A stretch of DNA of 64,000 bases from Mytilus edulis (lineage: Eukaryota), in contig NC_092349.1 of assembly GCF_963676685.1 (NCBI RefSeq), positions 87,358,001 through 87,422,000 of the forward strand, written 5' to 3'. The notes beneath the pieces were generated by a model, which saw only the letters and a list, made by a program, of their open reading frames with translations, made no database searches and was not told where the DNA came from. The translations under genes and the position numbers were made by a program. Shown in pieces: positions 1 through 64,000 of this stretch; the stretch's first letter is position 1, and the number at the start of each line of letters is the position of its first letter.

Positions 1-54
1 TCAAAATATCTGCAATGATTTTTCTTCATTAAATTTTAGCAATCACATAATTAA

Positions 55-1300
55 AAGGAGTAGGTCCGGTAAGGACCTATTTTGGCCTCCAATTTCAGTT
101 TCATCTGACGAAAGATTTTGACCATTTTTTAAACTCTTAACCCTTTCACCGATTGCTGCCCAGACAGAAGCTACTCTGAGACGATGGCTTCCCTGGCTAC
201 TATTACTCAAGTGGGAGATCTTCATAATAAATGTCAATAAAAACTTGTTTGTAGTTATTTGTGTATTTATTTCATTCACTAACACCATGTTCACAGTTTT
301 ATTCATGTTTTAATAATTTTTTCTTCTTAAAATATTCAAATTTTCGGCATTTTCTAGGTGAAATTCTCAAAATTCTGCTCTTTGACCCCAAATCGTAATT
401 TTTTAACCCAAAACGGCAAAATTTTGAAAATTTTTATGAGGCTGTACAAATTCCTCACACTGAACGATGTCCATTGCAAGTGTTTTGTACTTAAAACGAC
501 ATTTTTTGTCAAAAAAGTATACTAGTTTGGCTTCAATTCTTCCATATTCTTTCAAAAAATATGTTCCCTCATTTCAAATTCTCGTAAATTCCGTAAATTT
601 CCTCTGATTTTGACACGGTTTTCAACAAACGGAAGCGTCATGTTTACACTTTCATCCGGGTATTCATCAAAGAAAGATAACTCATGTTTGCACTGTTTTA
701 AGCGGGAAACATAAAAGAGGTATTCCGATCCCGGTAAAACGGGACTCATCGTCAGCTGTCTGAAGCGTGAATCCCGGTAAACCGGGACTCATCGGCGAAA
801 GGGGTGTCTATTTCATTTGATTCAATTAATTTATGTGAGAGATTTTTTACTAATTTAGTCATTAAAAACGCTCCGATTCAAGCTCAAATATGAAAAATCT
901 ACCAAATATGCCAAAAATTGTCACTTTTCAGATGGTCTTTGTCAAAAATGAAAGTGGCCACATCCGTGTTCATCCTCAACCTTTATATATGTTATGTATT
1001 ATCATCAAATACAACTTACATTTCAATATTTTGGATGAACACGAATGCAGCCACTTTCGTTTTACACGGAAACCGTCTAAAATTTAACAAAAATGCTAGA
1101 ATTGTGAAGATTTCAGTAATTTAGCATGACTTAACGGTGCTAGTACCCGATATATGTGCATTGTATTGTCAAAAACAGCCCATATTTATGTAGCAGAATC
1201 ATTCTACTATCCAATAAATAACTAAAAGATAACATTTGAACAATTTTGTAAAACTGCTATATTTTGGGGCCAAAAAGGGGTCTTACTGGACCTACTCCTT
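55..1300. mobile_element. Non-autonomous TIR DNA transposon (Kolobok-like ends)
   Basis: Left AAGGAGTAGGTCCGGTAAGGACCTATTTTGGCC versus the reverse complement of the right end AAGGAGTAGGTCCAGTAAGACCCCTTTTTGGCC. TTAA occurs on the left flank only. Internal direct repeat CCCGGTAAA-CGGGACTCATCG at about 730 and 773. Confidence 0.75.
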
Positions 1301-3399
1301 TGCATTATTGGAAGAGTTAAGGATTACTTATAATAAATTCAAGCATTATTTTCTGAATTTATGATATAATTATTTGCAAATTAGTATTAGTTATCCATTA
1401 CTGTAATTGATTTATGTTAATAAGCGGTCGAATGAAGGAATCATAAAATTATCATCAATTTAGCTTTTAATTCTGATAGTTTTGATAGTAGTTATATATT
1501 TATTTGTTAAGTCAGTTTAACTGATTAATGCCAAAAAGCAGTTCATTAAGAATTGTAACTTATTGTGGGGATGTTTACTCGTTTTTGTTTACAGTCATGT
1601 CACACATTCCATAAACATTTCATTATTGTTTTAACGATTTCGTTTAATCAGTAAATTTGTTGATAAATTAAGAAATTATGAAATTATTATGAAATGTAGG
1701 TCTCACTCAGGTCCAGATTACCTTAGATGAATTAGGCGACTCGTTTTCACTCTTGTCTATTTTGTTTATATATCTCAGGCCATATTAAGGTATTTATACA
1801 TTATGCGCTTTCTAACTTTCGGGTTGAGTGTTCCTCATAAAGGTATACATGAAAGCACTTTGACAAACTTATCAAGTGTTATATTACATTAGAGTGATTT
1901 TGGTTGAATATTTTAGCCTGTAGACAAGAAACTTTTAATATGTTTTATTAACAACAGGAGAATATGTCTAGAGACAATCAATATTTAGCAGTAATACTGA
2001 ACAAAGTTAGCAAATTTGGTAAATCTTTGGGATTAACAGTAAACTTTAAATATAGGCTGTAAAATAAACTTTTAGAAGAGAACTTAATTATAGAAATGCT
2101 TTAGATAATGGCCCCCAGGAGTAGATAAGTGTAGCTGTTTTTGACAAAAGTTTTTGGAATTTTTGGGTCTTCAATGCTCCTATATTTCCTACTTTATTTG
2201 GACTTTTTCTTTTTTTTATTCCAGAGTCACTGATGAGATTATTGTAGACTAAAGGCCTTTCTATGATAATTTATTTTTTAAATCTAGACATTTTTTTTTA
2301 ACATAAATTCATTATCATCCTGTGTAGATTATACTAGTGTAGGATATTGGACTTATATTTAGTTGGCAAAATGGAAAGGTACCAGTTCTTATGAGTAACC
2401 AGATAGGGCAATATATTTTATTTTTATAATCTAATGTTTATTGTGAGATTGAAGAATCATTTTTATTGTTATGTAGTTATACGAGTGTAGCTTTTGTTAT
2501 AGTGACGAAAAAATATTTCAATATTTTGTATATACAATCAGTTGTGTTAGGCATTTATACCATTTGTTTAAGCTATTAATTCTATCTGTATATTAAAGGT
2601 CAGCAGACATAACTATAACTTGATAATGTTTTTACCAGCTATTTTATTTTCAATTTATTACTTTTATCATTATACTTTATTATTCTAACCCCTTTTAGAT
2701 AAACTCAGAATAACCTTCAACAACAACTAAGATATGTAGTGTTCGAAATTAAGGTGTTTCTGGAATTTCTTTGAACAATTGTTTTGGGGATAGTTAACAA
2801 GTTTCCTGTGTCTGATTTTAATATCATTTGTACAGATGAAAGATGTAAGGAAGGACAAGAAGCCTCTTTATTTTGGAATAAATAGGACAGGTTCAAGGCT
2901 ACTTTTTACTATGAGTAGACACTTTTGAATTGCTTGAGATGAAATGTAAAAAAGATATAGATGATACAGATAAGAAATGCCTGTAGCAATTGAAGCAAAT
3001 AAGTTAAAAGGTGGCAACATTATTAGATGTTTGCCCGTATATCTGGTCATTTAGTGAAAGTCAGAGGAACTCCCTGCCAATTTGTAAAATGGGGATGTCA
3101 TTTCGCCCTCCCCTAAAAAAAAAAAATAAAACAAACAAATAACTAACTGTAGGTTGTTGCGATTGAGAAATTGGTTCTAGCCTTACTTATGTGTCGTTTG
3201 GGAAGCATCTGTTGACAGTTTCAACTTATTGTTGAACGATTTTTTAATGTACTGACAAAATATGGCATAAAATTGAGAAAGGAAATTCTTTTGTTACCTC
3301 TTTTGACATCGGACTCGGAGTTTTCTTGAACGGAATTTAATGTGCGTATTGTTATGTGTTTACTTTTCTACATTGGCTAGAGGTATTGAAGGAGGGTAG

Positions 3400-3702
3400 A
3401 GATCTCAAAAAAAATGTTTAACCCCGCCGAATTTTTGCGCCTGTCCCAAGTCAGGAGCCTCTAGCCTTTGTTAGTCTTGTATGATTTTTAATTTTAGTTT
3501 CTTGTGTATAATTTGGAGTTTAGTTTGATGTCCATTATCACTGAACTAGTATATATTTGTTTAGGGGCCAGCTGAAGGACGCCTCTGGGTGTAGGAGTTT
3601 CTCGCTGCATTGAAGACCTATTGGTGACCTTCTGCTGTTGTCTGTTATATGGTCAGGTTGTTGTCTCTTTGACACATTCCCCATTTCCATTTTCAATTTT
3701 TA
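3400..3702 (-). repeat. High-copy interspersed repeat; opposite-strand copies at about 33510-33690, 34763-34895 and 40312-40520
   Basis: Shared AATTGAGAATGGAAATGGGGAATGTGTCAAAGAGACAACAACC...CAGCTGGCCCCTAAACAAA...TACTAGTTCAGTGA. Confidence 0.75.
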
Positions 3703-4015
3703 TATCGGAAACAGAAATACTGACATAAATCTGAATCAGACGATATGAAGGACATTTGTTTCTTTTCAAACTTTACACCTAACATGAAACTTTATGGTAC
3801 AAAAATATGATACATATACTGATTTATTATACCACTTGCTGAGATAATCTGCAGGTTACATAGTTTTTGACCTCTCTGTCATTTAGTCAGTTAGTTCATA
3901 GATCTGTCAATCATTTTGGATTACAAATACTTACTCGGATTACTTGGATATATGGTCAAAGGTCAATTTTAAAGTTTCAAAAAATGACATGAAGAGTGTA
4001 CAGGAAAGTTGTTTC

Positions 4016-4497
4016 ATGAATTGTCATTGATATGGTTATATTTATAAATTTACTGTTTACAAATTTTTGAACTTTTTGAAATACTAAGGCTTTTCTACCT
4101 CAGGCATAGATTACCTTAGCTGTATTTGGCAAAACTTTTAGGAATTTTGGTCCTCAATGCTCTTCAACTTCATAATTTATTTGGCCTTTTTAACTTTTTG
4201 GATTCGAGCATCACTGATGAGTCTTTTGTAGACGAAACGCGCGTCTGGCGTATATACTAAATTTAGTCCTGGTATCTATGATGAGTTTATTTACAACCAC
4301 TGGGTCGATGCCACTGCTGGTGGAGATTTATTTCTCCGAGGGTATCACAAGCCCAGTAGTCAGCACTATTTGTGCTGACATGAATTGTCATTGATATCAT
4401 GGTTATATTTATAAATTTACTGTTGAGTCTTTTGTAGACGAAACGCGCGTCTGGTGTATATACTAAATTTAGTCTTGGTATCTATGATGATTTTATT
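4016..4497 (+). mobile_element. Non-LTR retrozyme-type repeat: one ~364-bp unit plus an internally deleted second unit
   Basis: ATGAATTGTCATTGATAT recurs at about 4016 and 4380. The unit contains a hammerhead core and is nearly identical to 45024-45415 in circularly permuted order. Confidence 0.8.
4208..4251 (+). ncRNA. Minimal type I hammerhead ribozyme
   Basis: gcatca-CTGATGA(4214-20)-gtc ttttgta gac-GAAA(4234-37)-c gcgc-GTC(4243-45)-tggcgt. The catalytic core is intact, stem II is GUC/GAC, stem III is short with palindromic CGCGCG, and stem I has one mismatch. Confidence 0.82.
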
Positions 4498-4782
4498 TCC
4501 AGATGAGAAATCAAATACTACAATTGGGATTGCATCTTTTCTTTGATACATGGTCACAAATTATGACAATTATCCTTATTGATTTTTGGGTAACTATTGC
4601 ATGAAATGCAATCTAAACCCTATGTTACTGACTTGTAATCTATATATTTTAAGGTTTATCACTACTTTTGATACACACAAAATATAGTTTATCGATCCTA
4701 TCATTCTATATATCCTCTCCATGAACATTTTCAGAATTTTATCTTTAAAATATATGATGAAATATTTATGTTACAGTCGTAG

Positions 4783-4990
4783 AAAGTGAAATCACAAAAA
4801 GAGTAAGCTTGAAGGAAAATTCAAATGGAAAGCCCCTTATCAAATAACAAAATCAAAACTCAATACACATCAAACGAATGGATAACAGTTATCATATTCC
4901 TGTCTGGATACAGGCATTTCCGGATGTAGGATATGGTGGATAAAACCTGGTTTTATAGCTAGCTAAACCTCCCACTTGTATGACTGTTGC
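4783..4990 (+). repeat. Short interspersed repeat; copies at about 27948-28090, 38682-38735, 54049-54180 and 54386-54505
   Basis: Shared AAAGTAAAATCACAAAAATACTGAAC...GGAAAATTCAAATGGAAAGTCCC...ACATCAAACGAATGGA. Confidence 0.75.
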
Positions 4991-7900
4991 AGACATAAAG
5001 CACTGTTGCTATATGTAAGGAAAATATACAATAATTTGTTGATGCTACCGTTTTTGGTTATCTGCATTATTTCAGCCCTCTTAATACCAGAAAATCGTTC
5101 ATTAGTTAATGGATTCTGGATGTCTGATCTCGAAGAGGTGAATGGTCTTAGATGTCACTAAAGAATGTGGAAATCTAGATATAATACCAGGTTGAACCAA
5201 TCAATTTCTTCAAACAATGCCTGTGACAAGTCAGGAATAATAACATCATTTATTTTATGCCATGACATTAGCCGTTTGCAGGTTTCAACTGATCCTGTGC
5301 TCAGTTTCAGATTTAACTGCTTGACAACTGTGAACAATTGATATATTGCAGTATTTTCAGTGTTTCAACGCTTTTTTTTATATATACTTGTTATATCATG
5401 TCTGCATTTGATATCGAAGGTGACTAAAATGTTAAACAATAAAACGAAACCATCAAATACATTATTAATTTACTATTCCTTTGATTTAGTACCTTCAGTT
5501 AAATTTCTGAAATCTCATATCCCTAATGTATTGCAAATCGCTGTAGATTCACTAATGTTTCTACTAAAATACGCGATCCGAGGGCTATTGCAGTCTCTGG
5601 TTTGCGTTCCAATTCCAAATGGAGAAGATTAGATATGACAGAACACTGGATTGGCTTTCCTTCTCTATGGGAAAACACAACAAGGTTTGTTTAAAGGGTA
5701 GTGTATTAAACTGTTAAAACCAAATTTCATATTTTGAATGCTCTACTTTCCTTTCAAATTCGACAAAAGTACAAATTCTATATGTATAACTTTTGCCATT
5801 TGATAAAAATCTTTCTGTTTGTTATGAATTTTCCTGGCAGTTCGGTATTTTTTGTTATTTTACTTCTTACTTATAACGATATGATAAGACAATACTGAAA
5901 TAACTTTTGTGACATCCTCGAATGTTGACAATGATGATGATGACGATTTTTAGTATAATTCAAAAGTAACATGTAATTCATTTGTCTTACAGTACAATTT
6001 GTTGATTGTCATTACCCTTTACACACGAAAGAGTTGTTTCGTCTATATAACCATCTTTTTATGAAAAAAATATTTTAATTATATAATATCTGTACGGAAT
6101 CTGTCTTTCAACTTTAGGCATACTCCATTTTCAAATCGACCACTTTGGATCAGCTTTTAGAAAGTATATTCATGCTCTAGCCTTTGCTAGTCTTGTATTT
6201 TTTTCATTTATTTGTTTAAGCACATTCATTCTTTGAGATATTGGGGTGACAAATGAAGAAAAAGACGATTGATTTGCATTGTCGACAATGCGTAAAGGTA
6301 TGTATGGACGTACTGTCACCACATGTTTATATCTAAAAATATACAAGCCTGTGCCCGTGGTAAAATTGATGACAATTACATTTCATTTGCATTCTATATT
6401 TTAGTAAATTATATGGATTCCTATATTATTGTTCCCACAGAAGGTATCAAAATAAACAAAGTTTAAAAAGATGTTTGAAATGTTTCTCTATGTAAAAAAA
6501 AATGCACAAAAGATACTTGCACACCAATAGGTAGTTTTAAAAGTGTAAACCTGTCGGCCGCATCATAAAATTCAAGTGTTTATTTTGGCACTCAAAACGA
6601 AGAAAATGAATCTCAAAATTTAAAATTAGTAACGAGATTTCAAATTCAATAATCTAATTCCTGCCAAGCCAAGAAACTTGACCAGAATCACAAGTGTGTA
6701 CTAGTATAAATATACTAAATTGTAAGGTGAAAACACGGTGACCGTCATATTTTTCAATTCCCGATGATCGGATGAACCTTAAATTGGGTTAAGCCTCGAT
6801 TTTTGTAAACAGAAATACTAGACGTATACGTTTGTTTAAATGTTGGTGTCGTTATTTGAAATTAGCTTTTGAATTGTTTTAAGTAGTGATTAATTATATT
6901 CCACATCGGAATTTATTAGTCATCCCTGCAAAGGTTCATCAGAAGGAATGACACAATATGACAGAATTAACCACAAAAGTGTACTCTGAGTTCAGATAAA
7001 CATGTGCACCTGAAAACGTTTAAAGGCATGGAAAGAACTAGGTAAGTAAAACTTGAATGCATATTATGTTTCAAAAAAATAAGCTTTTACCAGGAATTAG
7101 AGATTCCCGTTTTAAACCTGCAAAGGGAGATAATATAAACACACACCCGAGTTGTATTTGATGTGGACCCCTCATTTACACAGTTTAAATCACCTATTGT
7201 TGTGCAGAAATCTATAGACCGTCTCACGGTTGTTATTCGGTATATCGAAAAAAATGATCACGAAAGAATACCTATCGGTGGTCATGCAGTGCGGTCGGAT
7301 CTTGAATGATCTGGTATCGGATCGTAAATTTGATTAATTGTTTTTGGAAAATGACGCAGTCATTGTTCCATAACTGCCGACCTGATTTCTCTGCCTACCG
7401 CGCTTGGTTTCGTATTTACTAATTTCAATACAAACTGGAATGTGCTTGTGTTCCTTATCATTATGCATGAGCATTGTGTAGTAATCAGCCAGGAACCAGT
7501 TTACAAACTAACTGGTTTCTGTTTGTATTCCACTACAGTCGAACAAAGTGTTGTAGTTTGACAGAAACCAGTCCAGAATTTTGTAAACTACAAAACGTAA
7601 TCGGTTATTATCATTCCGTTTTGGTGTTTCATACCGACTTATATGGTTTGAATAAGCTTAAGACCCTTCAAACATTAATGTGATAGGTATATTAAAGACT
7701 GTTTTACAAAAGGATGAAACTGTTTTGCTTTAAAAGTCGTACTATAGTGATATATGTTATGTACGGATTTCCACTCTCACCGGTTAATTTCTTCTTTTAC
7801 ACGTGCTTTTGAAACTTCCTGTTTAAACAGAATACAGAATTAAACATCGCAAGTTTTAAAATTGTTTTTTGAGTGAATTAAACTTATTTTAACAATCACG

Positions 7901-8402
7901 AAGCGTTCGGGAATCATTTCAAGCAGTTTCTTCTTCTCTTTGATGATGGAAAATAGGTTTTCTCAAGAAAATACCGCAAACGATCGCAGAGGAATTGAAA
8001 CGTACAAGTCAAGCCGGCACCTGGTTAAATTGGCTTCAAGTCAAATCGGCACCTATTTGACGTCAATTCGGCTTCCAATAATATTTATTATAATATGTTC
8101 TATTCAATTAATTAATAACTGTTACCAAGTACATAGTGAATATTAGGTAAACAACGAAACCAAAGTGAATATGTTGTTGTGTATAAAAGTAAACAACGAA
8201 GCTATTGTTTTAACCATTAGACAATTATTAAAATTAAATGGAAAACTATGAGTCCCTTTCAATAAATCAAACTTTCATGCCAAATAATTAGCAAATTTAA
8301 GGTGGTTTTTTTTCAGTAATGTTTAAACAGCATTAAACAAACAATCCTGTAAAAGACTCAACTGGTTAAATAATGCATAAAAATATCCAATATCTCATGT
8401 AT

Positions 8403-8590
8403 TAGTCCAAATAATAATGACGTCTGACAAGGCTATTTTATTTTTTTCTGGGACGCCTTCCTAAGACGTTCGTAGGAAGGCTTCCTAAGAAGGCGTCCCA
8501 GAAAAAAATTAACATAGCCTTGTGGTCATAGGAAGGTGTCCCAGAATAAAATTTAAAAAGCCTTGCCAGACGTAATAATTATTTTGACTA
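8403..8590. mobile_element. Palindromic MITE with a 9-bp target-site duplication
   Basis: TIR TAGTCCAAATAATAATGACGTCTGACAAGGCT versus rc TAGTCAAAATAATTATTACGTCTGGCAAGGCT. Flanks are CTCATGTAT and CTCATATAT. Confidence 0.75.
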
Positions 8591-8728
8591 CTCATATATA
8601 TCATTAAAAATACACCAAAAAATTCATGTAGTTGAGAAAAATAAATACATACAAAATGTACATGAACATCCAAAAAAGTGAAAGTTAGTATTAACTCTTT
8701 TTGCTTTAAAAATTTACAACTGCATTTA

Positions 8729-8892
8729 AGTATTGAATGCTTTTTTTTTGTAAATTCATTGAGGTGTAAAAGCGTTGACCGAAGTACTTTTTGTATGAAG
8801 CGCGTAAGCGTAAGCGCTACATTCTAAAAATGTGCAAACGGTCAATGCTTTTGCAACCCTATGAGGTTACAAAAAGAAACATTCAATACTTA
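8729..8892. repeat. Imperfect ~165-bp palindrome, probably the end of a larger interspersed element extending to about 9760
   Basis: TAAGTATTGAATG...CATTCAATACTTA with inner AAAAGCGTTGACCG / CGGTCAATGCTTTT. Downstream GGTCAAGGTCA/TGACCTTG motifs. Confidence 0.6.
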
Positions 8893-9794
8893 TAATTACT
8901 TTTTTTAGCTAGGATCATGAAAACACGAATTTTATAACTTTTTTATTCAATTCATCTGTGCACTTTATTGTGGGACCACGTGTTATCATGAATGAAAAGT
9001 TTTATTGAGTGATGCAATAACATGTGATGTGCAGTTAGTATTATAATGAAACATATATCAAATGTAATTATAACAAAATACATTACGTTGTAAGAGTTAT
9101 CTCCCCAAACACTGTTTTTCTTGTGGCCACCTCTCCTTCGTAACCGTAAAAGATTTTATTTTACCAAATTGCTCGTTACATATTAAGGATAAGAATATTC
9201 GTTTGAACCATAGCTCTATGGGGACTCCATATGAGAGTTATTCCCCCTTTTTCATTTGATTCAAGCGATATGCATTTTCAACTGGTAAACCATAACTGAT
9301 AGAGACCTAGGGTATTCATGAGGTCATTGGTACTTAAAATGAAAATGAGGTCAATGTCAAAGGTCAAGGTCATATTATAAATTTTGATTTTGGCTTATTT
9401 TCACTTCTTTTCAAATACCGTATGACATTTTGACAAATAATTTTACATGTCCTTACTTGTATATTTTGGTTGAAAGGCTGCGCATACAATAAAAGGGAGT
9501 TTTTGTCCATCTTACATTTAAAATTACGCGTCAAGTGGTAGTACTCATTAACCAAACATATTAAAGACCTAGGATATTTTGATTCAAGGTCCATGGTTTG
9601 TGACCTTGAAATTGAGGTCAAGGTCATAGGTTAATAGGACGTCATAAAGCCATAAGAAACTAACATTTTAAACTGATTTTTCATATTTCAATATAAAAAT
9701 AGATCTTTTCTAGTGGAAAGACTTCAATTGTTCTCTGAACAATTTGTTTTTAATTTACTTCATATTTTGTGGGAGAAGGGGGTTCAGACTATGT

Positions 9795-10500
9795 GGTATC
9801 AGGTCTGTTTGCGCCCAATACACTTTCGCACCTCGCACGTTCACACCCAAGGTCCGTTCGCACTCTACTCATTCGCGCCCAATTTTAATTCAAATTCAAG
9901 TTGAATAATTGGAAAATCATGATTGTTGTTTTAAATTGCTTTGGTGTAAATACTGAATGTATTTATAGCTTGGTATGAGTAAAACATTGAAGATTTTAAA
10001 GGAAAACACAAAAGATAATTGTTTTTAAGCCCTTTGATCTGAAACAATAAAATATAGGAACCAAAATATAGCAATCCACTATTATAACCAAAACATGATA
10101 AAATTAAACACACAGAAAAAAAATTAGTCAGAATCTCACTTCATTATGAAAGAGGTCAATGAAACAAAGTATAGCAATACACTGACAAAAACATGATTAA
10201 GAGTTATTCAACGCTAAATAAAACGTTGACAAAATACCACTTTATTTAGAAAGGATTATTATTATCTTTAACAATACGCTATCCAAAACATGATTAAGAT
10301 TTATTCAACACAAAAAAAAAATGCTGTCTCACTTTATTTTGAGACAATGACAACAATTATACTTATAAGAAAACACTTGCTTACAGAGTTATTAAACACA
10401 AAACCAATTAAGATTAGTTACGAACATGTAGGGTGTGAAAGTGAAAGGGGGCGAACATGAGTTGGCGCAAACGTGAATGGGCGCGAACGGACCCGGATTC
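9795..10500. mobile_element. Non-autonomous TIR element with a 9-bp TSD (Mutator-like)
   Basis: Left GGTATCAGGTCTGTTTGCGCCCA, rc of right GAATCCGGGTCCGTTCGCGCCCA, subterminal TTCGC(A/G)C repeats. Flanks are AGACTATGT and AGCCTATGT. Confidence 0.7.
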
Positions 10501-10955
10501 AGCCTATGTACCAGTGAGAAATATAGAAGCCTTTCTACGGTATTTATTTGTACAATTCAGGTAGTCTTGACCTATTCATTTGTCTTAAAAAAAAACCCAG
10601 CCAGTTGGCACCTTCACTTCACACACACACATATACGAATATCAATTATATGCTTACGAGAAATATGCATTGTTAAACTAATTACGGTATGTGAAAATCA
10701 AGACTTGCATAAAAACTATCCCAATATTAGAGACAGTGGCGTCATTTTTCTTCAGAGCTTTCAGCTCTTTGATTCTACTTCAAAGTCTGTATCTTCAAAA
10801 CGTAGAGACAATGGTGCACCTGTACACAATCTCCAGTACTACTTTATGGGCTAGAACTAATACTACCAACAATAAGCACACTAAGTAAAACGTCCAGAGG
10901 AAACTTCTAAAACAAATACTTTCTCTACCAATCAGTGGAGTAATCATAACTGTTA

Positions 10956-12168
10956 CAGCAGATTCCAACGAGTATGAAGCTATAGGTAGATTCTTTGGTT
11001 AGCTTCCTTGTTAGCTCAACCATGAAATCATTATTAGACCTTATAAGGTAAGGTACAACAATCATTTGGGTGGAGTTAATAGTTAAGCAGAGAACCAATC
11101 AAAACTAGTGACAGAATTAAATAGTGTAAAACTAGTTTTACAAGTCAGTTTAAAAATAAGTGTTCAATCTAAATTTAAAATTTAGTGATAATTATACAAG
11201 CTAATTCACACGCATGTTGTAGGTGTGTTTGATTTGTCAATTTTATTTCAATCAATTACTAAGTTCATTTATAAATCCAGTTATGTGTATGTATAAGGTT
11301 AATGATCCCTTCTGTAGCCTTTGAATTACGAATGTTTCAAACTGCAATAATATAAAAACAGCAAAGATAATGAATAATAGAGATGGGCCATTTTGTACAT
11401 TTACAATGAGGAAACTTCGATCAAGCATTATTATTTGTAGTTTTATTGCATTTAAAAGTTAAACGGGATTTTGTGTTAAATAAACCAAGATTTTTGTAGA
11501 AAATCCACAGATATTTTTGTTATAAAATTTTAAGCATAGATTACTCAGACACTTGATTTTCTATGATGTGCTAGCGTTTATTGTTTACAAAAAGTCCTAG
11601 ACAACCGTTAATGTAAATGAAAAAAAAATCGTCCGAAGTCACGAAATTCGAGCGCACCCTAGAAGGTGTACTTGAATTAGTCCATATATATTTGTTTAAA
11701 CCAATATCTAAATTTATAAACTTGTTTTAATGAAATCATTGCTAGTACTGCTTGCAAAACATCCTCCATATATCAAGTACTAAATTGTCAACTATGAAAG
11801 TGCAAAGGAAATGCTGTGAATTTTCTATAAAATTTCCATTTGTTTAGCATTGAATCAACACAAGGGTACATCATCCTTGAACAAAACATAAACCGTAACT
11901 CCGCTTCTAATTTATAGTAATACATAGAATTTTTTAATTCAATCAAAAACTATAAGAAATGAAATTTAATTTGCAAAGTTGTTTAGGTAAACCTGTTTGT
12001 ATGAAACATACTTATCATAAACAGGCCATTGATATGAGTGTTTTCATTGGATGATGAATTGGTGCTATGCTCCTCCCAATTTTGAGGTAATAATCATTTA
12101 ATGGTTGAGCTAACAAGGAAGCTAACCAAATAATCTACCTGTAGCTTCATACTCGTTGGAATCTGCTG
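10956..12168. mobile_element. Non-autonomous Tc1/mariner-like element, ~68-bp TIRs, TA TSD
   Basis: TA|CAGCAGATTCCAACGAGTATGAAGCTA...GCTCAACCAT is mirrored at 12101-12168|TA with only about 2 mismatches. Confidence 0.85.
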
Positions 12169-12661
12169 TAATATCCTAACAGAAATACTACTTGAGCTAC
12201 AAGTACACATCCGAGCATTAGCGCAATAACATACCCAAGAACATCAATATAGTAATGCACCTGTTTTACAAAGAGTTATTTGGTGTTAAATATAAAATGT
12301 ATTCAACGCAAAACATTTACGTTTAATTTTGACAGCATATAAGTTATGATTAACAGAACAGAGTCATTGAAATATAACTAAGCCAGGAGTGGTGTTCTAA
12401 ACATCGTTCTTAATGAATTTTAGGTACAAGGCTATTCATCAAATTTATTAATGATAGAAGCGTGAAGTACATACAGATTTGTTTTCGACTAAGTTACTAA
12501 TGTAGTATATAATCAGCAAGCAATGTTCGATATATAAAATCATGGTTGCATGATAAATAATTATGAAACATTGCTGCATGACAAAAAGGCCATACAAAAA
12601 AGTCATACATGAAGAAAAAAAAATCTCACTGAAACATCCGCTTCTACTGAAATGATATTCA

Positions 12662-15600
12662 TCATACAACTTTTGCGTAAAACCTTTTGGACATATCAAC
12701 GGAAGTTTTGTAGTCGTATAATGGTTTGTATCCTAGTAACGTGTTGGCTTTATCGTATGTGACGTAACACGTGGTGTTCAGAAACGATATACTTCCAGTT
12801 GTGAAGCCTAAATTTAATAAATCCACGGGTGTAAAGAATCGTATGACATAAAATACACAATACACAATAAACACAAATGACATTATTAACCAGTATGGTA
12901 CATGCCATGATGACGTTTTGACATTAAACTGTTCAAAGAATGGTCTGATGGTTTCCGGAAATATGTTTGGCGGCGTATCGTCTGCTGCAAAGAAGTATTC
13001 GCCCCCTAATTCTGGGTTCTGTTGAATAGCTTCCATTGCTTTAATAAACATGTAAGCACAGTTACCAGCATAACTGTAATGTACACGTGCTGTCATTGGT
13101 CCAATAAGAGTGTACGTTTTATCTTTGAAAGGTTGAATACTTGGTGTAATGTTGTGGTAGTCCAGTTCACCATATAGTGGTAGTGGGAGAATGGCTAATG
13201 TTTTAAGAGACTTTCCTATATAAATAAACAAAATCATGATTTACTTACTAATAATCAATTTGAATATATGCTCTAACAATGATGCTGTTACAGAAGTAAG
13301 ATACGAACACAACTTTTACAGACGTTAAGTAGTCTGTGTTAGTTTCAAGTAATTATACAATAATGTAAAATTAAACTTCATAATTTGCTTTGTTTTGACT
13401 GAAACAGCTTCTTAACACCAAAACACATCATTGAATATGTTAAGAAATATAAATTGAAAATGATTTTATAACATCATAATTTCTACTGTTTTTAAGCAGT
13501 GCGCATGCAACCATACTAACAATACACTGTAGCGTTAATTAATTCTTTTTTCTATTATAAGACTGAGGTTCCACCAACTTGATGTATTCAAATTAACTCG
13601 GATCTTTCGATGTTCCAAGATGTATCTAATGTATTTATTTAGCCTCCATGTTATTTTGTCATAAATGTAGTACGCTTGCTGAAGGTTGAAGTTTGATTAT
13701 GTACAACACCATTAGGAAGGAAACTGTTTTTATATTGGTTATAATATAAATTCGTTACTTGAAGACAAAAATATCGTTCACTTCAAAATTAAGTACCAAT
13801 GTTTCAAATTGGTAATCAAAATTATAATTTTATTCTGTATAACTATATTTAAGGTATTAATTTGTTTTAAATGAGTAATTTGTCAACTAAAAGCTACAAA
13901 CACATGAACATGTATGCATTACCATTTTTAAGTTTACTTCCATTTGCTCCTAGCACCATTTTCTGAGCTTTTAACTTTGTCTTAGCATATGCTCCAAAGT
14001 ATAAATTCGTCTGTGCTTGCACTGAAGTTTCAGTTCCCGCCTTTATTTCCTGTGGACCGTAGAATATGCTAAGAGAGCTGCAGTAGATTAGGTATGGTAC
14101 ATTTTTATCCTTACATGCCTTTAGAATAGTTTCCGTTCCTTCAAATGAAATGTGTAAATTACAATTAAATTTAGTGTGTTTAAATGATATTTCTATATTG
14201 TTTTACTGCATTTTCTCATATAGCTCAAACCTTTGTTACTGTATATTACAATATATTGACTGCCCAGTGGCGCAAATTTAGGGTTTGAGCAAAGAAATAG
14301 GGACCGGAGGAGCCCACTAAAATATACATCCTGCAGTTTAAAAATATAATAATGTACTAATAAAACAAATGTTCAGCCATAAGGAGTATTCTGTCTCTCC
14401 CCTCGCGGTTTCTCCCTTGTGTTGATAAATAAACTCATCATAGATACCAGTATTGAAATTTTGTATTTGCGACAGACGCGCATTTCGTCTACAAATTAAA
14501 AAAGACTCATCAGTGTCTTCTAGGTACGTAAACGCCTCGGTGGTCTAATGGTAGCGTGTTCTCTTCAAGTGAGGAAGGTAATGGGTTCGAACCACAGCCG
14601 TGTTAAACCAAAGACTTTAAAATTGGTATTTGCTGCTTCTCCGCTAAACACACGGCATTGTGGATTAACAGCAAATGTTAGTCTGCTCTAATTCATAATG
14701 ATGTGTATAAGGAAAATAATCACAATATCTATATAAATATATACAACAGTGGCGGATCCACTATTACTATAGCCTCTCAATAGAATATTTTACTAGAGTC
14801 CAATACTTATCGAGAAATGTAACTAGACTCTAGCTGGCAGCCACTTTTAGCAGCCAATCAAGTTAGCAGCCACTTTTTTCCAGCAGCCAATTTTGATGAA
14901 ATGTACCAAGTGTGTACATGTTCTCGTTTGAAATGTTTTACATTTGTCATTTCGGGGCCTTTTATAGCTGATTATGCGGTATGGGTTTTGCTCACTGTTG
15001 AAGGACGTACGTAACCCATAGTTGTTAACTTCTACATCTATGTCATTTGGTCTTTGATAGGAAAATTTGTCTCATTGGTAATCATACCACATCTTATTTT
15101 ATACCAAATTAGAAGTCCATTTTTTTTCTTCTTTTGCCAACATTTTTAGACTGAAATTATGAATTGTGCAGACAAGAACTGATATAATTATTGTAAATTG
15201 AAATATTTAGATTTCTTATTTGATTTCTATAAAAAATATTGTTTTTATTTATATTTTTACACATTTTTGTCTATTTGCTTTTACCTGTGACATTAACCTC
15301 ATGTAAAGTCTTATGATTAGGAAATAACCTCCAGTCTATCAGTGATGCAATATGAAGAACAACATCCACGCCATCACATGCTTTATTGACCACTGATTGG
15401 TCAGTTATACTTCCAACAAACGTTTTCATTGGTTTGCTTATTTCAAAATCTGAAACAGACATGTAAAAGAAATGGTTTAACATTGGGTTAACATTTATGC
15501 TTGATACATGTTTGTTCATCTTCACTAGATTTATTACCTTCATCAAGCAAAACGAATTGGACGGTAATACATAAAGATTATTTAGTCTATTTTGGGTGAG

Positions 15601-18600
15601 CATCAATTAGCCAATTTAGAGTTTAAAGCGATACTAAAAGAGAGGCAAAAGATACTAAAGGGACATTCAAACGCATGTCAAAAATAAATTAACAACGCGA
15701 TGGCTTAGAAATAAAAAGACCATCAGACAAACAATAGTACACAAAACACAACATAAAAAAAATCTTTTAGAAGATTCTCCGGAAGAGTAAACGTAAAATG
15801 TTCTGTTTGTTTTTCTGTATTCAAAATCTGTAGTTTGTTTCTCCGAATGACAACAGTCAGTTTGTGACATTGTTATATGACATTAAATGCACAGCTACTT
15901 ACTAGTATATTACAATTGATGATGAGATGATATCGTATCAGTAAGTAAAGTACTTTCAGCTTTCTCATTGTAACTGCGAGCATTATATATAGAACGACAT
16001 TAATGGTTATTTCAGAAAAAAATAATGGAGGCTAGAATTGATACTGATTTCAACACGGGTTCGCCCTTTAGGCTAAACATTTCCCGTCCGGCCTTGCTAA
16101 AGTGTGACGTCAATTTGGCTGTGCGGGATGTATAAATACGCAGACACGTTCGTTCGTAATGGAGACGTTTACTTCGAAGTTTCATGTAGGTTGATACCAC
16201 ACTCTCTGCATGTTAAAAACATGTATAACAACTCGTTGAGTGGTCCGTAGATTGCTTGTTGTAAGGCAAAAATTATGTTCCAATCCAACATACCTAATCT
16301 TCAGTGAAAAATCTTTCCAGGTACCAAATTACCTTTGATAAATACTTCGCAGAACCTGCCTATCCTGTATGGGTTGCTGTCTCCTTTACCCATACCTACC
16401 CTGTATAATGTATTTGCCACCTATGTCATGAACTCAACTAATGACGTATACCCTACATCTCCTTTACCCACACCTACCCTGTATAATGTATTTGCCACCT
16501 ATGTCATGAACTCAATGACGTATACCCTACATCTCCTTTACCCATACCTACCCTGTATAATGTATTTGCCACCTATGTCAGATGAACTCAATGACGTATA
16601 CCCTACATCTTCTTTACCCATACCTACCCTGTATAATATATTTGCCACCTATGCCATGAACTCAATGACGTATACCCTACATCTCCTTTACCCATACCTA
16701 CCCTGTATAATGTATTTGCCACCTATGTCAGATGAACTCAATGACGTATACCCTACATCTCCTTTACCCATACCTACCCTGTATAATATATTTGCCACCT
16801 ATGTCAGATGAACTCAATGACGTATACCCTACATCTCCTTTACCCATACCTACCCTGTATAATATATTTGCCACCTATGCTATGAACTCAATGACGTATA
16901 CCCTACATCTCCTTTAACCATACCTACCCTGTATAATATATTTGCCACCTATGCCATGAACTCAATGACGTATACCCTACATCTCCTTTACCCATACCTA
17001 CCCTGTATAATGTATTTGTCACCTATGTCAGATGAACTCAATGACGTATACCGTATACCCTACATCTCCTTTACCCATACCTACCCTGTATAATGTATTT
17101 GTCACCTATGTCAGATGAACTCAATGACGTATACCCTACATTTCCTTTACCCATATCTACCCTGTATAATATATTTGCCACCTATGCCATGAACTCAATG
17201 ACGTATACCCTACATCTCCTTTACCCATACCTACCCTGTATAATGTATTTGTCACCTATGTCAGATGAACTCAATGATGTATACCCTACATCTCCTTTAC
17301 CCATACCTACCCTGTATAATATATTTGCCACCTATGCCATGAACTCAATGACGTATACCCTACATCTCCTTTACCCATACCTACCCTGTATAATGTATTT
17401 GTCACCTATGTCAGATGAACTAAATGAAGTATACCCTACATCTCCTTTACCCTTACCTACCCTGTATAATATATTTGCCACCTATGCCATGAACTCAATG
17501 ACGTATACCCTACATCTCCTTTACCCATACCTACCCTGTATAATATATTTGCCACCTATGCCATGAACTCAATGACGTATACCCTACATCTCCTTTAACC
17601 ATACCTACCCTGTATAATATATTTGCCACCTATGCCATGAACTCAATGACGTATACCCTACATCTCCTTTACCCATACCTACCCTGTATAATATATTTGC
17701 CACCTATGACATGAACTCAATGACGTATACCCTACATCTCCTTTACCCATACCTACTCTGTATAATATATTTGCCACCTATGCCATGAACTCAATGACGT
17801 ATACCCTACATCTCCTTTACCCATACCTACCCTGTATAATGTATTTGTCACCTATGTCAGATGAACTAAATGAAGTATACCCTACATCTCCTTTACCCTT
17901 ACCTACCCTGTATAATATATTTGCCACCTATGCCATGAACTCAATGACGTATACCCTACATCTCCTTTACCCATACCTACCCTGTATAATATATTTGCCA
18001 CCTATGCCATGAACTCAATGACGTATACCCTACATCTCCTTTACCCATACCTACCCTGTATAATGTATTTGTCACCTATGTCAGATGAACTCAATGACGT
18101 ATACCCTACATCTACTTTACCCATACCTACCCTGTATAATATATTTGCCACCTATGTCAGATGAACTCAATGACGTATACCCTACATCTCCTTTACCCAT
18201 ACCTACCCTGTATAATGTATTTGTCACCTATCACGGTCAGATGAACTCAATGATGTATACCCTACATCTCCTTTACCCATACCTACCCTGTATAATATAT
18301 TTGCCACCTATGCCATGAACTCAATGACGTATACCCTACATCTCCTTTACCCTTACCTACCCTGTAGAATGTATTTGCCACCTATGTCAGATGTACTCAA
18401 TGACGTATACTCTACATATCCGGCTTTTAAGCATAAAATTCTGTTGAAAATCGAAGGAAACACAGGATATTTTAAGGTGTATACACTGAAAAAAATACCT
18501 AGTAAATATTACTAGTTTGGCTAGTACTTCATTAAAAGTCCCTAGTAGATTATCAAACAACTAATTAGACTAGTATGTTTACTATCGTGGATGCATCGTA

Positions 18601-21600
18601 TTACCAGGAACCAGCTGTGCAACTGATAACAGGATTTCCCGCCGGACGAGTATCATATTCGCGTGGCCAAGTTCTGTTGTACATGAAGTGATGGCCGCAA
18701 TCAAACGAATAAAGAACCTGAGTAATGTTTGGCCTGATTCATTGAAAAGCTGTAAGTATTTTAAATAATTTGTGTTTTATTTTATCGTCTTTACTTGTTT
18801 ACACAAAAAAAGAACCACATCATCTCGCCTTTCACGTAAAATAAAATGTACAGAAGATGGTCAAGATAACCTTGTGACACGTGGAACAAACTTTATCTAT
18901 TTAAGTTAAGATTTACAAGATGCAGATTTCGTTATTCTAATATTAACATCTTTTCTTCTTTTTTAATACGAAAACTAAAGTAATTAATAGGGTATCCTTC
19001 TATTTCACCACAGAAAACCGTAACTTAAATCCGAAACGTTTTATGATTATGTAATTAAAAGTGCGCCTCGTTATGAAATTAATATGGCTGCGCCCATGTA
19101 GTGAAAAAATATGAACCTGCCAAAACTAACACAGTCAATACATGGTATTTCTTCAATATTTTCACATCAAATATGAAATTGAGAAACATTTGAAAGCACC
19201 ACAGAATGTACTTGATGACACACATGCACCATGTAGGTGTACACTTGCATCTTGACTCTGAGTGCACAAATGCATTCAAACAAGTAATAGCTTTTCTAAA
19301 AAGCTAGCCGTCTCTTAGCTTCAGGATGAAAGTAAAAAGTGTAAAAATTCATAAAGGCTAATACAATTTTTCCTAATTTACTAATGGTTTTTTGGGATTA
19401 TTTACCAACACTGGATTAGAAAGGGTGATGCCTTAACTGTTTTTTTTTTAAATTAAATATGAAAATATTTATAAAAGTATATTTTAAAGTCATAAGAAAC
19501 CTCAAATCAAAAAAAATTAATGCATATGATTTTTATAACTCAATGGATAGTTTTCATTATAAAACTTATGTACATATACTTTTTTCTGAAGAAAATTCTT
19601 TAATTTATTCATATTTAGAAGAAGTTTACTTTATTTGAATAGCTTCCTTCCAGCAAGCTATTCCCCCGACATATTTTCCGTATGCAAGGTGACCTCAGTG
19701 TGACCCATCTCGTAAAAATCCGGTGACCACAATACGCATGGATGTCCTTAAAATAAACTATTGTCTGAATTTACATGTTAAACACGTGCTCAATTTCCAT
19801 GCTTTTTTGTTTATTTTTCGTCAATTGTTGACAAACAGGTGACAATCGTTAAACTTCGGCTTCAAAACACGAACTTTAATTACCTGCCATATTTTCACAA
19901 CAACACTGACCGATTGAGAAAAAAAATTGACAATTATACGAAATTTACACGAAAAAAATGATAAATTCGAGCACAGAAGACGAAGTTTAGGATGTTTGTA
20001 TGCATTAGTTCAAGAATTGGAAGAACATTATTTTTCACCGGTCACTCGTTTCTTATGACTTTAAACATGGCTCTGGGATAATTATTGTTTTTGCCAGTAT
20101 TTTAACTCTCTGTATAGCAGTACGATTGTAGATTTAATATTAATGCATACACATTACACTCGTTAATGTCTAACTTCAAATACTTGTATGCAATTGCATT
20201 AAAAAGCTATAAAAAAGGACATACATGTAAATGTTCAGTGTGTATCTATATATGTCTGACATGACGACTCACCTATCACACAAAAGAAACAAAGTGAAAT
20301 GTAGTTTTTTAAATACAATGTATTACTAGAAATTGAAAGTAGAGTTCTAGTTAATCTATATTAATTAATATTGACAACACTACATGTAGTTTTATTATGG
20401 ATTTTTGTATAATTTCAGGTTCTGAAAAAAATCACAGGGGATGATAAATTTGGATAAGAAGGATTGACCACCAACATGCTACACTTACTGGAACTTGATA
20501 AACCTGCAATTCACAAGAACAAGCCAAAGACTAGTATTACCGTAAAAAGTGGTTGAGGGTATGGTCCCAGCTATCCAAACCTGACAAATTATTGGTAACA
20601 AGCAATCTTTACTAAAAAGGAACATCAAGCCGACACGCTTTGCAGACTTTGAAAATGATAATTTATAAATTTGGTTAAGGCTATTGAAACAACAAACTGT
20701 GAAAAGGAGCAATTTAAAAACACATTCTTTGTCAAAACTGTGATTCATTGAAAGAAGACGTAGTGTGCGCCAAGTCAGTTGAGAGCTTCAAAACAGCTCA
20801 CCAAGGCCGTCAATAGGAGTCCGCTCTCCCGTCAAGTTCAAGTCAGAATTGGGACCTTCGATGTAACAATGCAGATACATATAGCATGAAAAGTTTTATA
20901 TAATGAACATTTATATTTATATCTATTGATGTTTCAGTACAAGTATGATTATTTGTTTTTGTTGTGATCTATGACATACATGTATAGTATAAACAATTTT
21001 GAGAAACTCAGAGAAAGTGTTATCTGTATACATGACAGTTCCGTGAAAATGTTAACCAACTTTTGTGTCAACTTATTCATTCTGACATCTAAAAATTGAT
21101 ACAAGCCAATATTAGAATTCAATAGATTAAGACTATAAAATCAGTTTTGACCTAGGCCTGTTCAAGTTTATTAAGGTCAAAATAAGTTTAAACAAAGTTT
21201 CATAATATAAAATATCAATGTACATGTAGGAGCAAACGGTGAAAATGATTTAGATCCTAGTGCAATATGAGATGGGTGACATGTATTTAGATCCTGGTGC
21301 TCTAGAGGGGTGACATTGAGTTGGATCTGTTTGCTCAAACTAAAATTTACAGTGCTTTAACAAATGATAAGTGATCATGCTTTATAAAGTTATAAACTGT
21401 TAGGTACAATCTGTATACTTACTTCCTGACAACTTTATTTTTACTTCTAAGTGTTTTAAAATGTAAAATTTGAAGCAGTAAGACATAAAATAACTGATAA
21501 GTCTTACTTTGTTCTTTTTTTTTAAATAAATATTTGAGGGAGTGTTTATTCATTTTGGTTTTGCAAGGAGAGCTGATTGATTTAAACAGGGGCCGTGCAA

Positions 21601-23353
21601 TAACTAGATGGGTTATTTTATTAAACTGACGTTTAAAATTTTTTTCATCGAAATAACTTTAGAATTGTAAACTGAATATTCTAAATACATGTATGAAATA
21701 TTGTTAATATTATTAGGGTACAGTTTTGAAACATGAATTTAATTGGTTACTTTGAAGTAAATTGAGAACATGTTACCTATTTGTTTGTTGTTGGTTGGAC
21801 ACCTTTTTCTATACTTGAAATTAACTACTTTGTCTTGTCTACTAAAATGTATTTTACAGTTCTGATGTTATGCATCTTATGTAAATAAAATAGGTATAAT
21901 TTATCTTTAAAATTATTTTGCTGAACCTGACACACTGACAAATTTAGTTAGGTAACTGTAAAGCTTTCAGGCCTAACATGGCGAAATTTAAGTGAGAATG
22001 TGTGAAAGAGAAAACAACAAGAACAAGGAGTGAAAAGAAATAGTTTTGTCTTTATTGACATTGAAGGTTAATTATCACTACAGATGCAACAAATTTTTAT
22101 CTGCATTCATTGGCAACCAAAGTATACATTGTAAGTCAATTCATATTGAGAATATTGTGACCTATTGCTGATGGTTTTGCTAGTCTTTTCATGTCATTGT
22201 TGTATATTTATCTTAAACAATTATTGCTATTGTCATTGTGTTTTCTGAATTGAAAGATCACAAACACATATAACTACCTAGAAGCTTCCTGTTGAATTTA
22301 CTGAGTGATGGATTATGGGCCCCTTTCATGGGAAAAATTTAATTGATTATACCGTTAAAAATTTAACTATGACTTGAGTGAGCCCCCTTTTATGGCAGTC
22401 CCTCTTATTAAAAAAATTGGATTTATCATTTTTAACTTTGTACCAGTACAATAGAGAAATAGTTATAAGAAATTGCACTGCTATGAAACTATGCATACAA
22501 ATCAAAATAAAAAAGAATCCTTAATCCAGTAACATTGCTACATCTAGGTACGAAAAAGTACATGTACCACACGAGGGTGACCTGGTACAAGTACTTATAG
22601 CTAGTAAAGTTACTAGCTGAAGGAGGTATTCCTACTAGGAAATGTTTGTAGAGTTACTTGAAGCTAGTAGAATCACTAGTCTTACCATGGATTTGCCACT
22701 AGGAGGACCTAGTTATGTTACTAAAAGGTAGTAAAATTACTTATTCAGACTAGTAAAGTCACCAAGCAGTCTAGAAAAATTACTAGGGACTCCTAGTGTA
22801 ATTACTAAGTAGCCTAGTAAATTTACTTTGATGGCCTAGTATAGTTACTAAGTAGGCTAGTAAATATACTTCTGGCCTAGTAATCTCATGGACAGTAAGT
22901 TTACTAGTTTACCTAGTAGAGATTACTAGGTATTTTTTTCAGTGTAAATCGTATGTTATTTTATATTTCAAGTTGAACAAACCAAATATTAAAAGGGAGA
23001 CCAAGACATTCCTCATGCTTCATATAATCGGGTATACCTGTATGTATTCACCTGTTAAGAAATTGTGAAAACATTTTTAAAAAATTACGTTTTCGTGATA
23101 TGACGACTTTCTTTAACTTTATCAAAAGAGAACAATGTTAAAATAAATCACAAGTATCTTTCATTGTTCACGTGACATACGTCAAATGAATTATGTGACA
23201 TTATAATAAAGCCATACCTAATTTTTGTTCGTATTTCACAACATCTAAAATACGAATTTCTTTGACATCAGTTCCCAGAAGTTGTAAATGTTTGATAATA
23301 TGTTGTCCTAAACATCCGCTTCCACCAGTCACCAATACAACACCGCTAGACAT
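12662..23353 (-). CDS. 3beta-HSD-like extended SDR oxidoreductase, paralog 1; complement(join(12662..13215,13923..14138,15285..15449,23218..23353)), 356 aa
   Basis: Exon 1 reads MSSGVVLVTGGSGCLGQHIIKHL...IRILDV (TGxxGxxG Rossmann motif with acidic residue after beta2). Exon 2 has DVVLHIAS...EVNVTG, exon 3 has YCSS and YAKTK (YxxxK), exon 4 has YGELD, YAGN, YFFAADDTP, a hydrophobic stretch and LLGYKPLY. All junctions are GT-AG phase 1. Exon sizes 136/165/216/554 equal those of paralog 2. Confidence 0.93.
14471..14517 (-). ncRNA. Minimal type I hammerhead ribozyme in a retrozyme fragment (about 14428-14517), sense strand of HSD paralog 1 coding intron 2
   Basis: Minus strand reads GACA-CTGATGA-GTCT tttttaatttgt AGAC-GAAA-T GCGC-GTC-TGTC. 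The core is intact, stem I is GACA/UGUC and stem II is GUCU/AGAC. Confidence 0.75.
14533..14705 (+). mobile_element. tRNA-derived SINE (decayed)
   Basis: A-box-like TGGTCTAATGG and B-box GGTTCGAACC, followed by a non-tRNA body AAAGACTTTAAAATTGGTATTTGCTGCTTCTCCGCTAA. No clean cloverleaf. Confidence 0.7.
16380..18418. repeat. Minisatellite, about 27 copies of 74/76-bp units, in coding intron 1 of HSD paralog 1
   Basis: Unit ATGAACTCAATGACGTATACCCTACATCTCCTTTACCCATACCTACCCTGTATAAT(A/G)TATTTG(C/T)CACCTATG(CC|TCAG). Confidence 0.97.
18484..22944. mobile_element. 4.46-kb CACTG-ended (CMC/EnSpm-like) non-autonomous DNA transposon with TA flanks
   Basis: TA|CACTGAAAAAAATACCTAGTAA ... TTACTAGGTATTTTTTTCAGTG|TA is a perfect TIR. 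Dense subterminal CTAGTA/TTACTAG repeats at 18495-18585 and 22600-22930. Confidence 0.85.
19488..20060. mobile_element. Kolobok-like MITE nested in the CACTG element
   Basis: TTAA|AGTCATAAGAAAC ... GTTTCTTATGACT|TTAA: a perfect 13-bp TIR with TTAA TSD. Confidence 0.8.
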
Positions 23354-24608
23354 CTTTCTCTTGTCTTCTGTTTCACATGAAGATTGGGAAATTTTAACAC
23401 ATTTTTTTTTAAAACGTGAACTTACATTTTATATATACTAGTTCGAATCATAATTACATAAAGTTGAAATAACTGTTTTCGAACTTTAATGGCCATCTTT
23501 GTATTAAAAAAATGTTTTAGCTGACATTTTAAATAGAAAAAATAGACAGTGTTACGTACTCGTCTCATTTACGTATTTTTCAAATTCTACTATAATTGTT
23601 TTTATAATTTCACGATGATAAATAATCTATACAACCAACATGCAAGTTATACATAATACATGTTATATAAAAGAAACGCGGTCCAACAATATATAATCAG
23701 GAAGTTAAAAAATATTTCACATTCTTACCTTTGCTATGTATGATATTTAAGTAGCTAAGTACTCGTGTAAACTAGTGAACTAGTTATGAACCACATGACC
23801 TTGTGTTATCACACTTATCACGTATTGACACTATTTAAATAATAAATGTTTAAAGTCCCGGTTGAAATCTATCCAAAATGACGATTTAACTATTTTCTAT
23901 AATCATTAAAATAAAATTGAAAATGGAAAGTTATTATATAACAGTTTCTATGATTATTAATAACATTAGTTTTGTGAATTTTTTTACACGGTTCATTTTC
24001 ACTTTTTTTAAGTGCGCGTTTTTCCTCAATTTTAAGCATATTTTGTAATACCCTTTGGTAATCACCTGTTACATAAACCCTAAGTTGTCCAGGGAGGCAA
24101 CTAAGGGGACCCGAATAATGACAGAGTCTCATTTGTCAGGGAAAAGTAAAGCGAGTAATGAAAACTACGAGGTTCATTTTCATTATTCTAAAGTGTATCA
24201 ATAAATATCGTCTTTTTCATCTAAAGCCTGCAGTATTTGACAGTTAATTCGGAATGTCAAAACTTTTGGCATTGATTATTTGTTCACACATGAAAATATA
24301 TGAGAGATAAATTAGTTGTGATATAATGTGTCTGGGCGGACGCAAATTGATAGTAATAACACTTCAAAGTTATATAATTTTGATATTAATTTTAGTCGGC
24401 AGTCGAAACAAAAATATCAACGTACATTTACAAGGATCATTCTTTGTTCTGAAAAACGATTGAATTATCAAAATTTACAATGAATGTACAGCGATCGGGG
24501 TAAATCAATTATTTTGAGTTTCAGTTATTGCAAACATTTTGTTATGTTTTTGTTTTTGGTACACTATAGTTTTTTTTAATGCTTGTGCATTTGTTATCTC
24601 TATATATA

Positions 24609-25058
24609 TGTTCCAGACCATACGAGTATTTGGACCGTACGCGTACGGTCCGGACCGTAAAAAAAACGTCATATTTTTTTTTACATTAACGTGTTTTGTT
24701 CATGCATGTTCCTTTGCATATGCAATTTTTTGTAAAGGTACTAAATATTCTTAAACTATTGTTCTCCCACTCTATGTTTACTTCCGATAATTTCAATTTC
24801 AATGAGCATACTAGGTTGCTATTAATGAATTACTGACATGCTAAATATAGGAGATTAACAGATTAAATAAGCGTGATTTTTTTAAATAGTTATAATATGA
24901 AAAGTTTTTATTTCAATTACTATTGAACTTTTTATATTAATTTCAGATATAAGTTATGTTAATCTGCCATATACATTTGTATCTAATAAACTTGACCAAT
25001 TTCTTAATATTTGTCAGACCGTACGCGTACGGTCCAAATACTCATACGGTCTGGAACA
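24609..25058. mobile_element. MITE with ~45-bp TIRs in the divergent HSD1/HSD2 intergenic region
   Basis: TA|TGTTCCAGACCATACGAGTATTTGGACCGTACGCGTACGGTC ... GACCGTACGCGTACGGTCCAAATACTCATACGGTCTGGAACA|TA. Confidence 0.85.
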
Positions 25059-26382
25059 TATACACCATTATTATGGAGTTACTTTTCTGGTGCTGATTTT
25101 TGTTTGGGTTCCCGTTCCTACCTGTAGATTGAGTTTGAAAGGAGAGTTGAGGGTGTTTTTGTTGTAAAGTTCGTGTTGCAAAGTCTGAAGTTTTCCACGT
25201 AGTGTTGTTTTCCTCGTTTTTCATTTTTTCCGTAGTATTTGAGGTTTCTCTTCGACTTAAGATTTTTTATTTTGTCCCTTGGTATCTTCTGCTTATTTTT
25301 TGAGATTCGGAAAAAAAAGTTTAATCTACAACGACTTTATGTGTTTGCCCCTAGTCAGTAATGCTCTTTGTCATTTTACTTTTTTTTTCGGTCATTGAAT
25401 CTGAACTGCACATTTCGTAGAAAAATATAAAAATATCATCGTCATTCAAATCAATCGAGTTCTTTTTGAGATTATGCAAAACAAGTAGGACATTTGTACA
25501 AATATAATTCATCCATTTTGTTTCTAACCCGAGTTTATCCTATTTTAAATCATTGAAAATGTTACTTTTAAGCAAACTATATATTCTATCAATTTGTCAA
25601 TTTCTAAAAAAAAAAATGAAAATGCACAGGTGTTTGCGTTAAAGATAAATACGCGTAAAATATTATCTCACATATATATATGTAAACAAAAATATTTCAA
25701 ATATTGTCACTATTTACAATTAATTTGATATATTTCTACTGACGGTAAGATAGACGGTCTATATGGACATTGACCGTCTAGTATACTATTGATGTATCCA
25801 GCTTGTAAGTAGTAGTTGCATAATAATATAATGTACAGTTTTTTCTTAATTTAATAATTCATGCCTTGAAGCTTAAATGAACTGCTTGAAGTATTTGTCT
25901 TGATGAAGATATAGACTCAATTAAATCTTTGATTAATCAAAAACATGAATGACAGTAAACCTAGAACAGAATTTAGAATATTAAAGCTTTTTGTGGTAAA
26001 GCCAGATCGCCTATATCAACGAGGGAGGGGGAGGGGGGGGTGAGTAAGGGAGATCTCTGACCTGGAGTCCATCTTCAGTGATTACTGGTCTGCCAACACT
26101 GCTGTTATGATGCTCTCGATTTCGATCTCAGTTGACTAGGATTGCCACGTTTCCTGTTATAGATCGGTTGTGTTCTCTTCTAGTAAGTACTACTGCTCAC
26201 TCAACAAATTGACCGCTATGATTTAGCCAGGAGTACTAATAGTGGTGTTAAATACTAACCACCAAATATCAACCAATTACAACTGTTCCTAGTATTATAA
26301 CTACGTTTGTCGCACCTGTCAGAAACAGTTACTGATGACATACATTTTATTATCTTTCTTCATATAGAATCAATTATGCAAG

Positions 26383-28937
26383 ATGAGCAAGTATGTTGTC
26401 TTGGTAACGGGAGGAAGTGGATTTCTGGGACAACACGTAGTTAAACATTTACAGCTGTATGGTGATAGCGTCAAAGAAATACGAGTTTTAGACAAGGTTC
26501 CATATGAACAAAAGCTAGGTATTGGTTTTTATAATTAACAAGTATAAATTTAAGTTCGAAAAATTACGTAAAAACTGAGGTTGCAATTACCTCTGACCGT
26601 GGACGATTCTGGCATTCATGATAATGTTTTCACTCATGCAAGATGAATTCAGTTGCAAAAAAATCGTTTGAAACCATCAGTTTTCTACATTAAAACGGAA
26701 ACCACAAAATGCTTATTTTTTAATTATATTTCATGATTATAATTCAGTACCTTATGAAATTATTTGATTTGAAAGAAAACGGATGCAAATGATACCAATT
26801 TCGGATTTATTTGTAGAATTTGAAGCAAGCCAAAGCATACTATCGTATACAGGGAGTATAACCGATAGGGCACTTGTCCAGCAAGCTTGTCGTGGTGTTG
26901 ACATTGTTCTACATATTGCCTCTATGATTGACTGGTCATTATTTCCGAATAGAAAGATTCTACATGAAGTAAATATATTAGGTAAATCACTATTTTGCTA
27001 AGTTTAATTCCAGAATGCCTTTTTTTTGTTATTTGTAAATATTGTACCATGACATGATTAATGGTTGCAAATAAAATTGAAATACAATTGAAATAAAATA
27101 AGTTGGAATCTCTGTTTGTAGACACTTAAAGAGTTATTGTGCGTGTTCATAATTGGGTTGACTTTCGAATGCGTGACATTATTGTCCTTCGACACTTAAT
27201 AAGGCATAATGATATAAAACAAGCCAGGCAATTATGTAACGGAAGACACGACAATTAAAAAAAAACCGTCGCAAAACATGATACGTAAATGAAACCTACT
27301 TAAATCTCACAAAACTCAGTCTTTAAAAAGTCATTACACATAATTAAACTCAGGAAAAAAAAATGAAACAACATTTAGAATGATACACAAATTAACAATC
27401 AATTCTAACATAAACACACAGAGTAATTCACACACGAACAAACATACATTTTGCCTAAAAGAAACAGCAAGAAACAAAATGCTCTTTAGTATATATAACC
27501 CTAGCATTTCATTCATTGTATCTCATATAAAAGATAATATTAATAATATTACTGTTGAACTGATATTTTATAAAGGTACACAGACTATTATTGAAGCGTG
27601 TAGAGAGGAGAATGTTCCTTATCTAATATACTGTGGTTCTAGTGGTATCTTTGCCGGACCGGAGGAGTCACGTGGAGGAACGGAAACGACAGTCAAACAT
27701 CCATCAACATTATACTTTGATGCATATGCGTATTCAAAACTTACAGCACAAGAAATAGTCATATCTGCAAACGGAACAACACTAAGAAATGGTATCTATT
27801 CGTTATTATATTTTTTTTTACATCATACTATAATTATGAAAGAATTGGTTGCATACCATTTAGCATATTTTTGTTTAAAGCCTAGAAATGGATCAGATAC
27901 AAGTACTTTGAACTTAGGAAATCTTCTCTTTGATACTGTTACAAAAAAAAGTAGAATCACAAAAATAAAAAACTTCGAGGAAAATTCAAAATGGAAAGTC
28001 CCTAATCAAAAGGCAAAATAAAATGATAAATCACATCAAACGAATGGACAACAACTGTCATCTTCCTGACTTGGAAAAGGTATTTTCAAAAACACATGAA
28101 CATTCTTGTACAATTCATAGAAATATGCTTAAATACGATTAATGTAGTTTTAGATATTGAGATAAATCAGAAAAGAAAAAGCGAGTTAAAACAGTATTGA
28201 AAGTATGTGTGTTTGTGTGTTTTTTTTCAGAAACACGCAATCTGATTAACTTTTTAGAAACCTTGAGTTTTTGTTCTAGTTAAATGTCTGGAACATAGAG
28301 ACTTTAACACTCTGCACATAATTTCAAGCAATTATATCAATTTCTTTTCAAAATAAAAACACTGTTTAACTTTATCATTTTAGGGAAACAGCTACGAACT
28401 ATTGCCATTCTACCGTTACCAATGTACGGCGAATTGGACTATATGGCTATTCCACTTTCAATAAGGCCTTTCAAAGGAAAAACGTATCCTCTAGTCGGTC
28501 GCATGACAGCCATTTTACAATATAGCTATGTTGGAAATACAGCAATGATGTTTGTGAAAGCAGCAGAATCAATACCAAACAATCCAGCTCTTGGCGGCCA
28601 TTTTTTCTTTGCTGCAGACGACACTCCACCAGATACATTGCCCGGTGTAATGAAACCATTTTTAGATCTAGTAGGTTCCAGACCATCAACATGGTATATA
28701 CCCTACTGGTTTACGATGTTTATGATGTTTTTATTTTATTGTTTACTTTATGTAGTTCGTCTTTTTAAAACAGTCAACTTACCAAATTTGCATTTCACAT
28801 TCGGGAGCATAGCATTTTTAAATACAACATTTTATGTTACTTACGACAAAGCCAAGACATTGCTAGGATACGAACCCATCTATGACTACGGTACTGCAGT
28901 CAGACGATCAAATACATTCTATTCGAAGATAATTTGA
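26383..28937 (+). CDS. 3beta-HSD-like extended SDR oxidoreductase, paralog 2; join(26383..26518,26817..26981,27576..27791,28384..28937), 356 aa
   Basis: MSKYVVLVTGGSGFLGQHVVKHL, DIVLHIAS, YCGSS, YAYSK (YxxxK), YGELD, YVGN, FFFAADDTP, LLGYEPIY. GT-AG phase-1 introns and an open frame across all junctions. Confidence 0.94.
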
Positions 28938-29629
28938 AATAAAGTACTGTTCAATATTTTTTGCTGAAGCCTTGCCATGCAAACACTTATCTTTCCATGT
29001 ATACTACTCTCTCGCAATGATTTAACGACGACTATACAATTCTGTATGGTGTTATACTTGTTTAACTGTCCAAAGAATTCAAGTGCTAGTCATTTTAAAT
29101 CATACTGTGTGTAAATCTTTCTTTGTGTGTAAACAAAAAATGCTATACTAGTATCATATTTACATTTTTGATAATACACAAGTAAATGTATCCTTGATGA
29201 CATTGAATGGAGGCTATTGACCACTTGTTCACCCCATCCACAGTGGATTAGACACTACCATGACTACTAGATTCTAATATTCACGCATCATTTTTATAGT
29301 TTGTTTTGTAAGTTATGTTATAAAAGTTGAATTATAATTTGTGTTTGCATCATTCAATAGGCCATTATTTCCAGTTTTTAAGCTTAAATCCTGAAAAATG
29401 TGACCTGGCATTATCCGTAATGCATAAAATGTAAATGAAGTAAATAAAAAAACCTAAAACATTTGTACAAAATTAAAACACATTTGGTACATAATAACAT
29501 GATAAGAACTGAAGTTTAAAATATCGACTCCCTGAAATAAAGTAACCAGTTCTGCCCACTTTATTTTTAAACTGGGGGTATCACCAAAGCTGTCAATTAG
29601 AAACTTTAGAAACTGTACATTGTGTTTTG

Positions 29630-30012
29630 ATGATATTGAGATGAAATGCATTTTATTTTATTATGTCCATTATATTCAAATTTGCGTGAATGTTTGATAA
29701 AACTATATTATTGTCATAAACCATCTGTTTATAAACTGTTACAATTATTAAGCACTACTAATGCAAAAGACTTGTGCAACTTAGGAAAATATATACTTAG
29801 AGCACTGAAGCTCAGAAATGACTGTTTTCAGTAAGAAGATTTGTATTTCATTTGTTACAAATATTTGCTATTTGGAATTATATTTATATGTATTTAATAC
29901 TTCTGTCTGTTTTGTCATGATCGTATATTTTTGAAATCTATATTTAGTATATATTGATTATACATGTACCTATATGTTGTAAAACATTTGGTTAATAAAG
30001 AATTAAAATTGA
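29630..30012 (+). mobile_element. 5'-truncated LINE remnant (ORF2 C-terminus and 3' tail)
   Basis: DIEDEMHFILLCPLYSNLR...KPSVYKLLQLLS...NLGKYILRALKLR resembles the EDExHFxxxCxxY C-terminal motif of non-LTR ORF2. It ends in AATAAAGAATTAAAATTGAA. Confidence 0.7.
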
Positions 30013-32418
30013 AAATAAACGACCGATGTGATAATGCTGTTTATGAGGCGCAATAAAAACATGACACTCTTGATTATAACAAACGTCACTTTTTTTTTTA
30101 GCAAATTTTGACGTTCAAAATCTAATGTTAAAACCTTTTGTCAGTTGATTTTTATACACTTTAAGACATTTATAGTCTCCGTTTTGGTTTAATTGAAAAT
30201 CTATTAAATCAACCTGTGCTCTACCTTTCCTAAAAACGTTTTCTTCATGTTAAAATTTTCCAAATGTGAAAGACATTGTTCAATGGAAATATTTGCATAG
30301 CCATTGAACCGGAAAACATATTTATATTGACATTATTGCATTCTTGTCTTTCCGTTTTGCTTGTGTACTTTGTCTATAAAGTGTCTCTTTGCCATTTCGT
30401 TTTTTATTGTTGACATTGTTTCAAATTCTTATACTGATTTAGATTATAACACAATGTTGACTTTTGTATCCCCATTTTTGACTTTTTTACTATAGTGTCT
30501 ACATAAAAAAGAAGATGTGGTTTGATTGCCAATGAGACAACTCTCCACAATAGACCACAACGACACAGAACTGAATATCCCTGAAAATAATATATGAGGT
30601 GGGATAGGAGGGGTCCTGATCCCGAAATCCCGGACTCAAAATAACGAATATGTTTTGCCCATACATTGTTGTCAATATAATAGAGCAGTAGACTTTTATA
30701 CAATAGAGACGACTAGCTGGTTGTTGGATACGGTTTAATCCATCATTTTCTACACAAGGAAATGCCTATACCAAGTCAAGAACATGACAGGTGTTTTCCT
30801 TTCGTCCTTGGAGATCGGTATTTTTTGATATTCTTGCAGTGTCACTACTACGTTGAATAAATCATACGGTCTCTGTCGGCATGGTATATGAAAAACAAGG
30901 AGGTGTGGTATACTTGTCAGTGAGACACCTATTCACAAAAATTCAAATGAAGTTGATGTTAGCAATTATAGCCAACACTACTGTTTTTAGAAATGGAAAA
31001 ACCCATACCATATAGTTAGCTATGTACATTATTGAATTTTGAATAACGAAAATAAATAAATGACGTACTCCAGCGCGGTATAATCTTTTACTTTTTGAGG
31101 TAATTATTACGGCTTCGAAGTTGTGAACTGCACTTCCAAGTACACAAAGTCGATAAGCTATACTTATTGCATTCGAGCTATTAATAACCCAATTCATTGA
31201 CCTTGCAGATCAAATGAAGCTGTCGGTGATATTTACATACTAACATATATATAAAAGGCATTATAAAAAAAAAAAAAAAAAAAAAAACGAAATATAATGA
31301 CAGTGGTGATAATGAAACCTTCTTTATCTCAATTTATTTTCATTCATCTGGACAATGTCATTTTTATGTTTGATTTTATGTCCGTAATGTATTCCTTTTG
31401 TTGTAACATATGCAGTTTTTTTGTTTGTTATTAATCAAGTCCAAAATTTCTTCAAATCAGAGTCGAGATTTGTGACATCATACATGCTGTACCACAGTTA
31501 TGTTTCCTTTAAAAATAGGCCACAAACAGAAATCATGTCTTACTGCATCACCCAAGATAAAACTTTTGTTGAAGCATTACAATACAATCCATTTAAAAAT
31601 GACCGTAATGAATAATAGCAAATTAAAGAATACATTTTTTGTTGCCCGATCGATCGTTAAAAACTTCAAATGCCAAATAGTTTATAACATTAAAATGCAA
31701 GTTGTTTTTCCATTATTGCGATTCTTCAATTAAAGGGTTTCGACTACTTTTATGTTTGTTATCTAATAATTTATTTTCAATTTTCTGCGCACAATTTGTT
31801 TATTGGCAATAACACAAACAGGGATGTAAATAACTGATAACAACTGCAAAGTCTAGACTGATAAAGTGTTGTGCTGATAACCTGATTGACAATTGATAAC
31901 AGTGAAGTGCAGCATGTTAGCATAGTTATACGAAAACGAAGACAAGGAGTACATGTCATCTGTTGGGTAAGTAGTTACAAAAAGGAAAAGTTAATTAGAA
32001 GACTTTAAAAAAAAAAGATTTGAAGAAAGAGAGCAAAACACCGTGCCTAATAAAAAGGTAAACAGACATTTCAAAGCCCACACAACAATTAATACAGAAA
32101 CCAAAAGTATAGTCAACATGAAACTCACGAAATACCGCGGGTGAACTCTATGGCATTGGTAAGGTCAGTAATTTCTACTCCTCTAATAATACCTGTCGTG
32201 TTGCTCATGTAAAAATCAGATATTCTTTATTCAATGACCATGGTTCTCCAAACCTTGGAAAATTAATAACTGTCTCTTTCTGAACCAGATTTGTTTCTAA
32301 CATGAACACACTAGAAGTAGTTTTTATGATTTTTGTTTGTGCAGATGCAATTATTAAAATGGGACAATTTTAGAAAATGTATGCAAATGTTTTGTTTGTT
32401 TTCGCACAGGAAACAACC

Positions 32419-35400
32419 ATGAAACACGTTGTTTTGGTAACAGGCGGGAGTGGATTTCTTGGTCAGCATGTTGTGAAACACTTACAACTCTATGGAGAAA
32501 ATGTTAAAGAAATTAGAGTTTTAGATGTGGTCGACTATAAGCAAAAGCTAGGTAAATATATATACTGATACTTTTAACAACGTTATTTTTACTAAAATGA
32601 GACAACAGTAGTGTATCGGTTTGATATGTAGAATTGAATATACAGTTAATTACAGCTATATTTAAGAAATTATAGATCAACCACGCACTGCAATATAAAA
32701 AATAGGAAGAATTGGTATGATTGTCAATGTGCGAACTGGCCAAATGAGATCAATTGACTGAGAAATGTAGGTCACCATATGACCTTCAACAATGAACAAA
32801 ACATATAATGGAGAGAAAGCTTCAAAAGTCACCGAGAGGACAGATTAAAACAGTTTAAATCCCTTTATAACTTGCTGTTCTTTTTTTATCTATTGAGAGA
32901 AACTAACGACCTGATTGATTTACAAACCAATAAATGAAAAAACAATATTATGAACAAAAACAAACGATTACCCCTGAGTTACATACTAGAAAAGGCATCA
33001 CAGAATACTGCGGTATTATATATGGATGCGGGCATCCAATCCCCTGGGACATTTTCGTAAGAACACACTATTATAACAAGTACTTGATAAGTACATATCT
33101 CCTGAGAACGATACAAAACACCAAAAATAAATTATCAACCCTTAAATACACACATCTGAGAGTAATTGTAGTTACCGAAAGCTAGTCCAAAGCCGTTCAG
33201 ATGATGACAATAATCAAAAGGATGCACGTGTATGTATCACCAATGAAAAATATGTACATTAACGCTGTTATGTAAGATATTATTGTGTTTAATTCATTTT
33301 TTAGAATTTGAGATTAAGAAGCCAACGCAAACATTTACCGGGAGTATAACAGACAAAGATTTAGTAGAACGCGCTTGCCATGGGGTTGATATTGTTTTAC
33401 ATGTTGCGTCCATTATTGACTACAACCAGTTCCCTAACCAAGCCATTCTAAATGAAGTTAATGTCAAAGGTAGCCTTCAATTATAAGACAACTAAATTTG
33501 AGAATGATAATTGAGAATATGTCAAAGAGACAAGAACCAGACCAAAAAGAAAACAGCCGAAGGCCACCAATGGGTCATCAATGCAGCGAGAAAAACCTGC
33601 ACCCGGATGCGTGCTCCAGCTGGCCCCTAAACAAAAATGTGTACTAGTTCAGTGATATGAATGGACGTCACACTAAATAAGAAATATATAAATGAACAGA
33701 ACAATTTTATGAAGACGTAATAAATCTTTTTCAAGTTAGCTCAACATTTAGTTAAAGACTTTCAATGTTTTCGTTTATGACAGTATACCATTTTTTGTAA
33801 TGATGACCTTATTTACCTCCATATCGTCAAAAATCTTTATGGGGACAAATTGGACATACCTTGTCATTGGCTTTGTTCACAAATGAAAGATAAATTTGAT
33901 GGCATGGCATGAACTCAAAATGAAAGGAGATCGGGTGCGTGATCATCGTGAAAATTATAAAAAACACAAAATTATGAATCATTACACAGGACGCATGTTT
34001 GATGCTCGTAATAGGCATACCCCCATGACGAATAACTATAAAAATTGTTGCCGAATGACGTTAACGGTAATCTATGATACATGACAATAAAATGTACTCT
34101 ATTCTATGCGATAAAAAAATCGATTGATTTTTTTTCGAATGACGACGCAACGATAATTGTTTTGAGACCTCTGACGAATCACGATAAGGATATTTAGACG
34201 AATCAGTGTAACATTTCAATCAATTTGACGCTAACTGTAGCTGGAAATGATAGTTTGACGACTAATGGTAAAGGTCATTTCTACCCCCAAGTTTGCTTTA
34301 ATTCGACTCAAAAGTGGCGTTTTTAAAAAGACAAATCAAACTCGAGGTGAAGAGCATTTCTAGCGAAAAAGCATCTTCTGCTATGCATGTATCCCAGTAA
34401 AACTTCTTAATGCTTTGAAACCCATCTAATTTGTATTATTAACATTTCCACAACAGGTACAGAGGTCGTATTGAATGCATGTCGGGAGGAGAATGTGCCT
34501 TACCTTATTTACTGTAGTTCTAGTTCATTATATCTTGGTCCGGAGGCTGTGATGGACGGAACAGAAACATCTGTTTCACAACCATCTAGATTCTATTATA
34601 AAGCCTATGCCTCGTCTAAAGCTAAAGCACAAGATATGGTCTTATCTGCCAATGGTTCTAAATTGAATAATGGTAAGTACCTATGCCATGTTTAAAAATT
34701 TGGCCGAATAGTAGTGATATATGTATTATGTTCAACAATTAAGTAGAAAAAAGGAACAACTCAAATTGAGAATGGAAATGGAAAAGATGTCAAAGAGACA
34801 ACAACCCGACCTAGGAGCAGATGACAGCCAATGCAGCAGGAAAATCCTAAACGCGAAGGTGGTCCTCAGCATCCCCAAAATATAAATTTTGTACTACACT
34901 ATAGCTTGATGCAATTGAATTGCATGTGTCGTTTGAGATCATACACTATGTTTTACTAAGTGAGCCATGTATGCATTTTATCAACATGAATCCGGAGGAA
35001 TAAATGTAATTTCCGAGAATACAGAATTCCAAGTTTAGAAATTAGAATTTGATTGACACATGTTTCTTTTAACAGACGTCACGAGGAGGACATGTATTCG
35101 AAAAATCAATCCTCNNNNNNNNNNNNNNNNNNNNNNNNNNNNNNNNNNNNNNNNNNNNNNNNNNNNNNNNNNNNNNNNNNNNNNNNNNNNNNNNNNNNNN
35201 NNNNNNNNNNNNNNNNNNNNNNNNNNNNNNNNNNNNNNNNNNNNNNNNNNNNNNNNNNNNNNNNNNNNNNNNNNNNNNNAGAATGAAATATATCATGATA
35301 TTATTAAGGAATAAGACTGACAGATTTAAAATTTTGGTTATTCTCAAATAAATTAATATAACATTTAACATATATTTTATTAACTGTATTATTTACTCTG

Positions 35401-35968
35401 TTAATTATCTATGGCAGGAAATGTTCTGAGAACTCTTGCAATTCTACCTTTGCCTATGTTTGGGGAATTGGACAACGTACAAATACCTCTTGCCGTTCGC
35501 CCATTCAAGGGTAAAACATTCCCTGTGGTTGGACCTATGGATGCTACAGTACAGTTCAGTTATGTTGGAAACACTGCAATGATGTTCGTCACAGCAGCAG
35601 AAGCTTTACCTAATAATTCGTCGCTTGGAGGACATTTTTTCTTTGCCGCCGACGATACACCACCAGCCTCATATCCTGAAACAATGAAACCATTTTTTAA
35701 CCATTTTGGTACTAAGACCTCTAAATGGCATGTTCCATATTGGATTGCGATGTCTTTAATGTTTCTGTTTTTCTGTATACTATTTATTTTACGGTTCCTG
35801 AGAATAACTTTGCCGACAGTACATTTTTCGTTTGGTAGTTTAGCCTTTCTTAATACGACTTTCTATGTCACTTACGACAAAGCGAAAACTATGCTTGGAT
35901 ATAAACCTCTTTATGAATATGGGTCATGCATCGAAAGAGCCAAAGCGTTTTATGAAAGTATAATTTAA
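32419..35968 (+). CDS. 3beta-HSD-like extended SDR oxidoreductase, paralog 3; join(32419..32551,33305..33469,34457..34672,35418..35968), 354 aa
   Basis: MKHVVLVTGGSGFLGQHVVKHL, DIVLHVAS, YCSSS, YASSK (YxxxK), FGELD, YVGN, FFFAADDTP, MLGYKPLY. Exon sizes 133/165/216/551. The assembly gap lies in the last intron and no exon is missing relative to the paralogs. Confidence 0.93.
35115..35279. other. Assembly gap (165 N)
   Basis: Run of N in the last intron of HSD paralog 3. Confidence 0.99.
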
Positions 35969-38056
35969 GAAAGACTGAATTTGAATAATTTTTTTAAAAA
36001 CTTTTATTGTTTCGTATGTACAATTTATATATATAATTAATGTTCAATGTGTAAAGTACATGTTCCGGACCATATGAGTATTTGGACCATTCGTGTATGG
36101 TCATGACCATATGCATATACTCATATGGTCCGACCATACGAGTATAATACTCGTTTGGTTATTAACGGACCGGACCATATGATTATTTGGACCATAAAGG
36201 TATTTGTTTTTTTTTAAACTACAGTATAAAAACGTTTCAATAATACAAAAACTTTATCTAAAACAACCAGTGATAGTTACACGAGAGTTTATTAATTTTA
36301 TAGGCCTGGACTGAGTCGGGTGTGTCTATTCTGTGTTGGTCATTCATTATGTATTCGTGTTTGTTTTATGTAATGATTTAATACTTCAGTTTCATTATGT
36401 ATATCTGTTATATTCATTTGATAAAATTAACTGTTTGCAATAGCATTAATTGTTCTTTATTATAAGGATGTTCTTATCCCAAGCATAAAAACTTAGCCGT
36501 ATTTGACACAACCTTTTTCAACTTTTGATCTTCAGTGCTGTACAACTTTGTACTTTTTTTCGTTTTCGATCTTTTATATCTGGACGTCACTGGTGATTCT
36601 TGTGTGGACGAGGCGCGTTTTGGGCGTATTAAATTTTAAACCTGATGCTTTTTGTTATTCATTAATCATGTGTTTCTTTGTCTAATACGTTTTCCTATTT
36701 TTTTGTATTATAGTCCTGTAATATTATGTTGTCATTTCTATGTTATATTTAACATTGCCATTAAAATGCAAGGTTTGGCATGCCACAAAACCAGGTTCAA
36801 CCCACCATTTTTTTCCTTTAAAAATGTCCTGTACCAAGTCAGGAATATGGCCATTGTTATATTATAGTTCGTTTCTGTGTGTGTTACAATTTAACGTTGC
36901 GTCGTTTGTTTTCTCTTATTTTTGAGTGTAAATTGACATTGCGATAAGACGTGTCACGGTACTTGTCTATCCCAAATTCATGTACATGTATTTGGTTTTG
37001 ATGATATATTTGTTCTTCTCGTGGGATTTTGTCTGATGCTTGGTCCGTTTCTGTGTGTGTTAGTTACATTGTAGTGTTGTGTCGTTGTTCTCCTCTTATA
37101 TTTATGTGTTTCCCTCAGTTTTAGTTTGTTACCCCGATTTTGTTTTTTGTTCATGGATTTATGAGTTTGAACAGCGGTATACTACTGTTGCCTTTATTTA
37201 TAAACCAAAAACTACGTAAAAATTAAATATTGATGCCATAGTTAGTTTCATCGCTGGTTACATTCTTGCATGTAGGCTTGGTGTGACATTCACTTCCAAA
37301 CGGTATCATAGCTTTGTTGCAGTGCAAGAAATTAGTTCACGATCCTTTTCATTTACACCTTTTGTTTGCGAGTGAAAATCTAGCCTTTATGCAGATGCGT
37401 ACATTGAAACTGAGGTCTTTAACCATTCGGATCTCTACGGTGTTTTTAAGAAGCTATAGATCTCAAATATCGTAAAATGACTTCAATACACCATATACAC
37501 AAGACAACTTAAACAAACTATGTTACTTTACACTGATTTTTTTGTGGAACACTTCATTAAGAAAACTTTTAGTCCAGCAGATAGGTGAATAATTATGCAC
37601 TTTGTGTTAAAAGCATAAAATTTGGTAGAAACATAGTTTGGACCATTCTAGACAAAATTAGATATGGAGGCAAGGTTGATTTGATCCACTTCCGGTTTTA
37701 TGATCAAAATGGCGGAAATGCATTTGATAACTGATTAATGGTTATTCAAATCTCACAGCTGGTAGCCAAAGTTTGCTGTGTAGACTATGATATTATTGTG
37801 TATTCATGGTTTGAAATAATGTATCATTTCTTTGAAACCCTCGGGGTATTTTATTCAGAAATTTGTCACTTCCGGTAAAAAATATCACAAGTAAACGTAA
37901 TTTAGAGACAAAATACATATGTTTGAAAAAAAAGCAATGTTGTCCAAAAAAAGGTTAAATATCATTGACCTCTGATATTGTTCGATCAAACATCAGCATA
38001 ACGAATAGTTCGATTAATTTCGTAATAGTGGTGTCGACATTCAGAGTACTCACCTG

Positions 38057-38228
38057 GGTTGAGTCCAATATCGTAGCGGCTACAAAGGGCTATAGTAGAT
38101 GTATGACTATTGAACGTGTATCTAGCCTAGCTGCAACATAGATAATAGATAGCAGCTAGACTAGCTACTCGTTCAGTAGACACACATCTACGTAGCACTA
38201 CGTAGTTGCTACGATATTGGACGCAACC
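38057..38228. mobile_element. Harbinger-like MITE nested in the Academ remnant
   Basis: CTG|GGTTGAGTCCAATATCGTAGC ... GCTACGATATTGGACGCAACC|CTG, with a 3-bp TSD. Confidence 0.72.
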
Positions 38229-40519
38229 CTGGTCTCTCATAACGGTGTATACTTTTGTGACACCATTCAATACCATTCATGTATCCCTGTTTTTTTTCAC
38301 CTTATTCAGCGATCTATGCCACAGTGTCGAATACAGTGAATGCATGGAAAACAGGCAATGCATATGTTTTTTCTTGTCCTAAAAAGTTAGCAAGCTCATG
38401 AATTGAAATGAATACGAAGTGGTTTCCAGTCCCAAAGCAACCCATAAATATCAACTGCATTGTCACATGAAACAAGTACTAATACATCTGTTACAACTGT
38501 AGCAATGATTCTGATCTCGAAAATGTTTTCATCCATCTGTTTATTTGACAGATAATGAATGAGTTCTGTTTTGTTTTGATCTACACGTGAGAAGCTCTAT
38601 CAGTTTCGTGGTTAGCATGTTTGCCTTGTACTGTCAATCTTTATATTGTCTACAATAGTTACATCTTGTCAATTGTTCTAAAAAGTAAAATAAAAAAAAT
38701 ACTGAACTCAGAGGAAAATCAAATCGGAAAGTCCCTTTTCTATTCAACGAACGACGAATAGTATCAACAACTGCTGAGGGAGCTATATCTTTAATTGGTA
38801 TACAGAACAAGCAGTTCGTTGCTGTCTTCAAGAAATTGATTTCCTAACTCTTCTATCACAGAAGCTACATCATGGATAAACGACATTTGAGCTCTAAGTT
38901 TCTGCTCATGGTCAGTTGTGTTCGTTCTCTTCATCATGACATCGATATATGACTGTCCCTCTGGTATCTTTCGCCCCTCTTCTCAAACTCTTTTAGCAAG
39001 GCTTGCCATTTCTTCTCAAGCTGCCATCCATCTTCGCAGGGTTAATGGGTTATATGTTAACAGTGCCTCCATCCGACTTAACAACATGTTTATTTCATGT
39101 GTTCTGTCAGACAGTGAACCATTATTTCTAAGTGCATATGTTTCTTTAGATGCATGCATTATGACGGATCTTTGGAGATTTAACGTTAAAGATTTGTTTG
39201 TAGCTGTTAAATATAAATATCCAAGCAATCGTTGGTGTTTCCTGCTTATAAGAGTCGGTTGTTATATATTGTCCATACAACAACATACTAACAAGAGCTA
39301 CAGGAGATATTGGAACATAATTCTCCTCACAGTTCACTGGAAAACTACCGTCAAACCAAAATGTAACAATAAACATGTCGCTGCGAATTATTGTTACTGC
39401 TTTATAAATCTACATTTAGTTTTAGTCAAAGGCATCATCACCTGCTTTCTGAAACGAGGGTTCTATATTATCTTTGAAAGCAAGTTAATTCTCTCTTTCT
39501 CTTGTTTTTATTCCTGAATATCAGGTAAATAATAAAGCATTAGATATAAGAAGTTGTATGAGTGCCATTGAGACAAATCTCCATCCAATTCAAACATGTG
39601 AAAGCTCTCTCACAGGCAAACAACCCATAATTTTAAAATGTAAGAAGTTTATTCTTTCATCTTGAATTATGAACTCTGTCTTCAATGTCAACATCTAGAT
39701 TCCTTATTCGCCTAGAAAAAACCTGACAACTTTGAATCCTGGTGATAAATATTCTTTGGTTATGGAATCTTCATTGTAGCTGATGATGTCAGCTAATGCG
39801 ATTCCATGGCTTATTCATGCATCTCTTCCTTATTAAGTCTCATCTTCTCTAGAGACTTTTGATGCCTGTCGATAAAGGTTAGCAAGACATTGGACATGAT
39901 ATTTCGTTTCTTGTACAGTGAGGTCCCCAGCACTAAGCTTCTCTAAAAAAGTTGTGTACTGAAGCATTTGTACACATTGACCGTGCGGGTGGGTTTCCAG
40001 CTCCGATTGCCTGTTTTTTTTTTTTACATATCGGCTGTATCCTTTTGATGTCTTATTTTAGCTCTCTTTAGTTCTGTGTTTAGATGGCAGGTCTTATACC
40101 ATTTGGCATTGTTTTTGTACGTAGTATGTGGAAGACCCCGGCCATCATATTGTGTATACAGATGGGTCGTAGACGGTAAACATGGAAGTTCTTTGTATTT
40201 AACGAGATTTCCAGCCATAGTAACATATCCGGCACCAATATTGATACACTTTGAGGGTGTAGGGCATTGCAGCTATTCGTCTGTCATATTTTGACAAATT
40301 ATATATTTAACATTGAGAACAGAAATAGGGAATATATCAAAGAGACAACAAACTGACCAAAGAGCAGACAATAGCCGAATGCCACCAATAAGTGTTCTAT
40401 GCAGCGAGAAATTCCTGCAACCGGACGTGGTCACCAGCTGGTCCCTATACAAATAGTGTACTAATTCAGAGTAAATGGATGTCACACTAAATTCCAAAGC
40501 ATATAAATGAACTAAATAT

Positions 40520-41196
40520 AAAAAAGAAGATGTGGTATGATTGCCAATGAGACAACTATCCACAAAAGACAAAAATGACATAGACATTAACAACTATAGG
40601 TCACCGTACAGCCTTCAACAATGAGCAAAGCCCATACCGCATAGTGAGCTATTATAAAAGGCCCCGATAAGACAATGTAAAACAATTCAAATGAGAAAAC
40701 TAACGGCCTTATTTATGTAAAAAAATGAACAAAAAACAAATATGTAACACATAAACAAACGACAACCACTGAATTACAGGCTCCTGACTTGGGACAGGCA
40801 CATACATAAATAATGTGGCGGGGTTAAACATGTTAGCGGGATCCCAACCCTCCCCTAACATTGGACAGTGGTATAACAGTACAACATAAGAACGAACTAT
40901 AAAACTCAGTTGAAAAAAGGTTAACTCATCAGATGGACAAAAATACAAGTGGACGTGGCCCGGTACTTATACATCCCGACACAAAAAGACACAATGAACA
41001 GGTCTGAGAATACTCGCAGTTATCTGACAGCTAGTTCAAAGCCACTAACAACTAATAAAAAAAATCATGCAACTAAGACTAAACTATCAATCCGTACACA
41101 TCCAACATCCAATGGATTTAGTGTAAAGACGTCATAAACAACCAGAGAAAAACATGACCTTGTGCAATGCCAAGTTACAGGTATCGACAGATTGTA
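40520..41196 (+). repeat. High-copy interspersed repeat; other copies at about 49770-50345 (same strand), 48455-48740 and 14910-15100 (opposite strand)
   Basis: Shared blocks AAACGACAACC-CTGAAT, GGACAGTGGT-TAACAGTACAACATAAGAAC, AAAGCCACTAACAACTAATAAA and CAGAGAAAAACATGAC. Confidence 0.8.
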
Positions 41197-42218
41197 GTCC
41201 AGTCAACCTCTTCAACATTTGAGGACGAACTACCTGGTCTTCGATTATATGATGCCTCAATAAGTTTAAATCTTTGAGAGCTCATCTTTCAATTGTTATT
41301 TAGACTCTTGATTTATCGAAGTGTATGTCTGTCTTCATTCAAATATAATAATGAAACAGTAGTGTTCACCATATCAATTGAATTTTAATAATCTCCAAAG
41401 AAATAAATACCTGATTCTATTACACCATTCTTCTCACTTTTTGCAAATTAAAAGTCAACATTTTTCTTGAATTTTGACATGAAATTTCGACCGGAAGTTA
41501 ACCAAACTCATCCAAATTGCTGCTTCAGCAACACTGAAACCTATCTAATACGATGCAGATCAATTAAAACATAAGTTCTTTTAGTTCAAACTAAAAAAAT
41601 GAAAGAGAATTAAGAAAAGTTGAAATTTAAACATGCATCCGCCATTTTGGATTTTACCGGAAGTTGACTATATTTCCAGCTTGCCTCCATATCTAAAATT
41701 GAAGAGTATAGATAGAAGTATGTTTGAGCAAAATTTGGTGCTTTTAACACGAAGTGCACAATTCCTTCATATATTGCACCTATCTGCTGGACTATTTGGA
41801 ATTAATTTTTTTAGTCGACACATTACAATTCACTCGTAATAACAAATCGCTAATGACCATCGGTATAAAATATGTTTACTATGAATTTGACAAATAAGCA
41901 AAATTAACGTTGTGAACCTTTAATTTTTATTTAGCTTATCTTTTTAATATAATATAATAATAAAATTAACTATATGATATCGTCTTTCTAATGAGCGGTC
42001 ATACCATATGACGAGTTTGGAAGTATTAAAAGTAAACTGTAGCAGAGTGTTAATTAACCCGACCATATGAGTGTATACCCATATGGTCATCACCATACGC
42101 GTATGGTCCAAATATTCATATGGTCCGGAACATAAACTTATAACGCCCCAATAAAAAAATATTGATATTTATTTATGCTAAATTTTATATATAATATTTT
42201 GCCTTATCTTAAGACTAA

Positions 42219-42597
42219 GGCCGCATTTCTCTCTAACACAAACGATGCAAACGGCTAAGCGCGCACATATTTTGATCATTTTTTTCAAACACAAGTTTGC
42301 AAAGTTTACATAAACTTTGAAAAACTATGCAAACGCTAAAAATGCGTCTGCAGTTTGTCGTTTGTTAGCGCAAACACTACAATTGCTTCTAACTTCAATC
42401 TGATTTAACGAAGTATTTGTATCTACGTTTGTAAAAAGTCTGTTTAACAACAACATGTGCATGCATTATTGAAAGTTCAAACAGGGTCAGTAAAGACTTA
42501 TTACACGATGTATTTGTTTCTACTTTTGTAGCAGTTAGAAAACACCAACAAACGCGGCACAACGTTTACAAAATTGTGGTAAGAAAGAAATGCGGCC
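42219..42597. mobile_element. Harbinger-like MITE
   Basis: TAA|GGCCGCATTTCTCTCT ... AGAAAGAAATGCGGCC|CAA. Confidence 0.68.
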
Positions 42598-43129
42598 CAA
42601 ATTTTTCTTCCCAAGTATAATTGCAGCGATCATTGCATATTATTAATACAACAAATCTTGTTATTCAAAATATTCCCATTCTTTATTCACATTGTATGTA
42701 GAATAAAGGTGGATGCCAAGGTGACCCTAAAAAATGACAGCTAAATAAGAAAACTAGGATTGAACATCAAACAAAAACCAAATGGAAACTCTTGCGCTTC
42801 AAATAGACCAGCAATGGCGGTTCCAAAAAGTGATAATCGTAATTAAAAAGCATTAATATTTTAAGAATAAGAAACATCTTGGAATTTTAGTCTACCGACT
42901 AATACAATTTTCATATCCTTTAAAAACTATTATTCCGCGCAACAAATCTGAACCTGGATAAAAAGGAATATGAATATTACAAATATTGTCAGAACAAAAT
43001 CATTTTGCATAACTTATAAATCATTCGATGTTCACTATAATATAAAAAGCGTTTAATGGACTACATTAAAAGAGCATAAAAATGTTTTAAAACACCTAAC
43101 TGTGACAAGTTATCCAATATGAATATAAA

Positions 43130-43513
43130 AAACATGATATAAATCATATGTTCATCTTTTCATTTTACGTTTCACACTGAAATGAATAAAATATTGATGT
43201 ACAAGGTATATAGAACGATCGTGTTCCGGTAACATTGTGTTACAATCGATGACCAAGGTAACATCAATCGACATAGGTTACAAAAAACTAGTTCAACATG
43301 TTCAAACTTACAATCAAATTAACAGGTACAAATTAAACATGATAATAAAAAGATATAACTTATGTTTTAGCATGTTTCTCTTTTACGAATTGTTAAAATT
43401 TAATTTACTGCTTCCTGTGGTAAATCCGTATAAAAGATGTCCAGCTTCTGAGTTAAGCCACAACTTGTCTTGTCCTCCTTGTATACTATACCCTCTCACT
43501 GCTACAGTTAAAG
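43130..43513 (+). promoter_or_regulatory. Promoter, TATA box (TATAAAAG 43429-43436) and non-coding exon 1 of Gly/Met gene A (donor AAG|GTATGT after 43513)
   Basis: The block aligns by eye with 58200-58472 upstream of paralog B, including the TATA box, CTCACTGCTACA and the donor site. The coding exon has an acceptor (TTTCAG) 9 nt before the ATG, so an upstream exon is required. Confidence 0.78.
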
Positions 43514-45023
43514 GTATGTTGTATTATAGTAAATTAGGATTTGTGTTTTTCCTTTTAAATAATGTTATAATAACTTTAGAAAAATTTGGCTGTTATTATT
43601 AAGTCATATTGCTCTTAGCGTGTTTTGTTTCTAAAACATCATTTGCTTTCAAGTTTTTGGCTGTACACGTTCCTGGTGAAGACAAATTCAGAACGATCAT
43701 TACCACATACATAAATACAGTGTTTTTTAATTTGTTATTCAGTATTGAATAATAAAAGAGTTAAACGAGACCGACACTTGTTTCCAATATAACTTCATTT
43801 TAAATATATGTGTTGAACACGTGCTTCTGCTTAAGCATTTGATTATAATTCTTTTCAGATGAAATCATCAGTTTTCTGTTTAAATCTTTAATCTTAAATA
43901 ATCTTTGACATTATATTTTCAAAAAGAGTCATTGGGAGACCGGTTATGAATTATTTATATTTCTTTTCGTTTTGTTGAACAAAACAAATGCAAAATATTT
44001 AAAAAAGTGATTTCATTTTAGCGTTTTGAATTGCAAATACAAAGTCAGAATTATCACGAATTAAACTCAAGGACGTATTTACTTCATTTTGGATAAATGT
44101 TCATATGATTTTGCAATGCACAGAAAACAATCAACATTATATTATTCTGTTGAAACATGCTTGTAAAATGTTTGTAATAAGTTCGACACAATCCTATTAT
44201 TAACGTTAACAAAATTGAAATAGGAAGCAAACCTAAATGAACATGCAATAATTAAGTGTATTTCAATAACTGAACATATGAATTTACGAATAACATTGCG
44301 TTGTTATTAATATCTCATTCCTTCGTGAATGTTTTTTGAGATTCCTTGTCTTCCTATAGGTTTACGTCGAATAGATAATATTAATACACATAATGTGAAA
44401 TACTTTTTTTTTAATGTCTTGTGTATATTGAAACAATTTGTTTTAGAAACTGTCACTTGTATATTGTTAAAAAATGAAATTTACGCTTTATAAATTCAAT
44501 GGGTCGGAGGACGGTTTTTCTCCATTTACCCTTATCAATATCGCTCAACCCCTAATCTCAAAACCAATAAAATGCAAGCTCTAATATACGTAAGCAGCTA
44601 TATCACCTAAAGGGAACTACTATTCGATACACAAACAGCTTCATATATTTTATTTATACATTTTTTATAACATTCATTTGGTAATTCGTTGTCGTTGACA
44701 CAGCTGAAAAGCAATAACACAAAACATGCAGTCGAAGTATAATTTAATTGCCTAATAGATATTTTCAATACTTCTTATATTTTTATTATTTAAAAAAAAT
44801 TAAAGGTATTGAAATATTTAGCAAATATGTTTGAGCAGTTTATTGAATAAAAAACACCCAAGAGTAATACCACTTATCAATGGACGAGAACAATAAATAT
44901 TAATAAAGATTTGTACATAATTTTACTGATTTTTTAAAAATAAGGATCAAAATATGTATTTGATTCAATAACTTAACCGAAAACATCGAAACTCCATGTA
45001 TACAGATTTGAAAATATTATTAT

Positions 45024-45277
45024 TATTTACTACCACTGGGTCGATGCCACTGCTGGTGGAGATTTATTTCCCCGAGGGTATCACAAGCCCAGTAGTCAGC
45101 ACTTTTTGTGCTGACATGAATTATCATTGATATTGTTATATTTATAAATTAACTGTTTACAAAGTTTAGAATTTTTTGAAGGCTTTTCTACCTCAGGCAT
45201 AGATTACCTTAGCTGTATTTGGCAACACTTTTAGGAATTTTGGATCTCAATGCTCTTCAACTTTGTACTTTATTTGG

Positions 45278-45314
<37 letters not shown>

Positions 45315-45415
45315 TTTTTTGGATTCGAGCGTCACTGATGAGTCTTTTGTAAACGAAGCGCGCGTTTGGCGTATATACACAATTTAGTCCTGGTATCTAT
45401 GATGAGTTTATTTAC
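45024..45415 (+). mobile_element. Full retrozyme monomer (permuted) with a mutated hammerhead at 45329-45372, in intron 1 of gene A
   Basis: Same sequence as the 4016-4380 unit but starting and ending at TATTTAC. CTGATGA is intact, GAAA is changed to GAAG and GTC to GTT, and the poly-T is expanded. Confidence 0.8.
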
Positions 45416-46147
45416 ATAATGTTTTAAAATACGGATCAAAATATGTGTTTGATTCAATAATTTAACCGAAAACATCGAAACACCATGTAAACAGATTTGA
45501 AAATATCATTCAGTTAATGTTTTGTCTTTAATTGTTGCCACATTCCCGTATTACATACATTTCATTTTGTTATTATTTTATTCTGTAAATCTTTTTAAAA
45601 GAAGAATATTTCAATGGTAAAATATTCAGGTTTGAAGTATCTAAGTGATTATTATTCCCATTACGCTAACACATGTATAGGGACAATATGTTCAGCTATC
45701 ACTCCCATAGTCGCTATAAGAAAGAGAAAGAGTCAATATATATATATTTTTGGAATGACATAAAATAATAACATTAAATTAAGTAAATAGAATAAAGTAA
45801 ACATGCTACTATTTTTGTTTGACATTTACACTTAATTTTAAAGTTATAGATAATTTCAGTTTCCTTAATATAAATTCTTTTCATTATAAATGTCATCTAC
45901 TAAACAACAAATATATTTAAAAAAAAATATTTGCGTGACATATTTTGCCTTATAGGGGAGATTATAGGATTTATTTTAATATTGTTATAAAGATTATGTT
46001 TAAAAAAACTGTTTGCCAATTTATAAGGAGACATATCTAAAATATCATAATGGCTTTAAATGAAATACTTTTCGGAAACACAAAAAAGAATGCTCCTGAG
46101 TGATTGTTTTACTGACAAAATTCCCTTTTTTATTTCAGTCTTTCATT

Positions 46148-48229
46148 ATGAATCCAATTCAAACCGTTGTCACATTTATTGCTGTCTTCGTCACAGTTAA
46201 TGGTGCTGGTTATGGAAAAGGTGGCGGTATGGGCGGCGGTATGGGAGGAGGAATGGGAGGCGGTATGGGCGGTGGAATGATGGGCGGTATGGGTGGAGGA
46301 ATGATGGGTGGTGGTATGGGAGGTGGTATGATGGGTGGTGGCATGGGAGGCGGTATGGGTAAGATGATGGGCGGTGGAATGATGGGAGGTATGGGAGGTG
46401 GTATGAGTGGTGGTATGATGGGAGGTATGGGCGGTGGTATGATGGGTGGTATGGGTATGGGTAAGATGATGGGCGGTGGTATGGGCGGAGGAATGGGAGG
46501 TGGAATGGGAGGTGGTATGATGGGAGGTATGGGCGGTATGGGTGGAGGTATGGGTGGTATGGGTAAGATGATGATGCCAATGCCAATGCCAATGCCGATG
46601 CCAATGCCAATGCCAATGCCAATGCCAATGCCAATGCCAAAATCCATGCCAATGCCAATGCCAATGCCAATGCCAATGCCAATGCCAAAAATGGGAGGTG
46701 GTATGATGGGAGGCATGATGGGAGGTAAGTTGAACTAATATTGTTTTCTTACTTTTAACTATTTATTCTATTCAATGTTTTGCCTGATGAACGTGAGGGA
46801 TACACAATTACCGCTAACATAAAACAAACACCAAATACACGTGGGTATATTGATAACTCACAAATATGTCTAGCACGCTCTTGGTGTGACATTCAAAATT
46901 TCAACTGAATTCTATTAATGCTGCAAAAGTTAAGCTGAACTATTATGTCTATCTCCACTGGATAAAATGCTATCATATATAAAGAATAAGGTTGGGTTTC
47001 TATCATTTGTGAACATTTTTTACATGTGTATATATAGTACATGAATGTCATTTGAATTCAAATTCAAACATCGAAAGTTATACATTGATATATTTCATGT
47101 TTAAGAAAAAGAAATACACATATTACTATAATAACATCAAAAAACATCTTTATTATTAATATTATTTATTGACTTTTTTCATATAGGTATGGGCGGAGGA
47201 ATGATGGGCGGTATGGGCGGAGGAATAATGGGAGGTATGGGCGGAGGAATGGGAGGAGGAATGGGCGGAGGAATGGGCGGTGGAATGGGCGGAGGAATGG
47301 GCGGAGGAATGGGCGGAGGAATGGGCGGAGGAATGGGCGGTAAAATGGGAGGTGGCAAAAGTAAGTCTTTGTTTATTGCAGTTTTACTTTGTGAGAATGT
47401 TCTATATATTTGCTGACATTCATTTCATTTTAACTTTGACGAAGTTGTCTCATTGACAATCATACCACATCTCCTTTATATGTTGAATGTTTTGATAGTC
47501 TTTGAGTATTTTGACATTGATTTTAGTTTTGTATTTAAAATTTCTAATATTCAACTAAAAACCTACGTCTTACATTTATAAACATATTTCTTTAATTGCA
47601 GGATACAGAAGAGCCACTGGTACGTAAATTAAAGTACTGTGAAGTCATTAATGTTCGTTGGGTACCAATTTTCAGGGATTTTGTGGGTCGAGTGAACTAT
47701 GGATCTAACAGTTCAACGAACTACAAATTTTCTGTACTTTGGCAATCTGCGAAACTGAATATCTACGAAAATGCAAGTTTCCTTAATCCACGAAAATTGG
47801 TACCCACGAAAATAAAAAGAATCCACAGTAAAGCAAACGTTCTTTGTCGTGTAATAGTCAGTGCTACTCGAATACTTTGCATCTGAATAAGATTGATTGA
47901 GTGATTAAATGACTGAAGGGTTGGTTGATTGATTGATTGATTACTAAACTTGGCATCTCCACAAATGCGTTGTAGCAAATAGAGGACATTATATATCTTT
48001 TTAGCCTCTCATTTAAGACTCGAAATGTAGTCATTGTTATATTCTATTTAATCAATTACATTGTACATGAAAATTATTTTCAACTTTTATTTTCCTCGAT
48101 TAACTTTTATATCAAAAGTACATATCAAAGGATAAAAAACCTGATATACACCTTTCGTTATTTTTTTTATTGTCGTTTACTTATGTTGCCATTTTCTTTC
48201 TTTCAGATTCTTATTCATACGATTATTGA
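46148..48229 (+). CDS. Secreted Gly/Met/Pro-rich structural protein A (abductin-like, putative hinge-ligament precursor); join(46148..46724,47187..47360,47602..47619,48207..48229), 263 aa
   Basis: Signal-like MNPIQTVVTFIAVFVTVNG|AGYGKGG, then (MGGG)n, (MP)11-KS-(MP)7, more (MGGG)n and the tail GK-RYRRAT-DSYSYDY*. Splice sites are canonical phase 1, and both tiny exons are conserved in paralog B. AATAAA at 48282. The gene model is well supported; the function is inferred. Confidence 0.88.
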
Positions 48230-48281
48230 ACAACATCATTTAGATTGGATTAGTCAGAAACATTTCATCATTGTAATATAT

Positions 48282-48287
48282 AATAAA
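48282..48287 (+). terminator. Polyadenylation signal of gene A
   Basis: AATAAA about 53 nt after the stop, in the context TATAATAAATGTTT shared with gene B. Confidence 0.7.
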
Positions 48288-50880
48288 TGTTTATACATAC
48301 CTTGATTGTTTACTCATGATATTAATCACCAATATGAATTATTTTATATAAGATTTTTGATTGATGTAAAAATGATAACATGTCATTCTCTACAGTAAAA
48401 CACTTGCCTTTATCAGAAATTTAGACCCGTAGAGTATTGCCGCGAATTAAAACAAGTTTAACCCTGCTACATTCTGTATTTGCCTGTCCTAAGTCTGGAG
48501 CCTGTAATTCAGTAGTTTTCTTAATGCCTGTATAACATATTTGTTTTTTATGTTCTTTTTTTGTTCATAAATCAGGCCGTTAGTTTATTCGTTTGAATTA
48601 TTTTACAAGTGTCATTTTGGGCCTTTCAAACATGTAGCGTACTATGCCGTATGGGTTTTATTCATTGTTGAAGGCCTTACGGTGACCTATAATTGTTAGT
48701 TTCTGTGTCAGTTGGTATCTTGTGGAAAGTTGTCTCATGAAACATCCTTTTTGTTTTTGTAAGGATGCTTCAATGTTTAAAACATAATGATGGTCATTTA
48801 TTAGTAGGGCATAATAGTTATAAACACATAAATCAAAATAGAAAACGAACAGACTGTAAGAAATATCAGCTTCTAAATTGCTCAATCGTGATTAATGAAA
48901 GACGAATAACGAGTATGGCTGGATGTAATGTGTTTGTGAGTTCTCATTTCACCAACACAAGAGTGACACGACAACCATATTTTCTAACAAAGGAATATGT
49001 ATTTATAAAAAAAGATGAGTTGGAAAACGTCGATGAAATAAATTCCAAATAGCCCAAAGACGTCTTTTTGGTCAATTTACCATCTCCTACGATTGACAAA
49101 TGGCATTATCGTAAACCAAGCTTTCATTTTCCTTCAGTTTAGACAAACAAACAAATTAACCCATAGGACATCACATAATTAACATCGAAGAAATACACAC
49201 GCAACGAAAAACTGAAATGGAGTAACATGAACCATTATCACAATTTAGAGGAGCCATGTGTCAAATAAACGTAGACATTTCCTGTTTGATTCTTATGACA
49301 AGTCTTATTCGGTTATACATCACGACCAAAGAAAAGAGGAGGGCATGCATGTTTAACGACACATTGACCATTTCTATGGTCATCTGTAACATCGATATTC
49401 TGTAACTATCAACTACACAAGTCATGGTGTCAAATATAACACGTTCGATATCATGATTCATGTTTTCAATCAAGAACTTTTGGTGTAGTTACGTAAAAAA
49501 TCATCTTATTTAATATTTTGATTGAAACCACTAGCTTTTGTCTCTAAAAATTAGAAAAATTACCAAACTCCTGTGTAAATTCAAAAAGGAGAAGTACATA
49601 CAAACAGATAAAAACAAATGCTATAAATCAACGGAACGAGTGAAAATCAGCTGTTATATTCCAGGCTTATTACATGCACTTCCAGAACAAAGTGGTTGGG
49701 TTAATATAAAAATCAGAAATTATTGCAAATAAGACAAGTCTCCAAATACTAGATGACAAAGAAATTAACACAATAGGTCACTGTATGGCCATGGACAACG
49801 AACAAAGCCAATAGTGCATAGTCAGCTATAAAACATCCCGAAAAAAATGTAACACAATTCAAACGAGAAAATAATGGCATAATTTATTTGCAAAATAATG
49901 GACAAAAACATATATGTTACACACCAACAAACGACAACCCCTGAATAACTGGCTCCTGGTTTGGAGCGGAAACTTTCAAAACAAGGCGGGTTAATACATA
50001 GGACAGTGGTGTAACAGTACAACATAAGAACAAATCATAAAAAACAGTTGAAAAAGCTTTACCTGATCAGACAGATACCAAGAGAAAACACCCAACAAAA
50101 ACACAGCGTGGACGTAGACATGTATTTATACATTCCTTAAACAACAAGACACTAAGTACAGATCTTAAATTTTCTGACAACTAGTTGAAAGCCACTAACA
50201 ACTAATAAACAAAATCATGTATCTTAGACACAAATAACGTCAGTGCACATTTAGCATCCATTAGATTTAGTACCACGACGTCATGAACAATCAGAGAAAA
50301 ACATGACTTTGCGCAATGCCAAGATACAGGTGTCGACATATTGCAGAGCCATTAAAGTGCATATCGTTATAAACACAACTTATAATTTGATTTTAATTTA
50401 CTGATTAAATGTTGAATATTGATAGCAATACAAATCATATTCAAAGATTTTATTACCAAGACCATTACAGTATTGATTTGATAACCTTTTAGATAAGTGT
50501 ACTTAAAGGATCGTTACCGTAAAGTTTTTTAAATTGCTGGGCTAGGTAAACGGTATCAACGTAAAAGAAGGGATGTGATTTTCCGTTTAAATAAATTTAT
50601 CTACAGGTACAACATAATTTAAATCACAATCTTTTACATGTTTATAGCAATCGAAAAATTAAGTAAAGATTTTGAATAATATGTGATAACGAAGTCCCTG
50701 ACTTAATAATCCACTAGTAGTACATAGCTTACGTTAATTAAATCCTTAACGTCACAACAGACACAAACACAGCAAACGAGTATATAAATAGGGATCGAAA
50801 TTTTTTCTCTTTTTTCGAAACATTACAGTTTCCCGTGTATAACTGAAATATCTAAATGTAGGAAAGGACAATTACGTATT

Positions 50881-51038
50881 AGATAAAATACAAAGGTAAC
50901 AAAGAAACAGGCCGGTAACAACCGTTGCCGGATAATTTTTCTGCACGGGTAGTCAGGTTTTGACTTGACTACAAGTGCAGAAAAACTATTCGGCTGGTTG
51001 TTACCGGCCTGTTTCTGTTGTTACTTTTGTTTTTATCT
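50881..51038. repeat. Near-perfect 158-bp foldback palindrome
   Basis: AGATAAAA..AGAAACAGGCCGGTAACAACC..TTTTTCTGCAC..GTAGTCA / TGACTAC..GTGCAGAAAAA..GGTTGTTACCGGCCTGTTTCT..TTTTATCT. Confidence 0.85.
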
Positions 51039-54000
51039 GACTTGTACGATGTTTCAAGAAAGTAATAATACATTTTGCAAGACTAAACATTTGAGAAACT
51101 TAGTTAAGCCATAAAGCAGTAGTAGAAATGTAAGTTATTGTATAAACACTTTTTTTCATTTCCCTTCAACCGAGATTTTTATTCAAGAAAAAAAGTCATG
51201 AATCTAATAATTTGATAAAAAAGAACAATTTCAAGTAAAAGATGTCAGAATGTTGTACACATTTAAGACTTTTTAGAATGCAACTTCGTAAAAAAGTAAT
51301 ATATTAAAGAAATATGTTAGTGGTGAATAGGATGACGTTTGATTTTTATGGATGAAACGGAAGGAGGGGGGGGGGGGGCTAATTCATTTTAAAATAAACA
51401 GGCTGTGATCTTTACTTTTGATGAAAAAATGCAGGATGTGCCATTCCATCCCTCCATTCCCCCTTAAAAAAATCCTAAAAATCGCGCGTTTGTTGCCAAA
51501 TACATGAATTTAATATTCAGTGGTGGGGGTCCCGGGGTTGGAACAACCCTTTTTTGGACGATCAATGCATTTAAATTTTGGACATACAATTGGACCCCCC
51601 CTGTTTTGTCCTGGATTTGAACCTGGATCCACCACTGATATAAATTCGATAACAATATAAATGTATCAAAAGAATGAATTTCCGACTTCATTAGTGAATG
51701 AAATGTTTATGAAAATATAGATTTTGTCTTAATATTATATATATTCAGGCATATACTTTATTTTTTTTTGAATTCATGCTTGTCTCTAGATCTGCCAGTG
51801 TTGATCGGGATTAAACACGTGTTACATTATGATCCAATCGCAGCTTACCGCCCAAAATTTATGACATAAGTTGAATGATTTTCTTCTAGATTTGCTGCTT
51901 ATTTGGACGTGTATTACATGAACACTTTTTATAGGATCAATCGTGCATTGGTGAGTTGATAGGGATTTTATCTTTTGATAAGATTTTATTTTTATTTACT
52001 TATTTCCTGTCTTATTTTTTTTTTAAATATACACGTCAGTATCATCATTTCTTTACTTTCAGCATTGTCCAAAATACTATTCATGTCAATATATTGAAGA
52101 AAACATTTATTGACCGAATATTTTCTTCATAAAGGGGGTGGTATATTCTTTTTTGAGTATATTAACTATTTACTTTTCAACGCTATCACCCAAATGTTTT
52201 TGTTTAAATTAGCACTATTTACGGTATTCGGAAAATCAGGAATAAAGCAGAACATTAATTTGTCATCTACTTGACCATAATAATTTTCTTCTCATAAAAT
52301 TTGGGATCAAAATATCTATTTTAGGAGAAAACCATACCCCCCTTTTGAAGTTAAATGTCTAATCCCTTAGTGTACTGATATAAATAGTATTTTACTGGAA
52401 ATGTTTGGAAAAGATATTGATGCTAACGTAAATATTTTGTTCAATAAAAAGACAGGAAATAAGTCGGTGAACCAAACAGTTCAAATCTAATTGAAAGTTA
52501 AAGTGCCCATGAACTCACTGATCATGCACGAGTGATTCTATTCATAAAAAGAGTCCGTGTATCATCTAAAAAGAGTCCGTGTAACACCCGTTAATGTACT
52601 GTTTTTCTATAGCTCTACGGGGGCAAAGTCGTACAAAAACATATAATTATTATATAGTTGGTAAATATCGGCAAAAATAGTGCTCATAGGAATACCTAAA
52701 ACCTGATATTATAGCTAGCATAAATTTCACCATATATGACAGTTGATTATAGTTCTGTTCTATTGACACAATTAAATAAGCAACCGAATTAGACATGAAA
52801 ATGTAACGCTAATTGGAATAGTCCGTCACAATTGTATAAACATGCATCATAATTTACTAAAAAATGCAATTCACTTATACAATTAAATCTAACAAAGACT
52901 CAAACAATAAACACCACTCTTGTGTTTGAATGCGCAGGATCCATCTGAGCCAGGAACAACCAGATTAAAACCCCCACATTACTGATGCATGAATATCGAG
53001 TCCAAATAAAGCCAAGTATTCAAAAGTCAAGGGGGCATAGGTAATAGAGAAACAGTCTATGAACCAAAAAAAACAAAAAAACAAACAAACAACAACCCCA
53101 TAACAAACAGAAATATCCATATAACATCAGTTTGCTTTATGTAAGCATAATGGAAAAATTTCTGCACCTCAAATCAGACAACTTTTAACTCATGAAATTT
53201 CTTTCATCCAGCTTTAAATTTTATAAATGAGGTAACAAATGAAAGAAGAAAGATTAATATTTAAAATGGTGATAATTGTATTATGACATAGTTATTAAAT
53301 AACTAATTTGTGTAATTAGTTGCTATATTGTGACGTCCACACTTGAATGAAATTAGCTTCATTGATACATTATATCCAACATCCCAATATATTTTATATA
53401 TTCTTGCACAACACATTTTGACATCCAAAACCGTGTCAGATTTTTCCTATTATAATTCATTTTCTCAGTAAACCTTCAGTAAAGTTTGCAATCTCAATTC
53501 ATAAGTGATTACTTACTTTAATTGGGTATAAAATGTGTTCACTTGATGTTTTTTTGAAATCTGAGACACAGTTTTGAAGATAATTGGTCAAGAAAAAACA
53601 AGTGTGAAATCACGTCATATAGGGGTACCCATCTAGGAGCTGTATTCATTTTAAATTACTATTTTATTGACAAAAATGAATGTGTTACAACTGAAGTAAC
53701 AAAAACAGCTGATAATGAAATTTGATTTGTGATACCTTAGTTTCTTTATAAATTGAAAATTCATCAACAAACAATTGTATAAAGATGTTTTATTTTGTAA
53801 ATAATATCAGTACTAAAGTTCTGATTACTGCGCTTGATAGTCTACCAGCAGAAAAATCGACAGAGTGTTTTTAAAATGAAAACTACACGTGACAGATTTA
53901 ATGCTTTCAAATATGAACTAAAGTTGCAAATTATTCTACTTGATCACTAGTGGCCGGTTACCTCATTCGCAATCACACTACACCTTTTCATCTTACTCGA

Positions 54001-54519
54001 TCAAAAAACAACAAACCAGACACCAAAATTATCATTTGCATACACGAAAAAGTAAAATAACAAAAATACAGAACTCCGATGGAAATTCTAAAGGAGAGTT
54101 CCTAAGCAAATGACAAAATCAAAAACCAAAATACATCAAACGAATGAACAACAACTGTTATATTCCTGATGTGATACAGGTAATTGGTACTTGGTACTAA
54201 ATGTTAGAAAAATATGCAAAAAGAAAATCAAAAATATATTAAAACATAAATAACAGTCTTCACCTTTTTGCAATACGGAAACTGAACAGTAAATATCGGA
54301 TTATTGTGTATTAATCCTGGAATATAATAATGCATTGATTCCATATATAAACCGGTGCACTGATTCCGGAAAGTTGATGGTGTATAAAGTAAAATCACAA
54401 AAATACTGAACCCAGGGGAAAATCAATTCGGAAAGTCCATAATCACATGGCAAAATCAAATAACAAAACACATAAAAAACGAATGGACAAGAAATGTCAT
54501 ATTCCTTCTTCCAACATTG

Positions 54520-55206
54520 CATAAATTCCCTACATCTAATGGTGTATTAGTACGTTACATCCAGTGGTGTATTTAGTCTAATGGTGCATAAATTTCCTAC
54601 ACCCAACTGTGTATTTATCTAAATTCTGCATCAAAATATGTATTTATCCTTAACATGAAATGGTGTATAAATTCCAAACATGCAATGGTTTAAACGTTCC
54701 CTACATCCAATTTGTGTATTGTTACTCTTAATGCAAAGCTTGATTAGTACATAATATCCAATGGTGTATTAATTCCATACACACAATGGTGTATTAGTTC
54801 ACTGCATCCAAAATTGAAGTAAGGGCATACAACACAGTTTCGATACCTAGATGAATTATTTTGACAAAGTTGCATGATACATACCATCCAAAGGTGTATT
54901 AATGAACTACACTCTTACATCCAGTGATGTATTTATTCCATATGTTCAATAGTGTTTAAATTTCCCTGCATGAAATGGTGTATTTTATCCCCATTAGAAA
55001 AGTGCATAAATTCCAAACATAAAATGGTGTAAAAGTTCCCTACATCAAATGTGTGCATTATTACTCTAAATTCAAAACTGGATTAGTACATAATATCCAA
55101 TGGTGTATTAATTACCTACACACAATGGTGTATTAATTCCCTACACACAATGGTGTATTAGTTCATTGCATCCAAAATTAAAGTAAGGGCATACAACCCA
55201 GTTTCG
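54520..55206. repeat. Degenerate ~22-bp tandem array with a ~190-bp higher-order duplication
   Basis: Consensus near TTCCCTACATCCAATGGTGTATTAA. 54665-54842 is repeated at 55005-55206 (GATTAGTACATAATATCCAATGG...AAGTAAGGGCATACAAC). Confidence 0.75.
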
Positions 55207-56539
55207 GGTGCTGTATACGGTGCAGGAAATGCCTACCCTTCCGGAGCACCTGAGTTCACTCCCGGTTTTTAGTGGAGTTCGTGTTGTTTCTTATCTATTA
55301 TTTATAACTGTTGATGTAAATGTCTTTGTTTCCCCATTGGTTTTGATTGTTATTGTCTTTCGATACCACGATGAATTATTTTTGACGAAAACCTGCATAC
55401 AAGCTTTTTTTCACCTAATAAATTCAAATATGTAATAAAAAATAGTAGTATACCGCTGTTTGAAAGTCATAAAAGATTGAGAGAAAACAAAACCGGGTTA
55501 CACACTAAAACTGAGGTAAACACATCAACTATAAGAGGAAAACATTGAAACACTGAAGTGCAATAAAAACCAAAACGATAATGCAAAACACACAGAAACG
55601 AACTATAAGATAACAACTGCCATTTTCCGGACTAGGTACAGTACGTTTTAAGAAAAAAATAGTTTGTTGAACGTACGTTGAATTTGTCATGAACATTAGT
55701 ACAAATATCCTTCATACTCAAACAAAGCAAATGTCATTTTTAAAAAGAGGATTCATGAACTCGTTTTAAAGTTAAATCAGTTCGAATGAGAAAAATCAGT
55801 CGACAAATGCATCTGTTCCCGATATGTCACAATTTGGAGTCACACAAAATAAAATTTAACATTAGCAACATCTTTACCTCTCCTATAACTGTATCATATG
55901 CCTTACTACATAATCTCCAATAATGTATGTACTCCTTATGTTCAATGGTGAATAAATTCCCGATATCCAATAGTGACTTAATTCTAAAAATCCAATGATG
56001 TAATATATCCTGAGATCGATATGTTTGAAACACCTTTCTATGACATATACTCCCATTTGAATCATTTAAACATGATATGAATCATAAGATCATCTTTTTA
56101 TTTTTCTTTTCAAATTCTAATTAAGGAATATAATCATCTTGATTTACATTGTAGCTTGTAACAGTCGTGTTCCGGTAACATTGCATCAGACGTGTAACAA
56201 AAAAGGTATATACTAGACGCTAAGGTTGGCTAATTATACTTTTAATGTAGGGAATGTGTCAAAACATTTATCATCAATCTAAATCATATTCGTATTGTTG
56301 ACCGGCTATATATCTCAACTACTTTTTGCTTCGCTATTGCAATCTAAAACTCTTTCATCTCGCAATAGTACTTGAACCAATACAAACTAAAAGACAAACT
56401 GAAAGAATTGGTTCTGCTTTGTTTCATTCAAATAATGACCAACGAAGATACAAGTACGGAGGCATAAATACTACTTCGTAAATAATCACTCTGAATCAAA
56501 CAAAAAGTTCTCTGACATTACAAAGATACACGATTACTT

Positions 56540-56915
56540 GTTTGACAACATATTTTATACGTTTTGAGGACGTATTTTCCAACAAACAATCAGCATTCCC
56601 ATGATCACAAAATGTTCCCCTCTTCTTGCCGACTCTTTCATTTGAAGCTGATTTCATACATTAACTTCATCTGAGAGAGAGTCCGCAGTATCTTTATTTT
56701 GCAATATAAATTATGTTATCTAACTGAATAACTCTAAATTGGTGACTATCATGAACGCACCTATCACATGCAACATGAAATAAAAGGTACAACAGATATA
56801 GTTAAGTCTATTTCATATCATGATGTGCATCTAGAAATTGAAAATGAGTGTCTTTTGAAAACAAAACTTTACGACAAAACAGATGATTTCAGTTTCCCAA
56901 TTTTGAATGTTCCTT
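56540..56915 (+). pseudogene. Decayed Penelope-like reverse-transcriptase fragment
   Basis: Frameshifted DNIF..F.GRIFQQTISIPMITKCSPLLAD (cf. QQxxGIPMGTNCAPLLADL) and LKTKLYDKTDDFSFPILNVP. Confidence 0.75.
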
Positions 56916-58199
56916 TGGTATCTTTTGCCTCTCTTGAATCAAATTAACTTAGTGTTACATCGCTCTCCGATGTCTTCATATGCTTGTAATAACTTTAAAT
57001 GTTTAGCGCGTGTTTCATAACGACGAATGAGCATATACATTTTCATCACAATCGGAAATTTTTTTTTATTGATTCGTTTGTTTTTCTTCATTGCAAATTC
57101 TTTTCACCATAGTACAAGTATTGTCTCCCTTCTGGTATGACGTTAAATCATATGTAACAGTGAAGTAAAGCCATTATTATTAGAGTTTACGACTGCTCGG
57201 AAAATTTCGACGTTAATAGTAGTTGAGCTGACCTTTAGATAATGTTAGCAAGTCAAGAAACGTGTCAGTGATTGTCTTATGTGATAACTTTGTTTTGCTT
57301 ATTTGAATAAATTTTGGGCGATCGTACATTTTCTGTAGAATAAGGACAATGTTGCATTTGACATATTCTATAGTCACATTCGTATTAATAAACAACAATG
57401 ACCGAACATCGGTTAAACGAGTTAGCGTCAATGCAAATTTCAGAAATAAACCAAAAATACACATGATGTTGGTGATTCAAAACCACAAAATATTAGTATT
57501 CAGTATCGTACAAAGATAAAAGAATATGGTAACTTTTGAGCTTGAGAGACTAAGAACATATGTATTTTGTTTGAAACCGTATGTAGACAACGAAAGGACG
57601 TTTGATATTATTGTAATGATGACCTACTGTCTCATTAAAAAAAAAATCATATCTGTCTCCTTTTATTTGAAAATATTTCAAAATCATGAAAGTGTTTTGA
57701 AAAGAGTTTTAATTTGAAATATGCTAGGGTAAATGCATTTTACATTTAAAATTACGTAGGTGCCAGTATTCAACTTTTAAATATATTATATCTATAATAA
57801 AAGATATAGTAGTGTAAGGCATACAAAAACAATTATTAGGAAATAAATGAAACAGCCAATATCATCCTAATATTCATTTTGTTGAAATTGCAATACCTTA
57901 ACAGCTAAAAGTTTAAGTGTTATAAAAGGAACATATATAAGAACTTTATGAAACCGTAATGTTCACAAAAAATATATTATGAATTATTCGAATTTAATAA
58001 TTAATATCTATAAGGAAACTATTATAATTATGTTTCCAAAGAGTAATAAGAAAAAGAATCAGTCTGTTACAGTTGAAACCCAAAATTCAACTAACACACA
58101 CGTACATATAGTTCAAGTCTAAAAATCACTTTTGTATTTTGAAACGTTCCTAAATTAAACGTGTGATTTGTCAACCTCAGCATCGAGTGTACACTATTT

Positions 58200-58472
58200 C
58201 GTAACATATCAATTACAATCGATTACATACGTTACATCTATCGTACACTAGTTTGACATGCTAAAATGTATAATTAATCTAACAGGTTCAAATCAAACAT
58301 GATAATAAAGAGATATGACTAATGTTTTAGCATGTTTCTATTTTACAAGGCGTTAAAGTTGAACGCACTGTTTCCTGTAGTAAATTATTATAAAAGGTGT
58401 CCAGTCTCTGAATATGGCCACAATTTGATTGTCCTCCCTGATTACCATAGCATCTCACTGCTACAAGTAAAG
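58200..58472 (+). promoter_or_regulatory. Promoter, TATA box (TATAAAAG 58389-58396) and non-coding exon 1 of Gly/Met gene B (donor AAG|GTAGGT after 58472)
   Basis: Homologous to 43230-43513. Acceptor at 60048, 9 nt before the ATG. Confidence 0.78.
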
Positions 58473-60057
58473 GTAGGTTGTTTTAATAGAAATTTACTAT
58501 TTGGTGTTTTGACAATTTAACTAAGGTTTCGCCTCTATCAGGTAAGAAGGACCCTAGATTGGTTGGTTTATTATTTAAAAGGAATTGCTAAGCATATGAG
58601 GGTTCGTGATATTCATTTTTCATACCTAGCTTTCAAATATTTGACTTTGATTGAAAGTTAATTAAGAACAGGCTGCCAGTTAATTCAGTTGAAATTACTT
58701 AATATCTGATTTCATTAACTGCAATTTTAAACACAAACATCTTTTTTAGCTGCAAAAAAAAAAACCCGAACGATTTCGTCTTCAAATTATACTATGCATA
58801 AGTTTTGTACATGACATATTTAAAAACTGTATTTAGTTGTATCCTTTAACGAATCAACATTTATTTTTCGTTTTCCTGAACAGAAACATACATGGAAAAT
58901 ATAGAAATTTTATTCGATATATTTTTTTTTTTAAACTACCACATATTAAACTTCATTTTTAAAATCAATAACTGGGCATTTTTCCTGGTTTTTCCTGGTT
59001 TTTATCTGATTTTGTTATACATAGAATAAATTCAATATGCATCAAACTTTACTTCAACGTTTAGGTGATAGTTCCTATAACAAACTGTTGAATACATACA
59101 TTTTAAACCGAAAGGAAATAAGGCTGTACATAACTTGATTAATATCTTTAACACATTTACAATAATCATTGCATATTAAAAAATGCAAAATACCCTCGTG
59201 AATTTGTTGTTACTATTCTAATGTAGGTTTAAAAAATATCAATTAAAACCAAAACATTATCATTAATTGTCTTGTTTCTATTTTACATATATTGATAGAC
59301 ATTCATATATCGCTACAATAAAAATGAATGTTGAACGTTATAAATATAATTCGTCTGAAAACGTTATGTAGATAAACCAGGAGTGCTCAAACCAAACAAA
59401 GAAATATTAAAAAGCAAGGATGTTTAAGTATTTGAATACATAATAAGTATATCCCTTAATGTAGCTGAACTGTATTTTGTTATCTTTGATTGTTAAATAG
59501 CAGTCAAATATCAGAATAATTTATTGCATACATTTTGAGACATAAAGTAATGTGAAGATATATTCCATATTCCCAACAAAACTTTTTTTTCTTACATACT
59601 TGTGTTTTTTTTCATTAAAAATCTATGCACATTTTAGAAATTTTGAATGACTTGTAGCTTGAAATATAACATGGTTACCCATAGAGATTTTATTAATCAG
59701 AATTATACATAAAAACAAAATTGATTGGTCTTATCATTTATTTTTATTCTATAGATCACTAAAATATATTTCATGAATGTTCTTATTGCCTAAAACTATT
59801 TCAATAATAATAGATACAAGTAAAATGTTTTTTTGTACTTATGAGTTTAAATTCCCTTTTTTGTTTCTTTTGCCTCTTGCGCGAATATTAATCAGTGTTA
59901 ATAGATTACACATGTTACACGATGTCAGGAAAGCAAAACAATATCTTCTAATGAAATTATTTTCGATATTAGCAGAAAATAAACAAAAAACAAATGAATT
60001 ACAAATATTTGTTTCTTTTCCTAACAACCATTTCGTCTTTTATTTCAGTCTTTCATA

Positions 60058-63000
60058 ATGAATCCAATTCAGATCGTTGTCACATTTATGGCTGTCTTCG
60101 TCACAGTAAATGGTTTTCCCTACGGTGGCGGTATGGGCGGCGGTATGATGGGTGGTGGTATGATGGGTGGTGGTATGGGTATGGGTGGTATGGGTATGGG
60201 CAAAATGATGGGTGGTGGTATGGGCGGTGGAATGGGCGGTGGAATGGGAGGTGGAATGGGCGGTAGAAAAGGTATGCAGATGGAAATGGAAGCCGCTCCG
60301 GGTGGTATGGGCGGCGGTATGGGTGGAATGGGTATGGAGGTTGAAATGAAACCCACTCCAGCTGCTGGTAACAGAATGGGCGGTGGAATGGGAGGCGGTA
60401 TGGGAGGTGGTATGGGAGGCGGTATGGGAGGAATGGGCGGTGGAATGGGTATGGAGGTTGAAATGAAACCCGCTCCAGCTGCTGGTAACAAGATGGGCGG
60501 TGGAATGGGCGGCGGTATGGGAGGTGGTATGGGAGGCGGTATGGGAGGAATGGGCGGCGGAATGGGTATGGAGGTTGAAATGAAACCCACTCCAGCTGCT
60601 GGTAACAAGATGGGCGGTGGAATGGGAGGAGGTATGGGAGGAATGAGCGGCGGAATGGGTATGGAGGTTGAAATGAAACCCGCTCCAGCTGCTGGTAACA
60701 AGATGGGCGGTGGAATGGGAGGCGGTATGGGAGGAATGGGCGGTGGAATGGGCGGTATGGGTGGGATGATGGGCGGTGGAATGGGTGGTGGAAAAGGAAT
60801 GCAGGTTGAAATGGAAGCCGGCCCAGGTGGAATGGGAGGTGGTATGGGTGGAATGGGCGGTGGAATGGGTCAGATGATGATGATGCCGATGCCAATGCAA
60901 ATGGCAATGCCACAACAAATGCCAATGTCAATGATGGGAGGTAATTAGAATTGTTATTTAAAATTTAAATTACATTTTTCCATTCAATGTTTTGTTTGCT
61001 GTACGGTCGAGAAACTTCACCCTTTTGTATAATCCATTCATCGCACGCAGATAATACAATATATATGTTTAAGCATGATACCTCTTACAAAAATAATTCA
61101 CCTGTCATTTAAATATAGTCAATCAAAAACGATCATATACGAATTGAATAAAAAAAATCAATGTAAATCGTGTCGAAAGTTTGCGATTACATGTAATATA
61201 TTTCATGTCGTAAGTCTGACATTAAATGTAATATATTTAAAAACAAAATTAAATATATATTTCATGTTGAAGATAGGGAAAGTAAAAACTTAAGGTACCT
61301 ACATAAACAAAACCGATTTGTATTGTGTTCAACATTAATGTAAATCCTTTTTTTAATTTAATTTGGTGGATATTGACAATCATACCACATCTCCTTATTT
61401 TTATAATTTATGATTATGTAAAGTGTTAATGATACTTTTTATTTATTTTCATGTCATAAAGGTATGGGCGGTGGAATGGGCGGAGGTATGGGTAAGATGA
61501 TGATGCCTATGCCAATGCAAATGCCAATGTCAATGCCAGAACCCATGCCAATGCCAATGCCAAAAATGGAAATGGAAATGCCAATGCCAAAGATGGGAGG
61601 TGGAATGATGGGCGGTGGAATGGGCGGTGGTATGATGGGCGCCGGCATGAGCGGTGGTATGATGGGCGCTGGAATGGGCGCAGGAATGGGCGCTGGAATG
61701 GAAATGGAAGGCAGTATGGGTGGAATGGGAGGCGGTATGGGCGGTGGAATGGGAGGTGCTATGGGTGGAATGGGCGCAGCTATGGCTAAAATGATGATGA
61801 TGCCAGAACCTATGCCAATGCAAAAGCCAATGCCAAAAATGGAAATCGAAATGCCACCAGGAATGTCAAAAATGATGGGAGCTAAAATGATGGCTGCCAT
61901 GATGGGAGGTAAATAAAATTGATTTCATTTTCTTCTCCTACTTTTAAATTAATTGTTGTGCAAGCTGTATAGGAGAAAACACAAAATTCACCATTTCGTA
62001 TCATCCATTCATTGATGTGACATAATATGTTAAAAGTATAGACCTTTCACAAAAGATACAAAAACCGATTCATGCGGGTATATTGAAAACCTACAAATTA
62101 ATACGAATATAAATACGAAAAAGAGTTATAAAAAATAAAAGTCATGTTACTCTAATGTACATTTTATAATAATATCAATGACAATGTTTTTAACAAATAA
62201 ATGTATATATTTATAGTATAAGCTAAGATGAATTTCATATATTTTAAAGTTGTACATGCATAAAGGTAAGACACACATTATCATATTTATGAATGAAACG
62301 TTTAAATTGTACACAATATCTATTTACTTGTATTTATTATGTATAGTGTATATGATGTTCAATATATGTCTTGTTTCCATATAGGTATGAGCGGCGGAAT
62401 GGGCGGAGGAATGGGAGGAGGAATGGCCGGTGGAATGGGCGGAACAATGGGAGGAATGGGAGGAGGAATGGGAGGAATGGGAATGGGAGGAGCAATGGGA
62501 GGAATGGGAATGGGAGGAGCAATGGGAGGAATGGGAATGGGAGGCAAAAGTAAGTCATAGTTCATTCAAGATTTAATAAAGGAATAAATGCCTTTTTTTC
62601 AGAGTATAAAGGACTTTTATGATATGTTTATGAGTGACGTGGTTCGGTTAAAAAAACAATAATATCCTTTGTAAAGTCTTATGATCCTTTATTTTGTCTG
62701 TATATCTGTGTCACTGAATTGGCATGGCACCTTCATATATTTTTTTGGTTCAAATAAATGTTTTGTGTTTCTTGTTTAATTAAAAAATGAACGCGAAGTG
62801 AAAATAAATATGTGAAACGTCGAAACAGTGTGTTTTATTATAGTATTTATCTTGTTTACGTTGTTAAGGAAAATTAGTTCCATCAACGGCGTCTACAAAT
62901 TAATGACTTCCAGATCCTCTACAAAATACCCTTTCAATCAATCATATTGACGTATACTTTGATATGCATATCATATCAGAATAATGTTTTTAATAATGAA

Positions 63001-63626
63001 CTATTGAATTGCTTATATCAACATTATTTGAACTTTTTTGATGGTTACCTATTTGGCAATCATACAAAGTGTTTTTATAATTTTATATAGAATGTGTAAA
63101 TATTTATAATTCTTGTATCAACATAAAAGTCAATAAATTGATAAACATGTATTTTTTTAAATTGCAGGATATAGAAGATCTACTGGTATGTAGAACAGCA
63201 TTTATATTTATTTAGCAGACTATAATTATTTCTTAAAATGGCATTATTTTGTATCAGATGTATCAGATTCAAGTTTTATTATCCTCAGACACAAGCAGTA
63301 TATAAATGGTCAATATACATACATCAATACATAAATGAACAAATGATCTATACCTGTATACAGTACCTACAATATAATTATGAAAACACATTAGAGGTAT
63401 GACAATAGAAGCTAACACACTTTTAACAACCACGTGGTTATAGTAGTCAAAGATTGTTGAAAAATAAACAAGACAAGTATATTTTAGTCGTAGAGTTGAG
63501 TACTCCCGTAGTAAGCAAAAGTAAACATATACTAAAGTAGAAACAAAGTTGAAATTAATTTCCTTTTTGATGTTTACTCATGTGGACTTTTGTTTTCTTT
63601 CAGATTCTTATTCATATGATTACTGA
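60058..63626 (+). CDS. Secreted Gly/Met/Pro-rich structural protein B, paralog of A; join(60058..60940,61462..61908,62385..62549,63168..63185,63604..63626), 511 aa
   Basis: MNPIQIVVTFMAVFVTVNG|FPYGGG, (MGGG)n, four MEVEMKP(T/A)PAAGN modules, MP-rich blocks and the tail GK-RYRRST-DSYSYDY*. GT-AG phase-1 introns. AATAAA at 63679. Confidence 0.88.
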
Positions 63627-63678
63627 TCAACATCATAGACGTCGTATTAGTCCGAAACTAACCATTGTTGTACATTAT

Positions 63679-63684
63679 AATAAA
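63679..63684 (+). terminator. Polyadenylation signal of gene B
   Basis: AATAAA about 53 nt after the stop, same context as in gene A. Confidence 0.7.
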
Positions 63685-64000
63685 TGTTTTTACATGTTTC
63701 TAAATTGTTTTCTTATGACGTTCACCCCTTATATGAATTACTTATTAGTCGATACAACATCTTTATTCATTGGTGGAAACATTGTCATTGGTTATTACTA
63801 ACTGTTCAGCAAATGCATCAAATTTTATCATGACACGGTTGGTGAATAAGGAACTAGTAAAAAATTTGTCGACAATATTCTTGGTTTCTTCATTGTAATA
63901 AGTATTTGATAATTGTTCATGAGGACATTGTCTATATAAATAAAGAATTTAAAAGAGAAAAAAAACCAACAGCATGATTTGATCTATAGCAATAAAGTTA

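Follow-up and report, generated by a model that had tools for sequence, protein, structure and literature searches.

Both Gly/Met-rich genes in the stretch of Mytilus edulis DNA analysed here end in two very small exons, a micro-exon and a terminal coding exon, which together encode a basic R-X-[K/R]-R motif and, behind it, a short, acidic, Tyr-rich peptide at the extreme C-terminus; the same module closes further genes of a tandem family downstream. We hold with high confidence, from comparison of the paralogous sequences, that the two exons are real and selected, since they have been kept amid introns that can no longer be aligned, synonymous changes are in excess and the spacing to the AATAAA is fixed. 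As to function, the reading which we tentatively favour, at somewhat less than an even chance, is that one precursor would yield both a Gly/Met elastomer and a crystal-modulating peptide similar to LICP, an intracrystalline peptide of bivalve hinge ligament. It is favoured because R-X-[K/R]-R is present in all copies, the module is conserved, convertase genes are present in the genome, the peptide resembles LICP and the nacre precursor Pif 177 provides a precedent. The window referred to throughout is the whole 64,000-nucleotide stretch, C6:87358001-87422000, and positions are counted from its first base.

Gene structure and the tandem family

The initial annotation had placed a micro-exon of 18 nt and a terminal coding exon of 23 nt at the end of both Gly/Met genes; its coordinates were reproduced to the base, with AG/GT borders throughout. 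The joined coding sequences were translated for frame, length and composition, whilst databases were queried exon by exon. The features in the window are as follows.

46148..46724, + strand: gene 1 exon 1; start codon, signal peptide (MNPIQTVVTFIAVFVTVNG), lone N-terminal Tyr (AGYGK), GGGM and MP repeats, phase-1 donor at its end
47187..47360, + strand: gene 1 exon 2; GGGM repeats leading into GGK plus base 1 of the P4 Arg codon, phase 1 on both sides
47602..47619, + strand: gene 1 micro-exon; 18 nt, symmetric phase 1, AG/GT flanks, (R)-Y-R-R-A-T plus base 1 of the Asp codon, completing K-R-Y-R-R
48207..48229, + strand: gene 1 terminal coding exon; 23 nt, preceded by a long pyrimidine tract and AG, (D)-S-Y-S-Y-D-Y-stop, the stop being TGA
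48230..48287, + strand: gene 1 3' UTR to the AATAAA (48282-48287, 52 nt past the stop)
60058..60940, + strand: gene 2 exon 1; signal peptide, lone N-terminal Tyr (FPYGG), GGGM blocks interleaved with MEVEMKP(T/A)PAAGNK units
61462..61908, + strand: gene 2 exon 2; Gly/Met and Met/Pro repeats, phase 1 on both sides
62385..62549, + strand: gene 2 exon 3; Gly/Met repeats leading into GGK plus base 1 of the Arg codon
63168..63185, + strand: gene 2 micro-exon; 18 nt, (R)-Y-R-R-S-T
63604..63626, + strand: gene 2 terminal coding exon; 23 nt, (D)-S-Y-S-Y-D-Y-stop
63627..63684, + strand: gene 2 3' UTR to the AATAAA (63679-63684, 52 nt past the stop)

The leader of gene 1 is hydrophobic and is followed directly by AGYGK and then by the GGGM/MP repeats; its last repeat exon has its 3' end at 47360, in the phase-1 donor A|GTAAGT. 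Read across the junctions, the gene 1 tail is GGK-R-Y-R-R-A-T-D-S-Y-S-Y-D-Y-stop and that of gene 2 is R-Y-R-R-S-T-D-S-Y-S-Y-D-Y-stop, with Ser where gene 1 has Ala. Codon comparison confirmed the earlier observation that this is the single residue difference between the two tails and that TAC and TAT alternate at three Tyr codons. If spliced in and left uncut, the C-terminus would read ...GGKRYRRATDSYSYDY. The joined exons translate to single closed ORFs of 263 residues (gene 1) and 511 residues (gene 2), and in the whole-gene models of genes 1 to 4 (124-511 residues) all introns are GT-AG and of phase 1.

A terminal-exon pattern search of the 1.37-Gb genome revealed three further copies of the tail module just outside the window. 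Gene 3 was found by this search 10 kb past the window, and genes 4 and 5, further downstream, by a looser pattern.

Gene 3, + strand: 195 residues; tail GGK-RYKR-ATDSYSYDY
Gene 4, + strand: 124 residues, diverged; tail GGK-RRYRR-NADYSQGYDY (basic stretch KRRYRR)
Gene 5, + strand: partial copy of gene 4; tail RRHRR-NADYSQGYDY, first exon not found within 17 kb

All five copies are on the + strand and span ~70 kb. Genome-wide, the terminal-exon pattern gave 72 matches, spread over the large contigs C1-C14 and a single small contig, C1612, as against 84 with the reversed pattern; the matches are thus at control level except for five on the same strand within 66 kb at this locus, and by this comparison the 1.37-Gb genome yielded no other copy of the tail module. 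The leader exon DNA and the first exon of gene 4, used as queries against the genome, likewise returned no other family member. Two extra protein matches in the genome were considered as family members and rejected, both being (TGGA)n microsatellites, and a candidate third gene at a block of strong GC skew, at 16-18 kb of the window, was rejected because the block is a 74-bp satellite. GC content is 30-33%, and a run of N is present at 35115-35279 of the window.

Exon 1 of gene 1, a low-complexity query, had no match in the protein databases either whole or as residues 1-40. The first exon of gene 4 matched P0002 (exhaustive HMMER) and P0016-P0018 and P0024-P0031 (word-index search and cluster look-ups), all from ENA/JGI assemblies. 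These relatives are gene 4-like first exons, present as genomic ORFs from a related organism; over the matched residues 1-39, identity to the query is 85% by HMMER, or 68-69% in the best local alignment by BLASTP. The number of MPGGMMGG units varies among them from 4 to 9, a sign of repeat-number polymorphism. As their ORFs all run into the intron, they are silent on the tail; they illustrate how ORF-based or prokaryote-style calling runs on and misses the true C-terminus, which the gene models given above correct. The other database matches were rejected as relatives, being unrelated Gly/Met low-complexity proteins, and a metagenome scan returned one contig, unrelated and with a GC content of 17%.

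Conservation of the two small exons

When the ~1-kb tail regions of genes 1, 2 and 3 were compared by BLAST, collinear matches reached significance in only two places. The first island is centred on the micro-exon (e.g., 47571-47626 vs 63134-63192, 83%, E = 2e-11) and the second takes in the pyrimidine tract, the terminal exon and the 3' UTR (48158-48340 vs 63555-63739, E = 7e-31). In global alignments between paralogs the two introns are 16-39% identical, as against 15-29% for shuffled sequence. Identity among genes 1-3 is 78-83% in the micro-exon, 87-96% in the terminal coding exon, 89-93% in the leader and 63-69% in the 3' UTR. In comparison with the diverged gene 4, the micro-exon is the best-kept compartment at 61-72%, whereas the signal peptide (leader) stands at 53-58%, both at the DNA level.

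Eight substitutions separate the 14 tail codons of genes 1-3, six of which are synonymous; the probability of at least six out of eight is 0.001-0.006, varying with transition bias. The two replacements, R-to-K at P2 and A-to-S at P1', are both conservative, and within the exon encoding the peptide the changes are synonymous only. Together with introns at shuffled identity, these counts uphold the purifying selection that the initial annotation had proposed for the tail. Its description of the nonapeptide as invariant was too strong: the peptide is near-invariant only among genes 1-3, and genes 4 and 5 carry NADYSQGYDY instead. The AATAAA follows the stop codon at exactly 52 nt in genes 1-3 and at 23 nt in genes 4 and 5.

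It could be argued that the small exons go unused, with transcripts reading through into the intron (…GGKSKS-stop) and the conservation being a remnant of duplication. Read-through does meet a short in-frame stop in genes 2, 3 and 4, and in the same three genes the 250 nt next to the donor hold some AATAAA or ATTAAA words; however, no poly(A) word is present within 250 nt of the donor of gene 1. A duplication remnant also fits poorly with introns that have diverged to the shuffled level whilst the exons, splice sites, pyrimidine tract and AATAAA spacing were kept, with the excess of synonymous changes, and with the same architecture in the diverged gene 4. We therefore regard this explanation as highly improbable.

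Protein composition and the placement of Tyr

The proteins encoded by genes 1-4 contain 38-47% Gly and 26-30% Met and are built from GGGM/GGMM and MP repeats, with the addition of MEVEMKPxPAAGNK in gene 2; Phe is absent from the repeats, and a Pfam search found no domain in the protein bodies. In all four, over lengths of 124 to 511 residues, the number of Tyr is exactly five. The first comes after the leader (YG[K/R]G or YGGG), another is part of the basic motif and the remaining three belong to the last peptide; four of the five are within the last 13-14 residues, and bodies of 100-480 residues are free of Tyr. The best explanation of these genes is that they are tandem paralogs of a secreted, probably intrinsically disordered, Gly/Met-rich protein of abductin-like type.

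As a functional analogy only, the arrangement recalls tropoelastin, whose charged, tiny and highly conserved last exon (the GRKRK tail) is required for assembly whilst its repeats evolve fast. Both are elastomers with fast-evolving repeats and a very small, conserved, charged last exon; the tropoelastin tail, however, stays on the protein, carries a pair of Cys but lacks Tyr, and occurs in vertebrates.

Among the characters of Gly/Met elastomers, the leader, the low-complexity Gly/Met repeats and a few Tyr confined to the ends were all found here, but the GGFGGMGGGX repeat was not. That repeat belongs to abductin, a protein with ~58% Gly from the hinge ligament of Argopecten irradians (Cao et al. 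1997, via PMC9999432 and PMC13052691). As portrayed in the abductin passages of these reviews, the proteins share a small size, secretion, a signal peptide, Gly/Met low-complexity repeats and few Tyr, all terminal, whereas the mussel repeat is GGGM/GGMM/MP without Phe and the Gly content is lower; the same passages describe neither a convertase site nor a detachable C-terminal peptide for abductin (PMC9999432, PMC13052691). LMP, the ligament methionine-rich protein of P. fucata, is likewise rich in Met and is a ligament framework protein, with MMMKPD repeats (PMC7591529 supplement). It was rejected as a relative on account of that repeat; it is not Gly-rich, and no similar tail was found, a search of the supplement to the LMP paper revealing no YDY (PMC7591529).

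The confinement of Tyr to the chain ends bears directly on what becomes of the tail. One possibility, which we consider doubtful although deserving of weight, is that the tail is spliced in and never cut, KRYRR (positive) and DSYSYDY-COOH (negative, with three Tyr) together forming a terminal handle for cross-linking or assembly. Opposite charges would pair the chain ends, and Tyr/DOPA chemistry would either end-link the rubber or bond it to a mineral surface. The presence of all five Tyr at the ends of four proteins, with none in the bodies, fits such an uncleaved cross-linking tail equally well and thus counts against the release of a peptide. Tyr flanked by Arg or Lys is typical of mussel DOPA proteins, which again favours a retained tail, and the same conservation of basic residues and Tyr would be predicted if the tail were retained. 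Such a handle would resemble the last exon of tropoelastin and also the terminal Tyr of abductin, for which cross-linking through Tyr at the chain extremities has been put forward as speculation, according to reviews (PMC9999432, PMC13052691).

The basic motif and the tail peptide

R-X-[K/R]-R is found in all five copies, as RYRR in genes 1, 2 and 4, RYKR in gene 3 and RHRR in the partial gene 5, with an extra Lys or Arg at P5 and P6. The micro-exon contributes Y-[R/K]-R together with most of the codon for the P4 Arg, which gives [K/R]-R-Y-[R/K]-R on splicing. The motif thus has a symmetric exon of its own, the skipping of which would keep the frame and leave GGK-N-SYSYDY, or GGKR-H-YSQGYDY in gene 4. 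The identification of R-X-R-R as the furin/proprotein-convertase consensus in the initial annotation holds good for every copy in the form R-X-[K/R]-R, including the KRRYRR of the diverged gene 4, and the R-to-K change at P2 in gene 3 preserves it. Genes 1-4, which bear the motif, have a signal-peptide-like leader, gene 5 being without a first exon, and convertase genes are present in the same genome (38 P_proprotein (PF01483) matches above cut-off). A consensus site is no guarantee of cutting, as mussel foot protein 3 (mfp-3) has R-G-R-R inside its mature chain. Nevertheless, against a tail that stays uncut stand the exact register of the motif in every copy, the fact that the sole basic change (R-to-K at P2) is one which convertases tolerate, and the accessibility of the site in a disordered secreted chain.

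If one precursor does give two products, a convertase of the secretory pathway would cut after the last Arg of R-Y-[R/K]-R and a carboxypeptidase would trim the basic residues. The elastomer chain would then be left with one Tyr beside Lys or Arg at each end (N-terminal YG[K/R], C-terminal GGKRY), available for end-linking. The carboxylates and Tyr rings of the freed peptide, (A/S)TDSYSYDY or NADYSQGYDY, would attach it to aragonite in the manner of LICP, and the peptide would so shape fibre growth; LICP is reported to alter aragonite habit from sub-micromolar to micromolar doses. We infer the splicing-in of the exons, the cutting, expression in ligament-secreting mantle and the action of the peptide on mineral. 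A comparable step is known in pearl-oyster nacre, where Pif 177 is processed at a dibasic site to Pif 97 and Pif 80, two products from one matrix precursor (PMC13190495). The predicted likeness lies in a single bivalve matrix precursor passing through the secretory pathway and giving, at a basic site, two products with different roles. Pif differs in being large, with folded domains, and in that both of its products are proteins, whereas one product here would be a 9- or 10-mer and the cleavage motif is on a separate micro-exon.

LICP itself, pQPDHEGTYDY, is a 10-residue intracrystalline peptide from the hinge ligament of Pinctada fucata (PMC13080008). Its residues D3, E5, D9, Y8 and Y10 are aligned along the aragonite {110} face; neither C-terminal Tyr can be dispensed with, and Y10 is the first to approach the surface (PMC13080008). 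What the initial annotation had stated of LICP, an acidic peptide of ~10 residues ending in -YDY and acting on aragonite fibre growth, is borne out by that account (PMC13080008), and the resemblance of the mussel tails is slightly closer than had been claimed. The peptide after the motif has 9 residues in genes 1-3 and 10 in gene 4, and is in every case short and acidic, beginning x-x-D, with Asp at position 3 as in LICP, and ending in Y-D-Y-stop. The gene 4 peptide, NADYSQGYDY, equals LICP in length and is identical to it at D3, Y8, D9 and Y10, four of the five residues with which LICP contacts aragonite. However, this likeness should be read with care, as only four of ten positions are identical and it was noticed post hoc in a 9-10-mer. 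Moreover, the first residue after the motif is Ala, Ser or Asn rather than Gln/pyroGlu, there is no Glu5, three Tyr are present as against two and the species are different. In the mussel genome itself, a search with the exact LICP-coding pattern gave matches at chance level only. LICP is reportedly the C-terminal end of a precursor of ~126 residues; if so, the 124-residue product of gene 4 would be the obvious candidate for the orthologue type.

The resemblance to LICP also weighs against the retained tail, in that the mussel C-terminal piece shares size, D3 and Y-D-Y-COOH with a peptide which occurs free inside ligament aragonite. On a further reading, cleavage does take place but frees only a disposable pro-piece without a role in mineral control, serving to keep the sticky Gly/Met chain soluble or unassembled until secretion. 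The conserved convertase site would fit this equally well, and extracellular matrix proteins commonly lose a pro-piece as the trigger for assembly. A spacer, however, has no need of D3 or Y-D-Y-COOH, yet these have been kept where the signal peptides are only 53-58% identical in their DNA, and the changes in the peptide exon of genes 1-3 are all synonymous; we consider a mere pro-piece to be improbable. Returning to the release of a LICP-like peptide, a more far-reaching version, which we rate as a rather unlikely conjecture, is that LICP-type peptides in general are cut-off C-termini of pteriomorph Gly/Met elastomer precursors, the Pinctada precursor being of the gene 4 type. The micro-exon would then be a splice-controlled cleavage cassette: its inclusion would free the peptide into the growing aragonite fibre, and its skipping (...GGK-N-SYSYDY) would keep the peptide attached to the rubber, so that matrix is joined to crystal.

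Gly/Met ligament elastomers, LICP and the processing of matrix precursors at basic sites are already known. In the searchable literature, neither a convertase-site micro-exon nor a detachable Tyr-rich C-terminal peptide was found described for abductin-like genes, and a literature search for the tail peptide returned no relevant paper. The bivalve hinge combines a rubber with an array of 50-100-nm aragonite fibres, and in Pinctada the framework proteins and LICP are regarded as separate products. Were the favoured reading true, matrix and crystal modifier would come from one transcript in a fixed 1:1 stoichiometry, and LICP-type peptides would occur outside the pearl oysters as well. From the restriction of Tyr to both chain ends there follows, in addition, a design rule for end-linked protein rubbers that is open to test. 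Release of the tail would also add three new natural variants to the existing assays of aragonite binding by LICP, with computed monoisotopic masses (M) of 1083.403 for ATDSYSYDY, 1099.398 for STDSYSYDY and 1194.447 for NADYSQGYDY.

Family copies downstream of the window

Beyond the two Gly/Met genes of the window (g1 and g2), the family continues along the same contig (G000:C6, of which L003, L004, L005 and L009 are stretches):

g3, L003:955-972 and 1503-1525, L004:7952-8411 (G000:C6:87429952-87432055), just downstream of the window end: third intact family gene, 195 aa
g4, L005:5881-8292 (G000:C6:87439881-87442292): fourth member, short (124 aa) and diverged
g5, G000:C6:87470300-87471937 (L009): partial fifth copy

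As read from the sequence, the tail of g3 is RYKR-ATDSYSYDY, in which the convertase consensus is preserved despite an R-to-K change at P2. The g4 gene shows the same four-exon, phase-1 layout and ends in KRRYRR-NADYSQGYDY. The 10-residue g4 peptide is, among the family tails, the closest match to LICP, the ligament intracrystalline peptide of Pinctada fucata (pQPDHEGTYDY; PMC13080008). The partial copy, g5, shares 77-85% identity with g4 across both exons and introns, and comprises a short repeat exon, a micro-exon in which a Tyr-to-His change gives RHRR, and a terminal exon. The 17 kb upstream of it yielded no leader exon, which makes g5 a probable truncated duplicate.

Database protein matches to the g4 first exon (P0002, P0016-P0018 and P0024-P0031, from ENA/JGI assemblies) are g4-like first exons of a related organism, each predicted as an ORF which runs on into the intron. 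These carry between 4 and 9 MPGGMMGG units on different contigs, thus suggesting repeat-number polymorphism.

Tyrosine placement and the micro-exon

The window features concerned are:

46148-48229: g1, with its micro-exon at 47602-47619
60058-63626: g2, with its micro-exon at 63168-63185

Every member from g1 to g4 has exactly five tyrosines, over lengths of 124-511 aa: one lies at the mature N-terminus, adjoining Lys/Arg, and four fall within the last 13-14 residues, leaving none in the repeat body. This placement at the chain ends appears designed for end-linking of the proteins. Both window micro-exons are 18 nt long and symmetric, with a phase-1 intron on either side. Skipping is predicted to leave the reading frame intact but without the cleavage motif, so that the tail reads GGK-N-SYSYDY; judged from exon structure, the micro-exon could act as a splice-controlled switch.

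Shared intron segment, and features of the window

The last introns of g3 (L003:1075-1195) and g4 (L005:7738-7856) have in common a segment of ~120 bp, 90% identical, which g1 and g2 lack; it resembles the insertion of an interspersed repeat more than it does a conserved element. A scan of the whole window at the gathering threshold returned no Rfam families. Two further features were recorded:

16380-18421: satellite array in which a 74-bp unit recurs ~27 times, with 93% matches
35115-35279: run of 165 N

A minus-strand Gly/Met gene considered at 16-18 kb was rejected, the strong negative GC skew there being due to the satellite array.

What the first reader, a model, noticed from the sequence alone, without database searches (positions are those of the whole stretch)
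46148..63626. Tandem pair of abductin-like Gly/Met elastomer genes with a Met-Pro hard-block architecture
Seen: signal peptide, (MGGG)n blocks, no Cys, and Tyr only at the extreme termini (AGYGK / FPYGG and KRY...). Established or recalled: scallop abductin, the compressible hinge-ligament elastomer, is Gly/Met-rich, begins its mature chain with AGYGG, ends GGKGY and confines Tyr to the ends, where cross-linking is proposed. After cleavage at RYRR and trimming of basic residues these proteins would end GGKRY, which parallels that terminus. Unlike abductin they lack FGG repeats and instead carry MP and MEVEMKP blocks. Inference: a mytilid lineage of ligament elastomers with block-copolymer design, of biomaterials interest.
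Basis: partly seen in the sequence, partly recalled or inferred. Interest (0 to 1): 0.8.

Follow-up and report, generated by a model that had tools for sequence, protein, structure and literature searches.

The report
Mussel Gly/Met-rich secreted proprotein gene cluster
A mussel-type genome carries four neighbouring, transcribed genes for secreted, rubber-like glycine/methionine proteins that end in a protease cleavage site and a small acidic tyrosine-rich peptide resembling a pearl-oyster hinge-ligament peptide. They are good but untested candidates for the material of the mussel's shell hinge.

Summary
Two intact, spliced + strand genes lie at about 43.4-48.3 kb and 58.4-63.7 kb of the window. 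They encode secreted proteins of 263 and 511 aa. Gly is 47% and 40%, Met 30% and 29%, Pro about 7%, with no Cys. Tyr occurs only at residue 22 and in the last 12 residues.

Transcript contigs from four studies confirm every coding splice junction of gene 2, including an 18-nt micro-exon. The "pair" is really a four-gene cluster: two more genes lie just past the window, inside a 3beta-HSD gene array.

All four genes share one plan:
- a signal peptide followed by (A)GYG;
- Gly/Met repeats with Met-Pro blocks;
- a micro-exon encoding an optimal furin motif, R-Y-(R/K)-R;
- a last exon encoding a 9-10-residue acidic Tyr peptide ending YDY.

That tail resembles pearl-oyster LICP (pQPDHEGTYDY), the aragonite-fibre peptide of the hinge ligament.

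The proteins work like abductin by composition and design, but they are not abductin: there are no FGG decapeptides, Met and Pro are far higher, and no homology is detectable. No named relative turned up in 1.84 billion representative proteins or in the open literature.

Tissue of expression is unknown, so the ligament role stays an inference. Other notes of this scan flag the same cluster from the adjacent window, and a separate half-methionine, LMP-like family elsewhere in this genome.

The parts
43429..43513 (+). g1 promoter-proximal region: TATA-like box (43429-43436) and the inferred 5'UTR exon, which ends at 43513 with donor GT
   Evidence: About 85% identical over 310 bp to the g2 upstream region, whose exon end is supported by transcripts. 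The g1 exon itself is inferred by homology only.
46139..46724 (+). g1 exon 2. The CDS starts at 46148. It encodes a 19-aa signal peptide, then AGYGK, (MGGG)n with GMGKMM every 34 residues, and (MP)n blocks at 46574-46688.
   Evidence: Open frame and splice sites. Tandem repeats of period 12, 102 and 6 nt. Mean hydropathy of signal-peptide residues 5-17 is 2.1.
47187..47360 (+). g1 exon 3: an (MGGG)n block ending GGK, phase 1-1
47602..47619 (+). g1 micro-exon of 18 nt encoding R-Y-R-R-A-T (furin-type site)
   Evidence: AG/GT borders and reading frame. The orthologous micro-exon of g2 is present in transcripts.
48207..48287 (+). g1 last exon. It encodes D-S-Y-S-Y-D-Y plus the stop (48207-48229), then the 3'UTR with an AATAAA at 48282.
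58389..58472 (+). g2 TATA-like box (58389-58396) and 5'UTR exon, which ends at 58472
   Evidence: The loose 5' ends of transcript contigs at 60047 match 58451-58470 exactly.
60049..60940 (+). g2 exon 2. The CDS starts at 60058. It encodes the signal peptide, FPYGG, MGGG blocks, four MEVEMKP(A/T)PAAGN(K/R) linkers (117-nt repeat, 96% alike) and an M/P/Q block.
   Evidence: Transcript contigs and joint 60940|61462.
61462..61908 (+). g2 exon 3: Met-Pro/Met-Glu-Lys blocks alternating with Gly/Ala/Met blocks, phase 1-1
   Evidence: Contigs span both joints.
62385..62549 (+). g2 exon 4: a Gly/Met block ending GGK
63168..63185 (+). g2 micro-exon of 18 nt encoding R-Y-R-R-S-T (furin-type site)
   Evidence: Sixteen of its letters lie between the two sides of joint 62550/63603 in contigs of 3 runs (table 5c).
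63604..63684 (+). g2 last exon. It encodes D-S-Y-S-Y-D-Y plus the stop (63604-63626), then the 3'UTR with an AATAAA at 63679.

Best explanation
The genes encode secreted, intrinsically disordered Gly/Met-rich structural proproteins. They form a four-gene tandem family, most likely matrix precursors of the hinge ligament.

Shown here:
- The gene structure and the absence of Cys.
- Transcription and splicing of g2.
- Conservation of the N-terminal Tyr, the furin motif and the tail in all four paralogues.

Inferred mechanism:
1. The signal peptide is removed after VNG (g1-g3; VNA in g4), leaving (A)GYG at the new N-terminus.
2. A furin-type convertase cuts after R-Y-(R/K)-R.
3. Carboxypeptidase trimming of the basic residues leaves a polymer ending ...GGKRY. 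The mature chain therefore has a Tyr at each end and Lys in regularly spaced GMGKMM motifs as cross-link sites.
4. The hydrated (MGGG)n chain acts as an entropic, abductin-type spring.
5. The (MP)n, MPGGMMGG and MEVEMKP blocks act as stiffer or associating segments.
6. The released 9-10-residue acidic Tyr peptide (ending YDY) binds aragonite. Like pearl-oyster LICP, it would restrict lateral growth of the ligament's aragonite nanofibres.
For: Gene models and expression:
- Four intact genes share one architecture. All coding introns are phase 1 and all splice sites are GT-AG.
- Spliced g2 transcripts, including the micro-exon and tail exon, occur in contigs from 4 studies.

Constraint on the termini:
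- MNPxQ in the signal peptide and the Tyr at residue 22/23 are invariant in the 4 paralogues and in foreign g4-type orthologues.
- R-Y-(R/K)-R is invariant in the four paralogues, including the P3 Tyr, which the furin consensus R-X-(K/R)-R leaves free.
- The DSYSYDY tail is identical in g1-g3 and differs only by 3 synonymous changes, while the 3'UTR diverges immediately after the stop.

Resemblance to LICP:
- The g4 tail NADYSQGYDY and LICP pQPDHEGTYDY are both 10 residues long. They share D3 and the C-terminal YDY (PMC13080008).
- In LICP the acidic residues and the two C-terminal Tyr are the residues needed for its conformational change on aragonite.

Fit with known ligament proteins:
- Ligament matrix proteins known elsewhere are Met-rich, low-complexity and poor in acidic residues (LMP; PMC7591529). 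Scallop abductin is Gly/Met-rich.

Coding constraint in populations:
- 9 of 9 indels in transcripts are in-frame.
- SNPs are 14 synonymous to 19 non-synonymous in a sequence where only about a fifth of changes would be synonymous.
Against: - No tissue information. The runs holding the transcript are coded, so expression in the mantle isthmus is untested.
- No proteomic evidence.
- Cleavage at the furin site is predicted from sequence only.
- The LICP resemblance rests on a 9-10-residue peptide: 4 of 10 identities for g4, and YDY plus an Asp for g1-g3. The LICP precursor paper could not be read, so it is unknown whether LICP also comes from a Gly/Met-rich precursor.
- The N-terminal pyroglutamate of LICP cannot form here, because the N-terminal residue is A, S or N.
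- Met-rich insoluble proteins also occur in nacre and prisms of Pinctada, so composition alone does not single out the ligament.
Confidence: 0.5

Rival explanations
1. The proteins are insoluble framework proteins of another shell compartment (nacre, prismatic layer, myostracum or periostracum), not of the ligament. The C-terminal Tyr-rich module would then serve quinone/dityrosine tanning or mineral binding there.
For: In Pinctada, Met-rich regions are common to insoluble proteins of nacre, prisms and ligament alike. Nacre NU-5 has DMGGMGPGP-type and EIK/PEIE blocks, which recall the MGGG and MEVEMKP blocks here. Tissue of expression is unknown.
Against: - The main chains of g1, g3 and g4 have almost no acidic residues. 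The Pinctada study singled out the absence of an acidic-rich region as the ligament trait.
- The tail resembles a ligament-specific peptide.
- The family was not mentioned in the parts of two Mytilus shell proteome papers I looked at. That is weak evidence, because those searches used EST databases and trypsin.
Confidence: 0.25
2. The proteins belong to another secreted mussel material, such as the byssus or foot secretions, an egg coat or mucus.
For: Mussels make many low-complexity secreted block-copolymer proteins. Nothing here ties the transcripts to a tissue.
Against: From my own knowledge, not tested here: known byssal proteins are Tyr/DOPA-, His-, Lys- or collagen-rich, not 30% Met with Tyr only at the ends. 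No open paper holds the motifs of this family.
Confidence: 0.08
3. The genes are chiefly precursors of a small bioactive peptide, with a signalling or antimicrobial role. The C-terminal 9-10-mer released by a convertase would be the product, and the Gly/Met region only a spacer or propeptide.
For: A signal peptide, a dibasic site and a conserved short C-terminal peptide form the classical layout of peptide precursors.
Against: - The 'spacer' is 100-480 residues of strongly biased, in-frame-maintained repeats with conserved Lys spacing and a conserved N-terminal Tyr.
- There is one peptide copy per precursor.
- The peptide is anionic and Tyr-rich, like mineral-binding peptides.
Confidence: 0.05
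4. The feature is an artefact: microsatellite-like (GGN ATG)n DNA that merely happens to be open, with no functional product.
For: The region is made of 6-, 12- and 102-nt tandem repeats. Other genomic matches to the query were plain microsatellites, such as GWMD-type open frames.
Against: - Spliced transcripts in 4 studies, with precise GT-AG junctions and a micro-exon.
- Four paralogues keep the signal peptide, frame, furin site and tail.
- Orthologues exist in other assemblies.
- All indels are in-frame.
Confidence: 0.02

Closest known systems
Abductin (Argopecten irradians; Cao, Wang & Bayley 1997, as described in PMC9999432 and PMC13052691)
   Same: - Secreted via a roughly 19-aa signal peptide.
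- Gly/Met-rich and predicted to be disordered.
- Hydrophobic residues spaced by 2-3 Gly.
- Few Lys.
- Conserved Tyr right after the signal peptide and near the C-terminus, which are proposed cross-link sites.
- No ordered domain.
   Different: - Abductin is 136 aa and built of GGFGGMGGGX decapeptides. Here FGG occurs 0 times and the unit is MGGG / MMGG.
- Met is about 30% here against 14 Met in 116 residues (about 12%) in abductin. Pro is 7% against 1%, and Gly 40-50% against about 58%.
- Abductin has no MP, MPGGMMGG or MEVEMKP blocks, and the reviews read describe no furin site or acidic Tyr tail.
- No homology is detectable with HMMER.
LMP, ligament methionine-rich protein of Pinctada fucata (PMC7591529, Fig. 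S3)
   Same: - Secreted, extremely Met-rich and of low complexity.
- Pro- and Lys-containing Met blocks: MMMKPD in LMP, against (MP)n-K, PMPKM and MEVEMKP here.
- A framework protein with no acidic-rich domain.
   Different: - LMP has almost no Gly and is about half Met, with Asp in every repeat.
- It lacks the MGGG elastomer blocks, the furin site and the YDY tail. Its C-terminus is ...PTPYNLYQG.
- A separate LMP-like family is reported elsewhere in this genome by another note of the scan. I did not test that.
LICP, ligament intracrystalline peptide of Pinctada fucata (pQPDHEGTYDY; PMC13080008)
   Same: - A 9-10-residue peptide with a free C-terminus ending Tyr-Asp-Tyr.
- Acidic residues plus Tyr, the residues shown to matter for LICP's behaviour on aragonite.
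- The g4 tail has the same length and shares D3, Y8, D9 and Y10.
   Different: - No N-terminal Gln, so no pyroglutamate.
- Ser/Thr-rich instead of His/Glu/Gly.
- Only 3-4 identities.
- Release by cleavage is predicted, not shown.
- The LICP precursor could not be compared, because the paper is not held.
Met-rich insoluble shell matrix proteins (NU-5 and others; PMC7591529)
   Same: Met/Gly/Pro repeat regions and alternating Glu/Lys-hydrophobic blocks in strongly cross-linked, insoluble matrices.
   Different: Those are very large multi-domain proteins with Asp/Glu- or Gln-rich regions, found in nacre and prisms. The proteins here are small, and all but g2 are nearly free of acidic residues.

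Membership tests
Abductin | Repeating decapeptide GGFGGMGGGX (Phe-containing Gly/Met repeats) | tested here: not met
   FGG count is 0 in g1 and g2. Phe occurs only in the signal peptide, plus F20 of g2. Motif definition from PMC9999432.
Abductin | Composition of about 58% Gly and about 1% Pro, with 14 Met in 116 residues (about 12%) | tested here: not met
   The mature chains have Gly 41-50%, Met 30-32% and Pro 6.5-7.4%.
Abductin | Signal peptide followed by a conserved Tyr, a further conserved Tyr near the C-terminus, and few Lys | tested here: met
   Y22/23 is invariant in 4 paralogues and in foreign orthologues. A Tyr at P3 of the furin site is invariant.
Abductin | Detectable sequence homology to abductin | tested here: inconclusive
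   phmmer of g2 exon 2 against 1.84 billion representatives gave no true hit. I could not confirm that abductin is in that library, and low-complexity correction hides such matches. No abductin sequence could be obtained for a direct alignment.
Abductin | Major protein of the inner hinge ligament (resilium) | not testable with these tools
   Run identities and tissues are coded. No ligament proteome of a mussel was found in the open library.
LMP (Pinctada ligament methionine-rich protein) | MMMKPD hexapeptide array, about half Met, Gly-poor | tested here: not met
   Here Gly is 38-47% of the whole protein (41-50% of the mature g1 and g2 chains). The Met blocks are (MP)n, MPGGMMGG or MEVEMKP, and there is no MMMKPD. 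The LMP sequence was read.
LICP-type peptide | Short (10-residue) acidic peptide with C-terminal ...Y-D-Y-COOH | tested here: met
   After the furin motif the tails are ATDSYSYDY (g1, g3), STDSYSYDY (g2) and NADYSQGYDY (g4), each followed directly by a stop codon.
LICP-type peptide | N-terminal pyroglutamate | tested here: not met
   The residue after the predicted cut is Ala, Ser or Asn, not Gln or Glu.
LICP-type peptide | Occluded inside ligament aragonite fibres, where it restricts lateral crystal growth | not testable with these tools
   This needs extraction from bleached ligament aragonite and crystallisation assays.
Furin/proprotein-convertase substrates | R-X-(K/R)-R motif in a secreted protein, in an accessible (disordered) context | tested here: met
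   The sites are K-R-Y-R-R|A/S (g1, g2), K-R-Y-K-R|A (g3) and K-R-R-Y-R-R|N (g4), each on its own micro-exon. Actual cleavage was not tested.

The most novel reading that the evidence does not exclude
A single precursor delivers both components of the mussel hinge ligament: the Gly/Met rubber matrix and the small acidic Tyr peptide that shapes its aragonite nanofibres. If so, scallop abductin and pearl-oyster LMP and LICP would be lineage-specific remnants or offshoots of one ancestral pteriomorph 'ligament proprotein' family. That family would be defined by its termini and its phase-1 exon plan, not by its repeats.
Probability: 0.25. Interest if true: 0.8.

Novelty: new variant of a known kind. 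Interest (0 to 1): 0.6.

Why it matters
- Abductin is described as the only natural protein rubber known to work in compression, and only the scallop sequence is widely used as a template. A second, much more Met-rich design with built-in Met-Pro and Glu/Lys blocks, regular Lys spacing and Tyr-capped ends would give materials scientists a natural block-copolymer series: four paralogues of 124-511 aa.
- The furin-released YDY peptide would link matrix secretion to control of aragonite nanofibre growth in a second bivalve order. That makes the LICP mechanism testable by comparison.
- The conserved termini and the micro-exon give a homology handle for ligament proteins whose repeats evolve too fast for sequence searches.

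Tried and rejected
- **Pfam** on three exon translations: no family.
- **Word-index protein search.** With g1 exon 2, whole and then residues 1-45, it returned only composition-driven bacterial hits. With g4 exon 1 it found unnamed g4-type orthologues on metagenome contigs.
- **Reaching those orthologue contigs.** The one metagenome scan returned an unrelated (GQMP)n locus. So conservation of the tail in another species could not be checked.
- **Exhaustive HMMER search** with g2 exon 2: one spurious bacterial repeat protein.
- **Own-genome protein searches.** Apart from the cluster, the matches I inspected were microsatellite open frames (GWMD, CMYV) and a Gly/Ser/Leu protein. I rejected them as relatives.
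- **Papers.** The LICP cDNA paper and a review by the same group are not held. Abductin together with Mytilus occurs only in two papers that print no mussel sequence. No open paper prints the family's motifs. The parts of two Mytilus shell-proteome papers I looked at mention nothing similar.
- **Joined model.** The joined spliced protein was never sent to a search tool. All searches were exon by exon, and joining was done only inside local scripts, to check frame and composition.
- **Other limits.** The N run at 35115-35279 was left alone.

Full report
**1. Observation**

The + strand between 46.1 and 63.7 kb holds long open frames made almost only of Gly and Met. GC is higher there, and GC skew is +0.34 to +0.41 against a background of about 32% GC. 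Reading the DNA and joining exons in a local script gives two intact genes with canonical GT-AG introns.
- g1 has exons 46148-46724, 47187-47360, 47602-47619 and 48207-48229, and encodes 263 aa.
- g2 has exons 60058-60940, 61462-61908, 62385-62549, 63168-63185 and 63604-63626, and encodes 511 aa.

All coding introns are phase 1.

- Gly is 46.8% in g1 and 39.9% in g2. Met is 30.0% and 28.8%. Pro is 7.2% and 6.5%.
- There is no Cys.
- Tyr sits at residue 22 and at four positions in the last 12 residues.
- MGGG occurs 29 and 37 times, MP 18 and 17 times, MEVEMKP 4 times (g2 only), FGG never.

The repeats are tandem at the DNA level, with periods of 6, 12, 102 and 117 nt. In g1, Lys recurs every 34 residues in a GMGKMM context.

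**2. The genes are transcribed and spliced as modelled**

Fourteen small transcriptome-like runs of one organism held about a fifth to a quarter of the words of the g2 stretch. Contigs of four of them, from four studies, were laid on 59950-63750.
- They cover the exons and leave the introns at zero depth.
- They carry the joints 60940|61462 and 61908|62385.
- They carry a joint 62550/63603 with 16 letters of the 18-nt micro-exon between its two sides.
- Their 5' ends run on into letters that match 58451-58470 exactly.

So there is a 5'UTR exon ending at 58472, spliced to 60049. The region upstream of it is about 85% identical to the matching region of g1 and includes a TATA-like box (43429 in g1, 58389 in g2). 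AATAAA signals lie 53 nt past each stop codon.

Variation among the transcripts also points to coding constraint. All nine indels are multiples of three. SNPs are 14 synonymous to 19 non-synonymous. That is more synonymous than neutral change would give in a Gly/Met sequence, by my rough estimate. Run identities and tissues are coded, so this evidence shows expression but not where.

**3. Surroundings: a four-gene family**

Two more genes follow just beyond the window's end.
- g3 starts 7.95 kb past the end and encodes 195 aa.
- g4 starts 17.9 kb past the end and encodes 124 aa, with MPGGMMGG octapeptide repeats.

A degenerate pattern for the signal-peptide exon hits exactly these four places in the 1.37-Gb genome. 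The tail-exon pattern hits g1-g3 only, because g4's tail has diverged.

The cluster sits inside an array of 3beta-hydroxysteroid-dehydrogenase-family genes (PF01073). These lie upstream in the window, and another copy lies downstream of g4. Other genomic matches to the Gly/Met query were microsatellite open frames and are not relatives.

**4. The shared plan**

All four genes share these elements:
- MNPxQ... signal peptides whose residues 5-17 have a mean hydropathy of 2.1-2.35.
- A Tyr at residue 22 or 23, invariant also in foreign orthologues.
- Gly/Met repeats whose number and kind differ freely between paralogues.
- A last repeat exon ending in GGK (GGKR in g4).
- An 18-nt micro-exon encoding R-Y-R-R (g1, g2, g4) or R-Y-K-R (g3).
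- A final exon encoding DSYSYDY (g1-g3) or DYSQGYDY (g4), followed by the stop codon.

R-X-(K/R)-R is the optimal furin/proprotein-convertase motif (established knowledge). Here P1, P2, P4 and P5 are all basic. The P3 Tyr, which the protease consensus leaves free, is invariant. The DSYSYDY codons of g1-g3 differ only by three synonymous changes, while the 3'UTR diverges right after the stop. So selection holds the two ends of the protein, and the middle evolves by repeat turnover.

**5. Comparison with what is known**

Sequence searches gave no named relative.
- Pfam finds nothing.
- An exhaustive phmmer search of 1.84 billion representatives with g2 exon 2 returned one spurious bacterial protein.
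- The word-index search found only unnamed g4-type orthologues on metagenome contigs. They are about 68% identical, and different contigs carry 3 to 9 MPGGMMGG repeats. These show that the family exists in at least one other organism and that repeat number varies. Their downstream exons could not be reached.

Abductin, as described in two reviews:
- It is 136 aa with a 19-aa signal peptide.
- It has a conserved Tyr at position 20 and another conserved Tyr; Tyr residues lie at the extremities of the sequence.
- It is built of GGFGGMGGGX repeats.
- It has about 58% Gly, 1% Pro and 14 Met in 116 residues.

The mussel proteins share the design: secreted, disordered, hydrophobes spaced by Gly2-3, terminal Tyr, few Lys. 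They fail the defining repeat and the composition. They work like abductin but are not members of that family.

Pinctada LMP (the sequence was read) is an MMMKPD array with hardly any Gly. The MP-K and MEVEMKP blocks here recall it, but again membership fails.

The most specific link is to LICP, the 10-residue peptide pQPDHEGTYDY occluded in Pinctada ligament aragonite nanofibres.
- The predicted cleavage products here are 9-10 residues long, acidic, Tyr-rich, and end in the same YDY-COOH.
- The g4 peptide matches LICP in length and at D3, Y8, D9 and Y10.
- In LICP the acidic residues and the two C-terminal Tyr are the residues needed for its conformational change on aragonite.
- LICP is proposed to block lateral (a/b-axis) growth, so that fibres form.

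I recall, but could not verify, that LICP is itself cut from a precursor at a dibasic site. The paper is not held.

**6. Most likely mechanism**

Shown here: gene structure for all four genes, expression and splicing of g2, and conservation of the termini.

Inferred:
- Secretion and signal-peptide cleavage.
- Furin-type cleavage, then trimming to give a polymer capped by Tyr at both ends.
- Cross-linking through Tyr and through the regularly spaced Lys. Met-Lys sulfilimine links have been speculated for abductin.
- Entropic elasticity of the hydrated Gly/Met chain.
- Stiffer, PPII-prone or associating Met-Pro and Glu/Lys blocks. GGM repeat tails of chaperonins are reported to adopt PPII helices (title and abstract of PMC12571646, seen; paper not read).
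- An aragonite-binding role for the released peptide.

Ligament localisation is the weakest step. It rests on composition, on the lack of acidic domains, and on the LICP-like tail. The lack of acidic domains is the trait that distinguished ligament from nacre and prism proteins in Pinctada. I put the full reading at about 0.5. The main rival, a Met-rich framework protein of another shell layer, gets about 0.25.

**7. Novelty**

Within the open library no paper prints the family's motifs, and none links abductin-type proteins to Mytilus beyond reviews. The genes are probably present in public annotations as uncharacterised proteins, which I could not check.

As a kind of molecule this is a new variant of known ligament and Met-rich matrix proteins. 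The new points are:
- the combination of an abductin-like spring with Met-Pro blocks;
- a dedicated furin micro-exon;
- a LICP-like tail;
- the four-member size series.

**8. Limits**

- Searches were made exon by exon. The joined model was not sent to any search tool.
- The species was not determined by me.

Noticed in passing
window 61372-61405 (g2 intron) and 47455-47476 (g1 intron): A short shared element (core GACAATCATACCACATCTCCTT) lies in introns of both genes. In the transcript assemblies this roughly 33-nt piece has very high summed depth (up to about 1,278). Many contigs run on into unrelated sequence on both sides. It is therefore part of a dispersed repeat that is transcribed in many places.
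   Followed up: partly
window 12662-13237 (-), 27380-28937 (+), 35411-35968 (+); L005 1474-2019 and 4071-4340 (-): Several 3beta-HSD/NAD-epimerase family gene copies (PF01073) flank the Gly/Met cluster on both sides. They could serve as a synteny anchor for comparison with other bivalves.
   Followed up: partly
window 16380-18421: A 74-bp minisatellite of 27 copies, 93% alike, with strong negative GC skew. It gives spurious long open frames.
   Followed up: partly
window 14428-14517: Another note of the scan reports a hammerhead ribozyme here. An Rfam scan of the whole window at gathering thresholds returned no family at all, so I could not confirm it at that stringency.
   Followed up: partly
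P0004-P0007 and P0026-P0033 (metagenome contigs of about 0.5-3.4 kb): The g4-type orthologue occurs with 3 to 9 MPGGMMGG repeats on different contigs. This indicates repeat-number polymorphism, as do the in-frame indels seen in g2 transcripts.
   Followed up: partly
window 35115-35279: A run of N (assembly gap or masked stretch). It was left untouched.
   Followed up: no
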